The notes under the pieces: model-generated
Databases searched by the model: none
Told to the model about the DNA's origin: nothing
What the model saw: only the letters and a program-made list of their open reading frames with translations
Translations under genes and position numbers: made by a program
Assembly: GCA_965215055.1 (NCBI GenBank)
Contig: OZ244046.1
Coordinates: 169,138-233,137, forward strand
Source: Gammaproteobacteria bacterium
GTDB lineage: Bacteria; Pseudomonadota; Gammaproteobacteria; UBA4575
Reading direction: 5' to 3'
DNA: 64,000 nucleotides
Shown: piece by piece, positions 1-64,000 of the stretch
Position numbering within the stretch: position 1 is the first letter of the stretch
How the letters are laid out: every line of letters begins with the position of its first letter

Positions 1-399
1 ATTAAGGCAATCCTGGAGTCGGCTGTAAATGAGAAAGTTCAACGGGATTGCTTGTTTTTATTTGGTGCTCGTACACAAAAAGACTTGTACTGCCTGGAAG
101 AAATAGCTGACATTGGATCGAAGTGGCATGGAGATCACTCGTTTGAATTTATTCCGGTGCTTAACATGGAGCCTGATGATAGCGACTGGAGTGGAGCCAG
201 GGGCCTGGTAACCGATTATTTAAAGTCTGCTTACGTAGATACTGGTAAGATCTCGTTAACTGAGGCACAGGGCTATCTGTGTGGTCCACCGCCCATGGTT
301 GATGCAGCTATCCAGGTAATGGTTGAGCAGGGTATGAAAAAAGATGACATCTTTTTTGATAAGTTTCTGGACGCGAGTTCGATGCCTGGCGGACGGTGA
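1..399 (+). CDS. C-terminal fragment of an FAD/NAD(P)-binding oxidoreductase (ferredoxin-NADP reductase family reductase component); the gene starts upstream of the window
   Basis: The reading frame is open from base 1 (IKAILESAVNEKVQRD...). The C-terminus, YLCGPPPMVDAAIQVMVEQGMKKDDIFFDKF, is typical of the NAD-binding domain of FNR-like reductases (NqrF and oxygenase-reductase type). Confidence 0.5.
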   Translation: MKAILESAVNEKVQRDCLFLFGARTQKDLYCLEEIADIGSKWHGDHSFEFIPVLNMEPDDSDWSGARGLVTDYLKSAYVDTGKISLTEAQGYLCGPPPMVDAAIQVMVEQGMKKDDIFFDKFLDASSMPGGR

Positions 400-436
400 A
401 AAGATTAAATACTATTCAGAGTATTAGGAGAAGGAT

Positions 437-658
437 ATGCGTACAATTCAAGCACTTGTAGTAATGGCTCTGTGGACGGCAGTGTTCATTGGAATTTTGC
501 ATTTTGCCGGTTTTGGCGATAACTATCGCGAGCCACTTTGGAGCCTGGGCGGTGCGGTGTTACTTATCATTATGTTGATTGGAAACTTTTGGATTTTCTT
601 TGCCATCGCTAAAGAAGAACCTTGGGAATGGGAGAAGGGCAATAACGACAACAAGTAA
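437..658 (+). CDS. small hydrophobic membrane protein (2 predicted TM helices), hypothetical
   Basis: 73-aa ORF with two hydrophobic stretches and an RBS-like AGGAGAAGGA 8 bp upstream; no recognisable family. Confidence 0.35.
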   Translation: MRTIQALVVMALWTAVFIGILHFAGFGDNYREPLWSLGGAVLLIIMLIGNFWIFFAIAKEEPWEWEKGNNDNK

Positions 659-785
659 TATATTCTTTGAAACTTCTTTTGAACTGGCTGCAATGTTGGT
701 TCTTTCCCACCACAGATTACTTGGCGTCGGTAGAACCCAAGTTTGAAATCTACGAGAATAAAATCAACAGGATGGAAGGAGGCAG

Positions 786-1781
786 TTACGTATAGACTTG
801 ATTTTCTTTGATTTCCTGCAGCGTCTTGCAATCAATACACAGCGTGGCAGTAGGCCGTGCTTCCAGCCTTTTAATACCTATCTCTATCCCACAAGCCTCG
901 CAATAGCCATATTCATCCACGTCAATAGACGCTAAAGCCTGGTTGATTTTCTTTACCAGTTTGCTTTCACGATCACGTGTGCGTAGTTCAAGGCTGAATT
1001 CTTCCTCTTGTGTAGCACGATCCGCGGGGTCTGCAAATTGACTTGCATCTTTTCTCATATGATTAACGGTCCGGCTAACTTCATCAAGCAAGTCTTGTTT
1101 CCAGCGCAGCAAAATATCGCGAAAGTGTGCTAGCTGCTTTGGCCCCATATAGCTTTCGCCTCGGTGGGCAGTGTAGGGCGTTATACCTTCAACTGGTAAG
1201 CTAGCAGCAGAGCGCTTATTCAATAACCCGATACGTTTTTTCTTTTTTTCTTCCTTAAGAAGCCTGGTCTTTTCTACCTGTAGTTTGGCTTTAGCTGGCT
1301 TTCTTTTGGGTGCAGCTTTTCGTTTAGGTGTGACTTTTCGTTTAGGCGCAGCCTTTCTTTTAGGCGTGACTTTTCGTTTAGGTGCGGCCTTTCGTTTAGG
1401 TGCGACTTTTCTTTTGGGCGTGACTTTTCGTTTAGGCGCAGCTTTTCTTTTGGGTGTGACTTTTCGTTTAGGTGCAACTTTTCTTTTGGGCGCGGCCTTT
1501 CGTTTAGGTGCAACTTTTCTTTTGGGCGCAGCTTTTCGTTTAGGTGCAACTTTTCTTTTGGGCGCGGCCTTTCGTTTAGGTGCGACTTTTCTTTTGGGTG
1601 TAGCTTTTCGTTTAGGTGTGGCTTTTCTTTTAGGCGCGGCCTTTCGTTTAGATGCAGTTTTTCTTTTGGGCGTGGCCTTTCGTTTAGGTACGATTTTTCT
1701 TTTGGGCACGGCCTTTCTTTTAGGCGCAGCTTTTCTTTTGGGTGCAGCCTTTTTCTTCGTAGTAGATTTTCTGTTTGCCAT
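786..1781 (-). CDS. dksA: RNA polymerase-binding transcription factor DksA with a long N-terminal lysine-rich (KRKAAP/KRKVAP repeat) histone-H1-like extension
   Basis: The C-terminal 140 aa align almost residue-for-residue with E. coli DksA (QLAHFR..W...L..EV.RTV.HM...A..F.DP.DRA.QEEEFSLELR.RDRE.KL.KKI...L...D..EYGYCE.CG.EIGI.RLEARPTA.LCIDCKTL.EI). The N-terminal roughly 170 aa are about 26 tandem copies of a 6-aa unit K-R-K-(A/V/T)-(A/T/V)-P. The likely start is Met19 (MANRKSTTKKK, atg at 1781); the ORF is open to 1835. Confidence 0.75.
   Translation of the reverse strand: MANRKSTTKKKAAPKRKAAPKRKAVPKRKIVPKRKATPKRKTASKRKAAPKRKATPKRKATPKRKVAPKRKAAPKRKVAPKRKAAPKRKVAPKRKAAPKRKVAPKRKVTPKRKAAPKRKVTPKRKVAPKRKAAPKRKVTPKRKAAPKRKVTPKRKAAPKRKPAKAKLQVEKTRLLKEEKKKKRIGLLNKRSAASLPVEGITPYTAHRGESYMGPKQLAHFRDILLRWKQDLLDEVSRTVNHMRKDASQFADPADRATQEEEFSLELRTRDRESKLVKKINQALASIDVDEYGYCEACGIEIGIKRLEARPTATLCIDCKTLQEIKENQVYT
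1287..1762. repeat. about 26 tandem copies of an 18-bp unit (consensus gcagcttttcgtttaggt with alternating variants) lying inside the dksA-like coding region
   Basis: The direct 18-bp periodicity is visible in the sequence (tgcagcttttcgtttagg / tgtgacttttcgtttagg / cgcagcctttcttttagg ...). It creates mirror-image ORFs on both strands. Confidence 0.85.
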
Positions 1782-1879
1782 GATGAAGCCCTTTCTAAAA
1801 CCCGCTTTGATACCAGAGAATAGCTGGTCTGGCAAGCAACGCTAGCATGCAGTCTATACCCAGGTTGATAATACAGGAG

Positions 1880-3247
1880 TTATTTTTTGTTGATTTGCGC
1901 ACTAAGTTGCCCCTTGGCCAACTGGATCAGTATTTTTTCATTTACAGATACCTGGTCGGCATTGCGCAAAACCTGGTTATCTTTTGCCCGCATTGCAATG
2001 GCGTAGCCACGGTCCAGAACGCTTTGTGGGCTGACTGCACTCAATGCGCGAGTCAATATTTTAAGTTGTTGGTTTTTTTGTCTGAGTTGCGTATGTAGTA
2101 GACGATTAAGATTATTGGACGTATTCGAGAACTTGACTCGGGTTGTATATACCCGGAGTTTTGGTGATCGGTTTTCCATTTTAATCAGTAGTTTATTTAG
2201 CTGGTTGTACTGCCTGGTGAGGTTAAGTTTTATCGTGCTGGAGGCGCGCCTTTTCAATTCGGCAAGTCGTTGTTTGTTTTTTTGTATGGTTTGTCTGGGG
2301 TGTAAAAACTCAAGCCGTTGTACAGTCCGGTCAACAGATTGGTGGGAGTTACTTATGATGTCTCGAGCCAGGTAGAATAAAGATTTCTTGTGTTTTTCAA
2401 ACACTTCAGTTAGCTCTTGGTGGTGTGGTGTAACGAGTTCTGCGGCGGCAGAAGGCGTTGCTGCCCGCATGTCTGCTACGAAATCTGCAATGGTGAAGTC
2501 TATCTCGTGTCCGATCCCTGTAATAATAGGTATCTTGGAAGCGAAAATCGCTTGTGCTACGGCTTCTTCGTTAAAAGACCAAAGGTCTTCAATTGATCCT
2601 CCGCCTCGCGCCAATATAATCACATCGCAATTCTTGTGTTGGTTTATAGTCTGTATTGCGTTGACAATGGCTTCGGCGGATTTTTCCCCCTGGACGGGTA
2701 CGGCATAGATGCGCACTGAAAGTAAGGGAAATCTACGGCGAAGTACGCTGAGTATGTCGCGAATGGCAGCACCTGTTAAAGAGGTTACGACGCCAAGGTT
2801 TTGCGGGAACGCAGGTAAGCCTTGTTTGTGAATTTCATCAAATAAACCTGATTGACTCAGTTTTCTTTTCAATTCTTCGTATCTACGCTGCAAAGCTCCA
2901 ACCCCGCTTTCCTCCATGTATTCAATGTTAAGTTGATATTCTCCACGAGGTTCATATAGCCCTGCACGTGCCTTGGCCAATACGTGCATACCTTCTCCAG
3001 GTTGGAAAGTCAGCTGCCGGTTAGCATTGTGAAACATCGTGCAACGTACTTGTGCCCGCTCATCTTTAAGTGAAAAGTACATGTGCCCTGACGCTGGTTG
3101 AGCCAGGTTCGAAATCTCACCTTCTATCCAAAGCAAAGGCAAGCCTTGTTGTAGTAATTGTTTTACTTTTTGATTGAGTTGTTGAACGGTGTAGACCTGT
3201 CGCCCATCAAGCTCGAGTTCTGACTGTAGATCATTCACTTCAGGCAT
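1880..3247 (-). CDS. xseA: exodeoxyribonuclease VII large subunit
   Basis: 455 aa, collinear with E. coli XseA (VYTV..LN..V..LL....P..WI.GEISN..QPASGH.YF.LKD..AQVRC.MF, GGGS.EDLW.FN.E.VA.AIF.S.IP...[21 protein letters not shown]). Divergent from guaB, as in E. coli. Confidence 0.9.
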
Positions 3248-3307
3248 ATTAGGTTATTCCATCTACTTTCTACTATAATGCATCGCAACTATGACAAGAG
3301 AACGCTT

Positions 3308-4765
3308 ATGCGGATTATACAAGATGCACTGACTTTCGATGATGTCTCTTTAGTTCCAGCTCACTCCAGCATCACGCCGCGTGAAGTAGACCTGAAAACC
3401 CGGTTGACACGCGAGATTACCTTGAGCATGCCCTTGGTCTCTTCTGCAATGGATACTGTGACGGAAAGTCGTCTGGCAATATCGATGGCACAGGAAGGTG
3501 GTCTTGGCGTTATTCATAAAAACCTCCCTGTCATGCTCCAGGCAGATGAAGTACGCCTGGTTAAGAAGTTTGAGAGTGGTGTTATCAAGGACCCCATTTG
3601 CGTGGACCCTTCCACTAGTATTGGCCAGGTACTTAAACTGACTCGCGAAAAGAGTATTTCTGGTGTACCCGTAGTTTCGGGAGAGTCATTAGTAGGTATC
3701 GTTACCAGTCGTGATTTACGTTTTGAAACGCGCAAAGATGAGCCTGTTGAAAAAATCATGACGCCCCGACAACGCCTGGTTACTGTAAAAGAGGGCGCCA
3801 GTAAAGAAGAGATAAAAGGACTGCTGCACGAGCACCGTATTGAGAAAGTTTTAGTAGTAAACGATGCTTTTGAATTACGTGGACTAATAACGGTTAAAGA
3901 TATTCAAAAATCGAAGGATTTCCCCCATGCCTGTAAAGATGATGAGGGGCGCCTGCTGGTTGGAGCTGCAGTAGGGATAGGGTCAGACACTGATGAGCGC
4001 GTGGATGAGTTGGTAAAAGCTGGTGTGGATGTAATTGTTGTAGATACCGCACATGCTCATTCGCAGGCTGTATTGGACCGTGTGCGTTGGGTCAAAAAAG
4101 CATATCCCCGTGTGCAAGTTATCGGGGGCAATATTGCGACCGGTGATGCTGCCATAGATTTGATCAAGGCTGGTGCAGATGCCGTCAAGGTGGGAATTGG
4201 CCCTGGTTCAATTTGCACTACAAGAATTGTTGCAGGTGTCGGAGTACCGCAAGTCAGTGCAGTTGACCACGTGCATCAAGCAGTCAAGTCCCAAGTTCCG
4301 ATCATTTCTGACGGCGGAATTCGCTATTCTGGCGATGTAGCCAAGGCCATCGCCGCCGGGGCGAGTACAGTCATGATTGGTGGGTTGTTTGCAGGCACTG
4401 AGGAAGCGCCTGGAGAAGTTGAGTTGTACCAGGGGCGCTCGTACAAAACCTATCGTGGTATGGGCTCACTATCGGCCATGCAGTTGGGGTCGGGTGATCG
4501 TTATTTTCAGGGTGATAAGTACGACATGGGGAAATATGTACCGGAAGGGATTGAGGGACGCGTTCCGTATAAAGGTAGTGCAGTTACTATAATTCAGCAG
4601 TTGTTAGGTGGTTTACGGTCCAGTATGGGTTACGTGGGATGTGTAAACGTTGATGAAATGCGCGTCAAGCCGGAGTTTGTAAAAATCTCTTCAGCCGGAA
4701 TGCGTGAGAGTCATGTACATGATGTGACAATCACTAAAGAGGCACCTAATTACCATATTGAATAG
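3308..4765 (+). CDS. guaB: IMP dehydrogenase
   Basis: [17 protein letters not shown] start, tandem CBS domains, catalytic loop [11 protein letters not shown] and GGIRYSGD motifs. The ORF is open from 3278, but the conserved N-terminus suggests Met at 3308. Confidence 0.93.
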
Positions 4766-4786
4766 CAAGCTCTATATAGTTTTTCT

Positions 4787-6364
4787 GTGATGACCGATAT
4801 TCATGCAGATAGGGTCTTGGTCCTTGATTTTGGATCTCAATACACGCAGCTCATTGCTCGTAGAATACGTGAACTAGGTACTTACTGCGAAATCTATCCC
4901 TGGGACGTCACTCTTGAGCAAATTACCGCCTTTAATGCCAAGGGTATTGTGTTGTCTGGTGGACCTGAGTCCGTTACTTCGGATAATACTCCTGAAGTAC
5001 ATGAGCCTGTTTTGGACCTGGGGGTTCCAATATTGGGTATTTGTTATGGCATGCAAACCATGGCCAAGCAGATGGGGGGTAAGGTCGAGGTTTCGAGTAA
5101 GCGGGAATTTGGCTGGACGCAAATTAAACTTGAGGACACCTCCACGCTCTTATCTGACATCACGGATAATAAGAAACAAAACGGTATAAGTATTCTTGAT
5201 GTCTGGATGTCGCATGGTGACCGTATTGCAAAGTTGCCTGCTGGATTCAAAATCATTGCCAGTACCGATAGTGCTCCCATTGCCGCGATCGCCGATGAGC
5301 AGCGAAAGTTGTTTGGTCTTCAGTTCCATCCCGAAGTTACGCATACCGAACAAGGTAAACAAATATTAGGGCGTTTTGTACATAACATCTGTGGCTGTGC
5401 GTCTAATTGGACGACAGCGAGCGTCATTCACGAGGCTGTTGAGCATATAAGACGGCAAGTTGGTTCGGAACGAGTGCTGCTCGCACTTTCCGGTGGGGTA
5501 GATTCGTCAGTGGTCGCGGCATTGCTGCATGAAGCAATAGGTGACCAGCTTACCTGTATTTTCGTGGATACTGGCTTACTGCGCCTTGATGAAGGCGACC
5601 AGGTTATGGAAACCTTTGTTCAACACATGGGCGTGGAAGTGATCCGAGTAAATGCGGGACAACGTTATTTTGATGCATTAAAAGGTAAGTCAGGTCCCGA
5701 GGAAAAGCGAAAAATTATTGGTAACTTGTTTATCAAAATATTTGAAGAAGAAGCAATCAAGCTGGGTAATGTAAAGTGGTTGGCGCAAGGCACCATCTAC
5801 CCAGACGTTATTGAATCTGCAGGAGCGACGACGGGAAAAGCACAACTCATAAAATCTCATCACAATGTAGCCGGTCTTCCAGAAGAAATGAAGTTGAAGC
5901 TAATAGAGCCACTAAAAGAATTATTTAAAGATGAGGTACGCGCGATAGGCCTGCAGCTTGGGTTACCGAGAAACGTTATTTTTCGGCATCCATTTCCAGG
6001 TCCTGGTTTGGGTGTGCGTATATTAGGCGTGGTTAAAAAAGAATATGCAGATCTATTACGGCTGGCAGATGACATCTTTATTTCCGAACTTGAGAAGCAC
6101 AAGCTATATGATCAAGTGTCTCAAGCCTTTGCAGTTTTTTTGCCGGTAAAATCGGTAGGTGTTATGGGGGATAACAGGAAATATGACTATGTAATTGCAC
6201 TGCGTGCAGTAGAGACTGTCGATTTTATGACGGCGCGCTGGGCACGTTTGCCATATGAGTTTTTAGATCATGTTTCGCGACGCATTATTAATGAAGTAGA
6301 TGGGATTTCTAGGGTGACGTACGATGTTTCGGGAAAACCGCCCGCTACTATTGAGTGGGAATGA
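4787..6364 (+). CDS. guaA: GMP synthase (glutamine-hydrolysing)
   Basis: 525 aa. N-terminal class-I glutamine amidotransferase region (ICYGMQ), ATP-PPase P-loop SGGVDSSV, and the conserved C-terminal GMP synthase dimerisation domain ending ...PPATIEWE. Confidence 0.95.
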
Positions 6365-6495
6365 TTTTGCGCCTGGCACCTACGAGCATCCAAATAACAT
6401 ATAACCCATTGTAATAACTAGAATATCCTCATTTCTGTCTGGCACCTTCAAGAAGTACCTTCTGGTGTAGATGAAATAACCAATACAAATGGAGA

Positions 6496-8700
6496 GTGCG
6501 TATGAGCAGGTATTGCGGAGAGAAAATAGTCGAGCCAATACTCCGTGCAGCTCAGCACTGGAAAGATGTGGGGTTGCTATCGGATAGTTCCATATTCGAT
6601 AGAGGTGCAATATGGACATTGTCAAACTTCGAAGCTCTAAATCAGCACGTTGTAAATCAGCCTAAAGAGGGAAAAAAGAGGAATTTTTTCCAGAAACTGG
6701 AGGGTCAGCTTGAACTGACGGTGCCAGGGGTGAAGCAACTCGCAGCCGAGATGCTGTGGCTAATGTTTCTCTGCCCTAGCAACATTAGTGTATCGAAAAA
6801 GCGCGAAGGCATAGAGCGTATATGGAAATGGTCAGGGGAGGCCTTTCCAGAGGATTCCGAGTGGATAAAGGATGATGTTCTGGGTGGTGTAGGCAGTGCA
6901 GGTACAGCTTTTAACACCAAGCGCTGGTGGGAGTTGAGGTTTTTTATTCGTACAATGATTGCCTTCAAAAGCCTTGCAGACCAGGAGCAAAATAAGCTCC
7001 TTTCCGATGGTTGGGAGTTCGCGCAATGGCTTGAACAAGTCCCCGAATGCGACGCTCGCCAATTGCGTCATATGTTCCTGTTTTTACTATTCCCTGACAA
7101 TTTTGAGCGTATTTTAGGAAGGAGAGATCGACGAAGAATTATCCAGAGCTTCTCAGGAAAGTCTCTGGCACAGGTCAAGAAGCTTTCGGCATTAGAGATC
7201 GATCGGAACCTCCTCGAGATACGTAGGCAAAAGGAAGAGGAGTATGGCACTAAGGAGTTGGACTTTTATGCTACCCCGCTTCGTGATCTCTGGGGTGACT
7301 CTAAGGTCGTTAAGGCAGCAAAGCAGCCAGATGATAAAAAGCGGAACGGAAGTGTCAAAATGGCCATAAACCAGATTCTGTATGGTCCTCCAGGAACAGG
7401 AAAGACCTATAGGCTTAATCGTCTAAAAGAAGAGTATTCAGGCAGAAGGCAAACCCTGAGCCGTGATGCATGGTTAATTCAGGAAATGCTGGATGCCAAG
7501 TGGTTTGATGTGATCTTTGGCACATTGTATGACCTGGGCGGTGAGGGCAAGGTCAAGGCAATTCTAAATCATGAGTACGTACAGATGAAGGCGGAGGCTT
7601 TGGGGCGTGGTCGAAACATCGCGAATACAATATGGAGAACCCTTGGGGAACATACTCGTGAAAATTCCAGTACCTCCCGATACAAGCGTCGTAGTGCACC
7701 CCTTGTATTTGACAAGAAACCAAATAGCGTATGGTCGTTGGTCGATGACTGGGAGGAAGAATGTGCAGAGCAGGTGGAGCAAGCCAAGAAATGGAAAACT
7801 GGTCCCAAGCAAGAGGCGTCTTATCAACGGTATGAGTACGTGACGTTTCATCAAGCCTATAGCTACGAAGATTTCGTCGAGGGTATTAGGCCTGTTCAGA
7901 ATGAGGAAACTGAAAATATCGGTTATCAGGTATTGCCCGGTGTATTCAAACGGATATGCCAAAGGGCAAAAGCAGACCCCGATCAGCGGTATGCGATTTT
8001 TATTGATGAGATAAACAGGGGGAACATTGCCAAAATATTTGGTGAGCTGATTACCTTGATAGAAGAAGATAAAAGGGCGATATATAACGATGCCGGAGAC
8101 CTGAAGTCTGGGATGGAGTTGACTCTTCCTTATTCAGGTATGCGATTTGGTGTTCCTGAAAATTTGGATGTCTACGGGACAATGAACACGGCGGACCGCT
8201 CTATAGCCTTACTGGATACTGCGTTACGACGTCGTTTCCAATTCGAAGAGTTAATGCCTGATGCTGGCGTAATTGTTGGCTCACGTGGTGATGGTTGTAT
8301 CGAGGATGGGGGTGGTGGCGTTATCAACCTGCGTGCCTTACTGGAGGCTATGAATCGTCGTATCCGCTTCCTGTTAAACAGAGATATGATGATTGGGCAT
8401 GCCTATTTCATCGACGTGCGTAATTTTGATGATCTCAAGGTGGTTTTGTTCAACAAGATTATTCCCCTTCTGCAGGAATACTTCTATGAGAACTGGCACA
8501 GGATCCAGTTGGTATTCCGAGATGTAGGTCCGACGGGAGAAAAACTGGAACCACAGATTGTATGTCATGACACGCTAAACGAAGTAGAGGTGCTTGGGTT
8601 CGATCATGATGACTTTGATGATCTTACAGAGTACTGGGTTGTAGACTCGGATGAGATCACGCCCGATGCGGTCAGGAAGGTATACGAAGAAGGTGCCTGA
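6496..8700 (+). CDS. mcrB: McrB-like AAA+ GTPase subunit of a type IV (modification-dependent) restriction system; long form with an uncharacterized N-terminal domain
   Basis: Walker A ILYGPPGTGKTY; McrB signature FHQAYSYEDFVEGIRP...; Walker B/McrB motif AIFIDEINRGNIAKIFGELITLIE; arginine finger region TMNTADRSIALLDTALRRRFQFEEL. About 290 aa precede the AAA+ module, and about 125 extra residues sit between Walker A and the FHQAYSYEDF motif relative to E. coli McrB. Confidence 0.8.
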   Translation: MRMSRYCGEKIVEPILRAAQHWKDVGLLSDSSIFDRGAIWTLSNFEALNQHVVNQPKEGKKRNFFQKLEGQLELTVPGVKQLAAEMLWLMFLCPSNISVSKKREGIERIWKWSGEAFPEDSEWIKDDVLGGVGSAGTAFNTKRWWELRFFIRTMIAFKSLADQEQNKLLSDGWEFAQWLEQVPECDARQLRHMFLFLLFPDNFERILGRRDRRRIIQSFSGKSLAQVKKLSALEIDRNLLEIRRQKEEEYGTKELDFYATPLRDLWGDSKVVKAAKQPDDKKRNGSVKMAINQILYGPPGTGKTYRLNRLKEEYSGRRQTLSRDAWLIQEMLDAKWFDVIFGTLYDLGGEGKVKAILNHEYVQMKAEALGRGRNIANTIWRTLGEHTRENSSTSRYKRRSAPLVFDKKPNSVWSLVDDWEEECAEQVEQAKKWKTGPKQEASYQRYEYVTFHQAYSYEDFVEGIRPVQNEETENIGYQVLPGVFKRICQRAKADPDQRYAIFIDEINRGNIAKIFGELITLIEEDKRAIYNDAGDLKSGMELTLPYSGMRFGVPENLDVYGTMNTADRSIALLDTALRRRFQFEELMPDAGVIVGSRGDGCIEDGGGGVINLRALLEAMNRRIRFLLNRDMMIGHAYFIDVRNFDDLKVVLFNKIIPLLQEYFYENWHRIQLVFRDVGPTGEKLEPQIVCHDTLNEVEVLGFDHDDFDDLTEYWVVDSDEITPDAVRKVYEEGA

Positions 8701-8702
8701 TT

Positions 8703-9956
8703 GTGGAGGTGCTGTCGGTAATCGAGCATAAGTCTCTCCAAATTCTACAATCTCGTGGATGGGGTCAGCAGGCACTCGATTATGCGCATGCTGACACACT
8801 CGATAGACTTGAGAAAGAGCTTCCAGCGAAAGCTTGGTCTTGGGGAAAACAGCAAATCAAGTTTGGGCATTATTGTGGTGTCGTCTCATTGGGAAATTTA
8901 TCTATTGAGATTCTTCCCAAGATTTACGGTGCTGAGGTTGACCTGGAGTCCAGCCGTCATGCGTTGGTACGCATGCTTTCCAAGGCACACCGATTGAAGC
9001 TTCATCGAGCGAGCACAGCTGGAATTGCGCTCCAGAAGTACAGTCTTCTTGATGTGTTCATATTGAATTTTTGTGACCAGTTGCATGCCGAGATGACGCA
9101 GGGGATGATTCGAACGTACATAGAGCGCAACGAGAATCTCAACGTATTACGTGGAAGATTACGAATTGAGCAGCAGTTCAAGCAGAACTTGGCTCACCGT
9201 GAGCGGCTTTTTTGTCAATATGATGAGTTAAGCGAGGACAATGTTCACAACCAGGTATTGAAATATGTGCTGAAAATCTTGCTAAAAATGGCGGTAGGGA
9301 ATCGCGCACACCTTCAGGTGGCAGAACTCCTTATGCGCTTTGATACGATAAGCGATGTGGCTGTAGATGCAGCTGTACTGGACTTGCTGAACTTTGATCG
9401 TTCAACTACCAGGTATGAGCCGATTTTCGACCAATGCAGGTGGTTCATGGAGGGTATGCATCCAGATGTCCTGGCGGGAAAGGAAACCTGCGCTTCATTC
9501 TTATTTGATATGAATCGGTTATTTGAAGCATACGTTGGTGCTGAGTTAAGGAAAAAGGCATGGGGGGAAGGACTGCGGGTAAGAGAGCAGGGCCCGCAGA
9601 AGTATTTCGCTTATCGTAAGGATACCGATAAAAATGTCTTCGTGATGAAGCCTGACGTTTCGCTGATGGATGAGAATAATCAGGTTGTTGCGATCGCGGA
9701 TGCCAAGTGGAAACTTCTGGATGAAGAAGAAACGAAGTTGGGAGTATCTCAGGCAGATCTGTATCAAATAGAAAGTTACGCGACAAGGTATAATGTAAGG
9801 AAATTGTTTCTGGTTTATCCCATGCAGCAGAAGATGACGATGCCGGTTCAACTAGCTCTTAAGGGATCGGGAGCGACGTTGAATATTGTGCCTTTCGATG
9901 TCACTGCAAGTAGCAGTAACGAACTACCAAAGCTGTCTTTTGGAGAGTGGCATTGA
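8703..9956 (+). CDS. mcrC: McrC-like endonuclease subunit (PD-(D/E)xK) of the McrBC system
   Basis: GTG start 2 bp after the mcrB stop (translationally coupled). 417 aa, the size and position of McrC. A C-terminal PD-(D/E)xK-like segment (VMKPDVSLMDENNQVVAIADAKWK) is consistent with the McrC nuclease core. Confidence 0.7.
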   Translation: MEVLSVIEHKSLQILQSRGWGQQALDYAHADTLDRLEKELPAKAWSWGKQQIKFGHYCGVVSLGNLSIEILPKIYGAEVDLESSRHALVRMLSKAHRLKLHRASTAGIALQKYSLLDVFILNFCDQLHAEMTQGMIRTYIERNENLNVLRGRLRIEQQFKQNLAHRERLFCQYDELSEDNVHNQVLKYVLKILLKMAVGNRAHLQVAELLMRFDTISDVAVDAAVLDLLNFDRSTTRYEPIFDQCRWFMEGMHPDVLAGKETCASFLFDMNRLFEAYVGAELRKKAWGEGLRVREQGPQKYFAYRKDTDKNVFVMKPDVSLMDENNQVVAIADAKWKLLDEEETKLGVSQADLYQIESYATRYNVRKLFLVYPMQQKMTMPVQLALKGSGATLNIVPFDVTASSSNELPKLSFGEWH

Positions 9957-10157
9957 ATAATGTCTCCTTCTGGTAAACACAAATAGGTTTTCCCCGCACG
10001 CTTTCGAGCTGGTGCCTGCTGGAACCGAGTGGATTCGGCAACTCGTCGAGGCACCACAATTACAAGTAAGCTATTGATATTGAATCGCAAAAAGTGCCCG
10101 TTTACAATTGAGTGGGACTAATGCTTTTCTCAGTAAGTTGCGAAACTACAATAATAA

Positions 10158-10616
<459 letters not shown>

Positions 10617-11187
10617 ATACTATTAGTAGATATATTATAATTTGAAAAATTTAAAGGGAAATTGCCACAACTTGAGTTAACCAAAAATACTTTGAACTAT
10701 TTAGAATAATCCAGAAAAAATTGGATGAATTTTAATCGATTGAATTGATATTCTAACCTTTTTCTGTTCGATCTGTACACATCTATAAATAAGCAAAATA
10801 GTTCTAGATAAAGTTCTATCAATTCAAATTCAGTGGCTGAACTGGTTTCTCGCTATGTCTAAGCTGGGTATAAATAAAGGTTTGTCCAAGTAAAAGTGCT
10901 TGCAAGTATTGGTTTGCTGGTGTAGTTTGGCCACTCTGCCTCGGCCCATTTTACCTATGGTTTTGATCTGATTTACAATAATTTAGTATATAAGAATAGC
11001 AACTGATAGCAGACATAAATTAAGAGTTTAGTGCTAGCTGTGCAACAATGTCTTCAAGTTGTATATCGGGATTACATGCTCGGATTTGGTGAAAGTAAGT
11101 AACGCATCATGGTAATGGTGCCTTAGTTGCTGATGTCATTACGCTGTCATATATAATATGAAGTAAACAAAGCTTTGAGTTTATAGC

Positions 11188-13074
11188 ATGAGCACTTTTC
11201 CCAGCCTTTTTTTACAGCAAGTCAGAGCAAGCAAGCTTGATCCAGCAGTCCGTTACAAACGCTACGGATTATGGAGAACTTGGACATGGGGAGATACTGA
11301 TTTATTTGTACGTGAATTAGTATGCGGGTTGGCATATAGAGGTATTAAAGCGAATGATAAAGTTGCCATCATGGGCAATAACATTCCTGAGCTCTACCTT
11401 GCAATGATTGCCGTACAATGTCTGAGTGCAGTTCCTGTTCCTGTGCACCCTGATTCAAACTCCGAAGAGCTAATTTCGTATCTAAATAACTGCGAAGCCA
11501 AGTTCGTTATGGTACAGGACCAGCAACAAGTTGACGGCCTGTATGCCGTAAAAGAAAGATGCCCTAAGTTCGAGGAAATGGTTTATAACGACGAGCGTGG
11601 TATGCATGAATATACCTCTTCCCGTCTACATAGCTTCTTGCAGATGCGGGAGGCAGGTAAAAAATTTGCTGCTGACAATCCCAATTTCTTCGAAGACGTT
11701 ACTCAGAAAGTTTCATCAGATGCAGATGCCTTTATCCTCTATACTTCGGGCACTTCTGGTAAGCCGCGTGGCGCAGTGCATACGCATGGTAGTTTGATCA
11801 ACACTGGTGAAGCGTTAATTACGCAAGAAAAAATAACACGAGATGAAGAAGTGATTGCATTTTTACCATTATCTTATGCGGCAAATATATTATTTACCTA
11901 CACACTTTGGCTACTAAGGGGTTTTACTATCAACTGTCCCGAAAGTAATGAAACTATTATGACGGATTTGCGTGAGATTGGGCCCTCTATTCTTTATGCA
12001 CCGCCTCACTTTTATAAGCAGTTGTATTCTGAGATTATTGCAAGGGCACAGCGCTCTAAGTCCAAGTCATTTAATAGATGGCTGAGTGTTGCAAGACAAA
12101 AAAGAAATAAGTTCATAAATGGTGATGCTTTAACTGGGGCCGATAGTTTTAAATATAAACTTGGCGATTTGTTCATGTATGCGCCGCTTAAAAACGTTTA
12201 TGGGCTAACAAAGCTACGTAAGGCCTTTACCGGTGGCGATATAATGAGTAGTGAAGTGTTCAATTTTTTTCGAAGTATTGGTATTGATCTTAGAAAATCT
12301 TATGGAACTGCCGAGTCTGCAGGTCTTATCTGTGTGCAGGGGCCTGAACAGATCGATAATCTATCTGGTGAATACAGCATGGGTGTGCCGCTAGCGGGTG
12401 TAGAGGTTACAAAACTCGATGACGGTGAAATTGCATTTAGAGGAATAAATGCCTTTAAGGAATATTATCAAGACCCAGATTCTACGGCTGCTGCGAAAGA
12501 TGCAGATGGCTGGGTCAGAACAGGGGACATGGGTGAAATTGATGACCAAGGGGCGTTAAGAATTACTGAACGTGTTGATTCCATTGGTAAATTCGGAAGT
12601 GGTGATTTGTTTGCTCCGCATCTGGTAGAGAATGCCTTGAAATCTTCACCATATACTAAAGAAGCTGTCGTGGTTGGCGATGGCAAAGAAGCGATTGCTG
12701 CGCTTATAGTGATTGATAGTGACGCGGTAGGGAGCTGGGCGGAAGCAAACAGGATCCGTTTTACCGGTTATCGGGATTTGGCAACTAAAAATGAAGTATA
12801 TGAGCTGATAAAAAAGGTAGTGGATGATGTTAATGCGCATATCGAGCAAGTTGAAGGAAAAGGCTCCCCGCTGATCGAACGTTTTTTAATTATGCATCGT
12901 GAGTTTAATGTTGATGTGGGAGAGATGACGCGGTCACGCAAAATCAAGCGTGATGTCGTGATGGGTAGACATAAGGCATTAGTTGATGCGTTATATTCAT
13001 CACGGCAAACCTATGAAGTGAGAGATACTTCCAGTGGTGAAACGGTAGCAGAGCTGAAATTACAATCTGTATAG
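11188..13074 (+). CDS. AMP-dependent synthetase/ligase (long-chain-fatty-acid--CoA ligase family) associated with the Liv-type ABC transporter
   Basis: 628 aa; AMP-binding motif YTSGTSGKPRGAVHTHGS and the adenylation-core GD/TGD region. This is the usual first gene of 'acyl-CoA synthetase + livGHMF-like' operons. Confidence 0.8.
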   Translation: MSTFPSLFLQQVRASKLDPAVRYKRYGLWRTWTWGDTDLFVRELVCGLAYRGIKANDKVAIMGNNIPELYLAMIAVQCLSAVPVPVHPDSNSEELISYLNNCEAKFVMVQDQQQVDGLYAVKERCPKFEEMVYNDERGMHEYTSSRLHSFLQMREAGKKFAADNPNFFEDVTQKVSSDADAFILYTSGTSGKPRGAVHTHGSLINTGEALITQEKITRDEEVIAFLPLSYAANILFTYTLWLLRGFTINCPESNETIMTDLREIGPSILYAPPHFYKQLYSEIIARAQRSKSKSFNRWLSVARQKRNKFINGDALTGADSFKYKLGDLFMYAPLKNVYGLTKLRKAFTGGDIMSSEVFNFFRSIGIDLRKSYGTAESAGLICVQGPEQIDNLSGEYSMGVPLAGVEVTKLDDGEIAFRGINAFKEYYQDPDSTAAAKDADGWVRTGDMGEIDDQGALRITERVDSIGKFGSGDLFAPHLVENALKSSPYTKEAVVVGDGKEAIAALIVIDSDAVGSWAEANRIRFTGYRDLATKNEVYELIKKVVDDVNAHIEQVEGKGSPLIERFLIMHREFNVDVGEMTRSRKIKRDVVMGRHKALVDALYSSRQTYEVRDTSSGETVAELKLQSV

Positions 13075-13088
13075 TTGATGATAAAGAT

Positions 13089-13877
13089 ATGGATAATGGC
13101 GTAAACGGAAAAGAACCTCACTTAGTGGTCGAGAGCATTGACTTGGCATTTGGAGGTACCAAAGCAATAACGGATATCAGTTTTACAGTTTATAAGGGCG
13201 AAATCTGTGCCGTAATAGGCCCTAACGGGGCTGGGAAAAGTTCTATGCTGAATGTGATTAATGGTGTGTATATACCGCAAAAAGGCTCTATCACATTTGA
13301 AGGACAAAAATTTACAAAGATGAAACCTCACTCTGCAGCAGTAATGGGCATTGGTCGCACTTTTCAAAATATTGCCTTATTTTCGGGAATGACTGTGATT
13401 GAAAACCTCATGACTGGCCGTAACTTGATGATGAAGGCTACTTTTATAGAAAATGCCTTGGGGATTGGGCGTAGTAAGAAAGAGGAGCTTGAGCACCGGG
13501 AAGCGGTAGAAGAGATTATTGAGTTTTTAGGACTACAGTTGATACGCAAAACTCAGGTTTCAGCATTATCATATGGGTTGCAGAAGCGAGTTGAGCTTGG
13601 ACGCGCACTGGCGGCAGAGCCTAAAATGCTATTGCTTGATGAACCGATGACAGGTATGAATTTGGATGAAAAGTTGGATATGGCCTGCTTCATACAGGAG
13701 ATTAATTACAATCGCGGAACGACAATTGTCTTGATTGAACATGATATGGGCGTGGTAATGGACATCTCCAATCACGTGGTAGTAATGGACTACGGCGCAA
13801 AGATTGGTGATGGCACCCCTGATGAAGTTAAGAACAATCAAGCTGTTATTGATGCTTATTTGGGTGTCAGCCATTAG
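13089..13877 (+). CDS. ABC transporter ATP-binding protein, LivG-like
   Basis: Walker A GPNGAGKSS, signature LSYGLQKRVELGRAL, Walker B LLLDEPMTGMN; branched-chain amino acid transporter ATPase family. Confidence 0.85.
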   Translation: MDNGVNGKEPHLVVESIDLAFGGTKAITDISFTVYKGEICAVIGPNGAGKSSMLNVINGVYIPQKGSITFEGQKFTKMKPHSAAVMGIGRTFQNIALFSGMTVIENLMTGRNLMMKATFIENALGIGRSKKEELEHREAVEEIIEFLGLQLIRKTQVSALSYGLQKRVELGRALAAEPKMLLLDEPMTGMNLDEKLDMACFIQEINYNRGTTIVLIEHDMGVVMDISNHVVVMDYGAKIGDGTPDEVKNNQAVIDAYLGVSH

Positions 13878-13915
13878 ACTGTAAAACTTGGACAGGGTGT
13901 GAAAGGAGCAAACAG

Positions 13916-14863
13916 GTGGAAATTCTAGCAGGATTCAGCAATGCGTTTGTTGAGATGTTCACCCTTTTTGGGTTGGAGGTGCTTATTGGTGGAATGCTCT
14001 CGGGGATTATGTATACATTGGTGGCCATCGGATTTGTGCTTGTCTACAAGTCCTCTGGTGTATTTAATTTTGCACAGGGAACGATGTTGCTGTTTGCAGC
14101 CTTGACGTTTGTAAGCCTGCTAGAAAGGCAGGTAAGTTTCTGGATAGCATTTACTATCACTACGTTTGTGATGGTGGTTATAGGCATCGTTATAGAACGC
14201 ACGGTAATGCGTCCACTCGCTAATCAGTCGTTGCTGTCATTGTTTATGGCTACGGTCGGATTAAATTATTTCTTGGAAGGTTTTGCCCAAGGCACTTGGG
14301 ATGCTGCAGTACATGGCCTGGAGTTGGGTATTCCCTCCGATCCAATTTTTGTTTCCGAGTATATCCCTTGGCTCGATATCCTGTTGAGTACTTTTGACGG
14401 TTTTGTCGCAGGGGTAGCACTCATTTTGGTATTAGCCCTGTATCTTTTTTTTCAATATACGCGTACAGGCCTGTCACTACGTGCGGTGTCCGATGATCAT
14501 ATGGCTGCACAGGCAGTAGGTATTCCACTTTCGAGAATTTGGGCAATTGTATGGGCTGTTACTGGTGTGATTGTTTTTATAGCGGGAATGGCGTGGGCAG
14601 ACCGCTTGAGCGTATCTTTTACACTGACGTGGGCTGTACTAAAAGGGCTTCCCGTGATCCTTATTGGCGGGTTGACGTCTATACCTGGCTGTATTGTAGG
14701 TGGCTTGATAATTGGCTCAAGTGAAAAGCTTGGTGAGATCTTTTTTGCAGATGCCTTTGGTGGGCAGGGAATTGAACATTGGTGGGCCTATTTGACCGCG
14801 TTGGTATTTATATTGATACGTCCAACGGGAATGTTTGGTGAGCGTGAAATTGAGAGAGTATAG
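13916..14863 (+). CDS. branched-chain amino acid ABC transporter permease, LivH-like
   Basis: 315 aa polytopic membrane protein with the LivH-family conserved region; sits between the two ATPase genes. Confidence 0.8.
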   Translation: MEILAGFSNAFVEMFTLFGLEVLIGGMLSGIMYTLVAIGFVLVYKSSGVFNFAQGTMLLFAALTFVSLLERQVSFWIAFTITTFVMVVIGIVIERTVMRPLANQSLLSLFMATVGLNYFLEGFAQGTWDAAVHGLELGIPSDPIFVSEYIPWLDILLSTFDGFVAGVALILVLALYLFFQYTRTGLSLRAVSDDHMAAQAVGIPLSRIWAIVWAVTGVIVFIAGMAWADRLSVSFTLTWAVLKGLPVILIGGLTSIPGCIVGGLIIGSSEKLGEIFFADAFGGQGIEHWWAYLTALVFILIRPTGMFGEREIERV

Positions 14864-14865
14864 AC

Positions 14866-15981
14866 ATGTACTATCGTGAGACAGGCCAGATTACTGAAAA
14901 TTATGCCAAGGACAGGCGTATGATGCCGATACGCGAAGATCGCTGGATTATGTGGGCTTTCCTGGCCTTTATGTTTTTGGTTGTTCCGCTTATAGGTAAT
15001 GACTACTGGCTCAGTGCTATTTTAATTCCGATGATGGTATTAGGTGTCGCTAGTTTAGGATTGAACATTGCGACGGGGTATACTGGACAGCTTTCACTCG
15101 GTTCGGCAGGGTTTATGTCTTTTGGTGCATTTACAGCACTTAATCTGCTGCTACGTGTTGAATGGATGAACATTTGGTTGGCTTTTTTGTGCGCTGGTAT
15201 CGTATCAGGATTGATAGGAATTGTATTTGGTCTTCCTAGCTTACGTATTAAAGGATTCTACTTGCTTGTATCGACATTGTGTGCGCAGTTCTTTCACGAG
15301 TGGGTATTCGGTGCCTTTCCATGGTTTTTAGACTACGAGAGTTCAGGTATTAAGCATCTACCATGGTTTCACTATCGTTTCCTGCCATTTCAGGATCAAA
15401 TCTTCGAATTTTTTGGGCTTGAAAAGGACTACAATGGTTACGTTTGGCGGTATTTGATTACTTTAATCGTAACGCTATTGTTGGCAATTTCGGCCAAAAA
15501 TATGGTGCGTAGTTCAACTGGACGAAATTGGATGGCCGTGCGAGACATGGATATTGCCGCGAGCGTCATCGGTATCCCGGTAGGCAGGACCAAGTTAAAT
15601 GCATTCTTCGTAAGCTGTTTTTATGTTGGAGTTTCAGGAGCCATGTACTCGTACTGCTACATTGGTAATCTCGACTATAGCGGCTATGACCTGAGCGTGT
15701 CGTTTTTGATCATGTTTATGGTGATCCTAGGTGGCTTGGGTTCTATTTTAGGCTCTTTCTTAGGCGCTATTTTTGTCTATGGCTGGCCAATACTGGTAAC
15801 GAGATTTGGTAACGCAGTGTTTGGGGGTGGTGCTCTGGACACTACGTTTGTGGAAAATAATTCAAAAATTGTGATTGGTACTATCATTGTTTTATTATTA
15901 ATTTACCATCCAAATGGCTTTGCAGGGCTATGGAACTCTGCTAAACATCGGTTACGTATCTGGCCATTTTCTACTACGTAA
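14866..15981 (+). CDS. branched-chain amino acid ABC transporter permease, LivM-like
   Basis: 371 aa polytopic membrane protein. Its start lies 2 bp after the upstream stop; LivM-family loop GQLSLGSAGFMSFGAF. Confidence 0.8.
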   Translation: MYYRETGQITENYAKDRRMMPIREDRWIMWAFLAFMFLVVPLIGNDYWLSAILIPMMVLGVASLGLNIATGYTGQLSLGSAGFMSFGAFTALNLLLRVEWMNIWLAFLCAGIVSGLIGIVFGLPSLRIKGFYLLVSTLCAQFFHEWVFGAFPWFLDYESSGIKHLPWFHYRFLPFQDQIFEFFGLEKDYNGYVWRYLITLIVTLLLAISAKNMVRSSTGRNWMAVRDMDIAASVIGIPVGRTKLNAFFVSCFYVGVSGAMYSYCYIGNLDYSGYDLSVSFLIMFMVILGGLGSILGSFLGAIFVYGWPILVTRFGNAVFGGGALDTTFVENNSKIVIGTIIVLLLIYHPNGFAGLWNSAKHRLRIWPFSTT

Positions 15982-16040
15982 GCAATTGGAAAAGTTTTTA
16001 TGTTTGTTATTTAAGAGATGAAAGTAAGATAGAAATAATT

Positions 16041-16877
16041 ATGAGCGATGCCCCATCATTAGCAGCTGCAAATGATAATACACCGATATTGGCGATTAAT
16101 AATATTGAGGCCGTCTATAGCAGGGTTATTCTTGCTTTGCGTGGAGTCTCCCTGGTTGTAAATGAGGGTGAAGTAGTATCTTTGCTTGGTGCTAATGGTG
16201 CAGGCAAAACGACAACACTGAAAGCATGTTCACGTTTATTGGAATCGGAGAATGGCCAAGTAACAAAAGGTGCTATAGAGCTAAAGGGTCACGATATTGC
16301 ATCCTATTCTGCTTATGACATGGTGAAAAGAGGTGTAGTTCAGGTATTGGAAGGACGCCATATATTTGCGCATTTGGATGTTGAAGAAAATTTGCTGACG
16401 GGCTCTTTTATTCAGAATATGAATAAAGCAGAACTAAAAAGAAATTTAAATCATGTTTATGAATTGTTTCCCCGTATAGCAAACCGACGTAATACTCCCG
16501 GTGGCTTATGCTCGGGTGGTGAGCAGCAAATGATTGCTGTAGGCCGGGCACTTATGTCAAAGCCAAGTCTGATTTTGTTGGATGAGCCATCCATGGGGCT
16601 TGCACCACAGTTTGTTGAACAAATATTTGAGATTGTAAAGCGACTCAACGAAGAAGAAGGCGTGAGCTTTCTGATTTCAGAACAAAATGCCAGGATTGCA
16701 CTGCGCTATGCATCAGTTGGCTATGTAATCGAGAATGGGCGTGTGGTGAAAAAAGGGTCATCAAAGGAACTGCTTGAATCAACGGATGTGGCTGAGATGT
16801 ATTTAGGCGGTGCGGATAAGGGCCTTTCATTTGATGGCGTTAAGTACTACCATCGCCGTCGTCCCTGTTTCGTCTAA
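16041..16877 (+). CDS. ABC transporter ATP-binding protein, LivF-like
   Basis: Walker A GANGAGKTT, signature CSGGEQQMIAVGRAL, Walker B LILLDEPSMGLAP. Confidence 0.85.
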   Translation: MSDAPSLAAANDNTPILAINNIEAVYSRVILALRGVSLVVNEGEVVSLLGANGAGKTTTLKACSRLLESENGQVTKGAIELKGHDIASYSAYDMVKRGVVQVLEGRHIFAHLDVEENLLTGSFIQNMNKAELKRNLNHVYELFPRIANRRNTPGGLCSGGEQQMIAVGRALMSKPSLILLDEPSMGLAPQFVEQIFEIVKRLNEEEGVSFLISEQNARIALRYASVGYVIENGRVVKKGSSKELLESTDVAEMYLGGADKGLSFDGVKYYHRRRPCFV

Positions 16878-16899
16878 ATATTTTATTCATTGAGCAGTC

Positions 16900-17853
16900 T
16901 CAATCAGCTTTTTGTAGGCGCTCGACCCAAACGTCCAATCCTGCCGCATTCAGTCTCAAATCAGATTCTAGAAAATCCATTTGCGTCTCTACGTTTGCGG
17001 TGTTGTATCTTTTGTTTAACCGTGCTTGCAAATATTCCCTAAGTGCGTCATAAATTTTTTCCTTGCGATTTTTCATACCTGCATAGCTCTGCGCGATCTT
17101 GGCATATTGGCTGATATCGTTACATAGTTCACCTGCCAAGCGGCTGATTTCTGTAACCTTGCCAAAATGAGTGATGTATATATTTTCTGGGTTGTAGCTG
17201 AGAATTCGCGTTAGTGATTCCTGCCAAGCATTTGGGTCAAACTGTACTGGAGAGGTGGTGGGCAGAATAAAAGCACCGTTTTCATCATCAAGTTGGCGAT
17301 ACGATAGGCCGAAAGTATCGCCACTGAAGAAGCTTTTGCTTGTTTCATCATATATACAAAAATGATGGCGGGCATGGCCCGGGGTGTCCAGGAAGGTCAG
17401 TTTACGCCCCGCAAGTACCAAGGTTGTCTTATCTTCTGCGACAATTATACGCTTTTCATCAATGGGAATGATTTCCCCAAAGTTTCGTTTGAATTTTTTT
17501 TCGCCGTAAACTGCCATTGCACTGATGATGAGTTTACTTGGATCAGTCATGTGACGTGCGCCACGAGGGTGAATGACTAGATTGGCATCGGGTAGTTTGC
17601 TCATTAACAAGCCTGCTCCGCCAGCATGGTCCAGGTGCACATGCGTGGGGGCGACGTATTCCACCTTGTCAATTGGAATCCCTTTTATTTCCAGGATTTT
17701 TAGCAAATAGGGGACGGTGTTCCCTGTACCTGTATCAATAAAGGCTGCGCAGCCATTGTGAACCACTAAGTAACAGGCCGTGTGTCCAACATGGCTGTAC
17801 ATGGTGTCAATGCAGGTAATACCAAAATCGTAATCGTAAAAAATAGTTTGCAC
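16900..17853 (-). CDS. MBL-fold metallo-hydrolase
   Basis: 317 aa with the metallo-beta-lactamase motif PTHVHLDHAGG and downstream His/Asp ligands. Confidence 0.7.
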   Translation of the reverse strand: MQTIFYDYDFGITCIDTMYSHVGHTACYLVVHNGCAAFIDTGTGNTVPYLLKILEIKGIPIDKVEYVAPTHVHLDHAGGAGLLMSKLPDANLVIHPRGARHMTDPSKLIISAMAVYGEKKFKRNFGEIIPIDEKRIIVAEDKTTLVLAGRKLTFLDTPGHARHHFCIYDETSKSFFSGDTFGLSYRQLDDENGAFILPTTSPVQFDPNAWQESLTRILSYNPENIYITHFGKVTEISRLAGELCNDISQYAKIAQSYAGMKNRKEKIYDALREYLQARLNKRYNTANVETQMDFLESDLRLNAAGLDVWVERLQKAD

Positions 17854-17870
17854 GTCAGAGTTTAGGTAAT

Positions 17871-18353
17871 TTATACCAATAGGTCTTTTGAGCTTACGAT
17901 GATTCCATCTTTATCAGCATATAAAAATTGATCGGGAATAAATTCTATATCTGCAAAATATACCGGAATGTCTTTTTCACCCATCCCTTTTTTCTCAGTT
18001 CTAAGTGGAATGGTTGCAAGGGCTTTGCAGCCGATTTTGATTGTTGCAATAGCTTCGGCATCGCGAATGCACCCATATACGATGATACCTGCCCACTTAT
18101 TATCGGCCCCCGCTTGTGCTAACAGGTCTCCAACTAATGCCCTGCGAGTTGAACCACCTCCGTCTATCACTAGTACTCGCCCTGTACCAGGGCTTTTAAG
18201 TATTTCTCGAACAAGAGAGTTATCCTCAAAACACTTGATAGTGTTAATTTTCCCACAAAAGGATGTATTGCCACCGTAGTTACGAAATAATGGTTGAGCT
18301 ACTGAAATTATATCTTCGTGAGTATCGCAAAGGTCGGCTGTTTTAAACCGCAT
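17871..18353 (-). CDS. rraA: ribonuclease E activity regulator RraA (RraA/MenG family)
   Basis: Near-collinear with E. coli RraA (ADLCD...V..PLF.N.GG...F.G.I.T.KCFEDN.L....L...G.GRVLV.DGGGS.RRALVG..LA). The start is taken at MRFKTADLCD (Met14 of the listed ORF). Confidence 0.8.
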   Translation of the reverse strand: MRFKTADLCDTHEDIISVAQPLFRNYGGNTSFCGKINTIKCFEDNSLVREILKSPGTGRVLVIDGGGSTRRALVGDLLAQAGADNKWAGIIVYGCIRDAEAIATIKIGCKALATIPLRTEKKGMGEKDIPVYFADIEFIPDQFLYADKDGIIVSSKDLLV

Positions 18354-18540
18354 GATAGTTCCGTTATTAAATGAAATAATTCTAGATTCCAAGCTTTTGT
18401 TTGTGTAGCCAGTCTCTCAATTTTTATGGTCATTATAAATTAGTATCTGTTAATATGCCCTACCACTGTGGCTTGGGCAAAATTACAGGATTAAAGCCAA
18501 GCTATTATATATTCCGGGGTGTTTTTTTAAGGAGAAGGTT

Positions 18541-19845
18541 GTGAGTGAGAGCAGAGTTGAACAGGTAAAGGAACTTGAGAAGGAGTGGGCAAGTAGTCCT
18601 CGTTGGAAAAATGTTCGGCGTGATTATACAGCTGAAGATGTTGTACGTCTCCGTGGTTCATTGCAGGTAGAGCATACACTTGCGAGGCGAGGTGCGGAAA
18701 GGCTTTGGCAATTAGTAAATGAAGAAGATTATATCAATTGTTTGGGCACACTCACCGGAGGTCAAGCCGTTCAACAGGTAAAGGCTGGAGTCAAGGCCAT
18801 ATACTTATCGGGTTGGCAAGTTGCAGCAGATGCCAATACTAGTGAAACCATGTATCCTGATCAGTCTCTCTACGCATATGATTCTGTACCCACCGTCGTA
18901 CGCAGAATCAATAATGCACTCAAGCGCGCAGATGAAATTCAGTGGTCGCGTGGTGAAGGTGATATGGATTATTTCGTGCCTATAGTGGCAGATGCGGAAG
19001 CCGGCTTTGGCGGCGTGCTCAATGCGTTTGAGTTAATGAAAAACATGATTGCTGCAGGAGCTGCAGGCGTGCACTTTGAAGATCAGTTAGCTGCCGTAAA
19101 GAAATGCGGGCACATGGGAGGGAAGGTCCTTGTGTCTACACAAGAGGCTTGTCAGAAACTTAACGCCGCACGCCTTGCTGCCGATGTTATGGGAGTCCCG
19201 ACTGTTGTGTTAGGCCGCACCGATGCTGAAGCAGCTAATCTTATTACCTCTGATCATGATAAGCGCGATAAACCATTCCTGACGGGAGAACGTACTTCTG
19301 AAGGTTTCTTCCGTGTCAGAAATGGGTTAGAACAAGCAATTTCGCGCGGCGTCGCGTATGCAGAATATGCTGATTTAATCTGGTGTGAGACGGGTACTCC
19401 AGACCTCGATTTTGCTAAAAAGTTTGCAGAAGGCGTTCGCAAAGAACACCCGCAACAATTGCTCGCCTACAATTGTTCACCTTCCTTCAACTGGAGGAAG
19501 AATTTAGACGATAACACGATTGCTAAATTCCAACGTGAGTTGGGTGCCATGGGCTATAAGTATCAATTTATTACTTTAGCGGGTATCCACAGCATGTGGT
19601 ACAACATGTTTGACTTGGCCGAAAAGTATGTGAAAGAAGGTATGACGGCTTATGTCAACATGGTACAGGAACCGGAGTTTGATGCACGTGAACGCGGCTA
19701 CACTTTTGTCAGCCATCAACAGGAGGTAGGGGCAGGCTATTTTGATGACGTGACAACTACTATCCAAGGTGGACAGTCATCTGTTACCGCGCTTACAGGG
19801 TCGACGGAAGAAGAGCAATTTGACTCTAAAACTGCTACTAAGTAG
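18541..19845 (+). CDS. aceA: isocitrate lyase
   Basis: 434 aa, the ICL/PEP-mutase superfamily catalytic motif [12 protein letters not shown], and an N-terminal segment collinear with AceA. Confidence 0.92.
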
Positions 19846-19979
19846 CACAAGTAGTTTTTGATACACTTAAACCCTACACATCCTTTAGCTTTCAATTTAC
19901 GACGGGCATTGCAGCATGCGTGAGTCCGTAGCTAATCGGGGTCTTTGAGTGCCGGATTTTGGTCTGATTAATTACGTTT

Positions 19980-21344
19980 TTGTTTAGAGTACTTATGAAG
20001 CATAGAGCCTATGAGCATGTTCAGGTCCCTGTAGAGGGAGAGGCTGTCAAGCTTAATCAGGATAAAACCTTGGGTGTTCCTGATGTCCCTATCATCCCGT
20101 TTATAGAGGGTGATGGCATTGGCATAGACGTTACTCCGGTAATGAGACGAGTTGTTACAGCCGCCGTTAAGAGGGCCTACAATAACAAGCGGCGTATCAG
20201 TTGGATGGAAATTTATGCTGGTGAAAAGGCGTCCCGTTTATATGGCCAAGCGAATTTCTTGCCTGAAGAAACACTTGACGTAATGAAAAAGTACGTAGTG
20301 TCGATAAAGGGTCCGCTTGCTACGCCAGTAGGCCAGGGAATGCGTTCGTTAAATGTGGCAATTCGACAAGAGCTAGACTTATTTGCTTGTGTGCGTCCTA
20401 TTCGATATTTCTCTGGAACACCTACACCACTGAAAGATTCGGCGACTACTGACATGGTAGTTTTTCGTGAAAACACTGAAGATATATATGCAGGTATTGA
20501 ATGGGAAGCCCAAAGTGAAGAAGCGAAGAGGATCATCAAGTTTTTGCGTGATGAAATGGATGTTACAAAAATACGTTTTCCAGAAACTTCCGGAATCGGT
20601 ATTAAACCTGTTTCAAAGGAAGGTTCAGTACGTTTAATACGCAAGGCTATTCAGTATGCTATAGATAATGATCGCCGTTCAGTGTCTTTAGTACACAAAG
20701 GCAATATTATGAAGTTCACTGAAGGCGCGTTTCGGAATTGGGGTTATGAATTAGCTTTGCAGGAATTTAATGCTGAAGTTATCGGTGAAGGCCCATGGTG
20801 TAGGATTGTAAGTCCTGACAATGGCAAAGATATCATTGTTAAAGATGTCATTGCAGATAATTTTTTACAGCAGATTTTACTTAAGCCCAAAGACTATGAC
20901 GTAATTGCAACACTGAACTTAAATGGCGACTATATTTCTGATGCTCTTGCTGCCCAAGTAGGTGGTATCGGTATTGCACCAGGTGCGAACATTTCAGATG
21001 ATGTTGCCTGTTTTGAGGCCACGCACGGTACGGCACCAACGCATGCAGGAAAAAACCGGGTTAACCCGGGGTCCATCATTTTGTCGGCTGATATGATGTT
21101 GCGTCACATGGGCTGGACCGAAGCAGCAGATTTGATCATTACAGGTATCTCGGGTGCCATTGCCTCGAAAACTGTTACTTATGATTTAGCTCGTGCACGA
21201 GCAGGATTTCAAGCCAAGGGACGAAGACCTGGTACTTCAAAGGAGGTGCAGGAAGATCTCGAACGCTTAATGCCTGGCGCAACGTTGGTCAGCACTTCCG
21301 GGTTTGGAGATGAAATCATTAAAAACATGTCTATGTCTTATTGA
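19980..21344 (+). CDS. icd: NADP-dependent isocitrate dehydrogenase (homodimeric Icd type)
   Basis: Collinear with E. coli Icd ([61 protein letters not shown]). There is an apparent insertion of about 20 aa near the C-terminus compared with E. coli, judged from memory of the E. coli sequence. An alternative start is Met6 at 19995. Confidence 0.9.
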
Positions 21345-21481
21345 TTACCAATCCTATAACACATAGTAAAAATTATCGGACATATGTTTATTGTAATGGC
21401 TCGTAATCCTCTTTATTTTTTAACTTTGGTCTTTCTTTTCTTTAATCTATTTGAATAGCACACGGGATATTATTGTAAATC

Positions 21482-21811
21482 ATGGCGCATTATAAAATAA
21501 CCTTTTACAACCAAAATAAAGTTTATGAAGTGTATGCGCGGCAGGTATATCAGTCAGACTTGTATGGCTTTATAACTATCGAAGACTTGACATTCAATGA
21601 GCGATCAAACGTTGTAATTGACCCTGGTGAAGAAAAACTCAAGTCCGAATTTAACCAGGTAAAGCGTTTTTTCATACCTGTGCATGCTGTAATAAGAATT
21701 GATGAGGTTTATAAACAAGGGACGGCTAAAATCTCAGAAGCAGGTGAGAATGTTACTCATTTTCCTGCGCCTGTCTATAGTCCAAGAAATGACAGAGGAG
21801 GAAAATCATAA
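21482..21811 (+). CDS. conserved hypothetical protein (resembles the DUF1820 family found in gammaproteobacteria)
   Basis: 109-aa ORF (MAHYKITFYNQNKVYEVYARQVYQSDLYGFI...) with a clean start and a downstream tRNA. The family assignment is from memory only. Confidence 0.45.
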   Translation: MAHYKITFYNQNKVYEVYARQVYQSDLYGFITIEDLTFNERSNVVIDPGEEKLKSEFNQVKRFFIPVHAVIRIDEVYKQGTAKISEAGENVTHFPAPVYSPRNDRGGKS

Positions 21812-21896
21812 TATTTTAATTCTGCCAAACAAATAACCCTGTCATTGAAATGCCGATCTTAAAAGCTACTTTGATGTTGCTTATATTCTTTTATCA

Positions 21897-21988
21897 GGAG
21901 AGATGCCGGAGTGGTTGAACGGGCTCGCCTGGAAAGTGAGTGTGTCCTCAATGGGGCACCGAGGGTTCGAATCCCTCTCTCTCCGCCA
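21897..21988 (+). tRNA. tRNA-Ser (anticodon GGA), class II tRNA with a long variable arm
   Basis: GGAGAGATGCCGGAGTGGTTGAACGGGCTCGCCTGGAAAGTGAGTGTGTCCTCAATGGGGCACCGAGGGTTCGAATCCCTCTCTCTCCGCCA. The 7-bp acceptor stem GGAGAGA/TCTCTCC pairs, the D-loop and T-loop (GGTTCGAATCC) are canonical, the anticodon loop is CTGGAAA, and CCA is encoded. Confidence 0.85.
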
Positions 21989-22133
21989 AGAGTATAAAGT
22001 AGGTATAGCAGAATAGAGTCTATTTATTGCATATCCAACATTGAAAAACTTTTCAATGCTTCACCAAAGTCAACTAGGAGGCATCCTTTGCCTAGGGCAA
22101 GGAAATAGACACTAAAATGAAGAATACCTGAAA

Positions 22134-22619
22134 TCAGGCTACAATACGGTGAAATTTACCTTGATGCCAAACAGTGGGACTTTCATCGTTAACCCTTACA
22201 TGTTTGACTTCACCTACCAGAATAACGTGATCGCCACCAGGGTAGATGTATTTGGTTTCGCATTCCAGAGATGCGGGAACATCTGCAAGGATTGGGAGGC
22301 CGCTTGTGCCAGATGTAAACTCATCGCCGCTAAATTTGTCACAACCTTTAGTTGCAAACTTAAGAGCTAGTCCCTCATGCTTTGAACTTATAATATTGAT
22401 AGCAAATTGCTTCTCATTATTGAAGTATTCAAAACAGTCGGCACCATTCGCCAAACAAACCAGAACTAGAGGAGGAGAAAGTGAAAGAGATGAGAATGCA
22501 GACGCCGTAAATCCATATCGCTGATTATCACTACCAATTGTTGTTACAATTGTAACGCCGCTTGGGAAACAGCCCATAGCACGTTTGAAATCGTCGCTGC
22601 TGAGTTGACTGGAACTCAT
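22134..22619 (-). CDS. flavin reductase-like domain protein (HpaC/RutF-type NAD(P)H-flavin oxidoreductase)
   Basis: 161 aa; flavin-reductase signature region FKRAMGCFPSGVTIVTT...GFTASAFSSLSLSPPLVLVCL. Confidence 0.7.
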   Translation of the reverse strand: MSSSQLSSDDFKRAMGCFPSGVTIVTTIGSDNQRYGFTASAFSSLSLSPPLVLVCLANGADCFEYFNNEKQFAINIISSKHEGLALKFATKGCDKFSGDEFTSGTSGLPILADVPASLECETKYIYPGGDHVILVGEVKHVRVNDESPTVWHQGKFHRIVA

Positions 22620-22835
22620 TATAGATGCAGGAAGAATAAATAGAGTTTAAATTAGAAGTTATGGTGTTGGAATTTAGTGGGTTAGTCAAATAATTTATTG
22701 AAAATAAACAGACAGGTATAGGGGAACGTGATTGTTTCGATGACAGTAGCGGTTCTTATATCGCACCTAATAGTTCCTTTTTATTGATTTATCTCATAAA
22801 ATCCACAAAGCCTTATCTTTTAAGGAGGATAGAGA

Positions 22836-23432
22836 GTGAAATTGCTTGGTTTGTCAGGGGGCTTGAGCCGTAAGACTCTAATTGCGATTGAAAAGACACT
22901 GGAGTTTGCTAGTCAGTACGATGACACTATTGACGTGGAAGCACTCAATATTTGTGCATACGATGTGCAATTCTGTGATGGTAGAGATCCTGTCAATTAT
23001 GAAGGGGATTCGAGGCTTGTCATTGATAAAGTAGTAGAAGCAGATGCTCTGTTAATAGGTACCCCTGTATACAGAGGCACCTATACTGGCTTGCTGAAAA
23101 ACGTGTTTGATCTAATTCCAAATGATGCACTTTTGGGTAAGCCTGTAGGCTTAATTGTGACAGGGGGTAGTGACCACCATTATCTGGTAATAGAGCATGA
23201 GTTAAAACCTATCATGGGTTTTTTTCTTGCGCATGTATTACCAGGTGGTGTTTATGCTAATAATGAACACTATTCAGATCATGATTTGGTAAGCGAAGAT
23301 ATACTTGAACGATTGGAACAACTTGCTAAGTCTGTTGTCAATTTTGCCAAGATTATTCCGGCTGACAGACTGAGCATAGTTGGTGCTTTGGGGCCGACAA
23401 TTCGTCGCAAATCACTGAAAAAAAGCAATTGA
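22836..23432 (+). CDS. NADPH-dependent FMN reductase family protein (SsuE/flavodoxin-like fold)
   Basis: 198 aa; flavodoxin-like pattern with an N-terminal glycine-rich loop (LLGLSGGLSRKT) and LIGTPVYRGTYTGLLKN, as in NADPH-dependent FMN reductases. Confidence 0.55.
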   Translation: MKLLGLSGGLSRKTLIAIEKTLEFASQYDDTIDVEALNICAYDVQFCDGRDPVNYEGDSRLVIDKVVEADALLIGTPVYRGTYTGLLKNVFDLIPNDALLGKPVGLIVTGGSDHHYLVIEHELKPIMGFFLAHVLPGGVYANNEHYSDHDLVSEDILERLEQLAKSVVNFAKIIPADRLSIVGALGPTIRRKSLKKSN

Positions 23433-23660
23433 CGCACGGAGTTTTCACGAAAATTTATTGATGGAAGTAGAACATAGTGGAGAAAATAACCCCTCCCTCA
23501 TCCAATGCTTTCTGAAACCGTTGGCTTTTCTGCCGAAGTAGTTGAAAAAACTATTGTTGATATGTATGTCAAGTGAAACCACCGTTTCAGTGACCACTGG
23601 TTTTCGTTTTGTTTTCTATTTGTCGCATTTCACTGATATAAACTATAAGTTATAGTCTTA

Positions 23661-23772
23661 GTGCGGCCTGTGTCAGTACCCTTGTGACGAAAGCTGTGAA
23701 CCCCGCCAGGCCTGGAAGGGAGCAACGGTAGCAGTTGTTTCGGGTACAAAGGAACTACTGGCACAGGTCGCC
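23661..23772 (+). ncRNA. ffs: signal recognition particle RNA (4.5S RNA, ffs)
   Basis: Contains the SRP domain-IV consensus CCAGGCCUGGAAGGGAGCAACGG (compare E. coli AGGUCCGGAAGGAAGCAGC) with a GGAA tetraloop. 5' GCGGCCUGUGUCAGUA can pair with 3' UACUGGCACAGGUCGC over about 16 bp to form a closing helix. Its position immediately upstream of dnaX matches conserved ffs-dnaX synteny. Confidence 0.7.
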
Positions 23773-23808
23773 AATAACTTGTAATTAGAATAATCGCAAT
23801 CTCATGGC

Positions 23809-25389
23809 ATGAGTTACCAGGCACTAGCACGAAAATGGCGGCCTAAAAATTTTGCTGAGGTCGTTGGCCAAAACCATGTAGTAAAGGCATTGGCGAATGC
23901 ACTTGATCAAGAGCGATTACACCATGCCTACCTGTTTACAGGCACGCGAGGTGTTGGCAAGACCACCATAGCACGAATATTTGCCAAGTGTTTAAACTGT
24001 GAACATGGGATTGACTCCAATCCCTGTGGAGAATGTAGCGCATGTCAGGAAATTAATGAAGGCCGTTTCATTGACCTGATTGAAGTGGATGCTGCTTCCC
24101 GCACCCAGGTGGAAGATACGCGCGGATTGCTTGACAATGTTCAGTACAGTCCGACTAGTGGCAGCTACAAGGTTTACCTAATTGATGAAGTTCATATGCT
24201 ATCAAAACATAGTTTTAACGCATTGTTGAAGACGCTGGAAGAACCCCCGCCTCACGTTAAATTTCTTCTGGCAACGACGGAGCCGCAAAAAATACCTATG
24301 ACGGTATTGTCTCGTTGCTTGTCGTTTAACTTGAAAAGATTGTCTGGCGAAATGGTCGCCCGACAATTGGAAAAAATTGCACAGGCTGAAAATATTTCAT
24401 TTGAGCAAATCGCCTTAAGCTCTCTTGCTCGCGCAGCAGATGGTAGTATGCGTGACGCATTGAGCCTTCTGGACCAGGCAATCGCGCACGGTAGTGGTAG
24501 TGTTACAGATGCGGATGTGCATGAGATGCTGGGCACTGTACCAAGGGAGTATTTGCACAAATTGATGTTGGCACTGGCAGATAGAGAGGCTGCCGTAGTT
24601 ATGCAATGCACGCATGAGCTTGCGCAACTGTCTGCTGATTTTAGCAGTCTTTTTGAAGATATTATTCATCTGCTGCATCAGACTGCATTGTTGCAATCTG
24701 TGCCAGGCATTCGGGACACTATAGAGTATGATGGAGAAGTCATTGAAAATTTAAGCAAGCAATTAAGTTCAGAAGACGTGCAACTGTTTTACCAGATAGC
24801 GCTTATTGGCAGGCGTGACTTGAATCTTGCGACGTCTCCGCATGCTGCGCTGGAGATGACATTGCTGCGTATGCTTTCATTTATACCTGCTGGTAAGAGT
24901 AGCTATGTCCCTGAAGAAGCTCCAGCAAAAAGCATCAAGGTTGAAAAGGAGGTTGATACTCAAGTAAAGCCGGTCGAAATTAAAAACCCGCTCGATTTGA
25001 ATAAGAGTAGGGAATGCTGGTCAAGGTTGATCGATAATCTGGGTTTGCAAGGCATAACATCTTCCCTTGCGTTAAACTGCAGCGTAAAAAAAGCTGCGGA
25101 TGATTCTATCGTGTTAAACCTTGCTGGACAGCTTGAGGGGATTGCTACTGAAAGCGCAAAACAAAAACTTGAAAAGGCCCTACAAACGTATTTTGATAGG
25201 AGCTTGACACTGACAATCGAATTTTCTTCACATGAAGTTGAAACCCCCGCTGAAACAAGGGAGCGTGAAGTGGCAAAGCAACAATCTAAGGCAGAAAAAG
25301 ATATAGAGGAAGATGGGTTTGTTAAAGCACTTAAATCAAGGTTCAGGGCAGAAATTATTGAAGGGTCAGTAAAGCCTATTGAGAAATAG
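23809..25389 (+). CDS. dnaX: DNA polymerase III subunits gamma and tau
   Basis: Clamp-loader AAA+ motifs: Walker A GTRGVGKTT, zinc module CGECSACQEINEG, SRC motif LSRCLSF, Walker B LIDEVHML. 526 aa. Confidence 0.92.
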   Translation: MSYQALARKWRPKNFAEVVGQNHVVKALANALDQERLHHAYLFTGTRGVGKTTIARIFAKCLNCEHGIDSNPCGECSACQEINEGRFIDLIEVDAASRTQVEDTRGLLDNVQYSPTSGSYKVYLIDEVHMLSKHSFNALLKTLEEPPPHVKFLLATTEPQKIPMTVLSRCLSFNLKRLSGEMVARQLEKIAQAENISFEQIALSSLARAADGSMRDALSLLDQAIAHGSGSVTDADVHEMLGTVPREYLHKLMLALADREAAVVMQCTHELAQLSADFSSLFEDIIHLLHQTALLQSVPGIRDTIEYDGEVIENLSKQLSSEDVQLFYQIALIGRRDLNLATSPHAALEMTLLRMLSFIPAGKSSYVPEEAPAKSIKVEKEVDTQVKPVEIKNPLDLNKSRECWSRLIDNLGLQGITSSLALNCSVKKAADDSIVLNLAGQLEGIATESAKQKLEKALQTYFDRSLTLTIEFSSHEVETPAETREREVAKQQSKAEKDIEEDGFVKALKSRFRAEIIEGSVKPIEK

Positions 25390-25413
25390 ATTATCGATAA
25401 ATCGGAGTTTTAC

Positions 25414-25737
25414 ATGAAAGGTGGGATAGGGAATTTAATGAAGCAAGCGCAAAAAATGCAAGAAGACATGCAAAAAGCGCAAGAAGAACTGAAAAATCTC
25501 GAAGTTGAGGGTCAAGCAGGTGGTGGTTTGGTTAAAGTCTCAATGACGGGGAAACATGAAATTCGCAAGGTGTTGATCGAAGAAAGTTTGTTACATGACG
25601 ATAAAGATATGTTGGAAGATCTGGTCGCGGCTGCTTTCAATGATGCTTCCAATAAAGTAGAGAAGTTGATGAAAGATAAGTTCTCTAATTTTACAGGTGG
25701 GTTGAATTTGCCTGATGGTGTCAAGTTACCATTTTAG
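25414..25737 (+). CDS. ybaB: nucleoid-associated protein YbaB/EbfC
   Basis: 107 aa; N-terminus typical of YbaB ([26 protein letters not shown]); conserved dnaX-ybaB-recR order. Confidence 0.9.
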
Positions 25738-25746
25738 GCTTTCTTC

Positions 25747-26370
25747 ATGTCTGTAAATAGTGCAAGTGATGGCACGAGAGCGCCACAACTTCTGGGTGTC
25801 TTAATCGAGTCGCTGAAATGCTTGCCCGGAGTTGGGCCGAAGTCCGCACAGCGTATGGCACTTCATCTTTTGCAACGCAATCGTGATGGAGCAAAACACC
25901 TTGCGGATACTCTACGTAAAGCAGTGGAGGAAATAGGCCACTGTAGCAAGTGTCGTATTTTTACTGAGAATGAACTCTGCTCGATCTGCTCAAATGAGTC
26001 GCGCATTAATTCACAGATATGTGTAGTCGAAAATCCTGCCGACGTGCTTACCATAGAAAAAAGTACAAGCTATAAAGGCTGCTACTTTGTCCTAATGGGC
26101 TGTCTCTCACCGCTTGATGGCATTGGGCCGAAAGAGTTAGGTCTTGACATACTGGAAAACCGTTTAATTGAAGATGCTATTGAAGAGTTGATATTGGCGA
26201 CAAACGCAACTGTCGAAGGCGAAGTTACTGCTCACGTGTTGAGTGAAATGGCCCGCAAACGCCATATTCCGACCACACGCCTTGCGCAAGGCGTGCCCGT
26301 AGGAGGAGAACTGGAATTTGTCGATCAAAGTACTATTGCACAAGCGTTTGCGAACCGAAGGAAGTACTAG
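25747..26370 (+). CDS. recR: recombination protein RecR
   Basis: 207 aa; helix-hairpin-helix LPGVGPKSAQRMALHLL, C4 zinc finger CSKC...CSIC, Toprim domain. Confidence 0.92.
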   Translation: MSVNSASDGTRAPQLLGVLIESLKCLPGVGPKSAQRMALHLLQRNRDGAKHLADTLRKAVEEIGHCSKCRIFTENELCSICSNESRINSQICVVENPADVLTIEKSTSYKGCYFVLMGCLSPLDGIGPKELGLDILENRLIEDAIEELILATNATVEGEVTAHVLSEMARKRHIPTTRLAQGVPVGGELEFVDQSTIAQAFANRRKY

Positions 26371-26393
26371 TATGCGCCGAGATCATATAGTTT

Positions 26394-26945
26394 ATGTCTA
26401 AAAATTCAGGTGGTCTGATTTGGATAGACTTGGAAATGACGGGCTTGGACCCGCTTGTAGATCGTATTGTTGAAATAGCGACCATTGTTACCGATAAGAA
26501 TCTGGAGGAGTTGGCGGTTGGTCCGGTTATGGCGATTTATCAAAGGCCTTCTGTACTGAATTCAATGGATGCATGGAATACAAAACAGCATGCTAAATCT
26601 GGCTTAATGAACCGCGTCAAAAATAGTTCCACCAATGAAAAAGAGGCGGAGCAGGCAACGCTGGAGTTTCTTAAGCAATATGTGCCCAGCAACCGTTCAC
26701 CAATATGCGGCAACAGCATCTGTCAGGATCGAAGGTTTTTGGCGCACTACATGCCTGAGTTGGAGAATTATTTTCATTATAGAAATCTTGACGTCAGTAC
26801 TTTGAAAGAGCTTGCGTGGCGATGGTATCCCGACATTGCAAAAGGCTTTTCAAAAGAGTCCAAGCACTTGGCACTGGATGATATAAGAGACTCGATTGAA
26901 GAACTAAAGTATTACCGACAACATTTGTTACAAGCTACACTGTAG
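26394..26945 (+). CDS. orn: oligoribonuclease
   Basis: 183 aa; DEDDh exonuclease N-terminus [13 protein letters not shown]; collinear with E. coli Orn. Confidence 0.9.
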
Positions 26946-26953
26946 AGTAGCCC

Positions 26954-28603
26954 TCATAAAGCTGCACATACGGATCGCTTAGCGTTTGTGGCCTTATTTC
27001 CAAGTTTCAGAATAGTGTCTTTGTTTTCTAGTTCAGGGTTGGGATTCGGATAGTCCAGGGTGTAATGCAAGCCACGACTTTCTTTTCTTGCCAGCGCACT
27101 TTGAATAATTAAGTCTGCTACCAGAGTTAAATTTCGTAGCTCAATCAAGTTACTATTGACACGAAAGTTACTGTAATATTCCTCGATTTCCGATGTCAGC
27201 AGGTCGACACGATGTTTGGCGCGCTGTAATCTTTTGTTGGTACGTACGATGCCGACATAATCCCACATGAATCTTCTTAACTCATCCCAGTTATGGCTAA
27301 CTACTATTTCTTCATCTGGTTCAGTCACCCGGCTTTCATCCCAGGCAGGAATGGTAATGTCGGCCGTGTCTTGTGCCCCTCTTGAGTTGATGTCTTCGCT
27401 GGCAGATTTAGCAAACACTAGGCATTCGAGCAAGGAGTTACTAGCCATGCGGTTAGCGCCGTGTAGACCCGTGTGCGTAGTTTCTCCGATAGCATATAAA
27501 TTGCTGATATCTGTTCGTCCGTGTAAATCCGTTATTACTCCACCACATGTGTAATGCGCGGCTGGGACTACCGGTAAAGGATCTTTCGATATATCGTGCC
27601 CCAGCTTCAGGCATCGTGCATATACATTTGGAAAATAAGATTTAATAAACTTGCTTGGCTTGTGACTGATGTCTAGATACACACAGTTGATACCGAGTTG
27701 TTTCATTTTATAGTCAATGGCACGTGCAACGATATCGCGAGGGGCAAGTACTCCACGTGAGTCAAATTCATGGACGAACTCCGAACCATCAGGCAATAGA
27801 AGTTTTCCGCCTTCGCCTCGAATAGCTTCCGTGATCAGGTACGTCTTGGCACCAGGGTGATAGAGGCAGGTAGGGTGAAATTGAATAAATTCCATGTTAG
27901 CAACGCGGCATCCCGCACGCCACGCCATTGCGATGCCATCACCTGAAGCACCATCGGGGTTGCTCGTATACAAATAAACTTTGCTTGCTCCGCCCGTTGC
28001 AAGCACTACGTATCTTGCCTTGAAGGACTCTATACTTTGTCTTTTTGCATCAAGCACGTATGCGCCAATACACTGATTACTCAAGTGTCGTTTTGAGCCA
28101 TGAGAGATTTTATGCGTGGTTACCAGATCAATGGCAATGTGATGCTCAAAGATACTGATATGTTTTTTTTTAAGTATATTTTTGATTAGGGCATTTTCTA
28201 TTGCCCATCCAGTAGCGTCTTCTGCGTGTACCACCCTGCGGTTGGTATGTCCACCTTCACGGGTTAAATGCAAGTAGGGCCTACCGTCCAGCCCTATCTC
28301 TCGTGTAAACTCGACGCCAAGCCTGATTAACCAGGATATCATTTCCTTGCCATGTGTAACCGTATGCAATACGGTGGGCCTATTGCAAAGACCAACACCG
28401 GCATCCACCGTATCGGTCACATGTTGTTCAATGGAGTCCTTGTCATCGACCACTGCGGAAATGCCACCTTGAGCCTTGGTAGTATTACCTGCGTTTAATA
28501 GGCCTTTTGAAATTACGGCTACCCGATAACTTGGACTAAGGCGTAGCGCGAGGCTTAAACCGGCCGCACCACTGCCTATGATTAAGACGTCAAAATCGCG
28601 CAT
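26954..28603 (-). CDS. nadB: L-aspartate oxidase
   Basis: 549 aa; FAD-binding N-terminus DVLIIGSGAAGLSLAL and succinate dehydrogenase/fumarate reductase flavoprotein family motifs; convergent with orn. Confidence 0.9.
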   Translation of the reverse strand: MRDFDVLIIGSGAAGLSLALRLSPSYRVAVISKGLLNAGNTTKAQGGISAVVDDKDSIEQHVTDTVDAGVGLCNRPTVLHTVTHGKEMISWLIRLGVEFTREIGLDGRPYLHLTREGGHTNRRVVHAEDATGWAIENALIKNILKKKHISIFEHHIAIDLVTTHKISHGSKRHLSNQCIGAYVLDAKRQSIESFKARYVVLATGGASKVYLYTSNPDGASGDGIAMAWRAGCRVANMEFIQFHPTCLYHPGAKTYLITEAIRGEGGKLLLPDGSEFVHEFDSRGVLAPRDIVARAIDYKMKQLGINCVYLDISHKPSKFIKSYFPNVYARCLKLGHDISKDPLPVVPAAHYTCGGVITDLHGRTDISNLYAIGETTHTGLHGANRMASNSLLECLVFAKSASEDINSRGAQDTADITIPAWDESRVTEPDEEIVVSHNWDELRRFMWDYVGIVRTNKRLQRAKHRVDLLTSEIEEYYSNFRVNSNLIELRNLTLVADLIIQSALARKESRGLHYTLDYPNPNPELENKDTILKLGNKATNAKRSVCAAL

Positions 28604-28717
28604 AATAAATTATGGTAAGGTTTCCCTGTTGCAATTTCTTATTATGTCATAGTCAGAGTACTCAAATTAGTAAAGTGACACTACTAATGGAAGGGCCCTG
28701 TAATGAAAAAGTGATAG

Positions 28718-28746
28718 AGAACTCTTACATCATAAACTTGTCTTAT
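28718..28746 (+). promoter_or_regulatory. candidate sigma-E (RpoE/AlgU)-dependent autoregulatory promoter upstream of rpoE
   Basis: gaGAACTCtt-N16-TCTTA resembles the sigma-E consensus GGAACTT-N16-TCNAA. It lies about 40 bp upstream of the rpoE start. Confidence 0.35.
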
Positions 28747-28783
28747 GGCTATGGCTGCTTATGGGTAGTCATGATGCGAGGGG

Positions 28784-29368
28784 TTGGCCCAGATGGGCAG
28801 GGATAATAGCGATCAGGAACTGGTAAAGAAAGCTCAACGTGGGAACAAGGCGGCTTTTGGTGCATTAGTTGTAAAATACCAATACAAAATAGCCAACCTG
28901 GTTATTCGTTATGTAAAGGACGAGGATGATGCCCAAGACGTGGTACAGGAAGCATTTATAAAGGCTTACCGGGGGCTCGCGAAATTTCGAGGTGATAGTG
29001 CTTTTTATACGTGGCTATACAGGATTGCAATAAATTCAGCTAAGAACTATATAGTATCGCAAAGTCGGAAAACTCCCGGCCGTGCTATAGCCATGGAAGA
29101 TACGGAACACATGGAATCCGCGGCTTTGATTAAAGAATTTGACACTCCTGAGGAGAATATGCTCACGAGTGAAATTGAAAAAACTATCTATCAAACTATA
29201 AAAGAATTACCGGAAGACTTGAAGGTGGTGATAACGTTGCGTGAGATTGAGGGAATGACATACGATGAAATTGCGAGTGTAGTGGAATGTCCGATAGGGA
29301 CTGTACGTTCGAGGATTTTTCGAGCGCGTGAAGCAATTGATAAGCACCTCAAACCGCTGTTAAATTAA
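28784..29368 (+). CDS. rpoE: RNA polymerase sigma-E (ECF sigma-24) factor
   Basis: 194 aa; ECF sigma regions 2 and 4 (LVVKYQYKIANLVIRYV, AQDVVQEAFIKAYRGL, REIEGMTYDEIASVVECPIGTVRSRIFRAREAI); followed by rseA/rseB. Confidence 0.92.
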   Translation: MAQMGRDNSDQELVKKAQRGNKAAFGALVVKYQYKIANLVIRYVKDEDDAQDVVQEAFIKAYRGLAKFRGDSAFYTWLYRIAINSAKNYIVSQSRKTPGRAIAMEDTEHMESAALIKEFDTPEENMLTSEIEKTIYQTIKELPEDLKVVITLREIEGMTYDEIASVVECPIGTVRSRIFRAREAIDKHLKPLLN

Positions 29369-29388
29369 TTACGCAAAACGAATTTACT

Positions 29389-29967
29389 ATGAAAAAAACC
29401 GATCAAGAGCTTTTGTCAAGAATGCTAGACGAGGACATCTCCGAATTTGAGATGCAGCGTATCCTGAGAGAGATGCAGTTCAGTCCCGAATTGCGCGCTA
29501 AATTGCAGCGTTACAATATTATTGGTCATGCCATGCGCGGACAACTGCCGGCTCGATTGAATTATAATCTTCCCGATGACGTTATGAACGAGTTATCTAG
29601 TGAAATGAAGCCAGATTCAGGCTTAAACGAGTCAAGGCGAGATTCAGCCAGTATAAAAATCAAAATGGCAATAGGTTTTGTTGCTGCCGCATCAGTGGCC
29701 GTAGTTTCATTTATTGCTTTTCAAAATCTGATACAGCTAGACAAAAGTATCGATAATGTTACGGTTGTTGCAGAGCAGATAGCTGAAGAAAATAGCGCGC
29801 AATATATCAGCGAAGAGAAATTACACGACTTTATTTCAAGTCCTGAAGCTGCTGAGGAATTTAACAGTTATTTCGTGAATCACGTGGAGTATGCATCTCC
29901 CCGCGCATCAATGCCGCACGTAAGAATTGTTGGCTATGGCCGAATTCAACCTGAAAACGACGATTAG
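29389..29967 (+). CDS. rseA: anti-sigma-E factor RseA/MucA
   Basis: N-terminal anti-sigma domain (LSRMLDEDISEFE ... YNIIGHAMRGQLP) collinear with the RseA N-terminus; a single TM segment mid-protein; positioned directly after rpoE. Confidence 0.7.
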   Translation: MKKTDQELLSRMLDEDISEFEMQRILREMQFSPELRAKLQRYNIIGHAMRGQLPARLNYNLPDDVMNELSSEMKPDSGLNESRRDSASIKIKMAIGFVAAASVAVVSFIAFQNLIQLDKSIDNVTVVAEQIAEENSAQYISEEKLHDFISSPEAAEEFNSYFVNHVEYASPRASMPHVRIVGYGRIQPENDD

Positions 29968-30943
29968 TCACAAAATATCTCTGGCTCAAATATTGTTAGT
30001 AATATTGTTGGCCAGCAGCTTGCCTACTGCTTATGCAGAAGGCAGTGTGCAAGAACTTCTTGACAAAATGAGCCGGACCCTGGAAATGGGCAGCTATCAA
30101 GGCACATTTGTATTGATGCACGATGAAAGTGTTGAAACCATGCAGATCACTCATGGATATTCATCTGCCGGTGTCAAGGAAAAACTGGTTTCACTGACCG
30201 GAGACGCGCGCGAAGTCATTCGTGATCAGGATGTAGTTACGTGCATCTGGCCAAAAGATAAGCTGGTTGTTATTGAGGTTGCCCGTACAAGACGAGGACT
30301 ACCTTCATCTTTTTTATTGGAAAACGTAAACGAACTGACCTCTCACTATAAAGTAACCGAAGCAGGTCTCGCTCGCGCCGCCGGACTTAACTGCAAAATA
30401 ATCAGGTTTGAGCCGCTGGACAAACTTCGCTATGGCCATGAGTTATGTGTCAGCACAGAATTTGGTATGTTACTGGCATCGAAAACCTTCGATGCCAGTA
30501 ACAAGGTGATTGAAAAAATGATGTTTACGAGCTTTCAGATGCTTCAGTCTGTGCCTGATACCTTGTTTGAGCCTGGCGTGCAACTGAATGATTACACTTG
30601 GAAAACGGCGAATACAGGATTGGATGGAAGGTTACAGCCTGACCAAGCGTGGAAAATAAAAAATTTACCGCCGGGATTTTCCCTGAGCAGCGTTACTAGG
30701 CGCTTGATAAGTGCTAGCAAAAAACCTGTTCAACACATGGTGCTTACCGATGGATTAGCTTCCATCTCCATATTCATAAGCAAAGTTGATCGCTTGCAAC
30801 CTTTTCACCATGGTGCACATAACAAAGGTGTGATCAATGCCTATACCCGTAATCTGAATCAACACCAAATAACGGTCGTAGGCGAGGTGCCGGAAGGGAC
30901 TGTAAAGATGATTGGCTTATCAATTTCTTATTCGCGCCCATGA
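29927..30943 (+). CDS. rseB: sigma-E regulatory protein RseB/MucB
   Basis: 338 aa with a signal peptide, at the conserved position after rseA (overlapping its end); size and periplasmic character fit MucB/RseB. Confidence 0.7.
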   Translation: MLAMAEFNLKTTISHKISLAQILLVILLASSLPTAYAEGSVQELLDKMSRTLEMGSYQGTFVLMHDESVETMQITHGYSSAGVKEKLVSLTGDAREVIRDQDVVTCIWPKDKLVVIEVARTRRGLPSSFLLENVNELTSHYKVTEAGLARAAGLNCKIIRFEPLDKLRYGHELCVSTEFGMLLASKTFDASNKVIEKMMFTSFQMLQSVPDTLFEPGVQLNDYTWKTANTGLDGRLQPDQAWKIKNLPPGFSLSSVTRRLISASKKPVQHMVLTDGLASISIFISKVDRLQPFHHGAHNKGVINAYTRNLNQHQITVVGEVPEGTVKMIGLSISYSRP

Positions 30944-30979
30944 TTCACTACCAACTGTAAACTTTAGTATTTACTACAT

Positions 30980-31008
30980 GGAACTTTTTTAATCTCGCAA
31001 AAGTCAAG
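30980..31008 (+). promoter_or_regulatory. candidate sigma-E-dependent promoter for degP/mucD
   Basis: GGAACTT-N17-TCAAG, located about 30 bp upstream of the degP start codon. degP/mucD is a canonical sigma-E regulon member. Confidence 0.4.
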
Positions 31009-31036
31009 TAGACCTATACAGGATCAAAAAAGAGTA

Positions 31037-32482
31037 TTGATAATGAAAAGATGGAATATCTTTATCGCCGGTTTGTTTTCCATTGGGATTATATTGGTCG
31101 TGACGACCGCCCATGTGCATGCGCATTACAACCTTCCGGATTTTACCGAGCTAGCTGAAAAGAATGCCGATGCAGTCGTGAACATCAGCACGAGCAAACA
31201 GAAAAAAATCAGTCGAGCATTACCTCCACATCTGGATATGCCAGATTTTCCCGAAGATGGCCCATTTGGTGATTTTTTACGTAGATTTTTTGGAGAGCGT
31301 GGTGGCAATGGAGAAGGATTCTTCAACTCACGTTCACTTGGTTCCGGCTTCATTATTTCAACGGATGGTTACGTGATTACCAATCATCACGTTGTTAAAG
31401 ATGCTGATAAAATTATCGTAAAGCTGAGTGATCGCAGACAACTGGACGCTAAACTGGTTGGAAGTGACCCGCGCAGTGACATTGCGTTATTGAAGCTGGA
31501 AGCCACTGGTTTACCCACTGTCAAACTCGGCTCCTCCGATGACGTGAAAGTTGGTCAATGGGTGTTAGCAATCGGTTCACCATTTGGCTTTGACGCTTCT
31601 GTTACCGCTGGTATTGTAAGTGCCAAAGGGCGCAGTCTGCCGAGTGAAAATTACGTGCCGTTTATTCAGACTGATGTAGCCATCAACCCAGGAAACTCTG
31701 GAGGGCCTCTTTTCGACCTGGAAGGCAACGTCGTAGGGATCAACTCCCAAATCTACACCCGGTCGGGGGGATTCATGGGGCTTTCTTTTGCAATTCCGAT
31801 TGAAGATGCAATGAACGTAGTTGATCAACTTAAGACAAGTGGCTATGTATCAAGAGGATGGCTGGGCGTATATATACAAGAAGTGACGCGTGAACTGGCC
31901 GAATCGTTTGGCATGGAGAAGCCAACCGGTGCATTGGTGGCTAAGATTTTACCGGATAGCCCTGCCGAAAAATCGGATATCGAAGTCGGTGATGTCATTA
32001 TTGCCTATGATGGCAAAGAAGTGAAAAACTCTGCCTCCTTGCCTTCGATGGTAGGTAAAACGAAGGTTGGTGAAATCGTTAAAATCAAGATAACGCGCGA
32101 CGGCAAAACAAAGATCATTAAATTGAAAGTTGGTCAACTGCCGGAAAAGGATCCGCTGCTCGCCAATAAAAAACAGCCTGATGAAGAATCTACAAACATT
32201 GTTCTGGGAATATCGCTACGCGCGCTTACAGAGGAAGAAATGAAAACGATGAAACTGGACCAAGGTGGACTCGTTGTTTTGGAGGTACAAAGCGATGCAA
32301 GCAAGTCGGCGGGCATCCGTCAAGGTGACGTGGTCCAGATGATCAATGGTGCCCCCGTTGATGATGTTGACGATTTTAGAGAACGGGTGGAGGCTCTGCC
32401 GCCAGGTAAATTTTTCTCCTTGCTGGTTCAACGCCCACACGGCCCGGAATTTCTGGCGATGCGTGCACCTGAAAAAGAATAG
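31037..32482 (+). CDS. degP: periplasmic serine endoprotease DegP/MucD (HtrA family) with two PDZ domains
   Basis: 481 aa; signal peptide; trypsin-like catalytic triad regions (TNHHVV, DIALLK, GNSGGPL) and two C-terminal PDZ domains. Confidence 0.9.
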   Translation: MIMKRWNIFIAGLFSIGIILVVTTAHVHAHYNLPDFTELAEKNADAVVNISTSKQKKISRALPPHLDMPDFPEDGPFGDFLRRFFGERGGNGEGFFNSRSLGSGFIISTDGYVITNHHVVKDADKIIVKLSDRRQLDAKLVGSDPRSDIALLKLEATGLPTVKLGSSDDVKVGQWVLAIGSPFGFDASVTAGIVSAKGRSLPSENYVPFIQTDVAINPGNSGGPLFDLEGNVVGINSQIYTRSGGFMGLSFAIPIEDAMNVVDQLKTSGYVSRGWLGVYIQEVTRELAESFGMEKPTGALVAKILPDSPAEKSDIEVGDVIIAYDGKEVKNSASLPSMVGKTKVGEIVKIKITRDGKTKIIKLKVGQLPEKDPLLANKKQPDEESTNIVLGISLRALTEEEMKTMKLDQGGLVVLEVQSDASKSAGIRQGDVVQMINGAPVDDVDDFRERVEALPPGKFFSLLVQRPHGPEFLAMRAPEKE

Positions 32483-32565
32483 TGGAAAGTCATTAAAGGT
32501 AAGCGATAATCAAGCCTGTTTATCTAAGTAGTTTAACGGGCTCTGTATTTGACTCCAAAATTATT

Positions 32566-34368
32566 ATGGAGCGTATTCGCAACTTTTCCATCATCGCGCA
32601 TATAGATCATGGCAAGACCACTCTAGCAGACCGCTTTATTCAGCATTGCGGTGGCTTATCTGAGCGTGAGATGAGCGAGCAAGTGCTGGATTCCATGGAA
32701 TTGGAACGTGAGCGTGGTATAACCATTAAAGCTCAAAGCGTCTCACTGCAGTATCAGGCAAGTGATGGACGTACCTATCAACTAAATTTCATCGATACGC
32801 CTGGGCACGTCGATTTTTCTTACGAAGTTTCCCGTTCTCTGGCAGCTTGTGAAGGTGCGTTACTTATCGTCGATGCGTCTCAGGGCGTGGAGGCACAAAG
32901 TGTTGCAAACTGTTACACTGCGCTCGATCTCGGCTTGGAAATCATTCCGGTATTAAACAAGATTGACCTTCCTTCCGCCAATACTGCAAAAGTCGTATCC
33001 GAGATCAGAGAAGTCATTGGCATTGATGCCTCCGAACCATTGCTAGTCAGCGCTAAAACTGGTCAAGGAGTGGAAGCTGTACTGGAAGCAATCGTAAATC
33101 GGTTTCCTCCTCCAACAACCTCGAAAACGAATGTAGAAAATGGCTCTCTCAAAGCTCTTGTCATTGATTCATGGTTTGACAGCTATGTCGGAGTAATTTC
33201 GTTAGTGCGCGTGATGTACGGTGCAATTAAGCACGGACAAAAGATTGTGGCGATGTCTTCGGGCAGAAGCTATCAAGTCGAAAAAGTTGGCATTTTTACT
33301 CCCAAGCGTACTGAAACAGAGATTTTGCAATCAGGGCAGGTTGGTTACGTTATCTGTGGAATTAAAGACATTGCAGTGGCAAAGGTAGGGGATACGTTCA
33401 CATCAATCTCCCATCCCGCCAGCAAACCTCTGGAAGGCTTCAAGGAAGTCCAGCCCAACGTTTTTGCTGGTGTATTTCCGGTCAACTCAGACGACTATGA
33501 GGCATTTCGGAGTGCATTGGAGAAACTTCGTCTCAACGATTCAGCATTTACTTACGAACCTGAGACTTCCGATGCGCTTGGGTTTGGTTTTCGATGTGGA
33601 TTTCTCGGCATGCTGCACATGGAAATTGTCCAAGAACGCCTCGAACGTGAATATGCACTGACCTTGATAACGACAGCGCCAACGGTGGTTTACGAAGTGC
33701 ATACCAGAGATGGTGAAATTCAACACATACACAATCCGTCTGCCTTGTCAGCAGCGAACAAGGTGGAAGAAATTCGCGAACCGATTATTCGCGCGTCGAT
33801 CTTGGTTCCACACGAGTACGTGGGTAACATAATTACACTATGTATAGAAAAGCGGGGCACACAGAAGGGCTTACATTACTATGGCAATCAGGTATCGATC
33901 GTATTTGAGCTACCTTTAAGTGAGATCGTATTGGATTTTTTCGACAGACTAAAATCGTTGAGTCGTGGCTATGCTTCACTTGATTACTATCAGTCACATT
34001 TTGGCACAGCACCCTTGATTAAACTGGATATTCTGATTAATGGTGAAAGAGTGGACGCACTATCGGTAATCGTGCATAGAGATCGAGCGCAGTCCTACGG
34101 CAGAGAGCTTGTCGGCAGGATGAAAGAGATTATTCCAAGGCAAATGTATGATATTGCTATTCAAGCCGCGATTGGATCAAAAATCATAGCCAGAGCTACG
34201 ACCAAAGCACTACGGAAGAACGTTACCGCAAAATGCTACGGTGGGGATGTAACACGTAAAAAGAAGCTACTGGAAAGACAAAAAGCCGGCAAAAAACGCA
34301 TGAAAAAGATTGGCAAGGTGGAAATTCCACAAGAAGCTTTTTTGGCCGTGTTGCGCGTAGACAAATAA
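32566..34368 (+). CDS. lepA: elongation factor 4 (translational GTPase LepA)
   Basis: 600 aa; G1 motif [10 protein letters not shown] and DTPGHVDF; the LepA-specific C-terminal domain ending ...[21 protein letters not shown]. Confidence 0.95.
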
Positions 34369-34387
34369 TTGCTATCGGAATTCATTC

Positions 34388-35311
34388 ATGCATGGAACGT
34401 TGAAGCATCTGCTTGTAATTTTTACATTGCTTGTTTTTCCTGTAGTTGTCTATGCCGACTACATGCGAGTTACTCTACTGGGCACGGGTAGTCCGAGGCT
34501 TGATGCTCACCGCGCCGGCCCTGCCGTATTGGTTGAAGCAGGGGGGGAGTTCCTGATATTTGATACGGGCCGTGGAGTTGTGCAAAGGCTGAAGCAATTG
34601 AACACTCCTCTGTCCAAGATCGATAAAGTCTTTATCACACATTTGCACGCGGACCATATTTTAGCATTGGACGACCTGTGGCTTACAGGCTGGCTATACC
34701 AACGTCGGCAGCCGCTTGAGGTTTACGGGCCAAAAGGTATGCAAGGTTTTACACAAAAACTGCAACAAGCTTACACCTATGATGTTTCGATCAGGCATCA
34801 AAATACGGGGCTGGATAGAAACACGGCAAAATTGATTGCCAACGAGATTACACCTGGTGTGATTTACTCGGAACGCGGCATTAAATTAACTGCTTTTCTG
34901 GTTGACCATGCGCCAGTAAATCCTGCCTATGGATACAGAATTGACTTTGGAGACCGTTCGGCAGTGATATCTGGTGATACTACGTATTCGAGCAACCTGA
35001 TTGCCCATGCTCAGAATACCGACGTATTGATTCACGAAATCTTTGCAGCTGAGCCGAGCATACTCGCAAAAAACACGCGATTACAAAAAGTAGAGCGTTA
35101 CCATACCAACCCAGCCCAGATGTTGCGTGTATTGCATGAAACCAAGCCGAAAGTAGCCCTGCTTACACATGTAATTCTCATCGGTATTAAAGAAGATGCC
35201 TTGCTCAGAGAGATAAAAAACGGCTATACAGGAGAAGTTTACATAGGGGAGGATTTAATGAGAGTGGAAATAGGGAGCGATATAAAAGTGGTACCATTTG
35301 GCAAACCGTGA
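34388..35311 (+). CDS. secreted MBL-fold metallo-hydrolase (RNase Z/arylsulfatase-like beta-lactamase fold)
   Basis: Signal peptide followed by the HxHxDH motif (ITHLHADHIL). Confidence 0.6.
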   Translation: MHGTLKHLLVIFTLLVFPVVVYADYMRVTLLGTGSPRLDAHRAGPAVLVEAGGEFLIFDTGRGVVQRLKQLNTPLSKIDKVFITHLHADHILALDDLWLTGWLYQRRQPLEVYGPKGMQGFTQKLQQAYTYDVSIRHQNTGLDRNTAKLIANEITPGVIYSERGIKLTAFLVDHAPVNPAYGYRIDFGDRSAVISGDTTYSSNLIAHAQNTDVLIHEIFAAEPSILAKNTRLQKVERYHTNPAQMLRVLHETKPKVALLTHVILIGIKEDALLREIKNGYTGEVYIGEDLMRVEIGSDIKVVPFGKP

Positions 35312-35348
35312 CCCTCCGGTTTTTGTCATCTATATCCAAGTAAAAGTT

Positions 35349-36155
35349 ATGAAACTTGATTATTCCAAGCCCTTACTCATGGGTGTGCTCAACGTCACTC
35401 CGGACAGTTTTTCTGACGGTGGTATATATCCCTCTTCCAAGGACGCTATCACCCGAGGTATCGAGATGGTTGAGCAGGGTGCCGATATCATCGACGTTGG
35501 TGGAGAATCCACGCGTCCCGGAGCACAGCGTATTGATGCTACTGAACAAAAGCGCAGAGTTATTGACGTAATTGCCGGATTGCGTAAAGAGCTACCTCAA
35601 CATATCCATATCAGTATTGATACGACGCTGTTAGAGGTAGCCAAGGCCTCTTTGGATGCAGGAGCCTCCATGTTAAACGATGTCAGTGCAGGTCGAGAAG
35701 ACAAAAACATGCTGAAACTTGCAGCCGACCTGAACTTACCCATTTGTCTTATGCACATGCAGGGCACTCCTGAAACCATGCAGGACAATCCCAGCTACAA
35801 GGACGTCACTAAGGAAGTCACGAACTTCTTACACAAGCGAGCGAATACAGCAGAAGCCGTGGGCGTGGAAAAAGAAAATATCATCCTTGATCCTGGTATT
35901 GGTTTTGGAAAGCGTACCGAGCATAATTTGAAATTACTACGGGACATAGAAAAACTGACTGGCCTGGGCTATCCCGTTTTACTTGGTACAAGTCGCAAGC
36001 GTTTTATGGGGAAGGGAGACCCGCATGAGAGAGTACCGGCAACCTGTGCGACCACTGCACTCGGCGTATTGGCTGGAGTCAGAATTTTCCGGGTACACGA
36101 CATTTGGCAAAATCGCCAAGCCATGGACATTGCATGGGCGATACACACCTGCTGA
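35349..36155 (+). CDS. folP: dihydropteroate synthase
   Basis: Pterin-binding domain: MGVLNVTPDSFSDGG, DIIDVGGESTRPGA, downstream GIGFGK. The start is taken at MKLDYSKPLLMG (Met18 of the listed ORF). Confidence 0.85.
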   Translation: MKLDYSKPLLMGVLNVTPDSFSDGGIYPSSKDAITRGIEMVEQGADIIDVGGESTRPGAQRIDATEQKRRVIDVIAGLRKELPQHIHISIDTTLLEVAKASLDAGASMLNDVSAGREDKNMLKLAADLNLPICLMHMQGTPETMQDNPSYKDVTKEVTNFLHKRANTAEAVGVEKENIILDPGIGFGKRTEHNLKLLRDIEKLTGLGYPVLLGTSRKRFMGKGDPHERVPATCATTALGVLAGVRIFRVHDIWQNRQAMDIAWAIHTC

Positions 36156-36232
36156 AAGGTAAAAGGCAGATAAACTGTGCAGCGAGCACCGTGAGAAACA
36201 ATACCCCTTGGCAAGGAGACAAGAGGGGTTTG

Positions 36233-36535
36233 TCAAAGCACTGCCTCAAACCCTTCAAACTCTGGTTTACCAAGATAAACCGGCTTTGCTTCCCCGGCCT
36301 TCGCGTGTGCCTTTCGAAATGCCTCGGACTTTGTCCATGCCTCGAATGCCCGTCTGGATTCCCAGATTGAATGTGAGGCAAACAGACTGTACTCGCCGGT
36401 AGAAGGGCCCCTTAGTAGGTGAAACTCCTTGAATCCTGGCACTTCATCCAGAAAAGATTCACGATTTTTCCAGATTTCAAGAAAATCATCCTCGCAACCG
36501 GGGATTATCTTAAAACGATTCATTGCAATGAACAT
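36233..36535 (-). CDS. antibiotic-biosynthesis-monooxygenase (ABM) domain protein
   Basis: 100 aa with the ferredoxin-like ABM fold pattern (MFIAMNRFKIIPGCEDDFLEIWKNRESFLDEVPGFKEFHLLRG...). Confidence 0.55.
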   Translation of the reverse strand: MFIAMNRFKIIPGCEDDFLEIWKNRESFLDEVPGFKEFHLLRGPSTGEYSLFASHSIWESRRAFEAWTKSEAFRKAHAKAGEAKPVYLGKPEFEGFEAVL

Positions 36536-36571
36536 GGACTATTCTCCTGGTGAATTTCCCTGATACTTAAA

Positions 36572-37114
36572 CTATTTATTGACGGCAGGACTTATCAACA
36601 CCTCGGCATCCCAATCGAATGTGCTACCAATAAACGCCTTGATACAAAATAGCACACTCGCAATCATCCCCCAGACTAATCCGGCCACAACGCCTGCATC
36701 CAGCAGCCCTCGCCATGGTTGTGGAAGCAACCGAAACAATAAAACAAAAATAATTATTGCTACCGTCAATGTAAGCGTGGCGATAATGCGTTTTTTGGGA
36801 GCGTGGAAATAACTCATACAAAACAAGGGCGCCAGCAGCAGCTGGACAGGCGTAGCGTGGTATAGCAAATACTTGGCCCGTGCAGCAAAGCGTGGTGCAA
36901 AGCTCTTTTGAAAGCCTTTATAACCTTCGCTGTAGAGCATGAAAATTAGAAAAATAATAAACACCAACCAATGCATCCAACTCAACGACATTTTCAGTGC
37001 TGCAATTGAATTCAAGCCAAGTCGCCAAGAGGCAAAACCCAGTAGCGCTGACAACCCAATAATTCCCCAGGCCGTGGCAATCATTCCGGCAAAGGTTATT
37101 GGCCCCTTGTACAT
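36572..37114 (-). CDS. hypothetical integral membrane protein (4-5 TM helices)
   Basis: 180-aa hydrophobic ORF; no family assignment possible by eye. Confidence 0.4.
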   Translation of the reverse strand: MYKGPITFAGMIATAWGIIGLSALLGFASWRLGLNSIAALKMSLSWMHWLVFIIFLIFMLYSEGYKGFQKSFAPRFAARAKYLLYHATPVQLLLAPLFCMSYFHAPKKRIIATLTLTVAIIIFVLLFRLLPQPWRGLLDAGVVAGLVWGMIASVLFCIKAFIGSTFDWDAEVLISPAVNK

Positions 37115-37342
37115 TAAGAATCTTAAGGAGTTATCGTCAAGAAATGATTAGTTCAGGACGTAGAATTGAGTTTCACTTATCGGGTTGATCGTAACTACAT
37201 GTTATGAAAACCATTATAGCGAATATTTCCATACATGTTTCTTGGAATGATGAAAAGTACCGTATTGTATATGCGTTTCTATATAATAAGCAGTGTGAAA
37301 TAAATTTGGTCAAAGTTAAACGTTTACTGACAGGGGTAGTAC

Positions 37343-37729
37343 ATGTCGAAGTGGCGAGATATTAAATCTGAACAAACCTACTCGGAAGAGCAGATCAAGG
37401 AACGATTGGCTGAAGAATTACCTACCTGGTTTTATGAAAACGGCTGGATACGTCGGAAGTATAGAACGCATAGCTGGAAGAGTACATTGATGGTGGTGAA
37501 CACCATTGGTCATTTGGCGGAAGCAGCGTTTCATCACCCCGATTTGACGGTATCTTACGCCTTTGTAATTTGTAAATTGATGAACCACGCTGCCAAGGGA
37601 GTTACGAACAAGGACTTCGAGTTAGCCAAAAAGATCGAAGAAGTGCTGATGTGGCAACCAGGCAAAGAAGAGGGAGACCTGGAGGGAACCCCCAGCGACC
37701 CACGCTTTGCTTATATCCAGTACAAGTAG
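37343..37729 (+). CDS. pterin-4a-carbinolamine dehydratase-like protein (PCD/DCoH family) with an N-terminal extension
   Basis: Contains the family signature ...AFHHPDLTVSYAFV...NHAAKGVTNKDFELAKKIEE (H-H-P-D ... H ... G-x-T-x-x-D). Confidence 0.6.
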   Translation: MSKWRDIKSEQTYSEEQIKERLAEELPTWFYENGWIRRKYRTHSWKSTLMVVNTIGHLAEAAFHHPDLTVSYAFVICKLMNHAAKGVTNKDFELAKKIEEVLMWQPGKEEGDLEGTPSDPRFAYIQYK

Positions 37730-37736
37730 CTTTTCA

Positions 37737-38327
37737 TTATCGAGGCAAATCAGGCAGCAATTTTTTTACTGCAGTAGTAATAGCTTGCGGGGGCAACCCA
37801 TAGGGGATGATATTGGTTACCGTCCCTTGCTGGTTGATAATGTATAGATTGGATGTGTGGTCTACAGTGTAAGTGCCGGCCGAGGTATTTCCTTCATACG
37901 AATAGAATCCGTGAAACTGCTTGACTACTTTATCTATTTCTTCAATTTTCCCTGTTAAACCAATAAAGTTATTACCAAAATACTCCATATATTTCTTTAA
38001 CACCTCAGGCGTATCTCGCTTGGGGTCCACGCTGATAAATAACGGCTGTACCTGAATAGCTTGGTCCCCCATTTGATTCAACGCAGTTTGCACGGTGCTT
38101 AACGTATTTGGGCACACGTCCGGACAATGCGTAAATCCGAAAAACAGGACTATTATTTTGCCTCTGGAAGCTATTGAGGAATAGGGTTTATTGAGGTGGG
38201 AAGTGAGGGTAAAGTCTCCACCCAGAGCTTCTTCTTCGGCCAGGGAATTTAAGGCAAATAAACCAAGACAAATCGATATAATCAAGTGACGAGGCAGGCA
38301 ACGCACAATACTGTTGATTGGAAGCAT
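37737..38327 (-). CDS. SCO1/SenC family copper chaperone (thioredoxin fold), secreted
   Basis: Canonical CxxxCP motif FGFTHCPDVCPNTL and ISVDPKRDTPEVLKKY. The start is taken at MLPINSIVRCL... (signal peptide); the ORF is open to 38477. Confidence 0.7.
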   Translation of the reverse strand: MLPINSIVRCLPRHLIISICLGLFALNSLAEEEALGGDFTLTSHLNKPYSSIASRGKIIVLFFGFTHCPDVCPNTLSTVQTALNQMGDQAIQVQPLFISVDPKRDTPEVLKKYMEYFGNNFIGLTGKIEEIDKVVKQFHGFYSYEGNTSAGTYTVDHTSNLYIINQQGTVTNIIPYGLPPQAITTAVKKLLPDLPR

Positions 38328-38555
38328 ATCCAATTTAGAGGCTTTGACTTGCCGACAGTTCCGTGTAGGGGCTATGGCAAGAAAGGGTATATATCTTTGC
38401 TTGAGTAGAGCAGGTAAGGTACAATACAGCATGACTATTCGCTGGTTTGACAAGTCTTTAACAGGGTACGTAAGCAAGGCATTGCTTGAGTCTTAGGAAA
38501 TAGGAAAGTCGGACTGTAGTCTAAAGCAAATAATACCATTTATGGAGTCATAACA

Positions 38556-39938
38556 ATGATTGAGAAAATGGCAAGAATACAAGCCAAACTGATGCAAAGT
38601 ACACTCGCATTTCTGTGTGTCGTGTTGGCGTCTTTTTTTGGTTTTCACTCTACTGTCGTGGCAGACGAGACATGCATGTCCCCCTACATGGCAAAAATTG
38701 TTGGTCAGGAAGACTACGTATATGTATGGACACTGGGTGTAGAAGGTTTGGGTGATGAGCAGGACAAGCTTGTTACCATCTCTGTAAACCCGAATTCAGA
38801 GCACTACGGAAAAGTGGTAAACGTACTTTCCGTAGGCGGCCGTAATGAGGCTCACCACTCCGGTTTAACCGATGATCGTCGCTACCTGTTTGCAGGTGGC
38901 TTGGACAGCAACAAGATCTTTGTTTTTGATGTTCATTCCAATCCAGCCAAACCCAAGCTGCACAAAGTCATTACCGATTTTGTTGAAAAGACGGGAGGTA
39001 TGGTAGGCCCTCATACAATGTATGCGCTACCAGGCCGAATTATGGTGAGTGCCCTGTCTAATAACGTCGATCATGGCGGACGCACCGGGCTCGCGGAATA
39101 CTCCAATGAAGGAGATTTTATAGCTGCTCATTGGATGCCTACGGATGAAGATTTGCGTGGTGCGGAAAAGGTAGGAGATGCTGCTGATGGCTATGGTTAT
39201 GACGTTCGCGTTTTGCCCAGGCGAAACGTGATGGTTACTTCTTCGTTTACCGGCTGGTCCAATTATATGATGGATTTTGGCAAGATGCTGGCGGATGGAG
39301 AAGCCATGAAGCGTTTTGGCAATACCGTGGTGGTTTGGGATTTGCATACACGCAAGCCTGAAAAGGTCTTTGAAGTTCCCGGAGCACCGTTGGAAATTCG
39401 TTGCGCGTGGGGTGCGCATCATAACTACTGTTTTACCACTACCGCGTTGACCTCTCAAATCTGGTTGATTTATGAAGATGATACTGGTGAGTGGCAGGCA
39501 AAAGCGGTGGCCGATATTGGAGAACCTGCCAAGGTACCGTTACCGGTTGATATTTCCATCACTGCGGATGACAAGGGACTTTGGGTACAGACTTTCATGG
39601 ATGGTAAAACCCGGTTTTTTGATATCTCGGACCCTTTTAATCCCAAGCAGACCTATGAGCATCAGATTGGCTCCCAGGTGAACATGATCTCGCAAAGCTG
39701 GGACGGCAAGCGTGCCTACTTTACGTCCTCTCTGCTGGGTAACTGGGACAAGACCGGCGAGCAGGATGAGCAGTTTTTCAAGCTGTTCGGTTGGGACGGT
39801 GAAAAACTTACGCACGAGTTTACGGTAGATTTTTACGAGTTGAAGTTGGGTCGTGCGCATCAAATGAGGTTTGGTGCATATTCACTGTATTCGCAAAAGC
39901 CGAATTTAACGGGCACGATGTTGTCTCAATTAGAGTAA
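38556..39938 (+). CDS. mtoX: selenium-binding protein 56 family protein, probable methanethiol oxidase
   Basis: 460 aa, collinear with SBP56/SELENBP1 (SVNPNSEHYGKVVNVL vs DVDPKSPQYCQVIHRL; the HHSG motif; KLHKVI; a beta-propeller-like repeat architecture). Has an N-terminal signal peptide. Followed by SCO1-like and MauG-like genes, as reported for mtoX loci. Confidence 0.8.
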   Translation: MIEKMARIQAKLMQSTLAFLCVVLASFFGFHSTVVADETCMSPYMAKIVGQEDYVYVWTLGVEGLGDEQDKLVTISVNPNSEHYGKVVNVLSVGGRNEAHHSGLTDDRRYLFAGGLDSNKIFVFDVHSNPAKPKLHKVITDFVEKTGGMVGPHTMYALPGRIMVSALSNNVDHGGRTGLAEYSNEGDFIAAHWMPTDEDLRGAEKVGDAADGYGYDVRVLPRRNVMVTSSFTGWSNYMMDFGKMLADGEAMKRFGNTVVVWDLHTRKPEKVFEVPGAPLEIRCAWGAHHNYCFTTTALTSQIWLIYEDDTGEWQAKAVADIGEPAKVPLPVDISITADDKGLWVQTFMDGKTRFFDISDPFNPKQTYEHQIGSQVNMISQSWDGKRAYFTSSLLGNWDKTGEQDEQFFKLFGWDGEKLTHEFTVDFYELKLGRAHQMRFGAYSLYSQKPNLTGTMLSQLE

Positions 39939-39992
39939 GGAGTGGCTCTGTTACAGCAATGTAACCGACGACAGTCTGAACTACGGGAACAG

Positions 39993-40022
39993 GGCCGCCC
40001 ATGAGGCGGCCTTGTTGTTTTT
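39993..40022 (+). terminator. Rho-independent terminator between mtoX and the downstream SCO1-like gene
   Basis: GGCCGCC-catga-GGCGGCC (7-bp GC stem, 5-nt loop) followed by TTGTTGTTTTT. Confidence 0.55.
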
Positions 40023-40038
40023 GGACCGTGTTTCATAA

Positions 40039-40776
40039 ATGAAAAATAGTAACGCACTGCTTTTAATAGCATCTCTATTTGTGCTGTCTGCATGTTTTGA
40101 CACGGACGATGGTGAGCCACTGCCTCAATCCCACGCCGCAAGAGCTGAAGTTTTGGTGATAGCGAACGGCTGGACACCCAGCTTGTCTTTTGATATTCCG
40201 CAGCCCGGCACTTACACATTGCCTGATTTAGGCACGGCAGGCGGCGGCTCTGTCTTGAGCACCGATGGTAAAGCGCTTGAGTTGGAGAATTTTTTTGGCG
40301 ATAAAATTGTACTACTTACTTTCATATACAGCAGTTGCACGGACTTGAACGGATGTCCATTGGCTACTGCCGTTTTTTACAAAATTAAGGAACAGTTTAG
40401 GAAAGACCCCGCTCTCGCTGATCAGATCCGCCTTGTTAGCATAAGTTTTGACCCGCAGCACGATACGCCTGAAGTGATGAAATTATATAGCGCAGGATTT
40501 GCAGACGGTGACCCGCAGTGGCTGTTTTTTACTACCGCATCTGAAGGTACATTACAGCCCATTCTCGATCAATATGGGCAGATGGTGATCAAGGGATATG
40601 ATGAAGAGGGGAATTACACGGGCACGATGGCGCATGTATTACGCGCATTTTTAATTGATCGATCAAAAAATATTCGACAGCAATATAGCGTTTCATTTCT
40701 GCACGATCAACTTGTTACTGCTGATATCAAGACTATTCTTATCGAAGATGGAATTCTAGAGACGAGCATAAACTAA
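40039..40776 (+). CDS. SCO1/SenC-like lipoprotein with a variant metal-binding motif
   Basis: Lipoprotein-type signal (LLIASLFVLSAC). The thioredoxin-fold SCO block TFIYSSCTDLNGCP has C-x5-C in place of the canonical C-x3-C; ISFDPQHDTPEVMKLY is conserved. Confidence 0.65.
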   Translation: MKNSNALLLIASLFVLSACFDTDDGEPLPQSHAARAEVLVIANGWTPSLSFDIPQPGTYTLPDLGTAGGGSVLSTDGKALELENFFGDKIVLLTFIYSSCTDLNGCPLATAVFYKIKEQFRKDPALADQIRLVSISFDPQHDTPEVMKLYSAGFADGDPQWLFFTTASEGTLQPILDQYGQMVIKGYDEEGNYTGTMAHVLRAFLIDRSKNIRQQYSVSFLHDQLVTADIKTILIEDGILETSIN

Positions 40777-40778
40777 CT

Positions 40779-42125
40779 ATGCAGCAACTTGGCGGGAAGA
40801 TTTCACTAACTGTCGTTAATGCGCTTATCCTTGCGATAGTTGTCACCCTGGTTGTCATATTGGCCCGCTTGCAAGGTTCAGCGGACACCCTAAAACAACA
40901 GGCAATATTTGGCCCGGGTGATGATAAGCGAGGTTATGATTCAGTTGACTACAGGACGAACTCACTTGATCTGCAAAAACGCATTGGCAAGGACGCCAAT
41001 CTACTGGAGTTTTTGGTCAGCCCTCCTTTGGGACTACCTGAAGTTCCGGTTCCTGCAGACAATCCGGTTACTGCCAAAAAAGTAGCATTGGGAAGAAAGT
41101 TGTTCTTTGATCGGCGACTGTCGATCAACGACACATTCTCTTGTGCAATTTGTCATATACCTGAACAAGGCTTTGCTAACAATGAACTGGAAACAGCGAT
41201 AGGTGTTGAAGGACGTACCGTCAAGCGTAATGCACCGACGGTATATAACACAGCGTATCTGGAAAAGATTTTTCATGATGGGCGTGAATCGACTCTGGAA
41301 CAGCAAGTCTGGGCACCTTTATTGGCGCGTAATGAAATGGCGAATCCATCCATCGGCTATGTAATCAATAAAATAGAAGCTATTCGCGAATATGAAGGCT
41401 TGTTTGAGGCCGCTTTTGATGGTCGTGGACCGACTATGGAGACGGTCGGAATGGCGCTGGCCAGTTATCAACGGACCCTCAATGCTGCTAATTCACCATT
41501 TGATCGCTGGTATTTTGGCAGACAGCAAAATGCAGTAAAAGAACAGGTAAAAAAAGGCTTTAAAATTTTTACGGGTAAAGGCGCCTGCAGCACCTGTCAT
41601 CTAATACATGATGATTACGCACTATTTACGGATAACCGGTTACATAACACGGGTCTTGGGTACCAGGTATCCATGGGCATTGAGCCCGAAACAAAAAGAG
41701 TGCAGTTAGCGCCTGGTGTATTCACGGATTTGGACACCAGTGTAATTCGCTCAGTTTCCAAGGCAAAAGAAAATGATTTGGGCTTGTACGAAATTACTGG
41801 AGACCCCGGTGATCGTTGGAAATTTCGTACCCCTTCCCTGCGTAACGTCGCACTGACGGCCCCCTATATGCACAATGGCACTATGCAGACCCTGCGTGAA
41901 GTAATTGAATTTTATAATCATGGTGGAATTCCCAATGAGTTGCTCAGCCCTTTGATCAAACCACTGCATCTGACGAATGTGGAAATTGATAATTTAATCG
42001 CCTTTCTGGAGTCACTGACAGGGGGTAACATCCCTGTTTTGGTAGCAGACGCCTTTGCCGCGCCGATTGGAGACCTTGGTACTGATGACCCGAATTGGGC
42101 GCATGAAAATAAATTGAAATATTAA
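40779..42125 (+). CDS. di-haem cytochrome c peroxidase / MauG family protein
   Basis: Two haem-binding CxxCH motifs (CAICH and CSTCH) in the spacing typical of bacterial CCP/MauG; 448 aa with an N-terminal TM/signal anchor. Confidence 0.8.
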   Translation: MQQLGGKISLTVVNALILAIVVTLVVILARLQGSADTLKQQAIFGPGDDKRGYDSVDYRTNSLDLQKRIGKDANLLEFLVSPPLGLPEVPVPADNPVTAKKVALGRKLFFDRRLSINDTFSCAICHIPEQGFANNELETAIGVEGRTVKRNAPTVYNTAYLEKIFHDGRESTLEQQVWAPLLARNEMANPSIGYVINKIEAIREYEGLFEAAFDGRGPTMETVGMALASYQRTLNAANSPFDRWYFGRQQNAVKEQVKKGFKIFTGKGACSTCHLIHDDYALFTDNRLHNTGLGYQVSMGIEPETKRVQLAPGVFTDLDTSVIRSVSKAKENDLGLYEITGDPGDRWKFRTPSLRNVALTAPYMHNGTMQTLREVIEFYNHGGIPNELLSPLIKPLHLTNVEIDNLIAFLESLTGGNIPVLVADAFAAPIGDLGTDDPNWAHENKLKY

Positions 42126-42187
42126 TAGCCTAAACTGGCCGTGGAGACTCTGCACAGAAAGTTTGCTTGTAGAAAAGGTATGCGGCA

Positions 42188-42805
42188 ATGCAAAAAATCA
42201 TAATCTTTTTTATATTGGCACTTTTGTCTGTGAACGCTGCATGGGCAGGGAGGCTCATGGACCCCGTCGTCGGTGAACCACAAGCCAATGGGTTTAACCT
42301 GGACACAGTCGACGGTGTAGCAATCGACCTGCGTGACTATACAGGCAAGTTTGTATTATTGAATTTTTGGGCCACGTGGTGCCTGCCTTGCCGCGAGGAA
42401 ATGCCTGCAATGAGTAATTTGTACGATCAACTTGCCGATGTAGGGCTGGAAGTAGTAGGGATACACGTTGGCCCCAGCTTGAAGGACGTCAAGAAATTTT
42501 TAGAGAAAGTGCCGGTTAATTTTACAATTCTTATTGACAAGGACATGAGTCTTGTAAACTGGGGTGTTCACGGATTGCCGACTACGTTTTTGATTAACTC
42601 GAATGGTAAACTGATCTACCAAGCCATAGGCGAGCGTCAGTGGGATTCGCCTGAAATGGTAAAGTTCTTGACTGGCTTGATTGCTGATCGTGGGCACGTA
42701 GCAGTTGAAGAATCACCTGCCGTAGTTAAGCAAAGAAAGTCATTTTTTGCTGTTCTCAAGGAGTCCATCGGATGGAATCGTGATCATCGGGAACCCGCCA
42801 ATTAA
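42188..42805 (+). CDS. TlpA/ResA-like periplasmic thiol:disulfide oxidoreductase (thioredoxin family)
   Basis: Signal peptide; thioredoxin motif NFWATWCLPCREEMP. Confidence 0.75.
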   Translation: MQKIIIFFILALLSVNAAWAGRLMDPVVGEPQANGFNLDTVDGVAIDLRDYTGKFVLLNFWATWCLPCREEMPAMSNLYDQLADVGLEVVGIHVGPSLKDVKKFLEKVPVNFTILIDKDMSLVNWGVHGLPTTFLINSNGKLIYQAIGERQWDSPEMVKFLTGLIADRGHVAVEESPAVVKQRKSFFAVLKESIGWNRDHREPAN

Positions 42806-42831
42806 TTTACTCCAGGATTAATATCTGCTGA

Positions 42832-43122
42832 ATGTTACGTGAGGAAGACATAACAGGGCTTGTGCGGGAATATCTTGCAGAACACTTCCCGGGTACGACG
42901 ATTGAGCACTGGCGACAAGAAGGGCAGGAAAGCATACACTTTCGCATCACTGAGAACAAAAATACTTACATCCTGCGGCTCATGGACGAATGCCTGGACG
43001 GCCTTCAAGTCGACGAGGTGAAACCTATGTTGGAGAATTACAATGTCGCACAAATCATGCGTGACATCGGTGATTTTCCCACGGTGGTTACAAAGACCGG
43101 CTGCATTTTCGGGTCACCCTGA
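42832..43122 (+). CDS. hypothetical protein
   Basis: 96-aa ORF with no recognisable motif. An antisense ORF of similar size overlaps it, so coding status is uncertain. Confidence 0.3.
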   Translation: MLREEDITGLVREYLAEHFPGTTIEHWRQEGQESIHFRITENKNTYILRLMDECLDGLQVDEVKPMLENYNVAQIMRDIGDFPTVVTKTGCIFGSP

Positions 43123-43217
43123 CCACTCTTTCGCCTTTATACTTCACAGGGTGCCAACCGTTTTGCATGAGCAAAAGCTAGTTTGCCCATAGCTTAGTAC
43201 GTAAAAAAAGCCGGATA

Positions 43218-43490
43218 CTATTCCGCGGTTGTGGGATCAATCACGGTTTTGATTTGTGAAACTTTATTTGCTGGAAATCCACCTTCTTTAGCGTGCTTTA
43301 ATATTTCTTCTTCATTAGGGGCAATATAAGTGCAATAGACCTTGTCATCCGTCACAAGACTCTCTACCCACTGAACTTGTGGGCCCATGTTCTTAAGAAT
43401 ACTGCATGATTTTTGCGAGATACCCTGTAGCTCGGCAGCACTTAAATTACCTGCACCGGGAATTTCTCGCTCGATGATATATTTTGGCAT
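43218..43490 (-). CDS. DUF4242-like small protein (assignment from memory)
   Basis: 90 aa: MPKYIIEREIPGAGNLSAAELQGISQKS... This resembles the DUF4242 family of about 90-aa proteins. Confidence 0.45.
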   Translation of the reverse strand: MPKYIIEREIPGAGNLSAAELQGISQKSCSILKNMGPQVQWVESLVTDDKVYCTYIAPNEEEILKHAKEGGFPANKVSQIKTVIDPTTAE

Positions 43491-43769
43491 AGTGAAATCC
43501 TCCTGCTATATAGAAGAGTTAAATTGGTAAAGGTTTCAACCAGCTTAAACTTTTTGGCCTTGCATCAATTGCACATAATAATTGAAGCACCTGATATTAT
43601 GCACTATACATTAGAATATGGTAATATCTACTGGCCTGCGAACCACTTTATTCACCCACATATGCGGACTGATATATTAGCTGGCTACGGCTTGGTAGAC
43701 TGAAACACTCATCTTGTTCTAAACAGACCAGTATGCGTAGTTACTCGATGGCCAATTAGGAGTTTATAG

Positions 43770-44123
43770 ATGCCGGAAACCATGATTCTTATTCCAGGCC
43801 GTTCACAAAGTCAGGGAACATCGTTAAATGAAGGCAAACTCAAGGATGAATACTTGAAAGTGACCTCTACCGCTGAGTTAAATGAAGGAGATATGCGACG
43901 TTTGAAGCTCAGTGATGGTGACAAGATTCGCCTGATGACGGAGGTTGGGCAGACCGTTGTGACTTGCAAAAGTAAAAAGAACGAGGACTTGCCGCCAGGG
44001 ATGATATTCATACCTTATGGGCCCCCTTCAAGCCAGCTGATGGGATCAGATACGGGGGCTTCCGGAATGCCAATGTCAAAACACATGCAAGTTGAAGTCA
44101 CAAAAGTGAAAAAATCATCCTGA
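43770..44123 (+). CDS. formylmethanofuran dehydrogenase subunit D-like protein (molybdopterin-dinucleotide-binding-type beta-barrel domain)
   Basis: 117 aa; pattern LIPGRSQSQGTS...GMIFIPYGPP...GASGMPMSKHMQVEVTKV parallels archaeal FwdD (LNTGRT..QG ... GMP.FKGFKV.V). Located directly upstream of fhcB. Confidence 0.55.
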   Translation: MPETMILIPGRSQSQGTSLNEGKLKDEYLKVTSTAELNEGDMRRLKLSDGDKIRLMTEVGQTVVTCKSKKNEDLPPGMIFIPYGPPSSQLMGSDTGASGMPMSKHMQVEVTKVKKSS

Positions 44124-44157
44124 GATAGAGTTCCCGGTAGACATAAGGAAAACTGAA

Positions 44158-45531
44158 ATGGCGGAAACGACACCATCGAAATCAGGGAATAAGCCTGTAG
44201 AGAAAAAAAACATAAAGATTGTCAAGGATGCAACCTGTACTTTTTGCGGTTGTGTCTGTGATGACATGGAGCTTACCGTAGACCTTGATGAGCATCGCAT
44301 TACCAAGGCCAAAAAGGCATGTGTACTGGGTCGGGCATGGTTTTACGAGCACACTTTGGAAGATCGTCCCGTAGTCCTGATTGATGGCAAGGAGGCGGAT
44401 CTGGAGGAAGGTATTGAGGTCGCCGCGCAAGTTTTGGTAAATGCGAAATTTCCAATTACCTATGGCTTAAGTGATTCGCCTTGTGAGGCGCAGCGTGTTG
44501 CGGTAGGCATTATGGACACCATCAACGGCAACATTGATACTACGACCTCCGTTTGCCATGGCCCATCGGGCATGGCTTTTCAGGGCGTAGGTGAAAGTAC
44601 TGCAACGTTGGGTGAAATAAGAAATCGTGCTGACCTGGTAGTCTATTGGGGAGGAAACCCTGCCGAGTCTCATCCTCGGCATTTCACCCGTTACGCCGTA
44701 ACACCAAAGGGAATGTATATTCCAAATGGCAAGAAAGATCGTACCGTAGTCCTCGTTGACGTGCGCAGAACACCTAGCACGCCGGTGGCAGATATATTCG
44801 TGCAGATTAAACCGGGAAAGGACTTTGAACTGCTTTGGGCGTTGCGCGCGCTGGTTAAAGGTAGAAGCATCAATGATAACATTGAAGAAGAAACCGGTGT
44901 TTCAAGAGAACTTCTTGATGATCTGGTGCATCGCATGAAAAACGCGCAGTACGGTGTTCTATTCCTGGGTATGGGGCTGACTATGACAAGAGGGCGCCAT
45001 TTTAACTCTGGTGCCATATACTCTTTGGTCGCAGATCTTAACAAGCATACGCACTTTGTTGCCAAACCTGTACGCGGCCATGGCAACGTAACGGGTGCTG
45101 ATAACGTCGTATCCTGGCAGACCGGGTATCCATTCGGCGTCAATTTTAATCGCGGCTACCCGAGATTTAATCCTGGCGAGTTCACTACGAGCGACGTGCT
45201 TTCTCGCGGAGAAACGGATGCTGCAATGATTATTGCTTCTGACCCGGCATCGAATTTTCCCAAGAAAGCGATTAACCATTTGAAAAAAATTCCAGTTATT
45301 ACCCTGGATGCAAAAGAAACGCATACGACCAGAATTTCTAAGGTGCGTTTTGCCGTGGCAACGTATGGCATCAATACGGGGGGGACAGTGTATAGAATGG
45401 ATGATGTTCCCATCTCATTGAGACCTGCTTTTGATTCACCTTTTCCGACGGATCAGGAGGTATTGGAGGGGATACACAAACGTGTAAAAGAACTGGTCAA
45501 GAGAAGCAGGACAAGAAGGATAGCCGCTTAG
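44158..45531 (+). CDS. fhcB: formyltransferase/hydrolase complex subunit B (FwdB/FmdB homologue, molybdopterin-oxidoreductase fold)
   Basis: 457 aa; N-terminal Cys cluster CTFCGCVCDDM as in FwdB; position within the fhc cluster. Confidence 0.75.
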   Translation: MAETTPSKSGNKPVEKKNIKIVKDATCTFCGCVCDDMELTVDLDEHRITKAKKACVLGRAWFYEHTLEDRPVVLIDGKEADLEEGIEVAAQVLVNAKFPITYGLSDSPCEAQRVAVGIMDTINGNIDTTTSVCHGPSGMAFQGVGESTATLGEIRNRADLVVYWGGNPAESHPRHFTRYAVTPKGMYIPNGKKDRTVVLVDVRRTPSTPVADIFVQIKPGKDFELLWALRALVKGRSINDNIEEETGVSRELLDDLVHRMKNAQYGVLFLGMGLTMTRGRHFNSGAIYSLVADLNKHTHFVAKPVRGHGNVTGADNVVSWQTGYPFGVNFNRGYPRFNPGEFTTSDVLSRGETDAAMIIASDPASNFPKKAINHLKKIPVITLDAKETHTTRISKVRFAVATYGINTGGTVYRMDDVPISLRPAFDSPFPTDQEVLEGIHKRVKELVKRSRTRRIAA

Positions 45532-45597
45532 ATAAACAACTATTTTCTTTATAACGGCTACATTTACCGTAGTTGTTATTTTTAAGAATAATTACAA

Positions 45598-47244
45598 ATG
45601 TCATCAGAATTACGAATCGTCAATGGCCGTGTTTACGACCCCGCCAATAATATTGACGGCAAAATTCAGGACATCTGTATCAAAGATGGCAAAATCGTAG
45701 ATTCCGTCTCGAGTTCCGCCGTTAAAATCAATGCGCATGGCATGGTCGTCATGCCTGGTGCGATAGATATCCATTGTCATATCGCGGGGCCCAAAGTCAA
45801 CCTCGCGCGTAAACTGCTGCCAGAAGATCATCGCCTGGACGTTCATCCCAGGACTGCGGTCACGCGCTCCGGCACCGGCGGCATCGTGCCTTCAACGTTC
45901 GCTACCGGCTATCGCTATGCCACCATGGGATATACCACGGCGATGGAGGCTGCGGTACCCCCGATTACTGCAAGACATGTACTCGAGGAACTGGACGATA
46001 CGCCCGTTATCGACAAGGGTTTTTATGTGCTGCTGGGCAACAATGCATTCCTGTATAAACTTTTGAAAGAAGGGCGTAAAAAAGAGTTCAAAGAGGCTAT
46101 CGCATGGTGGGTCGATTCAGTACATGGTTACACCGTCAAATTGGTGAATACGGGGAGCGATGAACTTTGGAAGGGTCGTAAAAACGCCAATATTACTGAC
46201 GTGAACGAAACCATTGATCATTATGACATTACACCAATTCATGTTATCGAGAGCTTCATTGAAGCCGCGCATGAGCTAGGTTTTCCACATCCTCCGCACA
46301 TTCACTGCAACAACCTGGGCCATAGCGGTAATATCAGCACCACTTTAGACACCATGAAGGCTGCGCAGGGGCGGCGTGTGCATATAGCACATGTCCAGTT
46401 TCACAGTTTTGGAGGAGAGCTGAATAAAAATCCCGTCTCAGGCGCGCAGCAGATTATCGATTACGTAAACGAACATGAAAATATCACTACCGATGTAGGT
46501 CAAGTCATGTTCGGCAAAGCCACTGCCATGACGGCAGATGCCCCGCTGGCCTGGATGTTGCGTGACGTCAAGTTCGACAAGTGGGTTAATGCAGACACAG
46601 AGTGTGAAAGTGGTTGCGGCATCATTCCATTCTCGTACCAGCAGAGCGTATACACGCATACCTTGCAATGGGCCATGGGCCTGGAATTGTTCTTGATGTC
46701 CAAAGACCCCTGGCGCGTATTATTATCGACCGACCATCCCAATGGGGGTTCCTTCATGAACTACCCCAAGCTTGTCAGGCTACTGATGGATAGTGCTTAT
46801 CGGAAAGAGGCCTTAAAGCATGTGAATCAAAAGGCTATCGATAAAACTGCATTATATGATCTTGATCGGGAGTACACACTTAACGAAATCGCGATCATTA
46901 CCCGGGCGGGACCTGCGAGGGCTTTGGGTTTAACGAACAAAGGTCATCTTGGCGTTGGTGCCGATGCGGATATTACGATCTATACCGAGGAAGAAAACAA
47001 GGAAGAAATGTTCAATGCGCCGCGCTACGTGATCAAGGACGGCGTGGTGGTAATTGAAGACCATGAGTTTGCAACTGATCATAAAGGCAAGATACTGCAC
47101 TCAAAACCAGGCTACAACAAAGATATTGCAAAAGAGATCGAACCTTTTTTTGAGAGCTATTATTCAGTTAAATTTAGTAATTACGCGATTGGTGATGAGT
47201 ATCTGCATCACCATGAAGAAATTCCCACCAAGCCCAAATCGTGA
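45598..47244 (+). CDS. fhcA: formyltransferase/hydrolase complex subunit A (FwdA homologue, amidohydrolase fold)
   Basis: 548 aa; amidohydrolase metal-binding HxH (DIHCHIAG) and other FwdA-like blocks. Confidence 0.8.
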   Translation: MSSELRIVNGRVYDPANNIDGKIQDICIKDGKIVDSVSSSAVKINAHGMVVMPGAIDIHCHIAGPKVNLARKLLPEDHRLDVHPRTAVTRSGTGGIVPSTFATGYRYATMGYTTAMEAAVPPITARHVLEELDDTPVIDKGFYVLLGNNAFLYKLLKEGRKKEFKEAIAWWVDSVHGYTVKLVNTGSDELWKGRKNANITDVNETIDHYDITPIHVIESFIEAAHELGFPHPPHIHCNNLGHSGNISTTLDTMKAAQGRRVHIAHVQFHSFGGELNKNPVSGAQQIIDYVNEHENITTDVGQVMFGKATAMTADAPLAWMLRDVKFDKWVNADTECESGCGIIPFSYQQSVYTHTLQWAMGLELFLMSKDPWRVLLSTDHPNGGSFMNYPKLVRLLMDSAYRKEALKHVNQKAIDKTALYDLDREYTLNEIAIITRAGPARALGLTNKGHLGVGADADITIYTEEENKEEMFNAPRYVIKDGVVVIEDHEFATDHKGKILHSKPGYNKDIAKEIEPFFESYYSVKFSNYAIGDEYLHHHEEIPTKPKS

Positions 47245-47262
47245 CGGCCCCTGTGGTTAATC

Positions 47263-48150
47263 GTGAAAATCAACAAGACTAAAATTGTAGATACGTTTGC
47301 GGAGGCCTTCGAGATGTGTGGTGCGCGCATAGTCATCACTGCCGATACCAAGCATTGGGCGCGTGCAGCAGCGGCCTCGATAACCGGCTTCGCGACTTCG
47401 GTAATTCGGTGCAAACTGGAAGCTGCAGTGGAGTGCGAAATACCCGAAGAGGACACACCTGACCGCCGACCTGGAGTTAGTGTCTTGTTATTTACCATGA
47501 GTGAGAAAACCATTGCAGGGCAATTAATCGACCGTATTGGACAGTGTGCAATGACATGTCCGACTACAGCAGCTTATAACGGCTTGAAGTCTGACAAGAC
47601 AGTAATGGTAGGTGGGAAATTACGGTTTTTTGGTGACGGCTATCAGATTAGCAAAGTCATTAACGGACGAAGATTGTGGCGCATTCCGGTCATGGAAGGC
47701 GAGTTCCTGGTAGACGACGTATTTGGCACGTTGCCTGCCATTGGGGGAGGCAATTTAATAATCTTTGGAACGAGCAAAAATATTGCTTTGCGTGCTGCTG
47801 TTGCCGCAGCCAACGCAATGCGCGAGGTAGCAGGTGTATTTTTGCCTTTTCCCCAGGGAGTCGTTCGCTCGGGAAGCAAGGTCGGCTCACGTTACAAGTC
47901 GTTAATTGCTTCAACGAGTGACCCTTACTGTCCCACCTTGCGCTCAATCTCATCCGATACCGTTGTTCCAGACAAGGTGGAATCCGTTTACGAGATTGTT
48001 GTGGACGGCCTGCATGAAGACGCAGTTAAAAAGGCCATGCGCCGTGGCATTCATGCAGCCTCAAGCAAGGGTGCGTTGATGATTACTGCGGGGAACTACG
48101 GTGGTGAGCTTGGGCAATATAAATTCCATTTGCACGAAATACTAAAATAG
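47263..48150 (+). CDS. fhcD: formylmethanofuran--tetrahydromethanopterin N-formyltransferase (Ftr)
   Basis: 295 aa, the size of Ftr, with the Ftr-like N-terminus KIVDTFAEAFEMCGARIVITA; position between fhcA and fhcC. Confidence 0.8.
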   Translation: MKINKTKIVDTFAEAFEMCGARIVITADTKHWARAAAASITGFATSVIRCKLEAAVECEIPEEDTPDRRPGVSVLLFTMSEKTIAGQLIDRIGQCAMTCPTTAAYNGLKSDKTVMVGGKLRFFGDGYQISKVINGRRLWRIPVMEGEFLVDDVFGTLPAIGGGNLIIFGTSKNIALRAAVAAANAMREVAGVFLPFPQGVVRSGSKVGSRYKSLIASTSDPYCPTLRSISSDTVVPDKVESVYEIVVDGLHEDAVKKAMRRGIHAASSKGALMITAGNYGGELGQYKFHLHEILK

Positions 48151-48198
48151 TATTAAAAATAATAAGATATAAAAACTATATAAAGTAATTATTAAAGA

Positions 48199-49017
48199 AT
48201 GAGTGTTACGCTTTTACAATTACACACGCAGCCTGAAGTTCCATTGGAAGCTGAGGCAATAAGCCCTCCTGCTCTGGTTGGGTTGTCCGAGTCTGGTATT
48301 GAACACCTTCAGGTACTGCATGGTAACGCAAAAGCCAAGTTAGGTGATTTTTTCAAGATTACTGGAAGGGGAAGCCCAAATATCCACCTTGAGGGTGATT
48401 TAAGCAATATCAAAATGATTGGTGCAGGCATGTCACAGGGGAAAATCACCATAGAAGGCGACGTAGGCATGCATGTTGGTATCGGGATGTCCGGTGGTAA
48501 GATTTTAATCAAAGGCAACGCCAATGACTGGGTAGGGCCGGAGATGTCTGGTGGGCAGATTATCGTTAATGGGAATGCTGGACACATGATAGGCAGCGCG
48601 TTTCGTGGCCAGTCATCCGGAATTCAAGGTGGAGAGATATTTATTCTTGGTAGCGCCAAAAATGAAATAGGCAACTCCATGCGCCGTGGTTTTATTGCGA
48701 TTGGCGGTGATGCCGGGGATTTTCCCGGCGTAAATATGTTGGCGGGAACCATTATCATAATGGGTAAAATGGGCGTTCGCGCAGGGGCAGGCATGAAGAG
48801 GGGTACAATCGTATCCTTTGAAGAAGCTCCAATGTTGCCCAGCTTCGAGTATTCATGTACATACCATCCCCTGTTTTTACGTTTTTACCTCATCAGGTTG
48901 CAGGAAAATGGGTTTGGGCACAAAATTCGGAACCAGCACTTGAATGGCAAATATAGACGCTATAGTGGAGACGGGATTGAACTTAATCGTGGTGAAGTAC
49001 TGCTATTTTCAGGATAG
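48199..49017 (+). CDS. fhcC: formyltransferase/hydrolase complex subunit C (FwdC homologue; GXGXG repeat beta-helix as in the glutamate synthase C-terminal domain)
   Basis: Repeated G-x-G motifs: GKILIKGNANDWVGPEMSGGQIIVNGNAGHMIGSAFRG. Confidence 0.8.
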   Translation: MSVTLLQLHTQPEVPLEAEAISPPALVGLSESGIEHLQVLHGNAKAKLGDFFKITGRGSPNIHLEGDLSNIKMIGAGMSQGKITIEGDVGMHVGIGMSGGKILIKGNANDWVGPEMSGGQIIVNGNAGHMIGSAFRGQSSGIQGGEIFILGSAKNEIGNSMRRGFIAIGGDAGDFPGVNMLAGTIIIMGKMGVRAGAGMKRGTIVSFEEAPMLPSFEYSCTYHPLFLRFYLIRLQENGFGHKIRNQHLNGKYRRYSGDGIELNRGEVLLFSG

Positions 49018-49101
49018 TGCTCATCTTTTTTGCCTTGCGACATTCGCCACGGTCTCTATGTTATAGTTTAATTGCTTCAGCGATATAGGAGAGAGACACA
49101 C

Positions 49102-49407
49102 ATGACTACGGTTGTAACGGAAAACTGTAAAGGATGTCGTTTCACGGATTGTGTAGCAGTATGCCCAGTTGCGTGCTTTCATTATGACGATGAAATGCTA
49201 TATATTGACCCTGACGTATGTATTGATTGCAGTGCTTGTATTCCGGAGTGTCCGGTTGAGGCAATCTACGAGGAAGATGACTTGCCGGATGGGCAGGAAG
49301 AGTGGGTTGAGATTAACGCCGCGAAGGCCCCTGATTTACCACTGATTGAAGAGACCATGGAACCGCTGCCTGGTGCAGAAGACCGTAAGACGGAACTAGG
49401 CTTTTAG
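49102..49407 (+). CDS. fdxA: 7Fe ferredoxin (Azotobacter FdxA type, [3Fe-4S][4Fe-4S])
   Basis: MTTVVTENCKGCRFTDCVAVCPVACFHYDDEMLYIDPDVCIDCSACIPECPVEAIYEEDDLP is collinear with FdxA. The ORF is open from 49072, but the conserved start is at 49102. Confidence 0.85.
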   Translation: MTTVVTENCKGCRFTDCVAVCPVACFHYDDEMLYIDPDVCIDCSACIPECPVEAIYEEDDLPDGQEEWVEINAAKAPDLPLIEETMEPLPGAEDRKTELGF

Positions 49408-49645
49408 CTATCACACACTACGGCACCTGGTAAGTGCCTGTCCGCTTGCTTTGACAAGTGAAGACGAGTGGTATTCTGGTCATCTTGACCTGAAAAGCAG
49501 TAGCAGAGCGACATCAACAAGTGGGTCGGAAAGGCCTCCCCTCCGCTTTTAGGGCAGGTCTTTTCTTGATGTACAATCCTTGTGTACGTTTGTCCCCTTT
49601 ATCAAGTATCAAACGCAATTTACCAAGTTATTTAGGGATAGTGTA

Positions 49646-51025
49646 ATGAGTAATCTAGGCAGTGCATCAAACCCCCTACGAGTCGCCATCGTAGGAAGCG
49701 GTCCCAGCGGCTTCTATGCTACTGAGGCACTGGTCAAATCTGATCTTGCAGTAGAGATTGACATGATAGAAAGGCTTCCGGCCCCGTTTGGACTGGTGCG
49801 CAATGGTGTGGCACCTGATCACCCCAAACTTAAACAGGCAATTGAAGTGTATAAAAAAATTGCCGAAAACCCCGAGTTTAATTTTATTGGTAATGTAACG
49901 GTTGGGGAAGGCGTGCAGGCAGAGGACTTGCGAAAAACACATCATGCAGTTATCTATACCTGTGGTGCCGAAACCGATCGTAAACTCGGTATCCCTGGTG
50001 AAGATCTGCCGGGCAGCTATACCGCGACGGAGTTTGTAGGGTGGTACAACGGACATCCTGACTATCGGGACCGCAGCTTTGATTTATCACACGAAACCGC
50101 AGTAGTTATCGGCCAGGGTAACGTTGCGGCGGACGTATCCAGGATACTGGCGAAATCCACGGATGAATTAAAGCATACCGACATTGCACAACATGCATTG
50201 GATGCACTGGCTGCAAGCAAAGTCAGGAAAATTTACATAGTAGGTCGCCGTGGCCCGGCACAGGCAAAGTTTGCTTCCAAAGAGCTGAAAGAGTTCCTGG
50301 AAATCGAAAATTGTCGTCCCTACATTGATCCTGTGGAACTGGAGTTGAATGAAACCAGTCAGCAAGAACTCATCGAAAAAGAAGGGCGTGGTGCAAAAAG
50401 GAACGTTGAAGTTTTCCAAAAGTTTGCAGAATCTGAAGACACCGGCAAGCCGCGAACGTGTACTTCAACTTTTTTGAAAAGTCCGGTCCGCCTGGAGGGT
50501 GATGGGCGGTTGGAAAAAGTTGTTCTTGAAATTAACGAGTTAACCGGAGAGCCTTTCAGGCAATCTGCAAAAGGTACAGGCGAGACGATGGAGATAGAAT
50601 GCGGAATCTTATTCCGCAGCATTGGTTACAGGGGCGTGCCTATTTCAGGTATTCCTTTTCACGACCGTTGGGGGACGATTCCGAATGAGGCAGGACGCAT
50701 TACTGCGGAACAGGGTGGCGAAGTGATTTCTGGCTTATATACTGCGGGATGGATCAAGCGTGGACCTTCGGGAATCATAGGCACTAACCGGGCATGTGCC
50801 GTAGAATCCGTGAATTCACTATTGGAAGATATTGACAAGCTCGATGCGGACAAATCAGGTCGCGAGGGTTTGTACAGCATCCTGGATGAAAACAACGTGC
50901 AATATATCAACTACCCACAGTGGCAAAAAATTGACGCTGCTGAAGTCGCGGCAGGGGAGCCCAAGGGAAAGCCGCGTGAAAAATATACACGTATAGATGA
51001 AATGCTGAAGATAGCGAATGGCTGA
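49646..51025 (+). CDS. NADPH:ferredoxin reductase of the FprA/adrenodoxin-reductase type
   Basis: FAD-binding VAIVGSGPSGFYA near the N-terminus and a second NAD(P)-binding Rossmann motif VVIGQGNVAADV; about 460 aa, like mycobacterial FprA. The start is taken at MSNLGSASNPLRVAIVGSGPSG (atg at 49646); the ORF is open to 49580. Confidence 0.7.
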   Translation: MSNLGSASNPLRVAIVGSGPSGFYATEALVKSDLAVEIDMIERLPAPFGLVRNGVAPDHPKLKQAIEVYKKIAENPEFNFIGNVTVGEGVQAEDLRKTHHAVIYTCGAETDRKLGIPGEDLPGSYTATEFVGWYNGHPDYRDRSFDLSHETAVVIGQGNVAADVSRILAKSTDELKHTDIAQHALDALAASKVRKIYIVGRRGPAQAKFASKELKEFLEIENCRPYIDPVELELNETSQQELIEKEGRGAKRNVEVFQKFAESEDTGKPRTCTSTFLKSPVRLEGDGRLEKVVLEINELTGEPFRQSAKGTGETMEIECGILFRSIGYRGVPISGIPFHDRWGTIPNEAGRITAEQGGEVISGLYTAGWIKRGPSGIIGTNRACAVESVNSLLEDIDKLDADKSGREGLYSILDENNVQYINYPQWQKIDAAEVAAGEPKGKPREKYTRIDEMLKIANG

Positions 51026-51036
51026 TATGGCAAGAG

Positions 51037-51441
51037 TTGGCAGGGAGTAAAGAAATGTTCAACGCGCTTAACGTTCCATTTGGGTGTGTAATGTTATACA
51101 ACGTTGTCAAATTGAAAGAAGGTGTTTCCGAAGAAGACGTGCAGCTTGCGTTAGGCGAGATGTGCAATGTTGTCAAGAACACCTATGGTGATGACAAGGG
51201 CGGCTTCATAGGGGGGCAGGTATATAAATTCTCCGGCTTTGTCTCTGATGAAGGTTCAATAGCTTCTAAGAAACAAACGGAAGATCATATAGCTATCGTT
51301 ACCTATTGGCAGTCTTTCGAACAACATGAAAAATCTCATGCAGACCAGGCTTTCAAGGAAAAGTTTGACGCCTTGGGTGAATATGCGAGTGAAACTTACG
51401 AAGTAGGTTATGAAATGCTTTGGCAAGGTGAACCCGAGTAA
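51037..51441 (+). CDS. hypothetical protein, possibly an ABM-like ferredoxin-fold protein
   Basis: 134-aa ORF immediately after fpr; the segment HIAIVTYWQSFEQHEKSHADQAFKEKF resembles the C-terminal half of ABM-domain monooxygenases. Confidence 0.35.
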   Translation: MAGSKEMFNALNVPFGCVMLYNVVKLKEGVSEEDVQLALGEMCNVVKNTYGDDKGGFIGGQVYKFSGFVSDEGSIASKKQTEDHIAIVTYWQSFEQHEKSHADQAFKEKFDALGEYASETYEVGYEMLWQGEPE

Positions 51442-51445
51442 AAGC

Positions 51446-51976
51446 CTACTGTGATTTTCTGGCAGCGGGTTTTCGCTTGGTACGCTTTGGAGCCAGGGAG
51501 AACCAGGATTCTTGAGTCAGGGTATGGTAGTAATCAGCCTCATCGATTAAAAGCTTTGAAGCGGTACTTGGCACAGCGGCAATTTCAACTCGCACCCCTT
51601 CAGACTTGAGGTGTCTTACCAGCTCAATAAAATCGGCGTCACCGGACATGATGATAATAGTGTCCACCTTGCTGGCAACTTGCATAGCTTTGATAGTCAG
51701 TGGAATATCAGCGCTTTTATGACATGGTTGTACTGAACCATGATAAAAATCGTGCAAGCGTTCCTGCAATTTTTGGGAGATTTGTTTCCCTTCCCGAAAA
51801 TATACAAGGCGGCTGAGGCCCCTGTTATCCAGTAATTTCGGGACTAGCGTATCGAAATTAAGCATGGTATTTGTATCGCCGGTTTCTGTATGGATGCTAC
51901 GCTCTATATTATTACCGTCTATTAAAATAGCGACGGATTGACTGATAAGCACGCTTTCTGGCTGTTGAGTCGTCAT
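51446..51976 (-). CDS. NYN-domain (LabA-like PIN-related) protein
   Basis: 176 aa: VAILIDGNNIERSIH ... IIIMSGDADFIELVRHLKSEGVRVEIAA is the characteristic NYN/LabA pattern. Confidence 0.65.
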   Translation of the reverse strand: MTTQQPESVLISQSVAILIDGNNIERSIHTETGDTNTMLNFDTLVPKLLDNRGLSRLVYFREGKQISQKLQERLHDFYHGSVQPCHKSADIPLTIKAMQVASKVDTIIIMSGDADFIELVRHLKSEGVRVEIAAVPSTASKLLIDEADYYHTLTQESWFSLAPKRTKRKPAARKSQ

Positions 51977-52046
51977 GGTTTTATATATCCCCTGTAAAGA
52001 ATAATGGTGCTGGTCGTCTCAGATTTTATTCGAGAAACAAAGAACT

Positions 52047-53801
52047 ATGGATGTATTAAAGTTAACGGAAGAACAATTTTATAACAGACTGTGCTCACAT
52101 ATCTCCAGGATTTACAAAGAGCATGAAGTAGAAACGATAGCCGGGAAACTGTTGGAAGGGTTTTCTGATTTACAACTCACAAATACCCAACAACACCCTT
52201 ATCATCTAGATGCAAACTGGGACGAGCAAGACGTTTGCCTGATAACCTACGGTAACTCTATCCGTTCAGAACCGACCAAGCCGCTCCGTGTTTTATATGA
52301 ATTCCTAACGAAATACATGAGAGGTGTGACAAACACCGTTCATATACTGCCATTCTTTCCGTACAGCTCTGATGACGGCTTCGCGGTTATCGATTACAAA
52401 AAGGTTAATCGCGAACTGGGAGATTGGGAGGATATCAAAAAAATAGCGGGCCGATTCAAGCTGATGACGGACTTGGTCATCAACCACGTTTCATCCAGGA
52501 ACGAGTGGTTTCAACAATATCTAAAAGACGAGCAGCCGGGGCGTGATTACTTTGTTGAAGTGGATTTGAAAGATGACATATCACAGGTAATAAGACCCAG
52601 GCACAGCCCGTTACTACAGGAAGTGAACACCAGCCGGGGCAAAAGACTTGTTTGGTGTACATTCAGTTTTGACCAAGTTGACCTTGATTTTTCCAATCCG
52701 GACGTGTTGCTTGATTTTGTACACATTCTCCGTTTTTACCTGGAGAAAGGCGCACGCGTCATACGCCTGGATGCAATTGCCTTTTTATGGAAAGAAATCG
52801 GCACTTCTTGCATCAACCTGCCTCAAACGCATGAAATCGTAAAAGTTTTTCGGCTGATAACCGAGCGATATTTTCCGGGCACCGTGTTCGTGACCGAGAC
52901 CAACATTCCAAACCTGGAAAATCTGAAATATTTTGGCAATTCCAACGAGGCCCACATTATTTACAACTTCAGTCTTCCGCCATTGCTGTTGCACGCATTA
53001 TGGGCAGGTAGTTCTGAATACCTGACAAGGTGGTCAATGAGCTTTCCTCCTGCACCACTGGGTTGTACCTACTTGAACTTCACTGCGTCTCATGACGGCA
53101 TAGGCTTGCGGCCTGTTGAGGGTATGTTGGCAGACAGTGAAATAGACGCCCTTGTCTCCGGTATGCGACAACTTGGAAGTGAAGTGACCACCAGGTCGAT
53201 AACTGCTGCGGGCGAGCGACCATATGAGATTAATATCACGTGGTTTGAAGCGATGAAAGGGACCAGGAAAGGTACTGACCCTTATCAGGTCGAAAGGTTC
53301 TTGTGCTCTCAAATCGTGATGCTGGGATTAGAGGGAATACCTGCTTTTTACATTAACAGCCTGTTTGCTGCGGAAAACGATCGTGAGGCGTTTGCCGCCA
53401 CCAGGCACAAAAGGTCCATCAACCGGAAGCAGTGGAACCTGGAAGAACTTGAATCTCAATTGTTTGACATTGGCTCGACGCCTTCCAGGGTTTATTTCGA
53501 GTTGAAAAGGCTTATTGCGATAAGATCGAAACAGGAGGCATTTCACCCCAATGCCACGCAATATACCTTACACCTGGGACCGGGCATATTCGGTTTTTGG
53601 CGGCAAAGCAGAAATCGTGATCAAAGTATATTCGCAATCCATAACCTGACCGACGTTATGCAAGAAATGCTCTTGTCCCATATCAACCTTACCAGTACGT
53701 GTAACTGGATGGACCTGGTCGCCTGGGACGTCCTGGATTTATCAAGAGATAAACTGGAACTTCATCCCTATCAGTGCTTGTGGATTACGAATAAAATCTG
53801 A
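52047..53801 (+). CDS. GH13_18 sucrose-phosphorylase-family glycoside phosphorylase (candidate glucosylglycerate phosphorylase)
   Basis: Collinear with sucrose phosphorylase (HILPFFPYSSDDGFAVIDY, LVINHVS, RLDAIAFLWKEIGTSC, LPPLLLHAL, FTASHDGIGLRP). Divergently adjacent to the GpgS/GpgP genes. Confidence 0.75.
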   Translation: MDVLKLTEEQFYNRLCSHISRIYKEHEVETIAGKLLEGFSDLQLTNTQQHPYHLDANWDEQDVCLITYGNSIRSEPTKPLRVLYEFLTKYMRGVTNTVHILPFFPYSSDDGFAVIDYKKVNRELGDWEDIKKIAGRFKLMTDLVINHVSSRNEWFQQYLKDEQPGRDYFVEVDLKDDISQVIRPRHSPLLQEVNTSRGKRLVWCTFSFDQVDLDFSNPDVLLDFVHILRFYLEKGARVIRLDAIAFLWKEIGTSCINLPQTHEIVKVFRLITERYFPGTVFVTETNIPNLENLKYFGNSNEAHIIYNFSLPPLLLHALWAGSSEYLTRWSMSFPPAPLGCTYLNFTASHDGIGLRPVEGMLADSEIDALVSGMRQLGSEVTTRSITAAGERPYEINITWFEAMKGTRKGTDPYQVERFLCSQIVMLGLEGIPAFYINSLFAAENDREAFAATRHKRSINRKQWNLEELESQLFDIGSTPSRVYFELKRLIAIRSKQEAFHPNATQYTLHLGPGIFGFWRQSRNRDQSIFAIHNLTDVMQEMLLSHINLTSTCNWMDLVAWDVLDLSRDKLELHPYQCLWITNKI

Positions 53802-53806
53802 AGTGC

Positions 53807-55021
53807 CTACTGTTTGTTGTCCTGTGAAACGGCGTCGTACAATGACGAGAGAACGTTGGGTACCGCGCTGGCAACGCGCGACCAGGTCGGCATAAACGGA
53901 GCTTCCATGGGGTTAGACAGGAACTTGTCACCTGCACTCATTATATTCTGCGCAAATAATTCAACCGTGCTTTCTTCCTTGTGGCGGTCTACGTGGAGCT
54001 TGTTCATTGCAGCGTCATTGGAATAATGGTCGATCAAATCCAGCGCACATCGGTAATATGCGGCTTTAATCGTGCGAAACAGTTCGGGAGTTAACGTAAT
54101 TCCGTGAGTTGACAGTTTACGAAAAATAATCTTGGAAATATCTATGCTCATCTTGGACAACCCGCGGCTCGAATCATCCTCGGAAAGTATTTGATGTTTA
54201 TGGTCATAACGACCTGCAATATCCACTTGACAGATACGCTGATTGGAATATTTGCGGTACATTTCTGAAAGAATACCTATTTCGAGTCCCCAGTCGCAGG
54301 GGATGCGCAATGAATTTACGACGCTTGCACGCATCGAAAACTCCCCGGCCAGGACATAGCGAAAACTGCTCAGAAAATCCAGGTAACCATGCGGCCTGAT
54401 TGCCTGTTTCAACGCCGTAAGAAGCGGTAGCACCAGTAATCTTGAGACACGGCCGGAAAACTGCTCGTGATGAGCCCGGTAGTAGTACCCCTTGCAGAAT
54501 ACATAATCGAACGTGGGATGGGTTACGGGATAAAGCAGCTTTGCCGGAATAGAGCGGTCATACGTCAAGACGTCACAGTCATGCAAAGCTACTGCATCGG
54601 ATTTGCCTGAAGCGAGAAAATAACCCAGGCAATACCAGACATTTCTTCCTTTACCGGCCTCATTGGGCGCCAGGCTATGGACGTGAATAGTCCGGTCAAT
54701 TTCTAACAGTTGCGGCCCATCGTTCCATAAAATCACGTGATGCTGAGGTAACCTGCTGAAAAATTCCTTCGCATGGTGAAACTCCTCCCTGTTTGCGGCA
54801 TCAAGACCGATGATGATCTCGGAAAGATAGGGTACTTCGCTCAAGTGCGTAATAATATTGGCCAATGCCGGGTCCCGAAGCTCGGAATACAGGCACGGCA
54901 GTATCAGTGACATGGGACGTGTCTTACTCCATTCAACCAGTTCTTTTTCCAGTGACTCGGAAGTACGGTTGGTAAGATCGTGTAAAGTCGCAATTACTCC
55001 GTTTTGGAAAAAGTCTGTCAT
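53807..55021 (-). CDS. gpgS: glucosyl-3-phosphoglycerate synthase (GT81 family; related to mannosyl-3-phosphoglycerate synthase)
   Basis: Blocks parallel mycobacterial GpgS (LILPCLYSEL vs VVLPALNEE; GKGRNVW; HDCDV; GRVSRLLVLPLLTAL vs GRVTELVARPLLAAL; DWGLEIGIL vs GYGVEIGLL). Overlaps the downstream HAD phosphatase by 4 bp. Confidence 0.65.
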   Translation of the reverse strand: MTDFFQNGVIATLHDLTNRTSESLEKELVEWSKTRPMSLILPCLYSELRDPALANIITHLSEVPYLSEIIIGLDAANREEFHHAKEFFSRLPQHHVILWNDGPQLLEIDRTIHVHSLAPNEAGKGRNVWYCLGYFLASGKSDAVALHDCDVLTYDRSIPAKLLYPVTHPTFDYVFCKGYYYRAHHEQFSGRVSRLLVLPLLTALKQAIRPHGYLDFLSSFRYVLAGEFSMRASVVNSLRIPCDWGLEIGILSEMYRKYSNQRICQVDIAGRYDHKHQILSEDDSSRGLSKMSIDISKIIFRKLSTHGITLTPELFRTIKAAYYRCALDLIDHYSNDAAMNKLHVDRHKEESTVELFAQNIMSAGDKFLSNPMEAPFMPTWSRVASAVPNVLSSLYDAVSQDNKQ

Positions 55022-55824
55022 TGATGCAACTCCTCAAGCAATTCTGTTAACGTATCATTCCACCCCCGGGGCCCGGAGTTATCGGCACAAATGAGACGTG
55101 CACGACTATCAAGGCCCTGGTTTGGTGAATCGGGATTCGGGATGACAACACCGTAATCGGCGCTCTCCAGCATTTTAAGATCATTCGGGCTATCTCCCAG
55201 GGCAATGGAAATTGTGCTTTTGCTGCGGTACCCCTGGTATTTTTTCAATAAAAGCGACATTGTCATGGCCTTATCGTGGTGTCCCATAACGTGATAAAAC
55301 CGTCCGCCACTCAAGAGTTGCAAATCATGATCTTCCAGGTGTTTTGCAAATGCTTCGAGTCGGTCATTGCCATCTCGCCAGTGTACAGGTTCGCTACATT
55401 CCCGGGCATTTGCATTACAGGCTTGTTTCTCATCGAGTCCTGCGAGTTGCATGATTTCACTGCACGCCATTTCGCTGAATGACTTGAACTTGTACAATCC
55501 GGATACCTTTTTCAGGGCCATGGCGATATCCCTGCGTGGGGTTCCTATCAATTCTTTTTCATAAACCCTTGAAGTTGTACCAGTTGAAAAATAGTTCTCT
55601 GGAATCGCAAGTAACCCCCCGTTCTCGGCGATATACGGGTGATACAAATTCGTCTGGGCACACAACTCTTCTATTTCAACGGCGGTTTTACTGCTTGTAA
55701 AAATCAATGGAATATCCTGCCGGCGAATAGTATCCAAGCAGGAAGTGGCAGGCGCGAAGCTATAACTGTTATGGTCAAGCAGCGTGCCGTCCAGGTCCGT
55801 GAATATAATGACCAGGGTGTCCAT
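55018..55824 (-). CDS. gpgP: glucosyl/mannosyl-3-phosphoglycerate phosphatase (HAD-IIB, YedP/MpgP family)
   Basis: IIFTDLDGTLLD ... IFTSSKT ... GDSPNDLKML is collinear with E. coli YedP. The start is taken at MDTLVIIF (cat at 55822-55824); the ORF is open to 55911. Confidence 0.7.
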   Translation of the reverse strand: MDTLVIIFTDLDGTLLDHNSYSFAPATSCLDTIRRQDIPLIFTSSKTAVEIEELCAQTNLYHPYIAENGGLLAIPENYFSTGTTSRVYEKELIGTPRRDIAMALKKVSGLYKFKSFSEMACSEIMQLAGLDEKQACNANARECSEPVHWRDGNDRLEAFAKHLEDHDLQLLSGGRFYHVMGHHDKAMTMSLLLKKYQGYRSKSTISIALGDSPNDLKMLESADYGVVIPNPDSPNQGLDSRARLICADNSGPRGWNDTLTELLEELHQ

Positions 55825-55949
55825 GTAAATGCTAGTGGTATTCTTTTCGTTTGTGCGTCTGGCTGGCTCCAGGATGAAGCTTTTTGTGTTCTTTATACCA
55901 GATGATTCCATATACTAGTATTATCGTTTGCGTATTAAATCTCCGCATC

Positions 55950-57341
55950 ATGCATATACACGTTTATAACACTTTGACTAATGAAAAGGAGAGGTTCGTA
56001 CCGGTTAATCCCGAGCGTGTAACCATGTATGTCTGTGGGCCGACCGTCTACAGTCATCCGCATATAGGAAATGCACGTCCCGCAGTCGTATTTGACGTAC
56101 TTTACCGCCTGCTCAAGCACGAGTTTTCGAACGTCGTCTATACACGCAACATCACCGACGTGGACGACAAGATAAACAACGCGGCATCGGAAGAAAACGT
56201 TTCGATTGAAACAATCAGCTCCCGCTACACGGATATCTACCATCGTGACATGGCAGAGCTGGGCGTCCTTCCTCCAACGGTCGAGCCCAGGGCAACGGAA
56301 CACATACCACAAATTATAGACATGATTCAGGGATTGATTACTGCCGGCAATGCTTACGAAGCCGAAGGTCACGTTCTTTTCCACGTGCTTTCCTATACTG
56401 AATATGGAAAATTATCCGGTCGCAACATGAAAGAGATGATTGCGGGCGCACGAGTAGAGGTTGCGCCGTTCAAAAAAGACCCCGCGGATTTCGTGTTATG
56501 GAAGCCTTCGGATAAAGACCAGCCTGCCTGGGACAGCCCATGGGGCCAGGGCCGTCCGGGTTGGCATATCGAGTGTTCAGCAATGGCTGAAAGGCACCTT
56601 GGTGAAACCATCGATATCCATGGAGGCGGGCAGGACCTGGTTTTTCCGCACCATGAAAACGAAAAGGCGCAAAGCACGTGCGCCCACGGTGGAAAATTAT
56701 TCAGTCGGTACTGGATGCACAATGGATTTGTAAACGTCGCGCACGAAAAGATGTCTAAATCGACAGGCAACGTCCTGCTGGTTCGTGATTTGCTTAAACA
56801 GGCTCCCGGGGAGACCATTCGCTTTACCTTGCTTGGCACACATTACCGCAAACCGCTCAACTGGGCAGGTGACGTCCTTGATCAATCCTCCAGAAAGCTG
56901 GACCGGCTCTATGGCGCTTTGCTGGGATTGCAGGATATAAACGTCGAGCCTTCAGCCGAAGACATACCTGCATTATTTATCGATACACTAAAGGACGACT
57001 TGAATACCCCTGCGGCTTTTGCCGTGTTACACAAATTGGCCAAGCAGGCCAATACCGCCCCTGGTCGTGAGACGAGAAAGAAAATTAAAAAGCAGTTATT
57101 GGCCGCCGGCGGGGTCCTGGGCGTATTGCAACAAGATCCTGTAGCGTGGTTCCAGGGTGCAGGAGAACTTGATGAAAATGAAATCGGCGCGTTAATTCAG
57201 TCCAGAATTGAGGCAAAAAAGAAACGGAACTTCAGGTTGGCAGATGAAATTCGGGACCAACTGACTGCAATGGGCATCGAAATCCAGGATCAGCCGGATG
57301 GAACTTCAAACTGGCGAAAAAAATCCGTGTATGATGGGTGA
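55950..57341 (+). CDS. cysS: cysteine--tRNA ligase
   Basis: HIGH motif (SHPHIGNA), KMSKS motif, zinc-binding Cys ligands; the start is taken at MHIHVYNTLT (atg at 55950). Confidence 0.9.
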   Translation: MHIHVYNTLTNEKERFVPVNPERVTMYVCGPTVYSHPHIGNARPAVVFDVLYRLLKHEFSNVVYTRNITDVDDKINNAASEENVSIETISSRYTDIYHRDMAELGVLPPTVEPRATEHIPQIIDMIQGLITAGNAYEAEGHVLFHVLSYTEYGKLSGRNMKEMIAGARVEVAPFKKDPADFVLWKPSDKDQPAWDSPWGQGRPGWHIECSAMAERHLGETIDIHGGGQDLVFPHHENEKAQSTCAHGGKLFSRYWMHNGFVNVAHEKMSKSTGNVLLVRDLLKQAPGETIRFTLLGTHYRKPLNWAGDVLDQSSRKLDRLYGALLGLQDINVEPSAEDIPALFIDTLKDDLNTPAAFAVLHKLAKQANTAPGRETRKKIKKQLLAAGGVLGVLQQDPVAWFQGAGELDENEIGALIQSRIEAKKKRNFRLADEIRDQLTAMGIEIQDQPDGTSNWRKKSVYDG

Positions 57342-57400
57342 ACTCTTACGGGATTCGATGCTGCAGGAGTAGCTGATGGCATCAGGGCACTTTTAACACG

Positions 57401-57652
57401 ATGAGGGGTTTGGTACCACCTGATCCTGAAGGCGGCGTATCGAAATTCCAATATGCGGTGGTTTACGTACCTAAACGAAATCGCAACCGATTTTCAGCCA
57501 ACTGTGTAAAAATTAAGGCCAATGCTGAAGAAGCGCTTGCAGCCTCTGACACTGAAAACAAGCAATTTGCAGCAAAGCTGCTGGGTCCTTCCAAGTCTTC
57601 AGAAGGGCAACATATTTACTACTTGATCGAATGGCTGGAGGCAGACACGTAA
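57401..57652 (+). CDS. hypothetical small protein upstream of and overlapping mptG
   Basis: 83-aa ORF; no recognisable motif. Confidence 0.3.
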   Translation: MRGLVPPDPEGGVSKFQYAVVYVPKRNRNRFSANCVKIKANAEEALAASDTENKQFAAKLLGPSKSSEGQHIYYLIEWLEADT

Positions 57653-57666
57653 CCGGCGACGAACTC

Positions 57667-58656
57667 ATGGACTCCCCATCAATATACATAGAAGCTCCGG
57701 CACGCTTACATCTTGGTTTCTTAGACCTGGAAGGGGGCCTGGGCAGGCGTTTTGGTGGTCTCGGGCTCACGCTGAACGATATTACGACTAAAATCCTGGT
57801 TCATCGCGCGAAGCAGCTTGAAGTGCTGGGGGATTCGTCAGGACGGGTGCAAAAATATGCAGAGCAGTTTTTTGAACGCAAGGGACTTGCAGGCGGTTGC
57901 CGGATAGAAGTTATTGATCAAATTATCGACCATTCCGGGCTGGGCTCCGGGACCCAGCTCGCGTTGGCTGTCGGTACTGCGATTGCCAAGCTTTTTGCCT
58001 TGAAATGCGACGGCCCGGAGATTGCTGCCGTACTCAATCGCGGCATTCGGTCGGGGATTGGCATAGGCGCGTTTCAGCACGGTGGATTCCTGGTTGACGC
58101 TGGAAGAAACGTCGATAGCGCGGTTCCACCTGTCGTTTCACGCACGTGTTTTCCATCGAGTTGGCGTGTACTGATTGTGCTGGATGTAGCGCATCGCGGA
58201 TTACACGGAAAAGATGAACACGCCTCTTTTCTGGCCTTACCTGCATTTCCTTCACAAACTGCGGCTTACCTGTGTCGGCTGGTAATGATGCAGGTGCTGC
58301 CGGCAATTGTTGAACAGGATATTGGTGAGTTTGGCGAAGGTGTTTACGAAGTACAGAAATGCCTGGGAAAATTTTTCGCATCCGTACAAGGAGGGCGTTA
58401 TACTAGCGCCGCCGTTGGTGACGTTATCCGTTACATCGAATCAACGGGCATCCAGGGTGTGGGGCAAAGCTCCTGGGGGCCGACCGGATTTGCCTTTGTA
58501 GACAGCGAGACGCAAGCTCATATACTCTTGCGAGACGTGCAGGCAAGATTCAGTGACAACCAGAACCTGCGATTTAAGGTCGTATCCGGAAGAAATACCG
58601 GGGCAATAATAGAACAACAAGATAATATTTCCTTACCCAAGGCAAACAGGTCCTGA
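57667..58656 (+). CDS. mptG: beta-ribofuranosylaminobenzene 5'-phosphate synthase (tetrahydromethanopterin biosynthesis)
   Basis: GHMP-kinase-like fold with the beta-RFAP synthase N-terminal pattern IEAPARLHLGFLDLEGGLGRRFGGLGLTL; located in the H4MPT gene cluster. Confidence 0.65.
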   Translation: MDSPSIYIEAPARLHLGFLDLEGGLGRRFGGLGLTLNDITTKILVHRAKQLEVLGDSSGRVQKYAEQFFERKGLAGGCRIEVIDQIIDHSGLGSGTQLALAVGTAIAKLFALKCDGPEIAAVLNRGIRSGIGIGAFQHGGFLVDAGRNVDSAVPPVVSRTCFPSSWRVLIVLDVAHRGLHGKDEHASFLALPAFPSQTAAYLCRLVMMQVLPAIVEQDIGEFGEGVYEVQKCLGKFFASVQGGRYTSAAVGDVIRYIESTGIQGVGQSSWGPTGFAFVDSETQAHILLRDVQARFSDNQNLRFKVVSGRNTGAIIEQQDNISLPKANRS

Positions 58657-58745
58657 GAAGTGATGCTGAATATGCGTATGCAGAGACAGCCCGTGTTCAG
58701 TTTTTATCTTCAGTAATTATCTTTTCATCACGAAAAGGGAGAGAA

Positions 58746-59648
58746 ATGGGAAAGCCGTACATTCTTCACATGTTTACCCCGGCAAAGAACCTGAGCCCAT
58801 TCGATGTAAACATGGCGTTGGACGCGGGCTGGGAGCACGTGACAGGCTATTGCGACGTTGAAAAAGAAGAAGTGCAGGCACTTGTCCAGGATGCAATTTT
58901 TTCACGTGGGCCGGCCGGAGTTAAGCGCACGGGTATATTTCTTGGCGGCCGCGATATGCACCTTGCCATGGATATGATAGAGATTTGCCGGGAGTCGATG
59001 GTGCCGCCTTTTGAAGTGTCCTGCTTTGCTGATCCGAGTGGCGCCTTTACTACGGCGGCAGGGATGGTTGCACGTGCGGAAAAAGCACTGCGAGACAGGT
59101 TTGATACTGACTTCAAGGGCAAACACGTCATCGTGATGGGTGGCACTGGTCCGGTTGGTTCCACTGCAGCAGTACTCGCGGCCAAGGCAGGGGCCAATGT
59201 AAAAATAATGGGGCGCCAAAAAGACAAATCACAACACGTAGCCTCGCTTTGCAACGACAGGTATGGAGAAGGCTCGACCAGCATACAAGGTGAAGCCAAC
59301 GACATGATTGACGACCTGATACAGACTGCGGATATAGTATTTGCCGCCACTGCTGCCGGTATACAGATCCTCTCGGAAGAACACATTGCGACGGCGGGTA
59401 GTCTGAAAATTGCGGCCGACGTCAATGCCGTACCACCTTCAGGAATTGCTGGTCTTGACGTAATGGGTGACTGTGAACCTATCAAGGGGTCGGAAAGTGG
59501 AGCCGTAGGCATTGGTGCGCTTGCTATTGGCAACGTTAAATATCAAACTCAGCATAAACTTTTGCAAGAAATGCACAATTCCGACAAACCGGTTTACCTC
59601 CATTTTGAACGTGCCTTCAAAATTGCCAGGGAGATTGCGCAGGAGTAA
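58746..59648 (+). CDS. mtdB: NAD(P)-dependent methylene-tetrahydromethanopterin dehydrogenase (MtdA/MtdB family)
   Basis: Collinear with M. extorquens MtdA (SPFDVNMALDAGWEHVTGY, TGIFLGGRDM, FEVSCFADPSGAFTTAAGMVA, VIVMGGTGPVGSTAA, LGIGALAIGNVKYQ). Confidence 0.8.
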   Translation: MGKPYILHMFTPAKNLSPFDVNMALDAGWEHVTGYCDVEKEEVQALVQDAIFSRGPAGVKRTGIFLGGRDMHLAMDMIEICRESMVPPFEVSCFADPSGAFTTAAGMVARAEKALRDRFDTDFKGKHVIVMGGTGPVGSTAAVLAAKAGANVKIMGRQKDKSQHVASLCNDRYGEGSTSIQGEANDMIDDLIQTADIVFAATAAGIQILSEEHIATAGSLKIAADVNAVPPSGIAGLDVMGDCEPIKGSESGAVGIGALAIGNVKYQTQHKLLQEMHNSDKPVYLHFERAFKIAREIAQE

Positions 59649-60771
59649 ACGCATATATCTCGTTATTGCTGCATCCGGACGGGCGATTGCTCAAGCACTC
59701 AAGGCCATCGGGAATACCGTGGCGGTAATAGATGGTTTTGCAGACGTGGATACCCGTGCCGTAGCGGAAGTATGTAAAAAAGTTTCACGTATAAAGTATG
59801 GTCTTGATACCAGGGGAGTCTTGCAGGCAGTTCATCAACTACAGGGAAAATACGAATTCGAGGGTTTATTGTATGACGCCGCCATGGAATCGACCCCGGA
59901 TTTGCTTGATTCCGTTTCCGTTGACGACATTATCGGTAATTCAAGCCGCACACTTCGAAGGTGTAAAGATCCTGAAACCTTTTTCTCGACGTTGAATAAA
60001 CACGCAATACCATACCCTGAAGTAAGCTTTGAACGTCCGGGAAATCCGGCTGACTCATGGTTGGTAAAACATGCGGCGGGTACTGGTGGATTGGGAGTAT
60101 GCGATATATCGGGAGAGCTTGATACAAAGGAAAACGTCTATTTCCAGAGAAAAATTGACGGCATTAATTTTTCATTAACGTTTCTTGCCAATGGCAGTGA
60201 AATAAAGCCGCTGGGCTTTAACCAACTGTGGGTTGAGTCCCTGGGGGAAAACATGCCGTATACTTATACAGGAGCAATTAATTACGTCAGCCTGACGCAG
60301 CGTCAGCAGAGCATGACCATCAATTATGCATCGGTACTCGCGCGCGAGTTCGAGCTTGTTGGCCTGAACAGCATGGATTGTATTTTATCCGGCGGCTCCG
60401 TTTATGCCATAGAAGTAAACCCCCGCATACCGGCAACTTATGAATTATACGAGACCAGGCATGGTGACCTGCTTAAAGAGCACATTGAAGCCTGCAAGAC
60501 ACACGTGTTTACGGCAGGCCAGAAAAAACCACTTCTTCGAGGTCATGCGATCGTGTATGCGCCGAACCCTGTTCAAATACCGGAAAACTTCACGTGGCCG
60601 TTATGGACGGCAGACCGTCCGCATCCCGGGGAGGCGATCGACGTACATCAACCGATATGCAGTGTCTTTGCAGGAGGCAAGAACGCAGCCCAGGTACGCG
60701 AAATAATACGTACCCGTAAAGACGTAATAATCAATAAACTCACGTACGTAAGAGACAACCACTACCAATAG
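59611..60771 (+). CDS. ATP-grasp family protein of the H4MPT-biosynthesis cluster (orf9-like)
   Basis: ATP-grasp C-terminal features (IEVNPRIPATYELYE). The ORF is open from 59512, overlapping mtdB by 137 bp. The true start is probably a GTG or TTG between 59605 and 59637. Confidence 0.55.
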   Translation: MPSKLPGRLRRSKRIYLVIAASGRAIAQALKAIGNTVAVIDGFADVDTRAVAEVCKKVSRIKYGLDTRGVLQAVHQLQGKYEFEGLLYDAAMESTPDLLDSVSVDDIIGNSSRTLRRCKDPETFFSTLNKHAIPYPEVSFERPGNPADSWLVKHAAGTGGLGVCDISGELDTKENVYFQRKIDGINFSLTFLANGSEIKPLGFNQLWVESLGENMPYTYTGAINYVSLTQRQQSMTINYASVLAREFELVGLNSMDCILSGGSVYAIEVNPRIPATYELYETRHGDLLKEHIEACKTHVFTAGQKKPLLRGHAIVYAPNPVQIPENFTWPLWTADRPHPGEAIDVHQPICSVFAGGKNAAQVREIIRTRKDVIINKLTYVRDNHYQ

Positions 60772-60785
60772 ACAAGAGGACCGAG

Positions 60786-61730
60786 ATGATCAGTGTTAAT
60801 GAACTGGCAAAGCCGCTGGTACAAGAGCTTAAGGACAAGCGTCATGCCTTGAGGATCAAGGTGGAGCAATTTCCCAACGGGGCCACGTGCATAGACGCCG
60901 GAATAGATTGTGCCGGCGGGCTTGAAGCCGGCAGGATTATCAGTGAAATTTGCATGGGAGGATTGGGCAAGGTAACGTTTTATCACTCAACAGCAGTTGG
61001 CGATTGGCCACTTTCACTGCACGTGCATACCTCTCATCCCGTGTTGGCGTGCCTGGCAAGCCAGTGTGCCGGCTGGAGCTTGTCGCATAAGAAATTTCGC
61101 GCACTGGGTTCAGGACCGGGGCGTGCCATTGCGGTAAAGGAGTCGCTGTTTGAAAAGCTGGACTATAAAGATGAGTGCGATACCGCCATCTTTGTACTTG
61201 AAGTAGACGAACTGCCGCCAGTTGAACTGATCGATGAAGTTGCCGAAGTTTGCAATTTATCTCCCGCCGCGTTGACCTTTATCTTCACACCTGCCAGCTC
61301 CATTGCCGGCTGTGTGCAAGTGGCAGCCCGGTCATTGGAAGTAGCCCTGCACAAAACCAGTGAACTGGGCTTTCCCTTGGATAACGTCCTGGACGGCTCG
61401 GGCAGTGCACCTTTATCTCCGCCTATACCCGGTACCGTCAAGGCTATGGGTCGTACCAATGATGCCATTTTGTTCGCGAGCAGGGTTCAGCTGTTTGTAC
61501 ACGGTGACGATGCAGCAGCGGAAAAACTTGCACTGGAACTTCCATCCAGCACCTCGCGCGACTACGGAAAACCGTTCGCGCAAATCTTCAAGGACTATAA
61601 ATATAATTTCTTCGAAATAGATCCCATGCTTTTCAGCCCTGCCTTCGTAATGGTTACTGCCGTGGAAAGTGGTAACACGTTTCGGGCTGGCAAAATGGAC
61701 CTCGATATACTGAATAAATCTTTTTCCTAG
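60786..61730 (+). CDS. mch: methenyltetrahydromethanopterin cyclohydrolase
   Basis: Collinear with Mch (SVNELAKPLV, NGATCIDAGIDCAGGLEAGRIISEICMGGLGKV). Confidence 0.85.
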   Translation: MISVNELAKPLVQELKDKRHALRIKVEQFPNGATCIDAGIDCAGGLEAGRIISEICMGGLGKVTFYHSTAVGDWPLSLHVHTSHPVLACLASQCAGWSLSHKKFRALGSGPGRAIAVKESLFEKLDYKDECDTAIFVLEVDELPPVELIDEVAEVCNLSPAALTFIFTPASSIAGCVQVAARSLEVALHKTSELGFPLDNVLDGSGSAPLSPPIPGTVKAMGRTNDAILFASRVQLFVHGDDAAAEKLALELPSSTSRDYGKPFAQIFKDYKYNFFEIDPMLFSPAFVMVTAVESGNTFRAGKMDLDILNKSFS

Positions 61731-61732
61731 CA

Positions 61733-62647
61733 GTGTTACGACACATTGCGATATTTACCGATGATCCTGGTTGGCATGGCGCGGAATTGCACAAAGCCTT
61801 CAGGAAGAGGGGTTTCGGCTGTACGAACGTCTCGTTGACGGATTGTCACTTTGAGATAGACGCGGGCAGGAAAAGCCTGTTCATACCCGGTTTCGAGCAA
61901 CGTCTTCCCGACGGCGTATTTGTACGCGGTGTACCGGGCGGCTCGCTGGAAGAAGTCACGTTTTACCTGGACGTTCTTCATGCACTGCGCGAAATGGACG
62001 TTATTGTCTACAACGACGCTCGCGCTATTGAGCGCAGTGTAGACAAGGCCATGACCAGTTTCCTGCTGCATCAAGCGGGAATTTCGACGCCACTTTCCTG
62101 GGTTGGAAACGATATCCACCAAGCCTATTCATTTATACGCAAACAATTAAAACTTGGTTACAAGGTCGTGGCAAAGCCGCTGTTTGGTTCGCAGGGGAAA
62201 AATTTACAGTTGATTGCCGAACCGAGCGATATTGTCAACCTGTCGGTGTACAACAAAATCTACTACTTGCAGCGTTTCATCGAAACGGGATCAAGGCGCG
62301 CCTGTGATTGGCGGTTATTTGTTGTTGGAGATCACGTTATTGCCAGTATGAGAAGAGAAAGCAACGACTGGATCAGTAACGTGGCAAACGGTGGAAAATG
62401 TTATCCGGCACTACTGGACAGGCAGTTTATCAAGATTGCCGAAGCCGCCGTAGAGGCAGTTGGTATGCACTATGGCGGGGTAGACGTCATGCGCGACCAG
62501 GGCGGCAAACTGTGGGTAACGGAAGTAAACAGCATTCCCGCGTGGAAAGGGCTGCAAAGCACCGGCAAGATTATCATTGCAGACCGCATCGTCGAACATT
62601 TTATAAGCTGCTTGCAGGGGCAATCCAGTGTTGACGTGGCAAACTAG
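61733..62647 (+). CDS. mptN: RimK-like ATP-grasp ligase, probable tetrahydromethanopterin:alpha-L-glutamate ligase (orf5/MptN-like)
   Basis: RimK-type ATP-grasp architecture (VVAKPLFGSQGKNLQLI ... GGVDVMRD ... WVTEVNSIPAWKG); position mch-orf5-orf7-fae as in methylotroph H4MPT clusters. Confidence 0.65.
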   Translation: MLRHIAIFTDDPGWHGAELHKAFRKRGFGCTNVSLTDCHFEIDAGRKSLFIPGFEQRLPDGVFVRGVPGGSLEEVTFYLDVLHALREMDVIVYNDARAIERSVDKAMTSFLLHQAGISTPLSWVGNDIHQAYSFIRKQLKLGYKVVAKPLFGSQGKNLQLIAEPSDIVNLSVYNKIYYLQRFIETGSRRACDWRLFVVGDHVIASMRRESNDWISNVANGGKCYPALLDRQFIKIAEAAVEAVGMHYGGVDVMRDQGGKLWVTEVNSIPAWKGLQSTGKIIIADRIVEHFISCLQGQSSVDVAN

Positions 62648-62691
62648 CCGGCTGCTGAAGCAAAACCGTCATTCAAGATACATCCGCTTTC

Positions 62692-63546
62692 GTGTATGAA
62701 CTGAACTCCTTGTGCCACGGGCTGGCTGACTTGTACAAGCACGTGTGTAAGCTGGACGTGCAGGCTTTGAAGCCTGGAAATACCGGATTTCATTCAGGTA
62801 CCGATAAGCTTAAGGTGGAAGATTTTTTGCGCAGTGCAGAAGTGAGCGCAAGCCCCTTGACGGAGCCTGGTCTCGGACTGGGCGAACGCATCTGGGAGAG
62901 TATCCAGGCGACCCATCAAGCCGTGGGTACGAATACCAACCTCGGTATCATCTTGCTGATTGCGCCGCTGGTACAGGCCGTGATTAAAAAGAGAGGTGAG
63001 CACTCCCTCGAAGATTCGCTGGCTGAAATCCTGCAAAAATCGACAGTTGAAGACGCCAGCAAGGCATACCAGGCAATTCGCCTGGCAAAACCGGGTGGGA
63101 TGGGGAGTAAAAATAACCAGGATTTATCTGAAGAACCGACGGTAAGTCTATTAAAAACAATGGAAATTGCAGCTTCATGGGATCGGATTGCTGATCAGTA
63201 TTCAAATAATTTTCATGATATTTTCTATTTTGGGGCACCGCGATACACCGCCTTGCTAAAGCAATGGCAGGATGAATGCTGGGCGGCGACGGGCCTGTTC
63301 CTGGGTTACCTGGTACGATTTCCCGACAGCCTGGTCGCACGCAAATTTGACGGCTTAAAAGCAAGAGAGATTAGTGATATGATTACTCCGCTTGAGAAGG
63401 AATTTTGCCGTTCAAGCTCACCGGACAGGTACGAGGCGCAACTGATGGAAATAGATAATCATCTCAGGCGCGACCAGACCAACCCGGGGACTACAGCGGA
63501 TCTTACGTTGGCAAGCATTTTTGTGGTTGGCCTGAGACAGTTGTGA
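62692..63546 (+). CDS. triphosphoribosyl-dephospho-CoA synthase (CitG/MdcB)-like protein of the H4MPT cluster (orf7-like)
   Basis: CitG-family N-terminal pattern LNSLCHGLADLYKHVCKLDVQALKPGNTGFHSG...TNTNLGIILL. Confidence 0.6.
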   Translation: MYELNSLCHGLADLYKHVCKLDVQALKPGNTGFHSGTDKLKVEDFLRSAEVSASPLTEPGLGLGERIWESIQATHQAVGTNTNLGIILLIAPLVQAVIKKRGEHSLEDSLAEILQKSTVEDASKAYQAIRLAKPGGMGSKNNQDLSEEPTVSLLKTMEIAASWDRIADQYSNNFHDIFYFGAPRYTALLKQWQDECWAATGLFLGYLVRFPDSLVARKFDGLKAREISDMITPLEKEFCRSSSPDRYEAQLMEIDNHLRRDQTNPGTTADLTLASIFVVGLRQL

Positions 63547-63637
63547 GAGGCGGGGACTTGTTCCCTGTCTGCGGCAATCCAGGGGAGGATGCGGGCAGAT
63601 GACTGCCTACATTTTGTTGGCAAACTAGAATAAAATT

Positions 63638-63868
63638 ATGGCAATATCATTTGATATCTACTGTGATTATAATCAAATGTGCTGCGAAGTCTCTCAGGGC
63701 TTTGGCGACAGCAAGTCTGAAATTGGTTACTTGTACATGGATGAATACGGAAGGTGGCATCCAAACAGGAGTCTGCTAAGGTTTATTGGGGTTGATGGAA
63801 GCTGGAAGCGATTAGCTCAAGCACAAAAAGCTATCAAGAAAAAATTTTATTATCGTCTAAGAAAATAA
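63638..63868 (+). CDS. hypothetical small Cys-rich protein between orf7 and fae
   Basis: 76-aa ORF (contains CDYNQMCCEV). It has an AGGAG-like RBS for the downstream fae immediately 3' of it. No family recognised. Confidence 0.3.
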   Translation: MAISFDIYCDYNQMCCEVSQGFGDSKSEIGYLYMDEYGRWHPNRSLLRFIGVDGSWKRLAQAQKAIKKKFYYRLRK

Positions 63869-63882
63869 CAGGAGACTTAATA

Positions 63883-64000
63883 ATGGCAATAATTAACAAA
63901 GTAATGGTTGGAGAGTCGCTCGTAAATGACAATGACCCTTCTGGCACGATGGCGGAAATTGCGCACATCGACTTGTTAGTCGGACCACGTGGATCTGCCG
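63883..64000 (+). CDS. fae: formaldehyde-activating enzyme, N-terminal fragment (continues beyond the window)
   Basis: MAIINKVMVGESLVNDNDPSGTMAEIAHIDLLVGPRGSA matches the Fae N-terminus ([32 protein letters not shown]). Confidence 0.8.
   Translation, partial: MAIINKVMVGESLVNDNDPSGTMAEIAHIDLLVGPRGSA

What the first reader, a model, noticed from the sequence alone, without database searches (positions are those of the whole stretch)
786..1835. DksA ortholog fused to a roughly 170-residue histone-H1-like lysine-rich repeat domain
The C-terminal 140 residues are an unmistakable full-length DksA: coiled coil with the acidic tip residues, C4 zinc finger CEACG...CIDC. The N-terminus is about 26 copies of KRK(A/V/T)(A/T/V)P, the AKP-type repeat of bacterial histone-H1-like proteins such as AlgP/AlgR3, Hc2 and BpH1. 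Canonical DksA acts in the RNA polymerase secondary channel and has no DNA-binding domain. A polycationic tail would tether it to the nucleoid or DNA, and could alter local concentration, phase behaviour or ppGpp-dependent regulation. I do not recall this fusion being a described DksA architecture. No second plain dksA is visible in the window.
Basis: partly seen in the sequence, partly recalled or inferred. Interest (0 to 1): 0.65.

Follow-up and report, generated by a model that had tools for sequence, protein, structure and literature searches.

The report
DksA with histone-H1-like lysine tail
This is a real gene for the RNA-polymerase regulator DksA carrying a long, disordered, highly positive tail; the design is common in uncultured Gammaproteobacteria, has a studied counterpart in Streptomyces, and is therefore noteworthy but not new.

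Summary
On the minus strand, 786..1781 encodes a 331-aa protein starting at the ATG at 1781; the TTG at 1835 is only the longest possible ORF. Residues 191-331 are a complete canonical DksA. They pass TIGR02420, align without gaps to E. coli DksA 11-149, and keep the tip Asp residues, the four zinc Cys and the ppGpp-site residues. Residues 9-158 are 25 in-register K(R/K)Kxx(P/S) hexapeptides. The tail (residues 1-163) has net charge about +79, no acidic residue, and is predicted disordered.

The fusion is not an artefact. All 120 best database relatives carry K/R-rich N-terminal tails of 42-188 aa, some on complete 1.3-2.7 Mb chromosomes with the same xseA-dksA synteny. A search with the core alone found such tails in at least half of the closest DksA clusters.

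The novelty claim fails. Streptomyces DdbA is an H1-like domain plus a DksA-like domain, and its tail binds and condenses DNA. The Xanthomonas euvesicatoria DksA is 256 aa, with an AKP-type peptide seen by mass spectrometry.

Most likely the protein is a ppGpp-responsive DksA held on the nucleoid by a non-specific polycationic tail. That mechanism is inferred, not shown. It is a new member of a known but under-studied kind, of moderate to low interest.

The parts
786..1781 (-). dksA-long CDS: 331 aa, 37.6 kDa, pI 11.3, stop codon at 786-788
   Evidence: ORF listing. Start chosen from N-terminal conservation with homologues and the RBS. Pfam and NCBIfam DksA hits.
1789..1794 (-). Shine-Dalgarno-like AAAGGG, 7 nt upstream of the ATG
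   Evidence: Read directly from the sequence. It is a consensus resemblance only.
1293..1781 (-). Polycationic tail, residues 1-163: 54 K, 26 R, 32 A, 25 P, no D or E, net charge about +79, predicted disordered
   Evidence: Composition. AlphaFold2 gives pLDDT 35-58 and no secondary structure for residues 1-160.
1308..1757 (-). Array of 25 in-register hexapeptide repeats K(R/K)Kxx(P/S), residues 9-158. The DNA period is 36 bp because the Arg codon mostly alternates AGA/CGA.
   Evidence: TRF: 1300-1752, period 36, 12.6 copies, 84% matches, score 563. Unit-by-unit codon table.
1212..1292 (-). Charged linker helix, residues 164-190 (KAKLQVEKTRLLKEEKKKKRIGLLNKR). It lies N-terminal to the position of E. 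coli DksA residue 11.
   Evidence: AlphaFold2 predicts helix 164-190, with block pLDDT 68-88. The motif K[KR][KRQ][KR]IxLL occurs in 17 of the 120 best homologues, all among the top 32.
789..1211 (-). Canonical DksA core, residues 191-331, equivalent to E. coli DksA 11-151
   Evidence: Gapless alignment to 1tjl, E=2e-53. Foldseek best hits are 5vsw_M, 1tjl_A and 7khi_M, with TM-score 0.76-0.79 normalised by target length. pLDDT is about 90.
921..1142 (-). Coiled coil, residues 214-287, with the tip motif D251-P-A-D254-R-A256 (E. coli D71, D74, A76) at 1014-1031
   Evidence: AF2 helices 214-247, 252-268 and 270-287. Alignment to E. coli DksA. D251, P252, D254, R255 and A256 are invariant in 67 sequences.
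828..902 (-). C4 zinc finger C294-x2-C297 ... C315-x2-C318. Nearby are the ppGpp site-2 equivalents R309, I316 and K319 (E. coli R129, I136, K139).
   Evidence: Pfam zf-dskA_traR, 1.8e-11. Alignment. Conservation.

Best explanation
The gene encodes the DksA of an uncultured gammaproteobacterium; an identical LepA lies on a 1.68 Mb contig, which suggests a small genome. It is the only DksA in this 64-kb window.

The C-terminal 141 residues are a complete canonical DksA. By homology they should insert the coiled coil into the RNA polymerase secondary channel. Together with the beta-prime rim helices they should form ppGpp binding site 2 and so mediate stringent control of transcription initiation.

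In front of the core sit a 27-residue charged helix and a roughly 160-residue intrinsically disordered polycation. The polycation is 25 repeats of K-R-K-x-x-P, with net charge about +79 and no acidic residue.

The tail most likely binds DNA non-specifically, by electrostatic and minor-groove contacts. This is how the C-terminal domain of histone H1, AlgP, Hc2, the mycobacterial HupB tail and the N-terminal domain of Streptomyces DdbA behave. DksA would then be concentrated on the nucleoid next to DNA-engaged RNA polymerase, and might add some DNA compaction.

Shown here: the gene, its frame and start; the integrity of the DksA core; tail composition and predicted disorder; wide conservation of the architecture.

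Inferred: RNA polymerase and ppGpp activity (from residue conservation) and DNA binding by the tail (from analogy).
For: DksA core:
- TIGR02420 above its cut-off; Pfam DksA_N plus zf-dskA_traR.
- Gapless alignment to E. coli DksA 11-149 (about 62% identity by Foldseek), conserving L15, H39, D71, D74, A76, R87, R91, K94, K98, C114, C117, R125, R129, C135, I136, C138, K139 and E143.
- AF2 core pLDDT about 90; best fold hits are E. coli RNAP-DksA-ppGpp complexes.

Canonical locus:
- xseA-dksA-gluQ with guaB/guaA nearby in relative L011; xseA-dksA in L001.

Tail is real and under selection:
- All 120 best hits carry a K/R-rich extension of 42-188 aa.
- In a core-only search of 1.84 billion cluster representatives, 68 of 133 complete cores among the best 150 have a tail of at least 40 aa with at least 25% K+R. 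About a dozen more are A/K/P-rich.
- Close relatives are 79-86% identical in the core but have different repeat units and tail lengths (121-185 aa). Composition is conserved, sequence is not.
- Variation inside the array is synonymous (AGA/CGA, third positions) or confined to the two x positions.

DNA-binding analogy:
- The DdbA N-terminal H1-like domain binds and condenses DNA, while its DksA-like domain alone does not (PMC3643593).
- Near-identical APKRK repeats form stand-alone small basic proteins in other phyla.

Translation of such a tail:
- Demonstrated for Xanthomonas DksA (PMC5559785).
Against: - No experiment on this protein, or on any proteobacterial tailed DksA, shows DNA binding.
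- Pfam HC2 (PF07382) does not hit the window protein even at E<=1, so 'H1-like' rests on composition only.
- A polycation would also bind RNA, polyphosphate or acidic proteins.
- In Xanthomonas a processed DksA form was seen besides the full-length one, so the tail may be removed in part of the pool.
- No sigma-70-like promoter or intrinsic terminator was found around the gene, so expression signals are undefined.
- Whether another, plain dksA exists elsewhere in the genome is unknown.
Confidence: 0.6

Rival explanations
1. The tail mainly binds a different polyanion, either polyphosphate (as proposed for AlgP) or RNA/ribosomes. It would then link DksA to polyP granules, to polyP-stimulated proteolysis, or to nascent rRNA rather than to DNA.
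For: The AlgP lysine-rich domain is discussed as a polyP-interacting, phase-separating module (PMC9239181). That paper's reference list also cites work that DksA regulates polyP accumulation in E. coli. The tail has no sequence-specific features, only charge.
Against: For the only characterised H1-like/DksA fusion, DNA was the demonstrated ligand. DksA acts on DNA-bound RNA polymerase, so DNA is the nearest abundant polyanion. Nothing in the window links the gene to ppk or ppx.
Confidence: 0.18
2. The tail is a removable pro-sequence or degron, or is bypassed by internal initiation. The active species would be a canonical DksA of about 150 aa, and the tail would only tune stability or abundance.
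For: A processed DksA variant was observed in Xanthomonas alongside the full-length form (PMC5559785). Lys/Arg-rich disordered regions are sensitive to proteases.
Against: There is no convincing internal start. The only in-frame candidates between the array and the core are TTG at codon 187, without an SD, and ATG at codon 212. The latter equals the conserved internal M32 of E. coli DksA and would truncate the globular domain. Conservation of long tails across more than 100 lineages argues for a function of the tail itself.
Confidence: 0.1
3. The tail is a selectively near-neutral low-complexity expansion produced by replication slippage, tolerated because the DksA N-terminus is solvent-exposed.
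For: Repeat units and copy numbers differ between close relatives. The 36-bp DNA periodicity indicates recent tandem duplication.
Against: Across 120 homologues the extension is always strongly basic. In this protein it has no acidic residue in 163 positions, and the frame is always kept. Neutral slippage would not maintain charge and frame so uniformly. Tails also recur on DksA-like proteins in other phyla.
Confidence: 0.1
4. It is an artefact: the repeat array is mis-assembled, or the start is mis-called so that the array is not translated.
For: The exact copy number in a 450-bp tandem array cannot be verified without reads. In one related MAG (L003) the gene is frame-broken. The window protein itself is not on record in the protein collection.
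Against: The frame is open through all 25 units. The N-terminus upstream of the array is conserved in relatives. The same architecture occurs on several complete chromosomes and in more than 100 independent assemblies. An equivalent tail is proven to be translated in Xanthomonas.
Confidence: 0.02

Closest known systems
Escherichia coli DksA (PDB 1TJL; RNAP complexes 5VSW, 7KHI)
   Same: Residues 191-331 are a full-length equivalent. The alignment is gapless (62% identity by Foldseek), with the same fold, the DxxDxA tip, the Cys4 zinc finger and the ppGpp site-2 residues.
   Different: It carries 180 extra N-terminal residues: a polycationic disordered tail and a charged helix. N88 is Thr. gluQ is not downstream in this genome.
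Streptomyces coelicolor DdbA (SCO2075), H1-like plus DksA-like bifunctional nucleoid protein (PMC3643593)
   Same: The domain order is the same: an N-terminal lysine-rich H1-like repeat region and a C-terminal DksA-type domain with Cys4 and both tip aspartates. For DdbA the tail was shown to bind and condense DNA.
   Different: DdbA comes from a different phylum. Its DksA-like domain is much more distant from E. coli DksA (BLAST 8e-11), its extension is shorter (about 93 aa, five S/T-A/T-A-K-K pentapeptides), and two further paralogues exist. The authors called the N-terminal half specific to streptomycetes. The window protein is instead an ortholog of proteobacterial DksA, so the fusion probably arose independently. 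Orthology to DdbA was not tested here.
Xanthomonas euvesicatoria DksA (XCV2556), re-annotated to 256 aa (PMC5559785)
   Same: It is a gammaproteobacterial DksA with an Ala/Lys/Pro-rich N-terminal extension (MS peptide AAPAAAKPAAKPVASK). Translation from the upstream start was proven by mutagenesis and western blot.
   Different: The extension is shorter (about 109 aa) and is of the AKP rather than the KRKxxP type. The paper treats it as an annotation correction and does not address function. A processed form was also seen.
Bacterial histone-H1-like proteins and tails: AlgP, Hc2, mycobacterial HupB C-terminal tail, CarD of Anaeromyxobacter
   Same: All are short-period Lys/Ala/Pro-rich repeats that are intrinsically disordered and polycationic. 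CarD(Ad) and HupB show that such tails can be appended to folded DNA- or RNAP-binding domains and be essential for function.
   Different: There is no detectable sequence homology; Pfam HC2 is not hit. Here the tail is N-terminal and unusually regular (25 hexapeptides), with an Arg in every unit.

Membership tests
DksA (RNA polymerase-binding transcription factor, TIGR02420 / PF21157 + PF01258) | Scores above the curated cut-offs of the family models | tested here: met
   TIGR02420 gives 165 bits against a cut-off of 115.5. PF21157 gives 107.3 against 27, and PF01258 gives 44.3 against 24.9. The enterobacterial-level model NF008045 is not reached (196 against 289).
DksA (RNA polymerase-binding transcription factor, TIGR02420 / PF21157 + PF01258) | Coiled-coil tip with the two aspartates (E. 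coli D71, D74) and A76 | tested here: met
   D251, D254 and A256 align to D71, D74 and A76. They are invariant in the 67-sequence alignment.
DksA (RNA polymerase-binding transcription factor, TIGR02420 / PF21157 + PF01258) | Cys4 zinc finger | tested here: met
   C294, C297, C315 and C318 align to C114, C117, C135 and C138.
DksA (RNA polymerase-binding transcription factor, TIGR02420 / PF21157 + PF01258) | ppGpp site-2 residues (E. coli R91, K94, K98, R129, I136, K139; the residue list is from my own knowledge of the RNAP-DksA-ppGpp structures) | tested here: met
   R271, K274, K278, R309, I316 and K319 are all conserved in the gapless alignment.
DksA (RNA polymerase-binding transcription factor, TIGR02420 / PF21157 + PF01258) | DksA fold: coiled coil plus globular zinc domain plus C-terminal helix | tested here: met
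   The AF2 core has pLDDT about 90. Foldseek best hits are 5vsw_M, 1tjl_A and 7khi_M, with TM-score 0.76-0.79 normalised by target length.
DksA (RNA polymerase-binding transcription factor, TIGR02420 / PF21157 + PF01258) | Binds the RNA polymerase secondary channel and potentiates ppGpp | not testable with these tools
   This needs in vitro transcription or complementation.
DksA (RNA polymerase-binding transcription factor, TIGR02420 / PF21157 + PF01258) | Canonical dksA-gluQ gene pair | tested here: not met
   No gluQ homologue is found anywhere in the window. The pair is present in relatives L011 and L002. This feature is supportive rather than defining.
Histone H1-like nucleoprotein HC2 (PF07382) and bacterial H1-like proteins | Match to the family model | tested here: not met
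   PF07382 does not hit at E<=1 for the window protein. Some homologues carry a precomputed PF07382 hit. The resemblance is compositional.
Histone H1-like nucleoprotein HC2 (PF07382) and bacterial H1-like proteins | Short-period Lys-rich (A/P/T-containing) repeats, strongly basic and disordered | tested here: met
   There are 25 KRKxxP units, net charge about +79 and no D or E. pLDDT is below 50 with no secondary structure.
Histone H1-like nucleoprotein HC2 (PF07382) and bacterial H1-like proteins | Non-specific DNA binding and condensation | not testable with these tools
   This needs EMSA, AFM or localisation experiments.
DdbA-type bifunctional H1-like/DksA-like proteins (Streptomyces) | N-terminal H1-like repeat region fused to a C-terminal DksA-type domain | tested here: met
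   The architecture is shown. The description of DdbA is in PMC3643593.
DdbA-type bifunctional H1-like/DksA-like proteins (Streptomyces) | Orthology or common origin of the fusion with SCO2075 | not tested
The core here is closest to the proteobacterial type, so independent origin is likely (inference).

The most novel reading that the evidence does not exclude
In a large, mostly uncultured part of the Gammaproteobacteria (and, by Xanthomonas, some cultured ones) the housekeeping DksA, possibly the only one, is itself a nucleoid-associated polycation. In those organisms ppGpp/DksA control would operate from the chromatin rather than from a freely diffusing pool. Tail length or repeat number would tune DksA occupancy on RNA polymerase, nucleoid compaction or condensate formation. 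This has not been studied functionally in any proteobacterium.
Probability: 0.4. Interest if true: 0.55.

Novelty: new member of a known kind. Interest (0 to 1): 0.3.

Why it matters
DksA is usually described as a small, freely diffusing factor of about 150 aa with no nucleic-acid-binding part. The data here show that a polycationic, H1-like N-terminal tail is a common natural state of genuine proteobacterial DksA orthologs. At least half of the closest 50%-identity clusters carry one. The only functional work is on a distant Streptomyces analogue.

This individual gene adds nothing categorically new. It is, however, a very clean example: 25 perfect-register repeats, charge +79, an intact canonical core. 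It could serve as a test case for how tethering a secondary-channel factor to DNA changes stringent control. It is also a reminder that short annotated dksA genes in GC-rich or repeat-rich genomes may be mis-started.

Tried and rejected
- Taxonomic placement failed. Related loci, the LepA search and cluster-member names all return only 'MAG: Gammaproteobacteria bacterium'. The window has no rRNA.
- Exact look-ups of the window's DksA and XseA found nothing on record. A same-species short-read MAG contig (L012) appears to stop about 10 kb short of dksA, estimated from the LepA offsets. There is therefore no independent assembly of this exact array.
- The promoter and terminator scan around the gene found nothing.
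- Does tail presence cluster by core similarity? Nearest-neighbour concordance was 0.52 against 0.42 in shuffles (maximum 0.61). This is inconclusive, and sampling of cluster representatives is biased toward tailed proteins.
- Other lysine-rich proteins or a second DksA in the window: none found.
- Internal start codons that would yield a tail-less DksA: none convincing.
- Literature searches for a functional description of a lysine-rich DksA tail in Proteobacteria found none beyond the Xanthomonas re-annotation.

Full report
**The observation**

The window has an open reading frame on the minus strand at 786..1835, 349 codons from a TTG. The probable start is the ATG at 1781..1779, which gives 331 aa. 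An AAAGGG Shine-Dalgarno-like site lies 7 nt upstream. The resulting N-terminus, MANRKSTTKKK, matches the N-termini of the closest homologues (MAAKKSATKRK, MAVKKSTRKKK, MVVKKSIRNK).

Pfam finds DksA_N (4.6e-31) and zf-dskA_traR (1.8e-11) in the C-terminal part. The NCBIfam equivalog TIGR02420 'dksA' scores 165 bits against a cut-off of 115.5. Tandem Repeats Finder reports a 36-bp unit in 12.6 copies at 1300-1752, with score 563.

At the protein level there are 25 hexapeptides in perfect register: 24 KRKxx(P/S) and one KKKAAP, at residues 9-158, followed by a partial KRKPAK. The DNA period is 36 bp rather than 18 bp because the Arg codon mostly alternates AGA and CGA. All other variation is at third codon positions or in the two 'x' residues (A/V/T/I). 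The + strand ORF 1285..1845 (GAAFRLG repeats) is simply the mirror image of this array.

**Anatomy of the protein**

| Region | Residues | Properties |
|---|---|---|
| Tail | 1-163 | 54 K, 26 R, 32 A, 25 P, no acidic residue; net charge about +79; pI 12 |
| Linker | 164-190 | Charged segment KAKLQVEKTRLLKEEKKKKRIGLLNKR |
| Core | 191-331 | Acidic (pI 5.4); aligns without gaps to E. coli DksA 11-149 (PDB 1TJL, E=2e-53) |

With an offset of 180, these E. coli residues are conserved: L15, H39, D71, D74, A76, R87, R91, K94, K98, C114, C117, R125, R129, C135, I136, C138, K139 and E143. N88 is Thr. My assignment of these residues to the coiled-coil tip, the zinc site and ppGpp site 2 rests on established knowledge of the E. 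coli RNAP-DksA-ppGpp structures.

AlphaFold2, run with a 67-sequence alignment, predicts the following:
- no structure for residues 1-160 (pLDDT 35-58);
- a helix at 164-190 (block pLDDT 68-88);
- a confident DksA fold (pLDDT about 90) for the rest.

The best Foldseek matches are DksA in the E. coli RNA polymerase/ppGpp complexes 5VSW and 7KHI, and free DksA 1TJL, with TM-score 0.76-0.79 normalised by target length.

**Is the fusion real?**

Yes. A search of 5.8 billion proteins with the full-length sequence returned 120 best hits, and every one has a K/R-rich N-terminal extension of 42-188 aa. Several sit on complete chromosomes of 1.3-2.7 Mb.

That search is biased by the tail, so I repeated it with the core alone against 1.84 billion cluster representatives. 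Among the 133 complete cores in the best 150, 68 have an extension of at least 40 aa with at least 25% K+R. About a dozen more are Ala/Lys/Pro-rich, and tails reach about 300 aa. Clustering at 50% identity over-represents tailed proteins, so this is not a true frequency. It does show that the architecture is widespread.

The closest relatives are 79-86% identical in the core but have different repeat units and tail lengths of 121-185 aa. Examples are KKKAAP/KKKAAV, ATKRKP, and 45-aa units. Charge and composition are kept while the sequence turns over.

Synteny confirms orthology with canonical dksA:
- relative L011 has guaA-guaB / xseA-dksA(283 aa)-gluQ;
- L001 has xseA-dksA (about 354 aa);
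- the window has guaA-guaB / xseA-dksA but lacks gluQ altogether.

There is no convincing internal start that would give a tail-less DksA. No second DksA-like ORF and no other lysine-rich protein occur in the 64 kb. The exact repeat number cannot be verified without reads. Any collapse or expansion by whole units would keep the frame, so the architecture does not depend on it.

**Organism**

The window has 45.7% G+C. A LepA 100% identical to the window's is on a 1.68 Mb contig. All relatives are named only 'MAG: Gammaproteobacteria bacterium'. Finer placement was not possible.

**What is already known**

It is not.

- Aldridge et al. 2013 (PMC3643593) described Streptomyces coelicolor DdbA (SCO2075). 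[quoted passage not shown] The full-length protein and the N-terminal domain, but not the DksA-like domain, shift and condense DNA. Overexpression suppresses relA phenotypes.
- Abendroth et al. 2017 (PMC5559785) showed that Xanthomonas euvesicatoria DksA is 256 aa rather than the annotated 147 aa. They used mass spectrometry, start-codon mutagenesis and western blot. The upstream peptide is AAPAAAKPAAKPVASK, an AKP-type sequence. They also saw a processed form, and did not discuss function.
- Mycobacterial HupB has an indispensable H1-like tail (PMC5676037).

I found no paper that analyses the function of a lysine-rich tail on a proteobacterial DksA.

**Mechanism**

The best-supported reading is that the core works as ordinary DksA in the RNA polymerase secondary channel together with ppGpp. 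The tail is a sequence-independent polyanion binder that keeps the protein on the nucleoid.

The DksA N-terminus is thought to be solvent-exposed at the rim of the secondary channel; I recall this from the E. coli structures and did not compute it here. A disordered polycation of about 160 residues is long enough to reach DNA held by the same polymerase. Its likely effects are a raised local concentration, longer residence on promoter complexes, and possibly compaction. All of this is inference by analogy with DdbA and other H1-like tails.

Rival readings are:
- binding of polyphosphate or RNA instead of DNA;
- a removable pro-sequence or degron;
- near-neutral slippage;
- an artefact.

The last two are disfavoured by the uniform conservation of charge and frame in more than 100 lineages.

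**Membership**

Every sequence and structure criterion tested for DksA is met. Only the enterobacterial-level model NF008045 and the gluQ neighbourhood are not.

For H1-like families the resemblance is compositional. Pfam HC2 does not hit the window protein.

The DdbA architecture is shared, but common descent is unlikely: the phylum differs, and the core here is a proteobacterial ortholog. Similar tails also precede a DksA2-type core without Cys4 in L002 and a DksA/TraR-like domain in a Planctomycetota MAG, L004. This suggests repeated, convergent acquisition.

**Verdict**

The gene is a new member of a known, widespread but little-studied kind. Interest is moderate to low (0.3).

The most novel reading still open is that DksA is a chromatin-bound factor in a large part of the Gammaproteobacteria, and that this changes how stringent control operates. 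That would deserve about 0.55 if shown.

Noticed in passing
window 1-785, compared with L011 6890-7816 and L002 6371-7339: gluQ (glutamyl-Q tRNA(Asp) synthetase) follows dksA in relatives and in the classical E. coli operon. It is absent downstream of dksA here and from the whole 64-kb window. Only 127 bp separate the dksA stop from a convergent 73-aa membrane ORF.
   Followed up: partly
L002 5494-6453: In a soil gammaproteobacterial MAG, a lysine-rich tail of about 150 aa is fused to a DksA2-type core (CDET...CLEA instead of Cys4, as in P. aeruginosa DksA2), next to gluQ. Tails are therefore not restricted to zinc-finger DksA.
   Followed up: partly
L004 5473-6345: A Planctomycetota MAG encodes a lysine-rich N-terminal tail fused to a DksA/TraR-like domain without Cys4. 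This is a third phylum with this kind of fusion.
   Followed up: no
L005 5962-6432, L006 5845-6282, L009 5896-6141: Small stand-alone basic proteins with near-identical APKRK(V/A) repeats occur in Gemmatimonadaceae, Dependentiae and Nitrosopumilus MAGs. They look like H1-like nucleoid proteins built from the same repeat.
   Followed up: no
L003 5600-6611: In this related MAG the dksA frame is broken between the tail and the core; only a 116-aa ORF covers the core. This is probably an assembly or consensus error in or near the repeat, and shows that these arrays are error-prone in MAGs.
   Followed up: no
window 1212-1292 (residues 164-190): An extra predicted helix (KAKLQVEKTRLLKEEKKKKRIGLLNKR, pLDDT 68-88) lies between the tail and the core. 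Its KKKKRIxLL motif occurs in only 17 of the 120 best homologues, all among the top 32 hits. Its function is unknown.
   Followed up: partly
window 1308-1757: The array contains nine PKRKV and seven TPKRK motifs. These resemble classical monopartite nuclear-localisation signals and the SPKK minor-groove motif. No evidence bears on any eukaryote-related role.
   Followed up: no
window 6496-9956: An McrB-like AAA_5 ATPase (734 aa) is followed by McrC (PF10117, 7.8e-75). This is a McrBC-type restriction system just downstream of guaA.
   Followed up: no
window 1285-1845 (+): A 186-aa ORF of GAAFRLG-type repeats on the opposite strand is the reverse-complement shadow of the lysine-repeat array. 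It could be mis-called as a gene.
   Followed up: yes
window 21897-21985 and 23671-23766: A tRNA gene and the small SRP RNA are the only Rfam matches in the window. There is no rRNA, so the lineage could not be placed by 16S.
   Followed up: no

Follow-up and report, generated by a model that had tools for sequence, protein, structure and literature searches.

In Hyphomicrobium sp. VS and Ruegeria pomeroyi DSS-3 (SPOA0269-0271), the methanethiol oxidase gene mtoX forms an operon with SCO1/senC and mauG, and the SCO and MauG proteins have been proposed as MtoX maturation factors (Eyice et al. 2018, PMC5739008). Purified Hyphomicrobium MtoX is a copper-containing enzyme (PMC5739008), with H89, H90, H140 and H412 as the proposed copper-ligand histidines. 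In Methylophaga thiooxydans, the mto clusters 1 and 2 comprise mtoX, a sco1/mauG fusion, a TlpA-like-family gene, pdo, sqrB and sulP, and dimethylsulfide (DMS) induces mtoX along with the genes 3' of it (PMC6548844).

Here we analysed a gammaproteobacterial stretch of DNA of 64,000 nucleotides, hereafter the window, which carries the features listed in Table 1. The genes named in a preliminary description and the hairpin lie where it placed them, as confirmed by ORFs and domain matches. Given that the gene order was published in 2018 and the downstream TlpA-like gene in 2019, the window holds another copy of a known cluster, one that is typical and ordinary for the enzyme family. The novelty implied by the preliminary description is not supported, the mtoX-SCO1/senC-mauG operon having been published as a conserved and likely maturation system (Eyice et al. 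2018, PMC5739008). For a few details that emerged from comparison with about 170 related loci, we found no description in the literature.

Table 1. Features of the mtoX locus, in coordinates of the window
Feature	Position	Strand	Evidence or remarks
PCD-like gene (pterin-4a-carbinolamine dehydratase family)	37343..37729	+	PF01329, 85.7 bits; predicted cytoplasmic
Canonical SCO1/SenC copper chaperone, CPDVCP, secreted (predicted)	37737..38330 (mechanical ORF to 38477)	-	PF02630, 153 bits
mtoX, predicted periplasmic Cu-dependent methanethiol oxidase, SBP56 family	38556..39938	+	NF052453, 767 bits vs 650
Terminator-like hairpin and U-run, intercistronic, between mtoX and accessory genes	39988..40024	+	Fold, recurrence
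mtoX-linked SCO-subfamily lipoprotein (SCO variant), CTDLNGCP, lipobox LSAC, distal His199	40039..40776	+	PF02630, 53 bits
MauG/BthA/MbnH-type di-haem protein, N-terminal membrane anchor	40779..42125	+	PF03150 CCP_MauG, 175 bits
TlpA/ResA-like periplasmic thiol-disulfide oxidoreductase, WCLPC, signal peptide	42188..42805	+	PF00578 and PF08534 (Redoxin/AhpC-TSA)
96-aa protein of unknown function	42832..43122	+	ORF, 26 nt 3' of tlpA-like gene
DUF4242/SCO4226-like small cytoplasmic protein	43218..43490	-	PF14026, 93 bits

Results

The order mtoX-SCO-MauG-like on one strand is the same as in the Hyphomicrobium and R. pomeroyi operon. The R. pomeroyi di-haem protein is 53% identical to that of the window, and the His, Trp and Cys residues of MtoX are shared. 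Compared with these two organisms, the window adds a divergent canonical SCO1 gene and the TlpA-like, 96-aa, DUF4242 and PCD-like genes; it lacks the upstream IclR regulator, has a strong hairpin after mtoX, and is adjoined immediately downstream by genes of the H4MPT-linked oxidation pathway. As in M. thiooxydans, the SCO and di-haem functions come before a TlpA-like-family gene and the products are all predicted to be periplasmic; the counterpart of the Methylophaga 'tlpA' may be either the TlpA-like or the canonical SCO gene of the window. However, the SCO and di-haem genes are separate here rather than fused, the start codon of the latter lying 2 nt past the stop codon of the former, and no pdo, sqr or sulP follows, whereas formylmethanofuran dehydrogenase genes do.

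The mtoX product is predicted from its sequence to be a periplasmic Cu-dependent methanethiol oxidase of the MtoX clade of SBP56. It scores 767.1 bits against the NCBIfam MthilOxMtoX equivalog NF052453 (cut-off 650), covering 407 of 408 model positions, and 170.7 bits against PF05694 in a Pfam profile search. A Sec-type signal peptide is legible in the translation (MIEKMARIQAKLMQSTLAFLCVVLASFFGFHSTVVA, followed by DETCMSPY), and the mature N-terminus predicted from it, DETC, agrees with DETXNSPF, the N-terminal sequence determined for the Hyphomicrobium enzyme. Alignment with R. pomeroyi MtoX (69% identity) places H100, H101, H153 and H435 on its proposed Cu ligands H88, H89, H141 and H424, and these four histidines are invariant across 84, then about 140, homologues. 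The proposed cofactor-precursor tryptophans are kept as W234 and W397 (R. pomeroyi W223 and W386). The essential cysteine is likewise kept as C40, invariant among the homologues aligned; the equivalent Cys28 of R. pomeroyi is indispensable to activity and reacts with methanethiol to give adducts (PMC10936201). The equivalog score, the signal peptide and the complete set of proposed ligands, all four Cu-ligand histidines included, thus bear out the initial proposal of a secreted SBP56-family protein that is probably a Cu-dependent MtoX.

Downstream of mtoX, a hairpin with a 12-bp stem (39988-40016; eight G-C pairs) is followed by GUUUUUGG; folding of the 100-nt intergenic region yields -39.5 kcal/mol (z = -3.8 versus shuffles). 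The hairpin had previously been placed at 39993-40022, essentially the same feature. An equivalent hairpin was found 3' of mtoX in 48/74 loci with a separate SCO gene, against 2/74 shuffled controls; its position is kept across clades, and the stem sequences differ by clade. With only about 14 nt from the U-run to the next ATG there is no room for a promoter, and no promoter-like site was found between the hairpin and the start codon of the SCO variant. The hairpin proposed to split mtoX from the accessory genes is therefore real and conserved in position, and would fit a higher transcript level of mtoX than of those genes.

The SCO variant (PF02630, 53.2 bits; cut-off 22.8) had been singled out for its metal motif. 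CTDLNGCP is indeed C-x5-CP rather than CX3CP, and alignment with ScoI requires a two-residue insertion, but this is the norm of the mtoX-linked SCO subfamily and not a peculiarity of the window: the C-x5-C[PA] spacing is kept in 119/119 close homologues and in 130/138 informative representatives. The R. pomeroyi operon, which has been studied experimentally, carries this loop type too (CGDVNGCP in SPOA0270). At the sequence level, C-x-[DE]-x-x-G-C-P is the mark of a large SCO subfamily that includes SPOA0270, and its members, down to 35% identity, lie directly 3' of an SBP56-family gene in 12/12 loci retrieved. Residues C100, C106 and H199 are invariant among the homologues aligned, H199 aligning with the distal His that completes the Cys-Cys-His site of ScoI. 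The AF2 model (pLDDT 85.6) has as its top structural matches human SCO1, B. japonicum ScoI and A. thaliana ScoI (target-normalised TM 0.83-0.87), followed after the SCO proteins by thiol peroxidases and peroxiredoxins. As modelled and aligned, the protein retains the SCO fold and the Cys-Cys-His triad, and is a predicted copper chaperone.

That the next gene encodes a MauG-like di-haem protein is supported by the PF03150 match and two CxxCH motifs (CAICH and CSTCH). Its best PDB match is BthA (6E1C, 148 bits). Y379 aligns with MauG Tyr294 (chain 3L4M; ILFYNK versus IEFYNH) and is thus the predicted axial Tyr of the six-coordinate haem; it is invariant in 67/67 mtoX-linked di-haem sequences, whereas peroxidases of the family carry Met there. 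The site of the inter-haem Trp of MauG/CCP is occupied by His166 (FHDGR versus FWDGR), and of the 67 mtoX-linked homologues 48 have His at this position, 12 have Leu and 4 have Gln. The inter-haem Trp is Trp93 in MauG and belongs to the FWDGR motif in bacterial cytochrome c peroxidases. BthA also has Tyr/His ligation and no inter-haem Trp, and the window protein is alike by sequence.

Two narrower assignments of the di-haem protein were rejected. A true MauG, acting in TTQ biosynthesis, shares with it the CCP_MauG di-haem fold, the two CxxCH motifs and, by alignment, the axial Tyr; however, the score against the MauG equivalog TIGR03791 (203.5 bits) is below the cut-off of 443.85, the inter-haem Trp is missing, the presumed substrate is an SBP56 beta-propeller, and no methylamine dehydrogenase genes or mau operon were found near the locus among the window ORFs and domain matches. 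The MbnH family TIGR04039 is the best NCBIfam match (241.2 bits), again under its cut-off (362.85), and no MbnP-like ORF was found near the gene. The product of MbnH is a Trp-derived residue at a copper site in the periplasm; the partners in the window would instead be MtoX and the SCO proteins, with neither an MbnP gene nor a phosphatase partner.

The di-haem protein might alternatively be a periplasmic peroxidase that removes the H2O2 made by MtoX, with the SCO and TlpA-like proteins giving electrons or acting as thiol peroxidases. H2O2 is a product of the accepted MtoX reaction, and DMS induces both catalase and peroxiredoxin in M. thiooxydans (PMC6548844). BthA, the closest solved relative, turns over H2O2 given an external electron donor, and the second rank of structural neighbours of the SCO variant is also in keeping with such a role. 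We nevertheless consider it improbable: the six-coordinate haem is predicted to have the MauG-type Tyr in place of the Met of detoxifying peroxidases, the SCO variant retains its predicted Cu-binding triad and is closest to true SCO proteins, and the juxtaposition of its subfamily with SBP56-family genes in all 12 loci retrieved is tighter than a general detoxification module predicts. Furthermore, R. pomeroyi MtoX gave no detectable H2O2 in one study (PMC10936201).

Thioredoxin-fold domain matches, the WCLPC site within WATWCLPC and a legible signal peptide, MQKIIIFFILALLSVNAAWA, agree with the earlier assignment of a TlpA-like thiol-disulfide oxidoreductase, in whose aligned homologues W61, W64, C65, C68 and E71 are invariant. 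It falls below the curated cut-offs of the ResA subfamily (118 bits versus 170) and of the TlpA equivalog (86.6 versus 230). The combination of a membrane-tethered SCO and a periplasmic thioredoxin-like reductase resembles the TlpA-ScoI-CoxB copper-delivery system of Bradyrhizobium diazoefficiens, and ScoI ranks near the top in both sequence and structure comparisons of the SCO variant. In contrast to that system, the presumed client is MtoX rather than cytochrome oxidase, C-x5-CP replaces CX3CP in one of the two SCO proteins, and the reductase, which misses the TlpA equivalog cut-off, has CLPC and not CVPC.

Such a reductase, perhaps with the SCO proteins, could serve thiol upkeep instead, keeping Cys40, the single essential cysteine of MtoX, reduced against the oxidising conditions of the periplasm or resolving off-pathway Cys-S-S-CH3 adducts, with no copper delivery. 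The invariance of C40 and the behaviour of R. pomeroyi Cys28 (PMC10936201) favour this idea, and Sco homologues have been argued to serve as reductase where a TlpA-like protein is absent (PMC6669012). It appears unlikely, though, as an account of the locus, since about half of the loci have no TlpA-like gene, the SCO variant keeps the distal H199 needed for metal binding and not for disulfide exchange, and the copper in Hyphomicrobium MtoX leads one to expect a chaperone; the role could also coexist with copper delivery.

The outer genes are arranged somewhat differently from the preliminary description, which put two genes upstream on the opposite strand: this holds for the canonical SCO1 gene, and the PCD-like gene lies on the plus strand. 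The canonical SCO1 probably starts at the Met at 38330, which would give it a signal peptide, and is divergent from mtoX; the PCD-like gene converges on it, the stop codons lying 7 nt apart. The PCD-like protein scores 82.7 bits against NCBIfam NF002017 (cut-off 80), with the full motif E-x3-HHP-x5-Y-x9-H-x8-D legible in its translation. The 96-aa protein has no Pfam or NCBIfam match; in close relatives, as in locus L039, its ORF occupies the same place, with a conserved C-terminal FP.VVT..GCIFGSP. In the DUF4242 protein, C29, C53 and H66 are invariant.

Gene presence was counted in the 102 of the approximately 170 related loci that had enough flank. The SCO variant lies directly 3' of mtoX in 91/102 (89%), and a di-haem gene is present in 89/102 (87%), fused to the SCO variant in 31/102. 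A TlpA-like gene follows downstream in 48/102 (47%), and a canonical SCO is near mtoX in 35/102. SCO variant-di-haem fusions number thousands among database proteins, and triple fusions with a C-terminal canonical SCO (P0361 and P0122) lie directly 3' of an SBP56-family gene. Since the arrangement recurs in about 90% of the 102 loci, it is not due to chance; comparative sequence analysis links the accessory set (SCO variant, di-haem protein, canonical SCO1 and TlpA-like protein) to mtoX by conserved synteny and fusions. The canonical SCO1 and TlpA-like proteins might still be housekeeping factors of cytochrome-oxidase assembly that merely adjoin mtoX, given that ScoI and TlpA of Bradyrhizobium serve CuA assembly of that enzyme (PMC6669012). 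This is very hard to reconcile with their recurrence beside mtoX in differing orders and orientations and in unrelated lineages, with the fusion of canonical SCO to the SCO variant-di-haem protein, and with the finding of no oxidase genes within about 6 kb on either side of the locus.

In 50/102 loci, a DUF4242 gene is located no more than about 6 kb from mtoX, in four different arrangements. It is present in 6/6 metagenome loci that have sufficient flank and neither an SCO variant nor a di-haem gene, and is a probable further partner of mtoX. The PCD-like gene, near mtoX in 34/102 loci and in several different arrangements, is probably an associated gene. Some mtoX copies have no adjoining accessory genes (L019, L023, L025 and L029), and others have only a TetR gene and DUF4242 beside them (L091, L096, L097, L102, L106 and L110). 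W234 of MtoX is invariant in 123 di-haem-linked loci and is replaced, by Lys (L082 and L084) or Phe (L083), only in three loci without a di-haem gene. This covariation amounts to only two independent substitution events, with di-haem status judged at the locus only.

Discussion

The preliminary description read the three genes downstream of mtoX as a dedicated maturation line for MtoX. Their linkage by synteny and fusions stands; maturation is what we infer from it, and the idea is not new. The explanation that we favour, with moderate confidence in it as a whole, takes the host to be an uncultured methylotrophic gammaproteobacterium, the locus to be its methanethiol oxidase operon, and the TlpA-like, SCO and di-haem proteins to mature MtoX. 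The TlpA-like protein would keep the cysteine pairs of the SCO proteins reduced in the periplasm, as TlpA reduces ScoI ahead of metallation (PMC6669012), and the two SCO proteins would load copper into apo-MtoX. The di-haem enzyme, which is often fused to SCO and therefore probably acts in one complex with the SCO proteins, would oxidise a residue of MtoX at the expense of H2O2 or O2; W234, perhaps along with W397, is the likeliest target. The product of W234 could be a Trp-derived cofactor or ligand, comparable to the kynurenine copper-site residue that MbnH makes in MbnP (PMC11951088). The hairpin may be a leaky terminator or may stabilise the 3' end; either way, MtoX would be produced in larger amounts than its helpers, whose genes would be transcribed solely by read-through. 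Finally, formaldehyde from the MtoX reaction would feed the H4MPT-linked oxidation pathway encoded immediately downstream.

Several observations count against this model. When His-tagged R. pomeroyi MtoX was produced in E. coli on its own, the recombinant enzyme still consumed methanethiol (PMC10936201). Copper is all that two SBP56-type oxidases of the cytoplasm, human SELENBP1 and RdMTO, require (PMC13603461), and a Trp-derived cofactor is thus not required for the chemistry in the family at large. TlpA-like genes occur in only about half of the loci, and some mtoX copies have no adjoining helpers. We found no genetic or biochemical test of any mtoX accessory gene, in any organism, in the literature.

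A more specific reading, which we put forward tentatively as a minority possibility, is that the SCO variant, the His/Tyr di-haem protein and the canonical SCO form one periplasmic machine that loads copper into MtoX and oxidises Trp234 to a protein-derived cofactor or copper ligand, with the DUF4242 and PCD-like proteins as further components. In some bacteria, the first three are a single polypeptide. If this one-machine reading is true, lineages that lost the di-haem protein would have relaxed both the SCO loop and Trp234, and the cytoplasmic DUF4242 and PCD-like proteins would belong to the methanethiol oxidase system without having been recognised as such until now.

Every open reading frame named in the preliminary description of this region is present in the window, and the sole factual slip concerned the gene of the pterin-4a-carbinolamine dehydratase (PCD) family, which had been placed on the opposite strand and lies on the forward strand. 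Eyice et al. 2018 (PMC5739008) reported that mtoX, SCO1/senC and mauG form an operon-like unit that is conserved across many bacteria, and proposed the two genes downstream of mtoX as maturation factors of a Cu-, possibly TTQ-containing enzyme. In Methylophaga thiooxydans, both mto clusters comprise mtoX, a sco1/mauG fusion and a gene of the TlpA-like family, and are induced on DMS (Kröber and Schäfer 2019, PMC6548844). The window is a further member of this known cluster, with nothing new in kind. The reading of mtoX and its downstream genes as a dedicated MtoX maturation line is a sensible one with strong linkage evidence behind it, but Eyice et al. 2018 had already published its outline. 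The interest rests mainly on four side findings: a SCO loop signature, triple fusions, covariation at W234 of MtoX, and the DUF4242 and PCD-like neighbours.

Features of the mtoX region (window positions)
Feature	Position	Strand	Evidence
HmuQ-type haem-degrading protein and 180-aa membrane protein	36233-37114	-	HmuQ NCBIfam equivalog, 153 bits vs 130
PCD-like gene	37343-37729	+	PF01329, above NCBIfam cut-off
Canonical SCO1, motif CPDVCP	37737-38477 (likely start 38330)	-	domain match
mtoX, SBP56 family	38556-39938	+	NCBI MtoX equivalog, 767 bits vs 650
Hairpin with U-run	39988-40024		12-bp G+C-rich stem
SCO variant, lipobox LSAC, CTDLNGCP	40039-40776	+	weaker SCO domain match
CCP_MauG di-haem protein, two CxxCH	40779-42125	+	domain match
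Redoxin/AhpC-TSA thioredoxin-fold protein (TlpA-like), WCLPC	42188-42805	+	domain match
96-aa ORF	42832-43122	+	
DUF4242/SCO4226-like gene, 90 aa	43218-43490	-	PF14026
Formylmethanofuran dehydrogenase subunits D-like, B, A	43770-47244	+	

The window MtoX shares 69% identity with that of R. pomeroyi, in which a knockout demonstrated that mtoX is needed for methanethiol oxidation (Eyice et al. 2018, PMC5739008), and up to 88% with its closest relatives, which are gammaproteobacterial MAGs. Sequence alignment revealed that the proposed Cu ligands are kept, as H100, H101, H153 and H435. W234 and W397 correspond to the proposed TTQ tryptophans, and C40 to Cys28, which is essential in the R. pomeroyi enzyme (PMC10936201). 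All these residues are invariant among the collected homologs, save W234 in three of the retrieved mtoX-bearing loci (L082, L083 and L084; L-numbers denote such loci). The predicted mature N-terminus, DETC, agrees with that sequenced from the Hyphomicrobium enzyme. Second mtoX copies without accessory genes nearby occur at L019, L022, L023, L025 and L029, and contig CBDCUI010000009.1 carries a full cluster (L005) as well as a bare copy (L023). Three consecutive MtoX-matching ORFs at L017 (6346-9377) are possibly a duplicated or frameshifted gene.

To assess linkage, the window's proteins were mapped onto the ORFs of 80 genome, 3 plasmid, 80 metagenome and 12 context loci, and counts were taken from those 102 loci in which mtoX has flanks of at least 1.5 kb on its upstream and 3 kb on its downstream side, a sample that is biased towards relatives and whose loci are not independent. 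The SCO variant lies directly downstream of mtoX in 91/102 loci, and the di-haem gene is nearby in 89/102, the two being fused in 31/102. A TlpA-like gene was found near mtoX in 48 of the 102 loci, a canonical SCO in 35, a DUF4242 gene in 50 and a PCD-like gene in 34. Four loci are bare second copies of mtoX. The SCO variant and di-haem genes may be separate, fused, or arranged with the di-haem gene upstream on the other strand, and the canonical SCO is either upstream and divergent or downstream. This variety of arrangements argues for selection on linkage to mtoX.

The SCO variant had been singled out for its unusual metal-binding loop. Among 1.84 billion representative proteins searched, 5635 matched it at E <= 0.001, 123 of them at E <= 1e-30; among the best 150 of the 5635, 130 have a C-x5-C[PA] loop, 8 have C-x3-CP and 12 are fragments. 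The C-x5-C spacing is shared by 119/119 close homologs, and R. pomeroyi SPOA0270 has the loop CGDVNGCP. Thus, the motif is not peculiar to this genome; C-x5-C is the subfamily norm. Residues C100, C106 and H199 are invariant, and alignment with B. japonicum ScoI requires just a two-residue insertion, in the loop. The AF2 model (pLDDT 85.6) is nearest to human SCO1 and to bacterial and plant ScoI structures. In 10 look-ups of subfamily members, an SBP56-family gene immediately precedes the SCO gene in 12/12 loci retrieved, with members as low as 35% identity included. The variant thus belongs to an MtoX-dedicated SCO subfamily, in which the predicted fold and the ligand triad are kept and the loop departs from the textbook CX3CP. 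No mention of a C-x5-C SCO loop was found in the literature searched. The spacing alone does not track the di-haem gene, as L172, L173 and L175 have C-x5-C loops of the CAAPKACP type without it. Within the sample, the di-haem gene co-occurs only with the [DE]-x-x-G version of the loop, and is present at a locus with the loop CSDPQGCP.

Fusions of the SCO variant to the di-haem protein are plentiful (3745 matches at E <= 1e-10). Furthermore, the database proteins P0361 and P0122 (~805-817 aa) join three units, the SCO variant (C-x5-CP), the di-haem protein and a canonical SCO (C-x3-CP), into triple fusions, which ties the window's upstream canonical SCO1 to the same function. P0361 (L164, 3023-5440; also L165 and L166) lies directly behind an SBP56-family gene in 3/3 contigs retrieved. 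Another protein, P0231 (663 aa), fuses SBP56 to the SCO variant; its SBP56 part has lost both the paired His residues and the C-terminal His ligand, and is possibly a relative of MtoX that is degenerate or without catalytic activity. This fusion is a weak argument.

The best solved match of the di-haem protein is BthA (6E1C; 148 bits), compared with ~120-140 bits for canonical peroxidases and 87 bits for MauG. Its Y379, invariant in 67/67 sequences, aligns with MauG Tyr294, at a position where peroxidases have a Met ligand (VKIMGS in MacA). An ordinary peroxidase is unlikely because Tyr replaces this Met. The inter-haem Trp of peroxidases and MauG (FWDGR motif) is His in the window and Leu or Gln in relatives; BthA is also reported to be without it. 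A true MauG or MbnH is ruled out by the curated cut-offs, both of which were missed, and by genomic context. The best description of the protein is that of a distinct branch, linked to MtoX, within the MauG/BthA/MbnH group.

At position 234 of MtoX, Trp is kept in all 123 sequences that are linked to a di-haem gene. Lys replaces it in Skermanella-type loci (L082 and L084) and Phe in L083, a Microvirga ossetica plasmid. These three loci have no di-haem gene and a canonical C-x3-CP SCO loop, CGD[VIL]CP; the remaining di-haem-less loci retain W234. A search confined to the Skermanella and Microvirga plasmids found no mtoX-type di-haem gene. As just two independent substitution events are involved, the covariation is a lead rather than a result, and W234 a candidate target residue at that level.

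The hairpin noted between mtoX and the accessory genes was recovered, and this intergenic region folds far better than its shuffles (z = -3.8). Where the SCO gene is separate and the intergenic gap measures 40 nt or more, a hairpin that folds at -10 kcal/mol or below with a T-run behind it occurs in 48/74 loci, versus 2/74 shuffled controls; in fusion-type loci the figures are 7/34 and 1/34. Stem sequences differ from clade to clade. No promoter-like site was found in the ~14 nt between the U-run and the SCO start codon of the window, so transcription of the accessory genes must read through from mtoX or start at a promoter within that gene. MtoX would then be made in excess over the accessory products, in line with the preliminary description. 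An Rfam scan of 36000-44000 gave a single sub-threshold match (Cis2 sRNA, 20.6 bits vs 50, E = 0.76), which was treated as chance.

For the TlpA-like protein, ResA and TlpA models score highest, yet both fall under their cut-offs. Close relatives (L001, L003, L005, L006, L008, L010, L011 and others, at ~11.5-12.3 kb) have two TlpA-like paralogues in tandem behind the di-haem gene; in the window only the second is present, 62 nt after that gene. The 96-aa ORF starts 26 nt after the TlpA-like gene; a family match was sought and none found, and close relatives have it at the same position, its C-terminus (FP.VVT..GCIFGSP) being strongly conserved. The genes upstream of the cluster include lepA, a metallo-beta-lactamase-fold gene, folP and the HmuQ-like and membrane protein genes, a pair kept in a few close relatives (L003 and L012); the membrane protein gave no family match. 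Downstream, past the DUF4242 gene, the formylmethanofuran dehydrogenase genes make the host look like a methylotroph with an H4MPT formaldehyde-oxidation route, which in the window's clade places a formaldehyde-producing oxidase beside H4MPT-linked formaldehyde oxidation.

The DUF4242 gene (other examples being L030 7599, L096 5440-5775 and L102 7413-7685) takes four arrangements across its 50 loci: in Methylococcales it directly precedes mtoX in the same orientation, in the window's clade it is downstream and oppositely oriented, and it may also follow mtoX directly or lie behind a SCO–di-haem fusion. It is present in 6/6 sufficiently flanked metagenome loci without the SCO variant and di-haem gene, with a TetR gene in 2/2 inspected. 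The copies share 59-93% identity with the window's; three residues (Cys29, Cys53 and His66) never vary, and the protein has no signal peptide. A PDB sequence search gave no meaningful match, and no DUF4242–mtoX link was found in the literature searched. According to published SCO4226 work, the nickel ligands are specific to Streptomyces; the label 'nickel-responsive' is thus not transferable to the window's protein. The PCD-like gene has a complete catalytic motif and recurs near mtoX in differing positions (L055 7452, L149 5409, L066 11753 and L112 3232); copies in a low-GC clade have only ~30% identity to the window's, yet occupy the same place.

Methanethiol oxidation occupies a central place in sulfur cycling in marine and soil environments, in the turnover of DMSP and DMS, and the human homolog SELENBP1 is medically relevant. 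No experimental test of any mtoX accessory gene was found in the literature searched. Expressed by itself in E. coli, R. pomeroyi MtoX consumes methanethiol, with unusual products and low turnover (PMC10936201), and copper suffices for cytoplasmic SBP56 oxidases (PMC13603461). Maturation may thus serve to increase activity or metal occupancy, and not be a strict requirement. In summary, for work on the cofactor of the periplasmic bacterial enzyme and on its need for dedicated maturation factors, the comparative data supply targets: the SCO loop signature, fusion proteins suited to biochemistry, Trp234, and the DUF4242 and PCD-like neighbours.

Follow-up and report, generated by a model that had tools for sequence, protein, structure and literature searches.

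Known Systems of Glucosylglycerate Metabolism

Glucosylglycerate (2-O-alpha-D-glucosylglycerate) is a compatible solute, and the pathway that combines a long-type glucosyl-3-phosphoglycerate synthase (GpgS) with a HAD-type phosphatase (GpgP) is known in Methanococcoides burtonii, Persephonella marina, Petrotoga mobilis and Rhodopirellula baltica, the R. baltica GpgS being 398 aa long (PMC3736172). The only known possible sink for the solute is phosphorolytic, namely glucosylglycerate phosphorylase (GGaP), whose role in vivo is experimentally unconfirmed (PMC7178133). Enzymes of this kind (EC 2.4.1.352) have been characterised from Escherichia coli (YcjM), Meiothermus silvanus (Mesil_0665) and Spirochaeta thermophila (Spith_0877), and their specificity was deduced from sucrose-phosphorylase homologues adjoining gpgS and gpgP (PMC7178133; PMC11009771). 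The same three functions occur together in Synechococcus sp. PCC 7002, where GPGS, GGAP and GPGP are the consecutive loci SYNPCC7002_A2021, A2022 and A2023, and all three genes are found in 198 of 250 Marinobacter isolates (PMC10873239). The gene pairing has already been described and the locus reported here is an ordinary new example of it.

The locus lies in a window of 64,000 nucleotides (GCA_965215055.1 OZ244046.1:169138-233137). Unlike PCC 7002 and Marinobacter, its host is an uncultured, marine-type gammaproteobacterial lineage with a small genome and C1-metabolism genes, which is hereby added to the predicted glucosylglycerate users. As in the Methanococcoides-type pathway, the synthase is ~400 aa long and the phosphatase is a HAD enzyme of the MpgP/GpgP family; the synthase aligns from end to end with the NCBIfam model that is named after the Methanococcoides-type enzyme. 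Going by locus-tag numbers, the phosphorylase of PCC 7002 lies between synthase and phosphatase, whereas here gpgP and gpgS are contiguous and the phosphorylase converges on them. The E. coli ycjM gene belongs to a sugar-uptake and catabolism operon (ycjMNOPQ...) without gpgS or gpgP, while the gene in the window abuts the synthesis operon. A parallel in this respect is Marinobacter adhaerens HP15_2853/HP15_2852, where a GH13_18 phosphorylase also stands beside the synthesis genes of the solute that it cleaves (PMC7178133; PMC10873239); there the neighbours are glucosylglycerol-phosphate synthase/phosphatase, and the solute is based on glycerol rather than glycerate.

Organization of the Locus

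ORF calling of the window returned three long reading frames with exactly the boundaries of the initial annotation (Table 1). The overlap between gpgP and gpgS that had been reported there was confirmed by reading the sequence, and it suggests that the two genes may be translationally coupled, gpgP then gpgS, within one operon; a tight junction is also present in close relatives, for example as a 1-bp overlap in L002. The orientation had been described as divergent and has to be corrected. The TGA stop of the phosphorylase gene ends at 53801 and the stop of the synthase gene (CTA on the plus strand) begins at 53807, and therefore the two units are convergent, tail to tail.

Table 1. Features of the glucosylglycerate locus and its flanks (window coordinates)
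Feature	Position	Strand	Length	Basis or remark
NYN-domain gene	51446-51976	-		Divergent from phosphorylase gene
NYN-domain gene/phosphorylase divergent intergenic region	51977-52046		70 bp	Presumed phosphorylase promoter region, by inference only
GH13_18 phosphorylase	52047-53801	+	584 aa	ORF and family/clade comparison
Gap between convergent phosphorylase and gpgS stop codons	53802-53806		5 bp	Sequence read
gpgS, long-type GT81 glucosyl-3-phosphoglycerate synthase	53807-55021	-	404 aa	NF040724, PDB profile
gpgP stop/gpgS start overlap, ATGA (CAATGACAG)	55018-55021	-	4 bp	Sequence read
gpgP, HAD-IIB MpgP/GpgP-family phosphatase	55018-55824	-	268 aa	TIGR01486, orthologue lengths
gpgP/cysS divergent intergenic region	55825-55949			Presumed gpgP-gpgS operon promoter region, by inference only
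cysS	about 55950-57341	+		Divergent from phosphatase gene

The maximal phosphatase ORF extends to an alternative upstream start at 55911 and would encode 297 aa. Position 55824 is the better candidate for the start, because the orthologues of close relatives are 268–269 aa long and begin at the equivalent Met. Public gene calls place the phosphatase start at 55911. Consensus scans for promoters between 51400 and 56100 gave counts not above those of shuffled sequence. A signal of horizontal transfer in the base composition was considered and rejected, as the GC content of the cluster (46–47%) equals that of its flanks.

The GH13_18 Phosphorylase

The protein carries the Pfam Alpha-amylase (GH13 catalytic) domain (E=2.5e-22), and its His147 (VINHVS), nucleophile Asp242 (IRLDAIAF), acid/base Glu284 and transition-state Asp350 (SHDG) line up with their counterparts in the sucrose phosphorylase BaSP, in YcjM and in the M. 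adhaerens glucosylglycerol phosphorylase (GGoP). YcjM, a characterised strict glucosylglycerate phosphorylase, aligns over its full length with 37% identity across 569 aa, and is of the same length class (559 aa); both have the N- and C-terminal regions that the ~500-aa sucrose phosphorylases are without. Although the overall identity is only 37%, the catalytic residues, both diagnostic motifs and the clade are those of GGaPs. In the core, identity is 42% to YcjM as against 29–33% to BaSP, 7qqj, 7qqi and GGoP, with GGoP at 29%. A homologue from Synechococcus PCC 7336 reaches 56% over the full length and 61.5% in the core, and cyanobacterial proteins are among the closest named ones.

Two motifs have been published as diagnostic of glucosylglycerate phosphorylases, (T/S)ETN and a loop-A Glu instead of the Gln of most other clades (PMC7178133). 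Both are present. The acid/base Glu284 is enclosed in T283-E-T-N286, a position at which sucrose and glucosylglycerol phosphorylases carry (I/P)E(V/I)H (PEVH in GGoP), and the loop-A residue is Glu394 in PYEIN, compared with LYQVN in BaSP, IYQIN in 7qqj and IYQLT in GGoP, whose loop A reads VGAIYQ. Among the 120 best homologues TETN is universal (120/120), and 117 also have the loop-A Glu. A neighbor-joining tree of 392 core columns, in which YcjM is the only characterised GGaP (those of M. silvanus and S. thermophila, SPP and the bifunctional XpGP were left out), separates BaSP, 7qqj, 7qqi and GGoP from the window protein, YcjM and the gpgS-linked homologues in 200 of 200 bootstraps. The sucrose phosphorylase model TIGR03852 (sucrose_gtfA) scores 196.6 bits, below its equivalog cut-off of 334.4. 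Clade and motifs thus support the assignment as a predicted 2-O-alpha-glucosylglycerate phosphorylase (GGaP, EC 2.4.1.352).

The initial annotation had proposed that a synthesis operon is paired with a GH13_18 phosphorylase that recycles glucosylglycerate, and this view gains support from the clade, the motifs, the TIGR03852 score and the recurrent pairing with gpgS across phyla. The phylogenetic placement that it had recommended puts the protein with GGaP and apart from sucrose and glucosylglycerol phosphorylases. It had also held that the substrate could not be decided by eye; from sequence the question can largely be answered by the identity to YcjM, the two motifs, the 200/200 split and the sub-cut-off TIGR03852 score.

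In public annotations the homologues are named "sucrose phosphorylase" or "sugar phosphorylase". These generic labels are corrected by the assignment made here.

Synthase and Phosphatase

The families named in the initial annotation hold for all three proteins: the phosphorylase has its GH13 domain and GH13_18 relatives, the synthase matches the GpgS model NF040724 (GpgS_Meth), and the phosphatase lies above the cut-off of TIGR01486. Residues 3–403 of the synthase align to positions 2–400 of the 402 in NF040724 (E=2.6e-110). Compared through this NCBIfam model, the protein appears to represent a distinct bacterial subgroup of GpgS, because its 369 bits fall below the equivalog cut-off of 700. 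Each of 24 diverse homologues hits this model as well, none of the best E-values listed being much stronger, and a PDB search with a profile of these homologues found only GT81 structures, with GpgS entries as the best.

Alignment to mycobacterial GpgS identified Lys124 (GKG), Asp148-x-Asp150 (HDCDV), Gly190-Arg-Val-Ser193, Leu224-Ala-Gly-Glu227, Glu247 (GLEIG) and His274/His276. The signature of the M. tuberculosis enzyme consists of Asp-x-Asp, the Lys114/Glu232 network, the acceptor contacts Val186/Thr187, the PLSGE loop and His258 (PMC2581804). Its equivalents here are D148-C-D150, K124 and E247, V192-S193 (Thr to Ser), V-L-A-G-E227 (Pro to Val, Ser to Ala) and H274/H276. Across the 24 homologues no variation occurs at K124, D148, D150, G190, R191, G226, E227, H274 and H276, while at V192 and E247 conservation is at least 90%. 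The alignment thus retains DXD, the Lys/Glu network, GRV(S/T), the LxGE motif and the metal-binding His.

The phosphatase scores 221 bits against TIGR01486 (MPGP family, HAD-IIB; cut-off 164.75), matches the E. coli YedP structure 1xvi (E=2e-35), and has intact HAD motifs I (D10-L-D12-G-T), II (S44-S-K-T) and IV (G210-D-S-P-N-D215). HAD-type MpgP and GpgP are homologues of each other, and several of them accept mannosyl- and glucosyl-3-phosphoglycerate interchangeably (PMC3240985). The protein is predicted to be a glucosyl-3-phosphoglycerate phosphatase because its gene overlaps gpgS by 4 bp.

Conservation of the Gene Pairing

Related loci were compared across several phyla, and 27 of the 55 have a phosphorylase of the GGaP clade immediately next to gpgS, 19 of them convergent and 8 co-directional. 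Groups with this adjacency include Gammaproteobacteria, Akkermansiaceae, Bacteroidales, a Vibrio MAG and Acidimicrobiia. The window and 13 of 14 close relatives have from -4 to +8 bp between the stop codons of phosphorylase and gpgS.

Proposed Pathway and Alternative Readings

The analysis shows which genes are present and how they are arranged, their families and clade, their signature residues and the conserved pairing; what the enzymes catalyse, which nucleotide carries the glucose, which way the flux runs in vivo and which stress (salt or nitrogen limitation) induces the pathway is inferred. It is likely that the trio makes glucosylglycerate in two steps and breaks it down by phosphorolysis. 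GpgS (GT81) would join NDP-glucose and D-3-phosphoglycerate into glucosyl-3-phosphoglycerate, which the translationally coupled HAD-IIB GpgP would dephosphorylate to glucosylglycerate. The convergent GH13_18 enzyme, as a strict phosphorylase, would convert glucosylglycerate and phosphate into alpha-glucose 1-phosphate and D-glycerate once the solute is no longer needed, so that carbon would be recovered and the energy of the glucosyl bond conserved as glucose 1-phosphate. Points that count against this pathway include the sub-cut-off score of the synthase and the lack of a glycerate kinase gene within the window.

The terminator consensus scan of 51400–56100 likewise gave counts not above shuffled sequence and none at the convergent junction, where the stop-to-stop gap leaves no intergenic space for one, and RNA folding across the junction on both strands yielded z-scores of -0.1 and -0.2. 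With the stops abutting and no recognisable terminator, transcription of either unit would have to carry on, in antisense, through the end of the gene opposite. That these ends could act as a toggle through transcriptional interference, making synthesis and breakdown mutually exclusive and thereby avoiding a futile cycle, is a speculative idea to which we give little credence.

The phosphorylase might instead work mainly in the direction of synthesis, joining glucose 1-phosphate and free D-glycerate to glucosylglycerate as a second route without a nucleotide sugar; we regard this as unlikely. In the eight co-directional loci the phosphorylase gene follows immediately after gpgS, an arrangement that would suit expression together with synthesis. 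Glycerate is an intermediate of the serine cycle, and with the C1-metabolism genes of the host a free glycerate pool is conceivable. The reaction is reversible, the Km of characterised GGaPs for D-glycerate is low at 1–5 mM (PMC11009771), and a third route to glucosylglycerate based on sucrose phosphorylase was proposed historically (PMC3736172). Against this, the phosphorylase gene of this lineage has an upstream region of its own and lies on the strand opposite to gpgP-gpgS, and therefore it is not co-transcribed with them; moreover, no possible sink of glucosylglycerate other than GGaP is known according to reviews (PMC7178133). Breakdown is thus the direction that we favor.

It is very improbable that the end product is other than free glucosylglycerate, be it mannosylglycerate or a mere precursor of mannosylglucosylglycerate or of a glycolipid primer. 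The best NCBIfam matches of the phosphatase are indeed named mannosyl-3-phosphoglycerate phosphatase, but names within the HAD MpgP family do not separate the two substrates. GT81 includes the dual MpgS/GpgS of Rubrobacter (PMC3240985), whose structure, PDB 3f1y, is among the matches of the synthase profile, yet every one of the synthase's best models and structures is a GpgS. An extra gene, possibly mggA-like, lies between gpgP and gpgS in some distant loci (such as L042-L045 and L050), whereas neither the window nor the close relatives have an additional glycosyltransferase adjoining the trio. The conserved partner of gpgS is an alpha-glucoside phosphorylase with glucosylglycerate-specific motifs, and since GH13 phosphorylases act on alpha-glucosides, this partner speaks for glucose and not mannose in the product.

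Finally, it is barely credible that the gene encodes a plain sucrose phosphorylase, or some unrelated phosphorylase of another sugar, and stands beside gpgS by coincidence, in spite of the public names of its homologues and of the planctomycete R. baltica, whose SPase, encoded next to mggS and mggB, has been reported to cleave sucrose (PMC3736172), since the TIGR03852 score is below the equivalog cut-off, neither diagnostic position has the residue of sucrose phosphorylases, the protein is separate from that group in every bootstrap, and the adjacency to gpgS recurs in about half of the related loci and in several phyla.

Gene Organization

The ORF listing contains three long open reading frames exactly where the initial annotation had placed a GH13_18 phosphorylase and the synthase (GpgS) and phosphatase (GpgP) of two-step glucosylglycerate synthesis. 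On the minus strand the phosphatase gene comes first and the synthase gene second. Their 4-bp overlap, also claimed at the outset, is real: read directly at the junction, the stop codon of the phosphatase gene and the start codon of the synthase gene lie within one ATGA, in the context …CAATGACAG…. The orientation of the phosphorylase, which had been described as divergent from the synthase operon, has to be corrected. Its stop codon TGA (53799–53801) faces the synthase stop (CTA on the plus strand), which by direct reading begins at 53807, and thus the phosphorylase gene and the synthase operon are convergent with a gap of 5 bp. The divergent partner of the phosphorylase gene is a NYN-domain gene and that of the phosphatase gene is cysS. 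Public gene calls place the phosphatase start at 55911; we prefer 55824, because the orthologous phosphatases of close relatives are 268–269 aa long and have the N-terminus MKKQIIIFTDLDG.

Coordinates of the trio and of neighboring genes in the window
Feature	Position	Strand	Description
Phosphorylase	52047–53801	+	584 aa (ORF listing)
Synthase	53807–55021	−	404 aa (ORF listing)
Phosphatase, maximal ORF	55018–55911	−	297 aa; 268 aa from internal ATG at 55824
NYN-domain gene	51446–51976	−	Pfam PF01936
fhcB, formylmethanofuran dehydrogenase subunit B-like	within 44158–49407		TIGR03129, 513 bits; further fhc-like ORFs and a ferredoxin alongside
Tetrahydromethanopterin biosynthesis genes	57631–63546		beta-RFAP synthase, MptN-like ligase
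Methanethiol oxidase cluster	38556–42125		upstream of the trio

Clade and Predicted Specificity of the Phosphorylase

The phosphorylase carries a GH13 catalytic domain (Pfam), and comparison with characterized enzymes favors glucosylglycerate as its substrate and appears largely to settle the question. Against the NCBIfam sucrose phosphorylase equivalog it scores 196.6 bits, well below the cut-off of 334.4 bits. The closest solved structures are GH13_18 enzymes with modest scores, namely 7qqj (195 bits), the glucosylglycerol phosphorylase 7xdq (163 bits), and the sucrose phosphorylase BaSP, 1r7a (141 bits). Alignment with E. coli YcjM runs end to end (569 residues, 37% identical, E = 2e-138); the ycjM product is tabulated as a published glucosylglycerate phosphorylase (GGaP; PMC8950772), and its annotation agrees. 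According to a review of GH13_18, GGaPs are marked by (T/S)ETN at beta-strand 5 and by a loop-A Glu where other clades carry Gln (PMC7178133). Both marks are present in the window protein, as T283-E-T-N286 and P-Y-E394-I-N; the same positions read (I/P)E(V/I)H and YQ(V/I/L) in BaSP (reference sequence 100% identical to 1r7a), 7qqj, 7qqi, and glucosylglycerol phosphorylase. Among the best 120 database homologues, (T/S)ETN is found in all 120 and YE[ILVM]N in 117.

A neighbor-joining tree (392 core columns, 200 bootstraps) was built from the window protein, YcjM, eleven homologues encoded beside gpgS, and sucrose and glucosylglycerol phosphorylases, leaving out sucrose 6F-phosphate phosphorylases and XpGP, a bifunctional enzyme (PMC11009771). 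In all 200 bootstraps, the window protein and the eleven homologues fall together with YcjM, the sole characterized member of the GGaP clade in the tree, on the opposite side of a split from the sucrose and glucosylglycerol phosphorylases. Over the core columns the window protein shares 42% identity with YcjM vs. 29–33% with the sucrose and glucosylglycerol enzymes. A caveat is that an R. baltica “SPase” adjoining mggS and mggB, which may or may not fall in the GGaP clade, has been reported to cleave sucrose (PMC3736172).

Synthase and Phosphatase

The best NCBIfam model for the synthase is NF040724, the Methanococcoides-type GpgS (E = 2.6e-110), which aligns over residues 3–403 of 404 (model positions 2–400 of 402) with 369 bits, below the 700-bit equivalog cut-off. 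The same model is matched by all 24 diverse homologues that we aligned, and the window synthase together with these homologues looks like a bacterial subgroup of long-type GpgS rather than a separate family. In the PDB, a profile built from the 24 sequences matches GT81 entries exclusively, with the GpgS enzymes from M. hassiacum, M. tuberculosis, and M. avium ranked on top and the dual MpgS/GpgS of Rubrobacter last. The residues named for M. tuberculosis GpgS, namely the DXD motif, the Lys114–Glu232 network, Val186/Thr187 at the acceptor carboxylate, the PLSGE loop, and His258 (PMC2581804), correspond in the alignment to D148-C-D150, K124 and E247, V192-S193, V-L-A-G-E227, and H274/H276, most of them invariant among the 24 homologues. 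The donor sugar cannot be read from these conserved residues.

The phosphatase is of the YedP/MpgP type as first assigned, since it scores 221 bits against the MPGP HAD-IIB family TIGR01486 (cut-off 164.75), matches the E. coli YedP structure 1xvi (E = 2e-35), and keeps the HAD motifs DLDGT, SSKT, and GDSPND intact. All non-mycobacterial GpgPs are HAD-type MpgP homologues and several are active on both substrates (PMC3240985); therefore “mannosyl” in the names of phosphatase models is no argument against a glucosyl substrate.

Conservation of the Arrangement

With the synthase as query, a search of one genome per species yielded 55 loci, onto which the window proteins were mapped. A GGaP-clade phosphorylase directly adjoins gpgS in 27 of them. 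It is convergent in 19 (the window lineage, other Gammaproteobacteria, and Acidimicrobiia) and co-directional, immediately downstream of gpgS, in eight (Akkermansiaceae, Bacteroidales, Crocinitomicaceae, a Vibrio MAG, and another gammaproteobacterial MAG). The phosphorylase lies about 7 kb from gpgS in one locus (Kolteria, Planctomycetota), is absent from 18 loci whose downstream flank extends for 2 kb or more, and is missing from the available sequence of nine whose flank is too short to judge. The repeated pairing with a phosphorylase of alpha-glucosides speaks for a glucosyl product of the synthase and not a mannosyl one.

The gpgP–gpgS order is maintained in 14 close relatives (synthase 78–84% identical), and 13 of these keep the phosphorylase in convergent orientation. 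In 12 of the 13 the stop-to-stop distance is −4 to +8 bp, and in the remaining relative it is 154 bp. The labels of the related loci read Gammaproteobacteria or uncultured Thiotrichales; two of the loci lie on complete chromosomes of approximately 2.7 Mb.

Two departures from the pattern were also seen. One relative (L035:1684–2400, JBFGJY010000020.1; window 51984–54351) has a clean 2.37-kb deletion of gpgS residues 225–404 and the whole phosphorylase gene; the gpgS frame ends two codons past the deletion junction, and the next gene is the NYN gene, immediately after it. This is either population-level loss of the pathway or an assembly artefact. In five loci from Spirochaetales, Planctomycetota, and unclassified MAGs (L042–L045, L050), about 1.3 kb separates an MpgP-family phosphatase from gpgS, upstream of the latter; this interval could hold a gene resembling mggA, from the pathway to mannosylglucosylglycerate.

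Proposed Function and Regulation

The reading of the locus as glucosylglycerate synthesis plus recycling, put forward in the initial annotation, is in our judgment right, given the GGaP clade and motifs, the GpgS and GpgP families, and the adjacency to gpgS in 27/55 loci. Most likely, GpgS and GpgP would convert NDP-glucose and 3-phosphoglycerate into glucosylglycerate, and the GH13_18 enzyme would then break it down phosphorolytically to glucose 1-phosphate and D-glycerate once the solute is superfluous. The genes present, their families and clade, the signature residues, and the synteny are established here, and from them we infer enzyme activities, direction of flux, and inducing stress. 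The in vivo role of glucosylglycerate phosphorylase has been described as unconfirmed (PMC7178133). The gene association itself is already described and is textbook-level in the field, and a 2024 review names Empadinhas and da Costa 2011 as the origin of the observation (PMC11009771). GPGS, GGAP, and GPGP are loci A2021, A2022, and A2023 in Synechococcus PCC 7002, and all three are present in 198 of 250 Marinobacter isolates (PMC10873239).

Some regulation must exist, because all three enzymes active together would form a futile cycle costing nucleotide sugar. A promoter and terminator consensus scan around the trio gave no enrichment, and the convergent phosphorylase/synthase junction has no terminator-like fold. 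This conserved, abutting convergent arrangement without a terminator is the sole slightly unusual feature of the locus, and it would permit an antisense-interference switch between the synthesis and breakdown genes.

Genomic Surroundings

The trio is flanked by formaldehyde-oxidation genes (fhc subunits, 44158–49017) and tetrahydromethanopterin biosynthesis genes; it interrupts the two C1-metabolism blocks (44158–49407 and 57631–63546) together with cysS and the NYN gene. In GC content the trio agrees with its flanks, and no glycerate kinase was found within the window. In the window cysS abuts gpgP, whereas in close relatives (e.g., L002:3673–7176, vs. window 55825–55949) four genes separate them, by inspection of translations a YcbB-like L,D-transpeptidase (551 aa), a 189-aa protein, a 122-aa membrane protein, and a 273-aa HAD hydrolase. 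On the other side (51037–51976), a 134-aa ORF with a weak IsdG/heme-oxygenase-like match (84–94% identical in relatives) and the NYN-domain protein (84–89%) show higher conservation across relatives than the phosphorylase next to them (64–70%) or the phosphatase (52–58%).

The methanethiol oxidase cluster consists of MtoX (NF052453, 767 bits vs. a 650-bit cut-off), followed by a 245-aa ORF without family matches and a MauG/MbnH-like di-haem enzyme, which suggests metabolism of sulfur and carbon derived from methanethiol or DMS. Further away, a type IV restriction system at 6496–9956 pairs a McrB-like protein of 734 aa with a McrC-like one of 417 aa, both far under the equivalog cut-offs. In the ORF at 786–1835 (minus strand), a DksA domain is confined to residues 209–347 of the 349-aa maximal frame; translation probably begins far downstream within this frame, unless the protein is unusually extended at its N-terminus.
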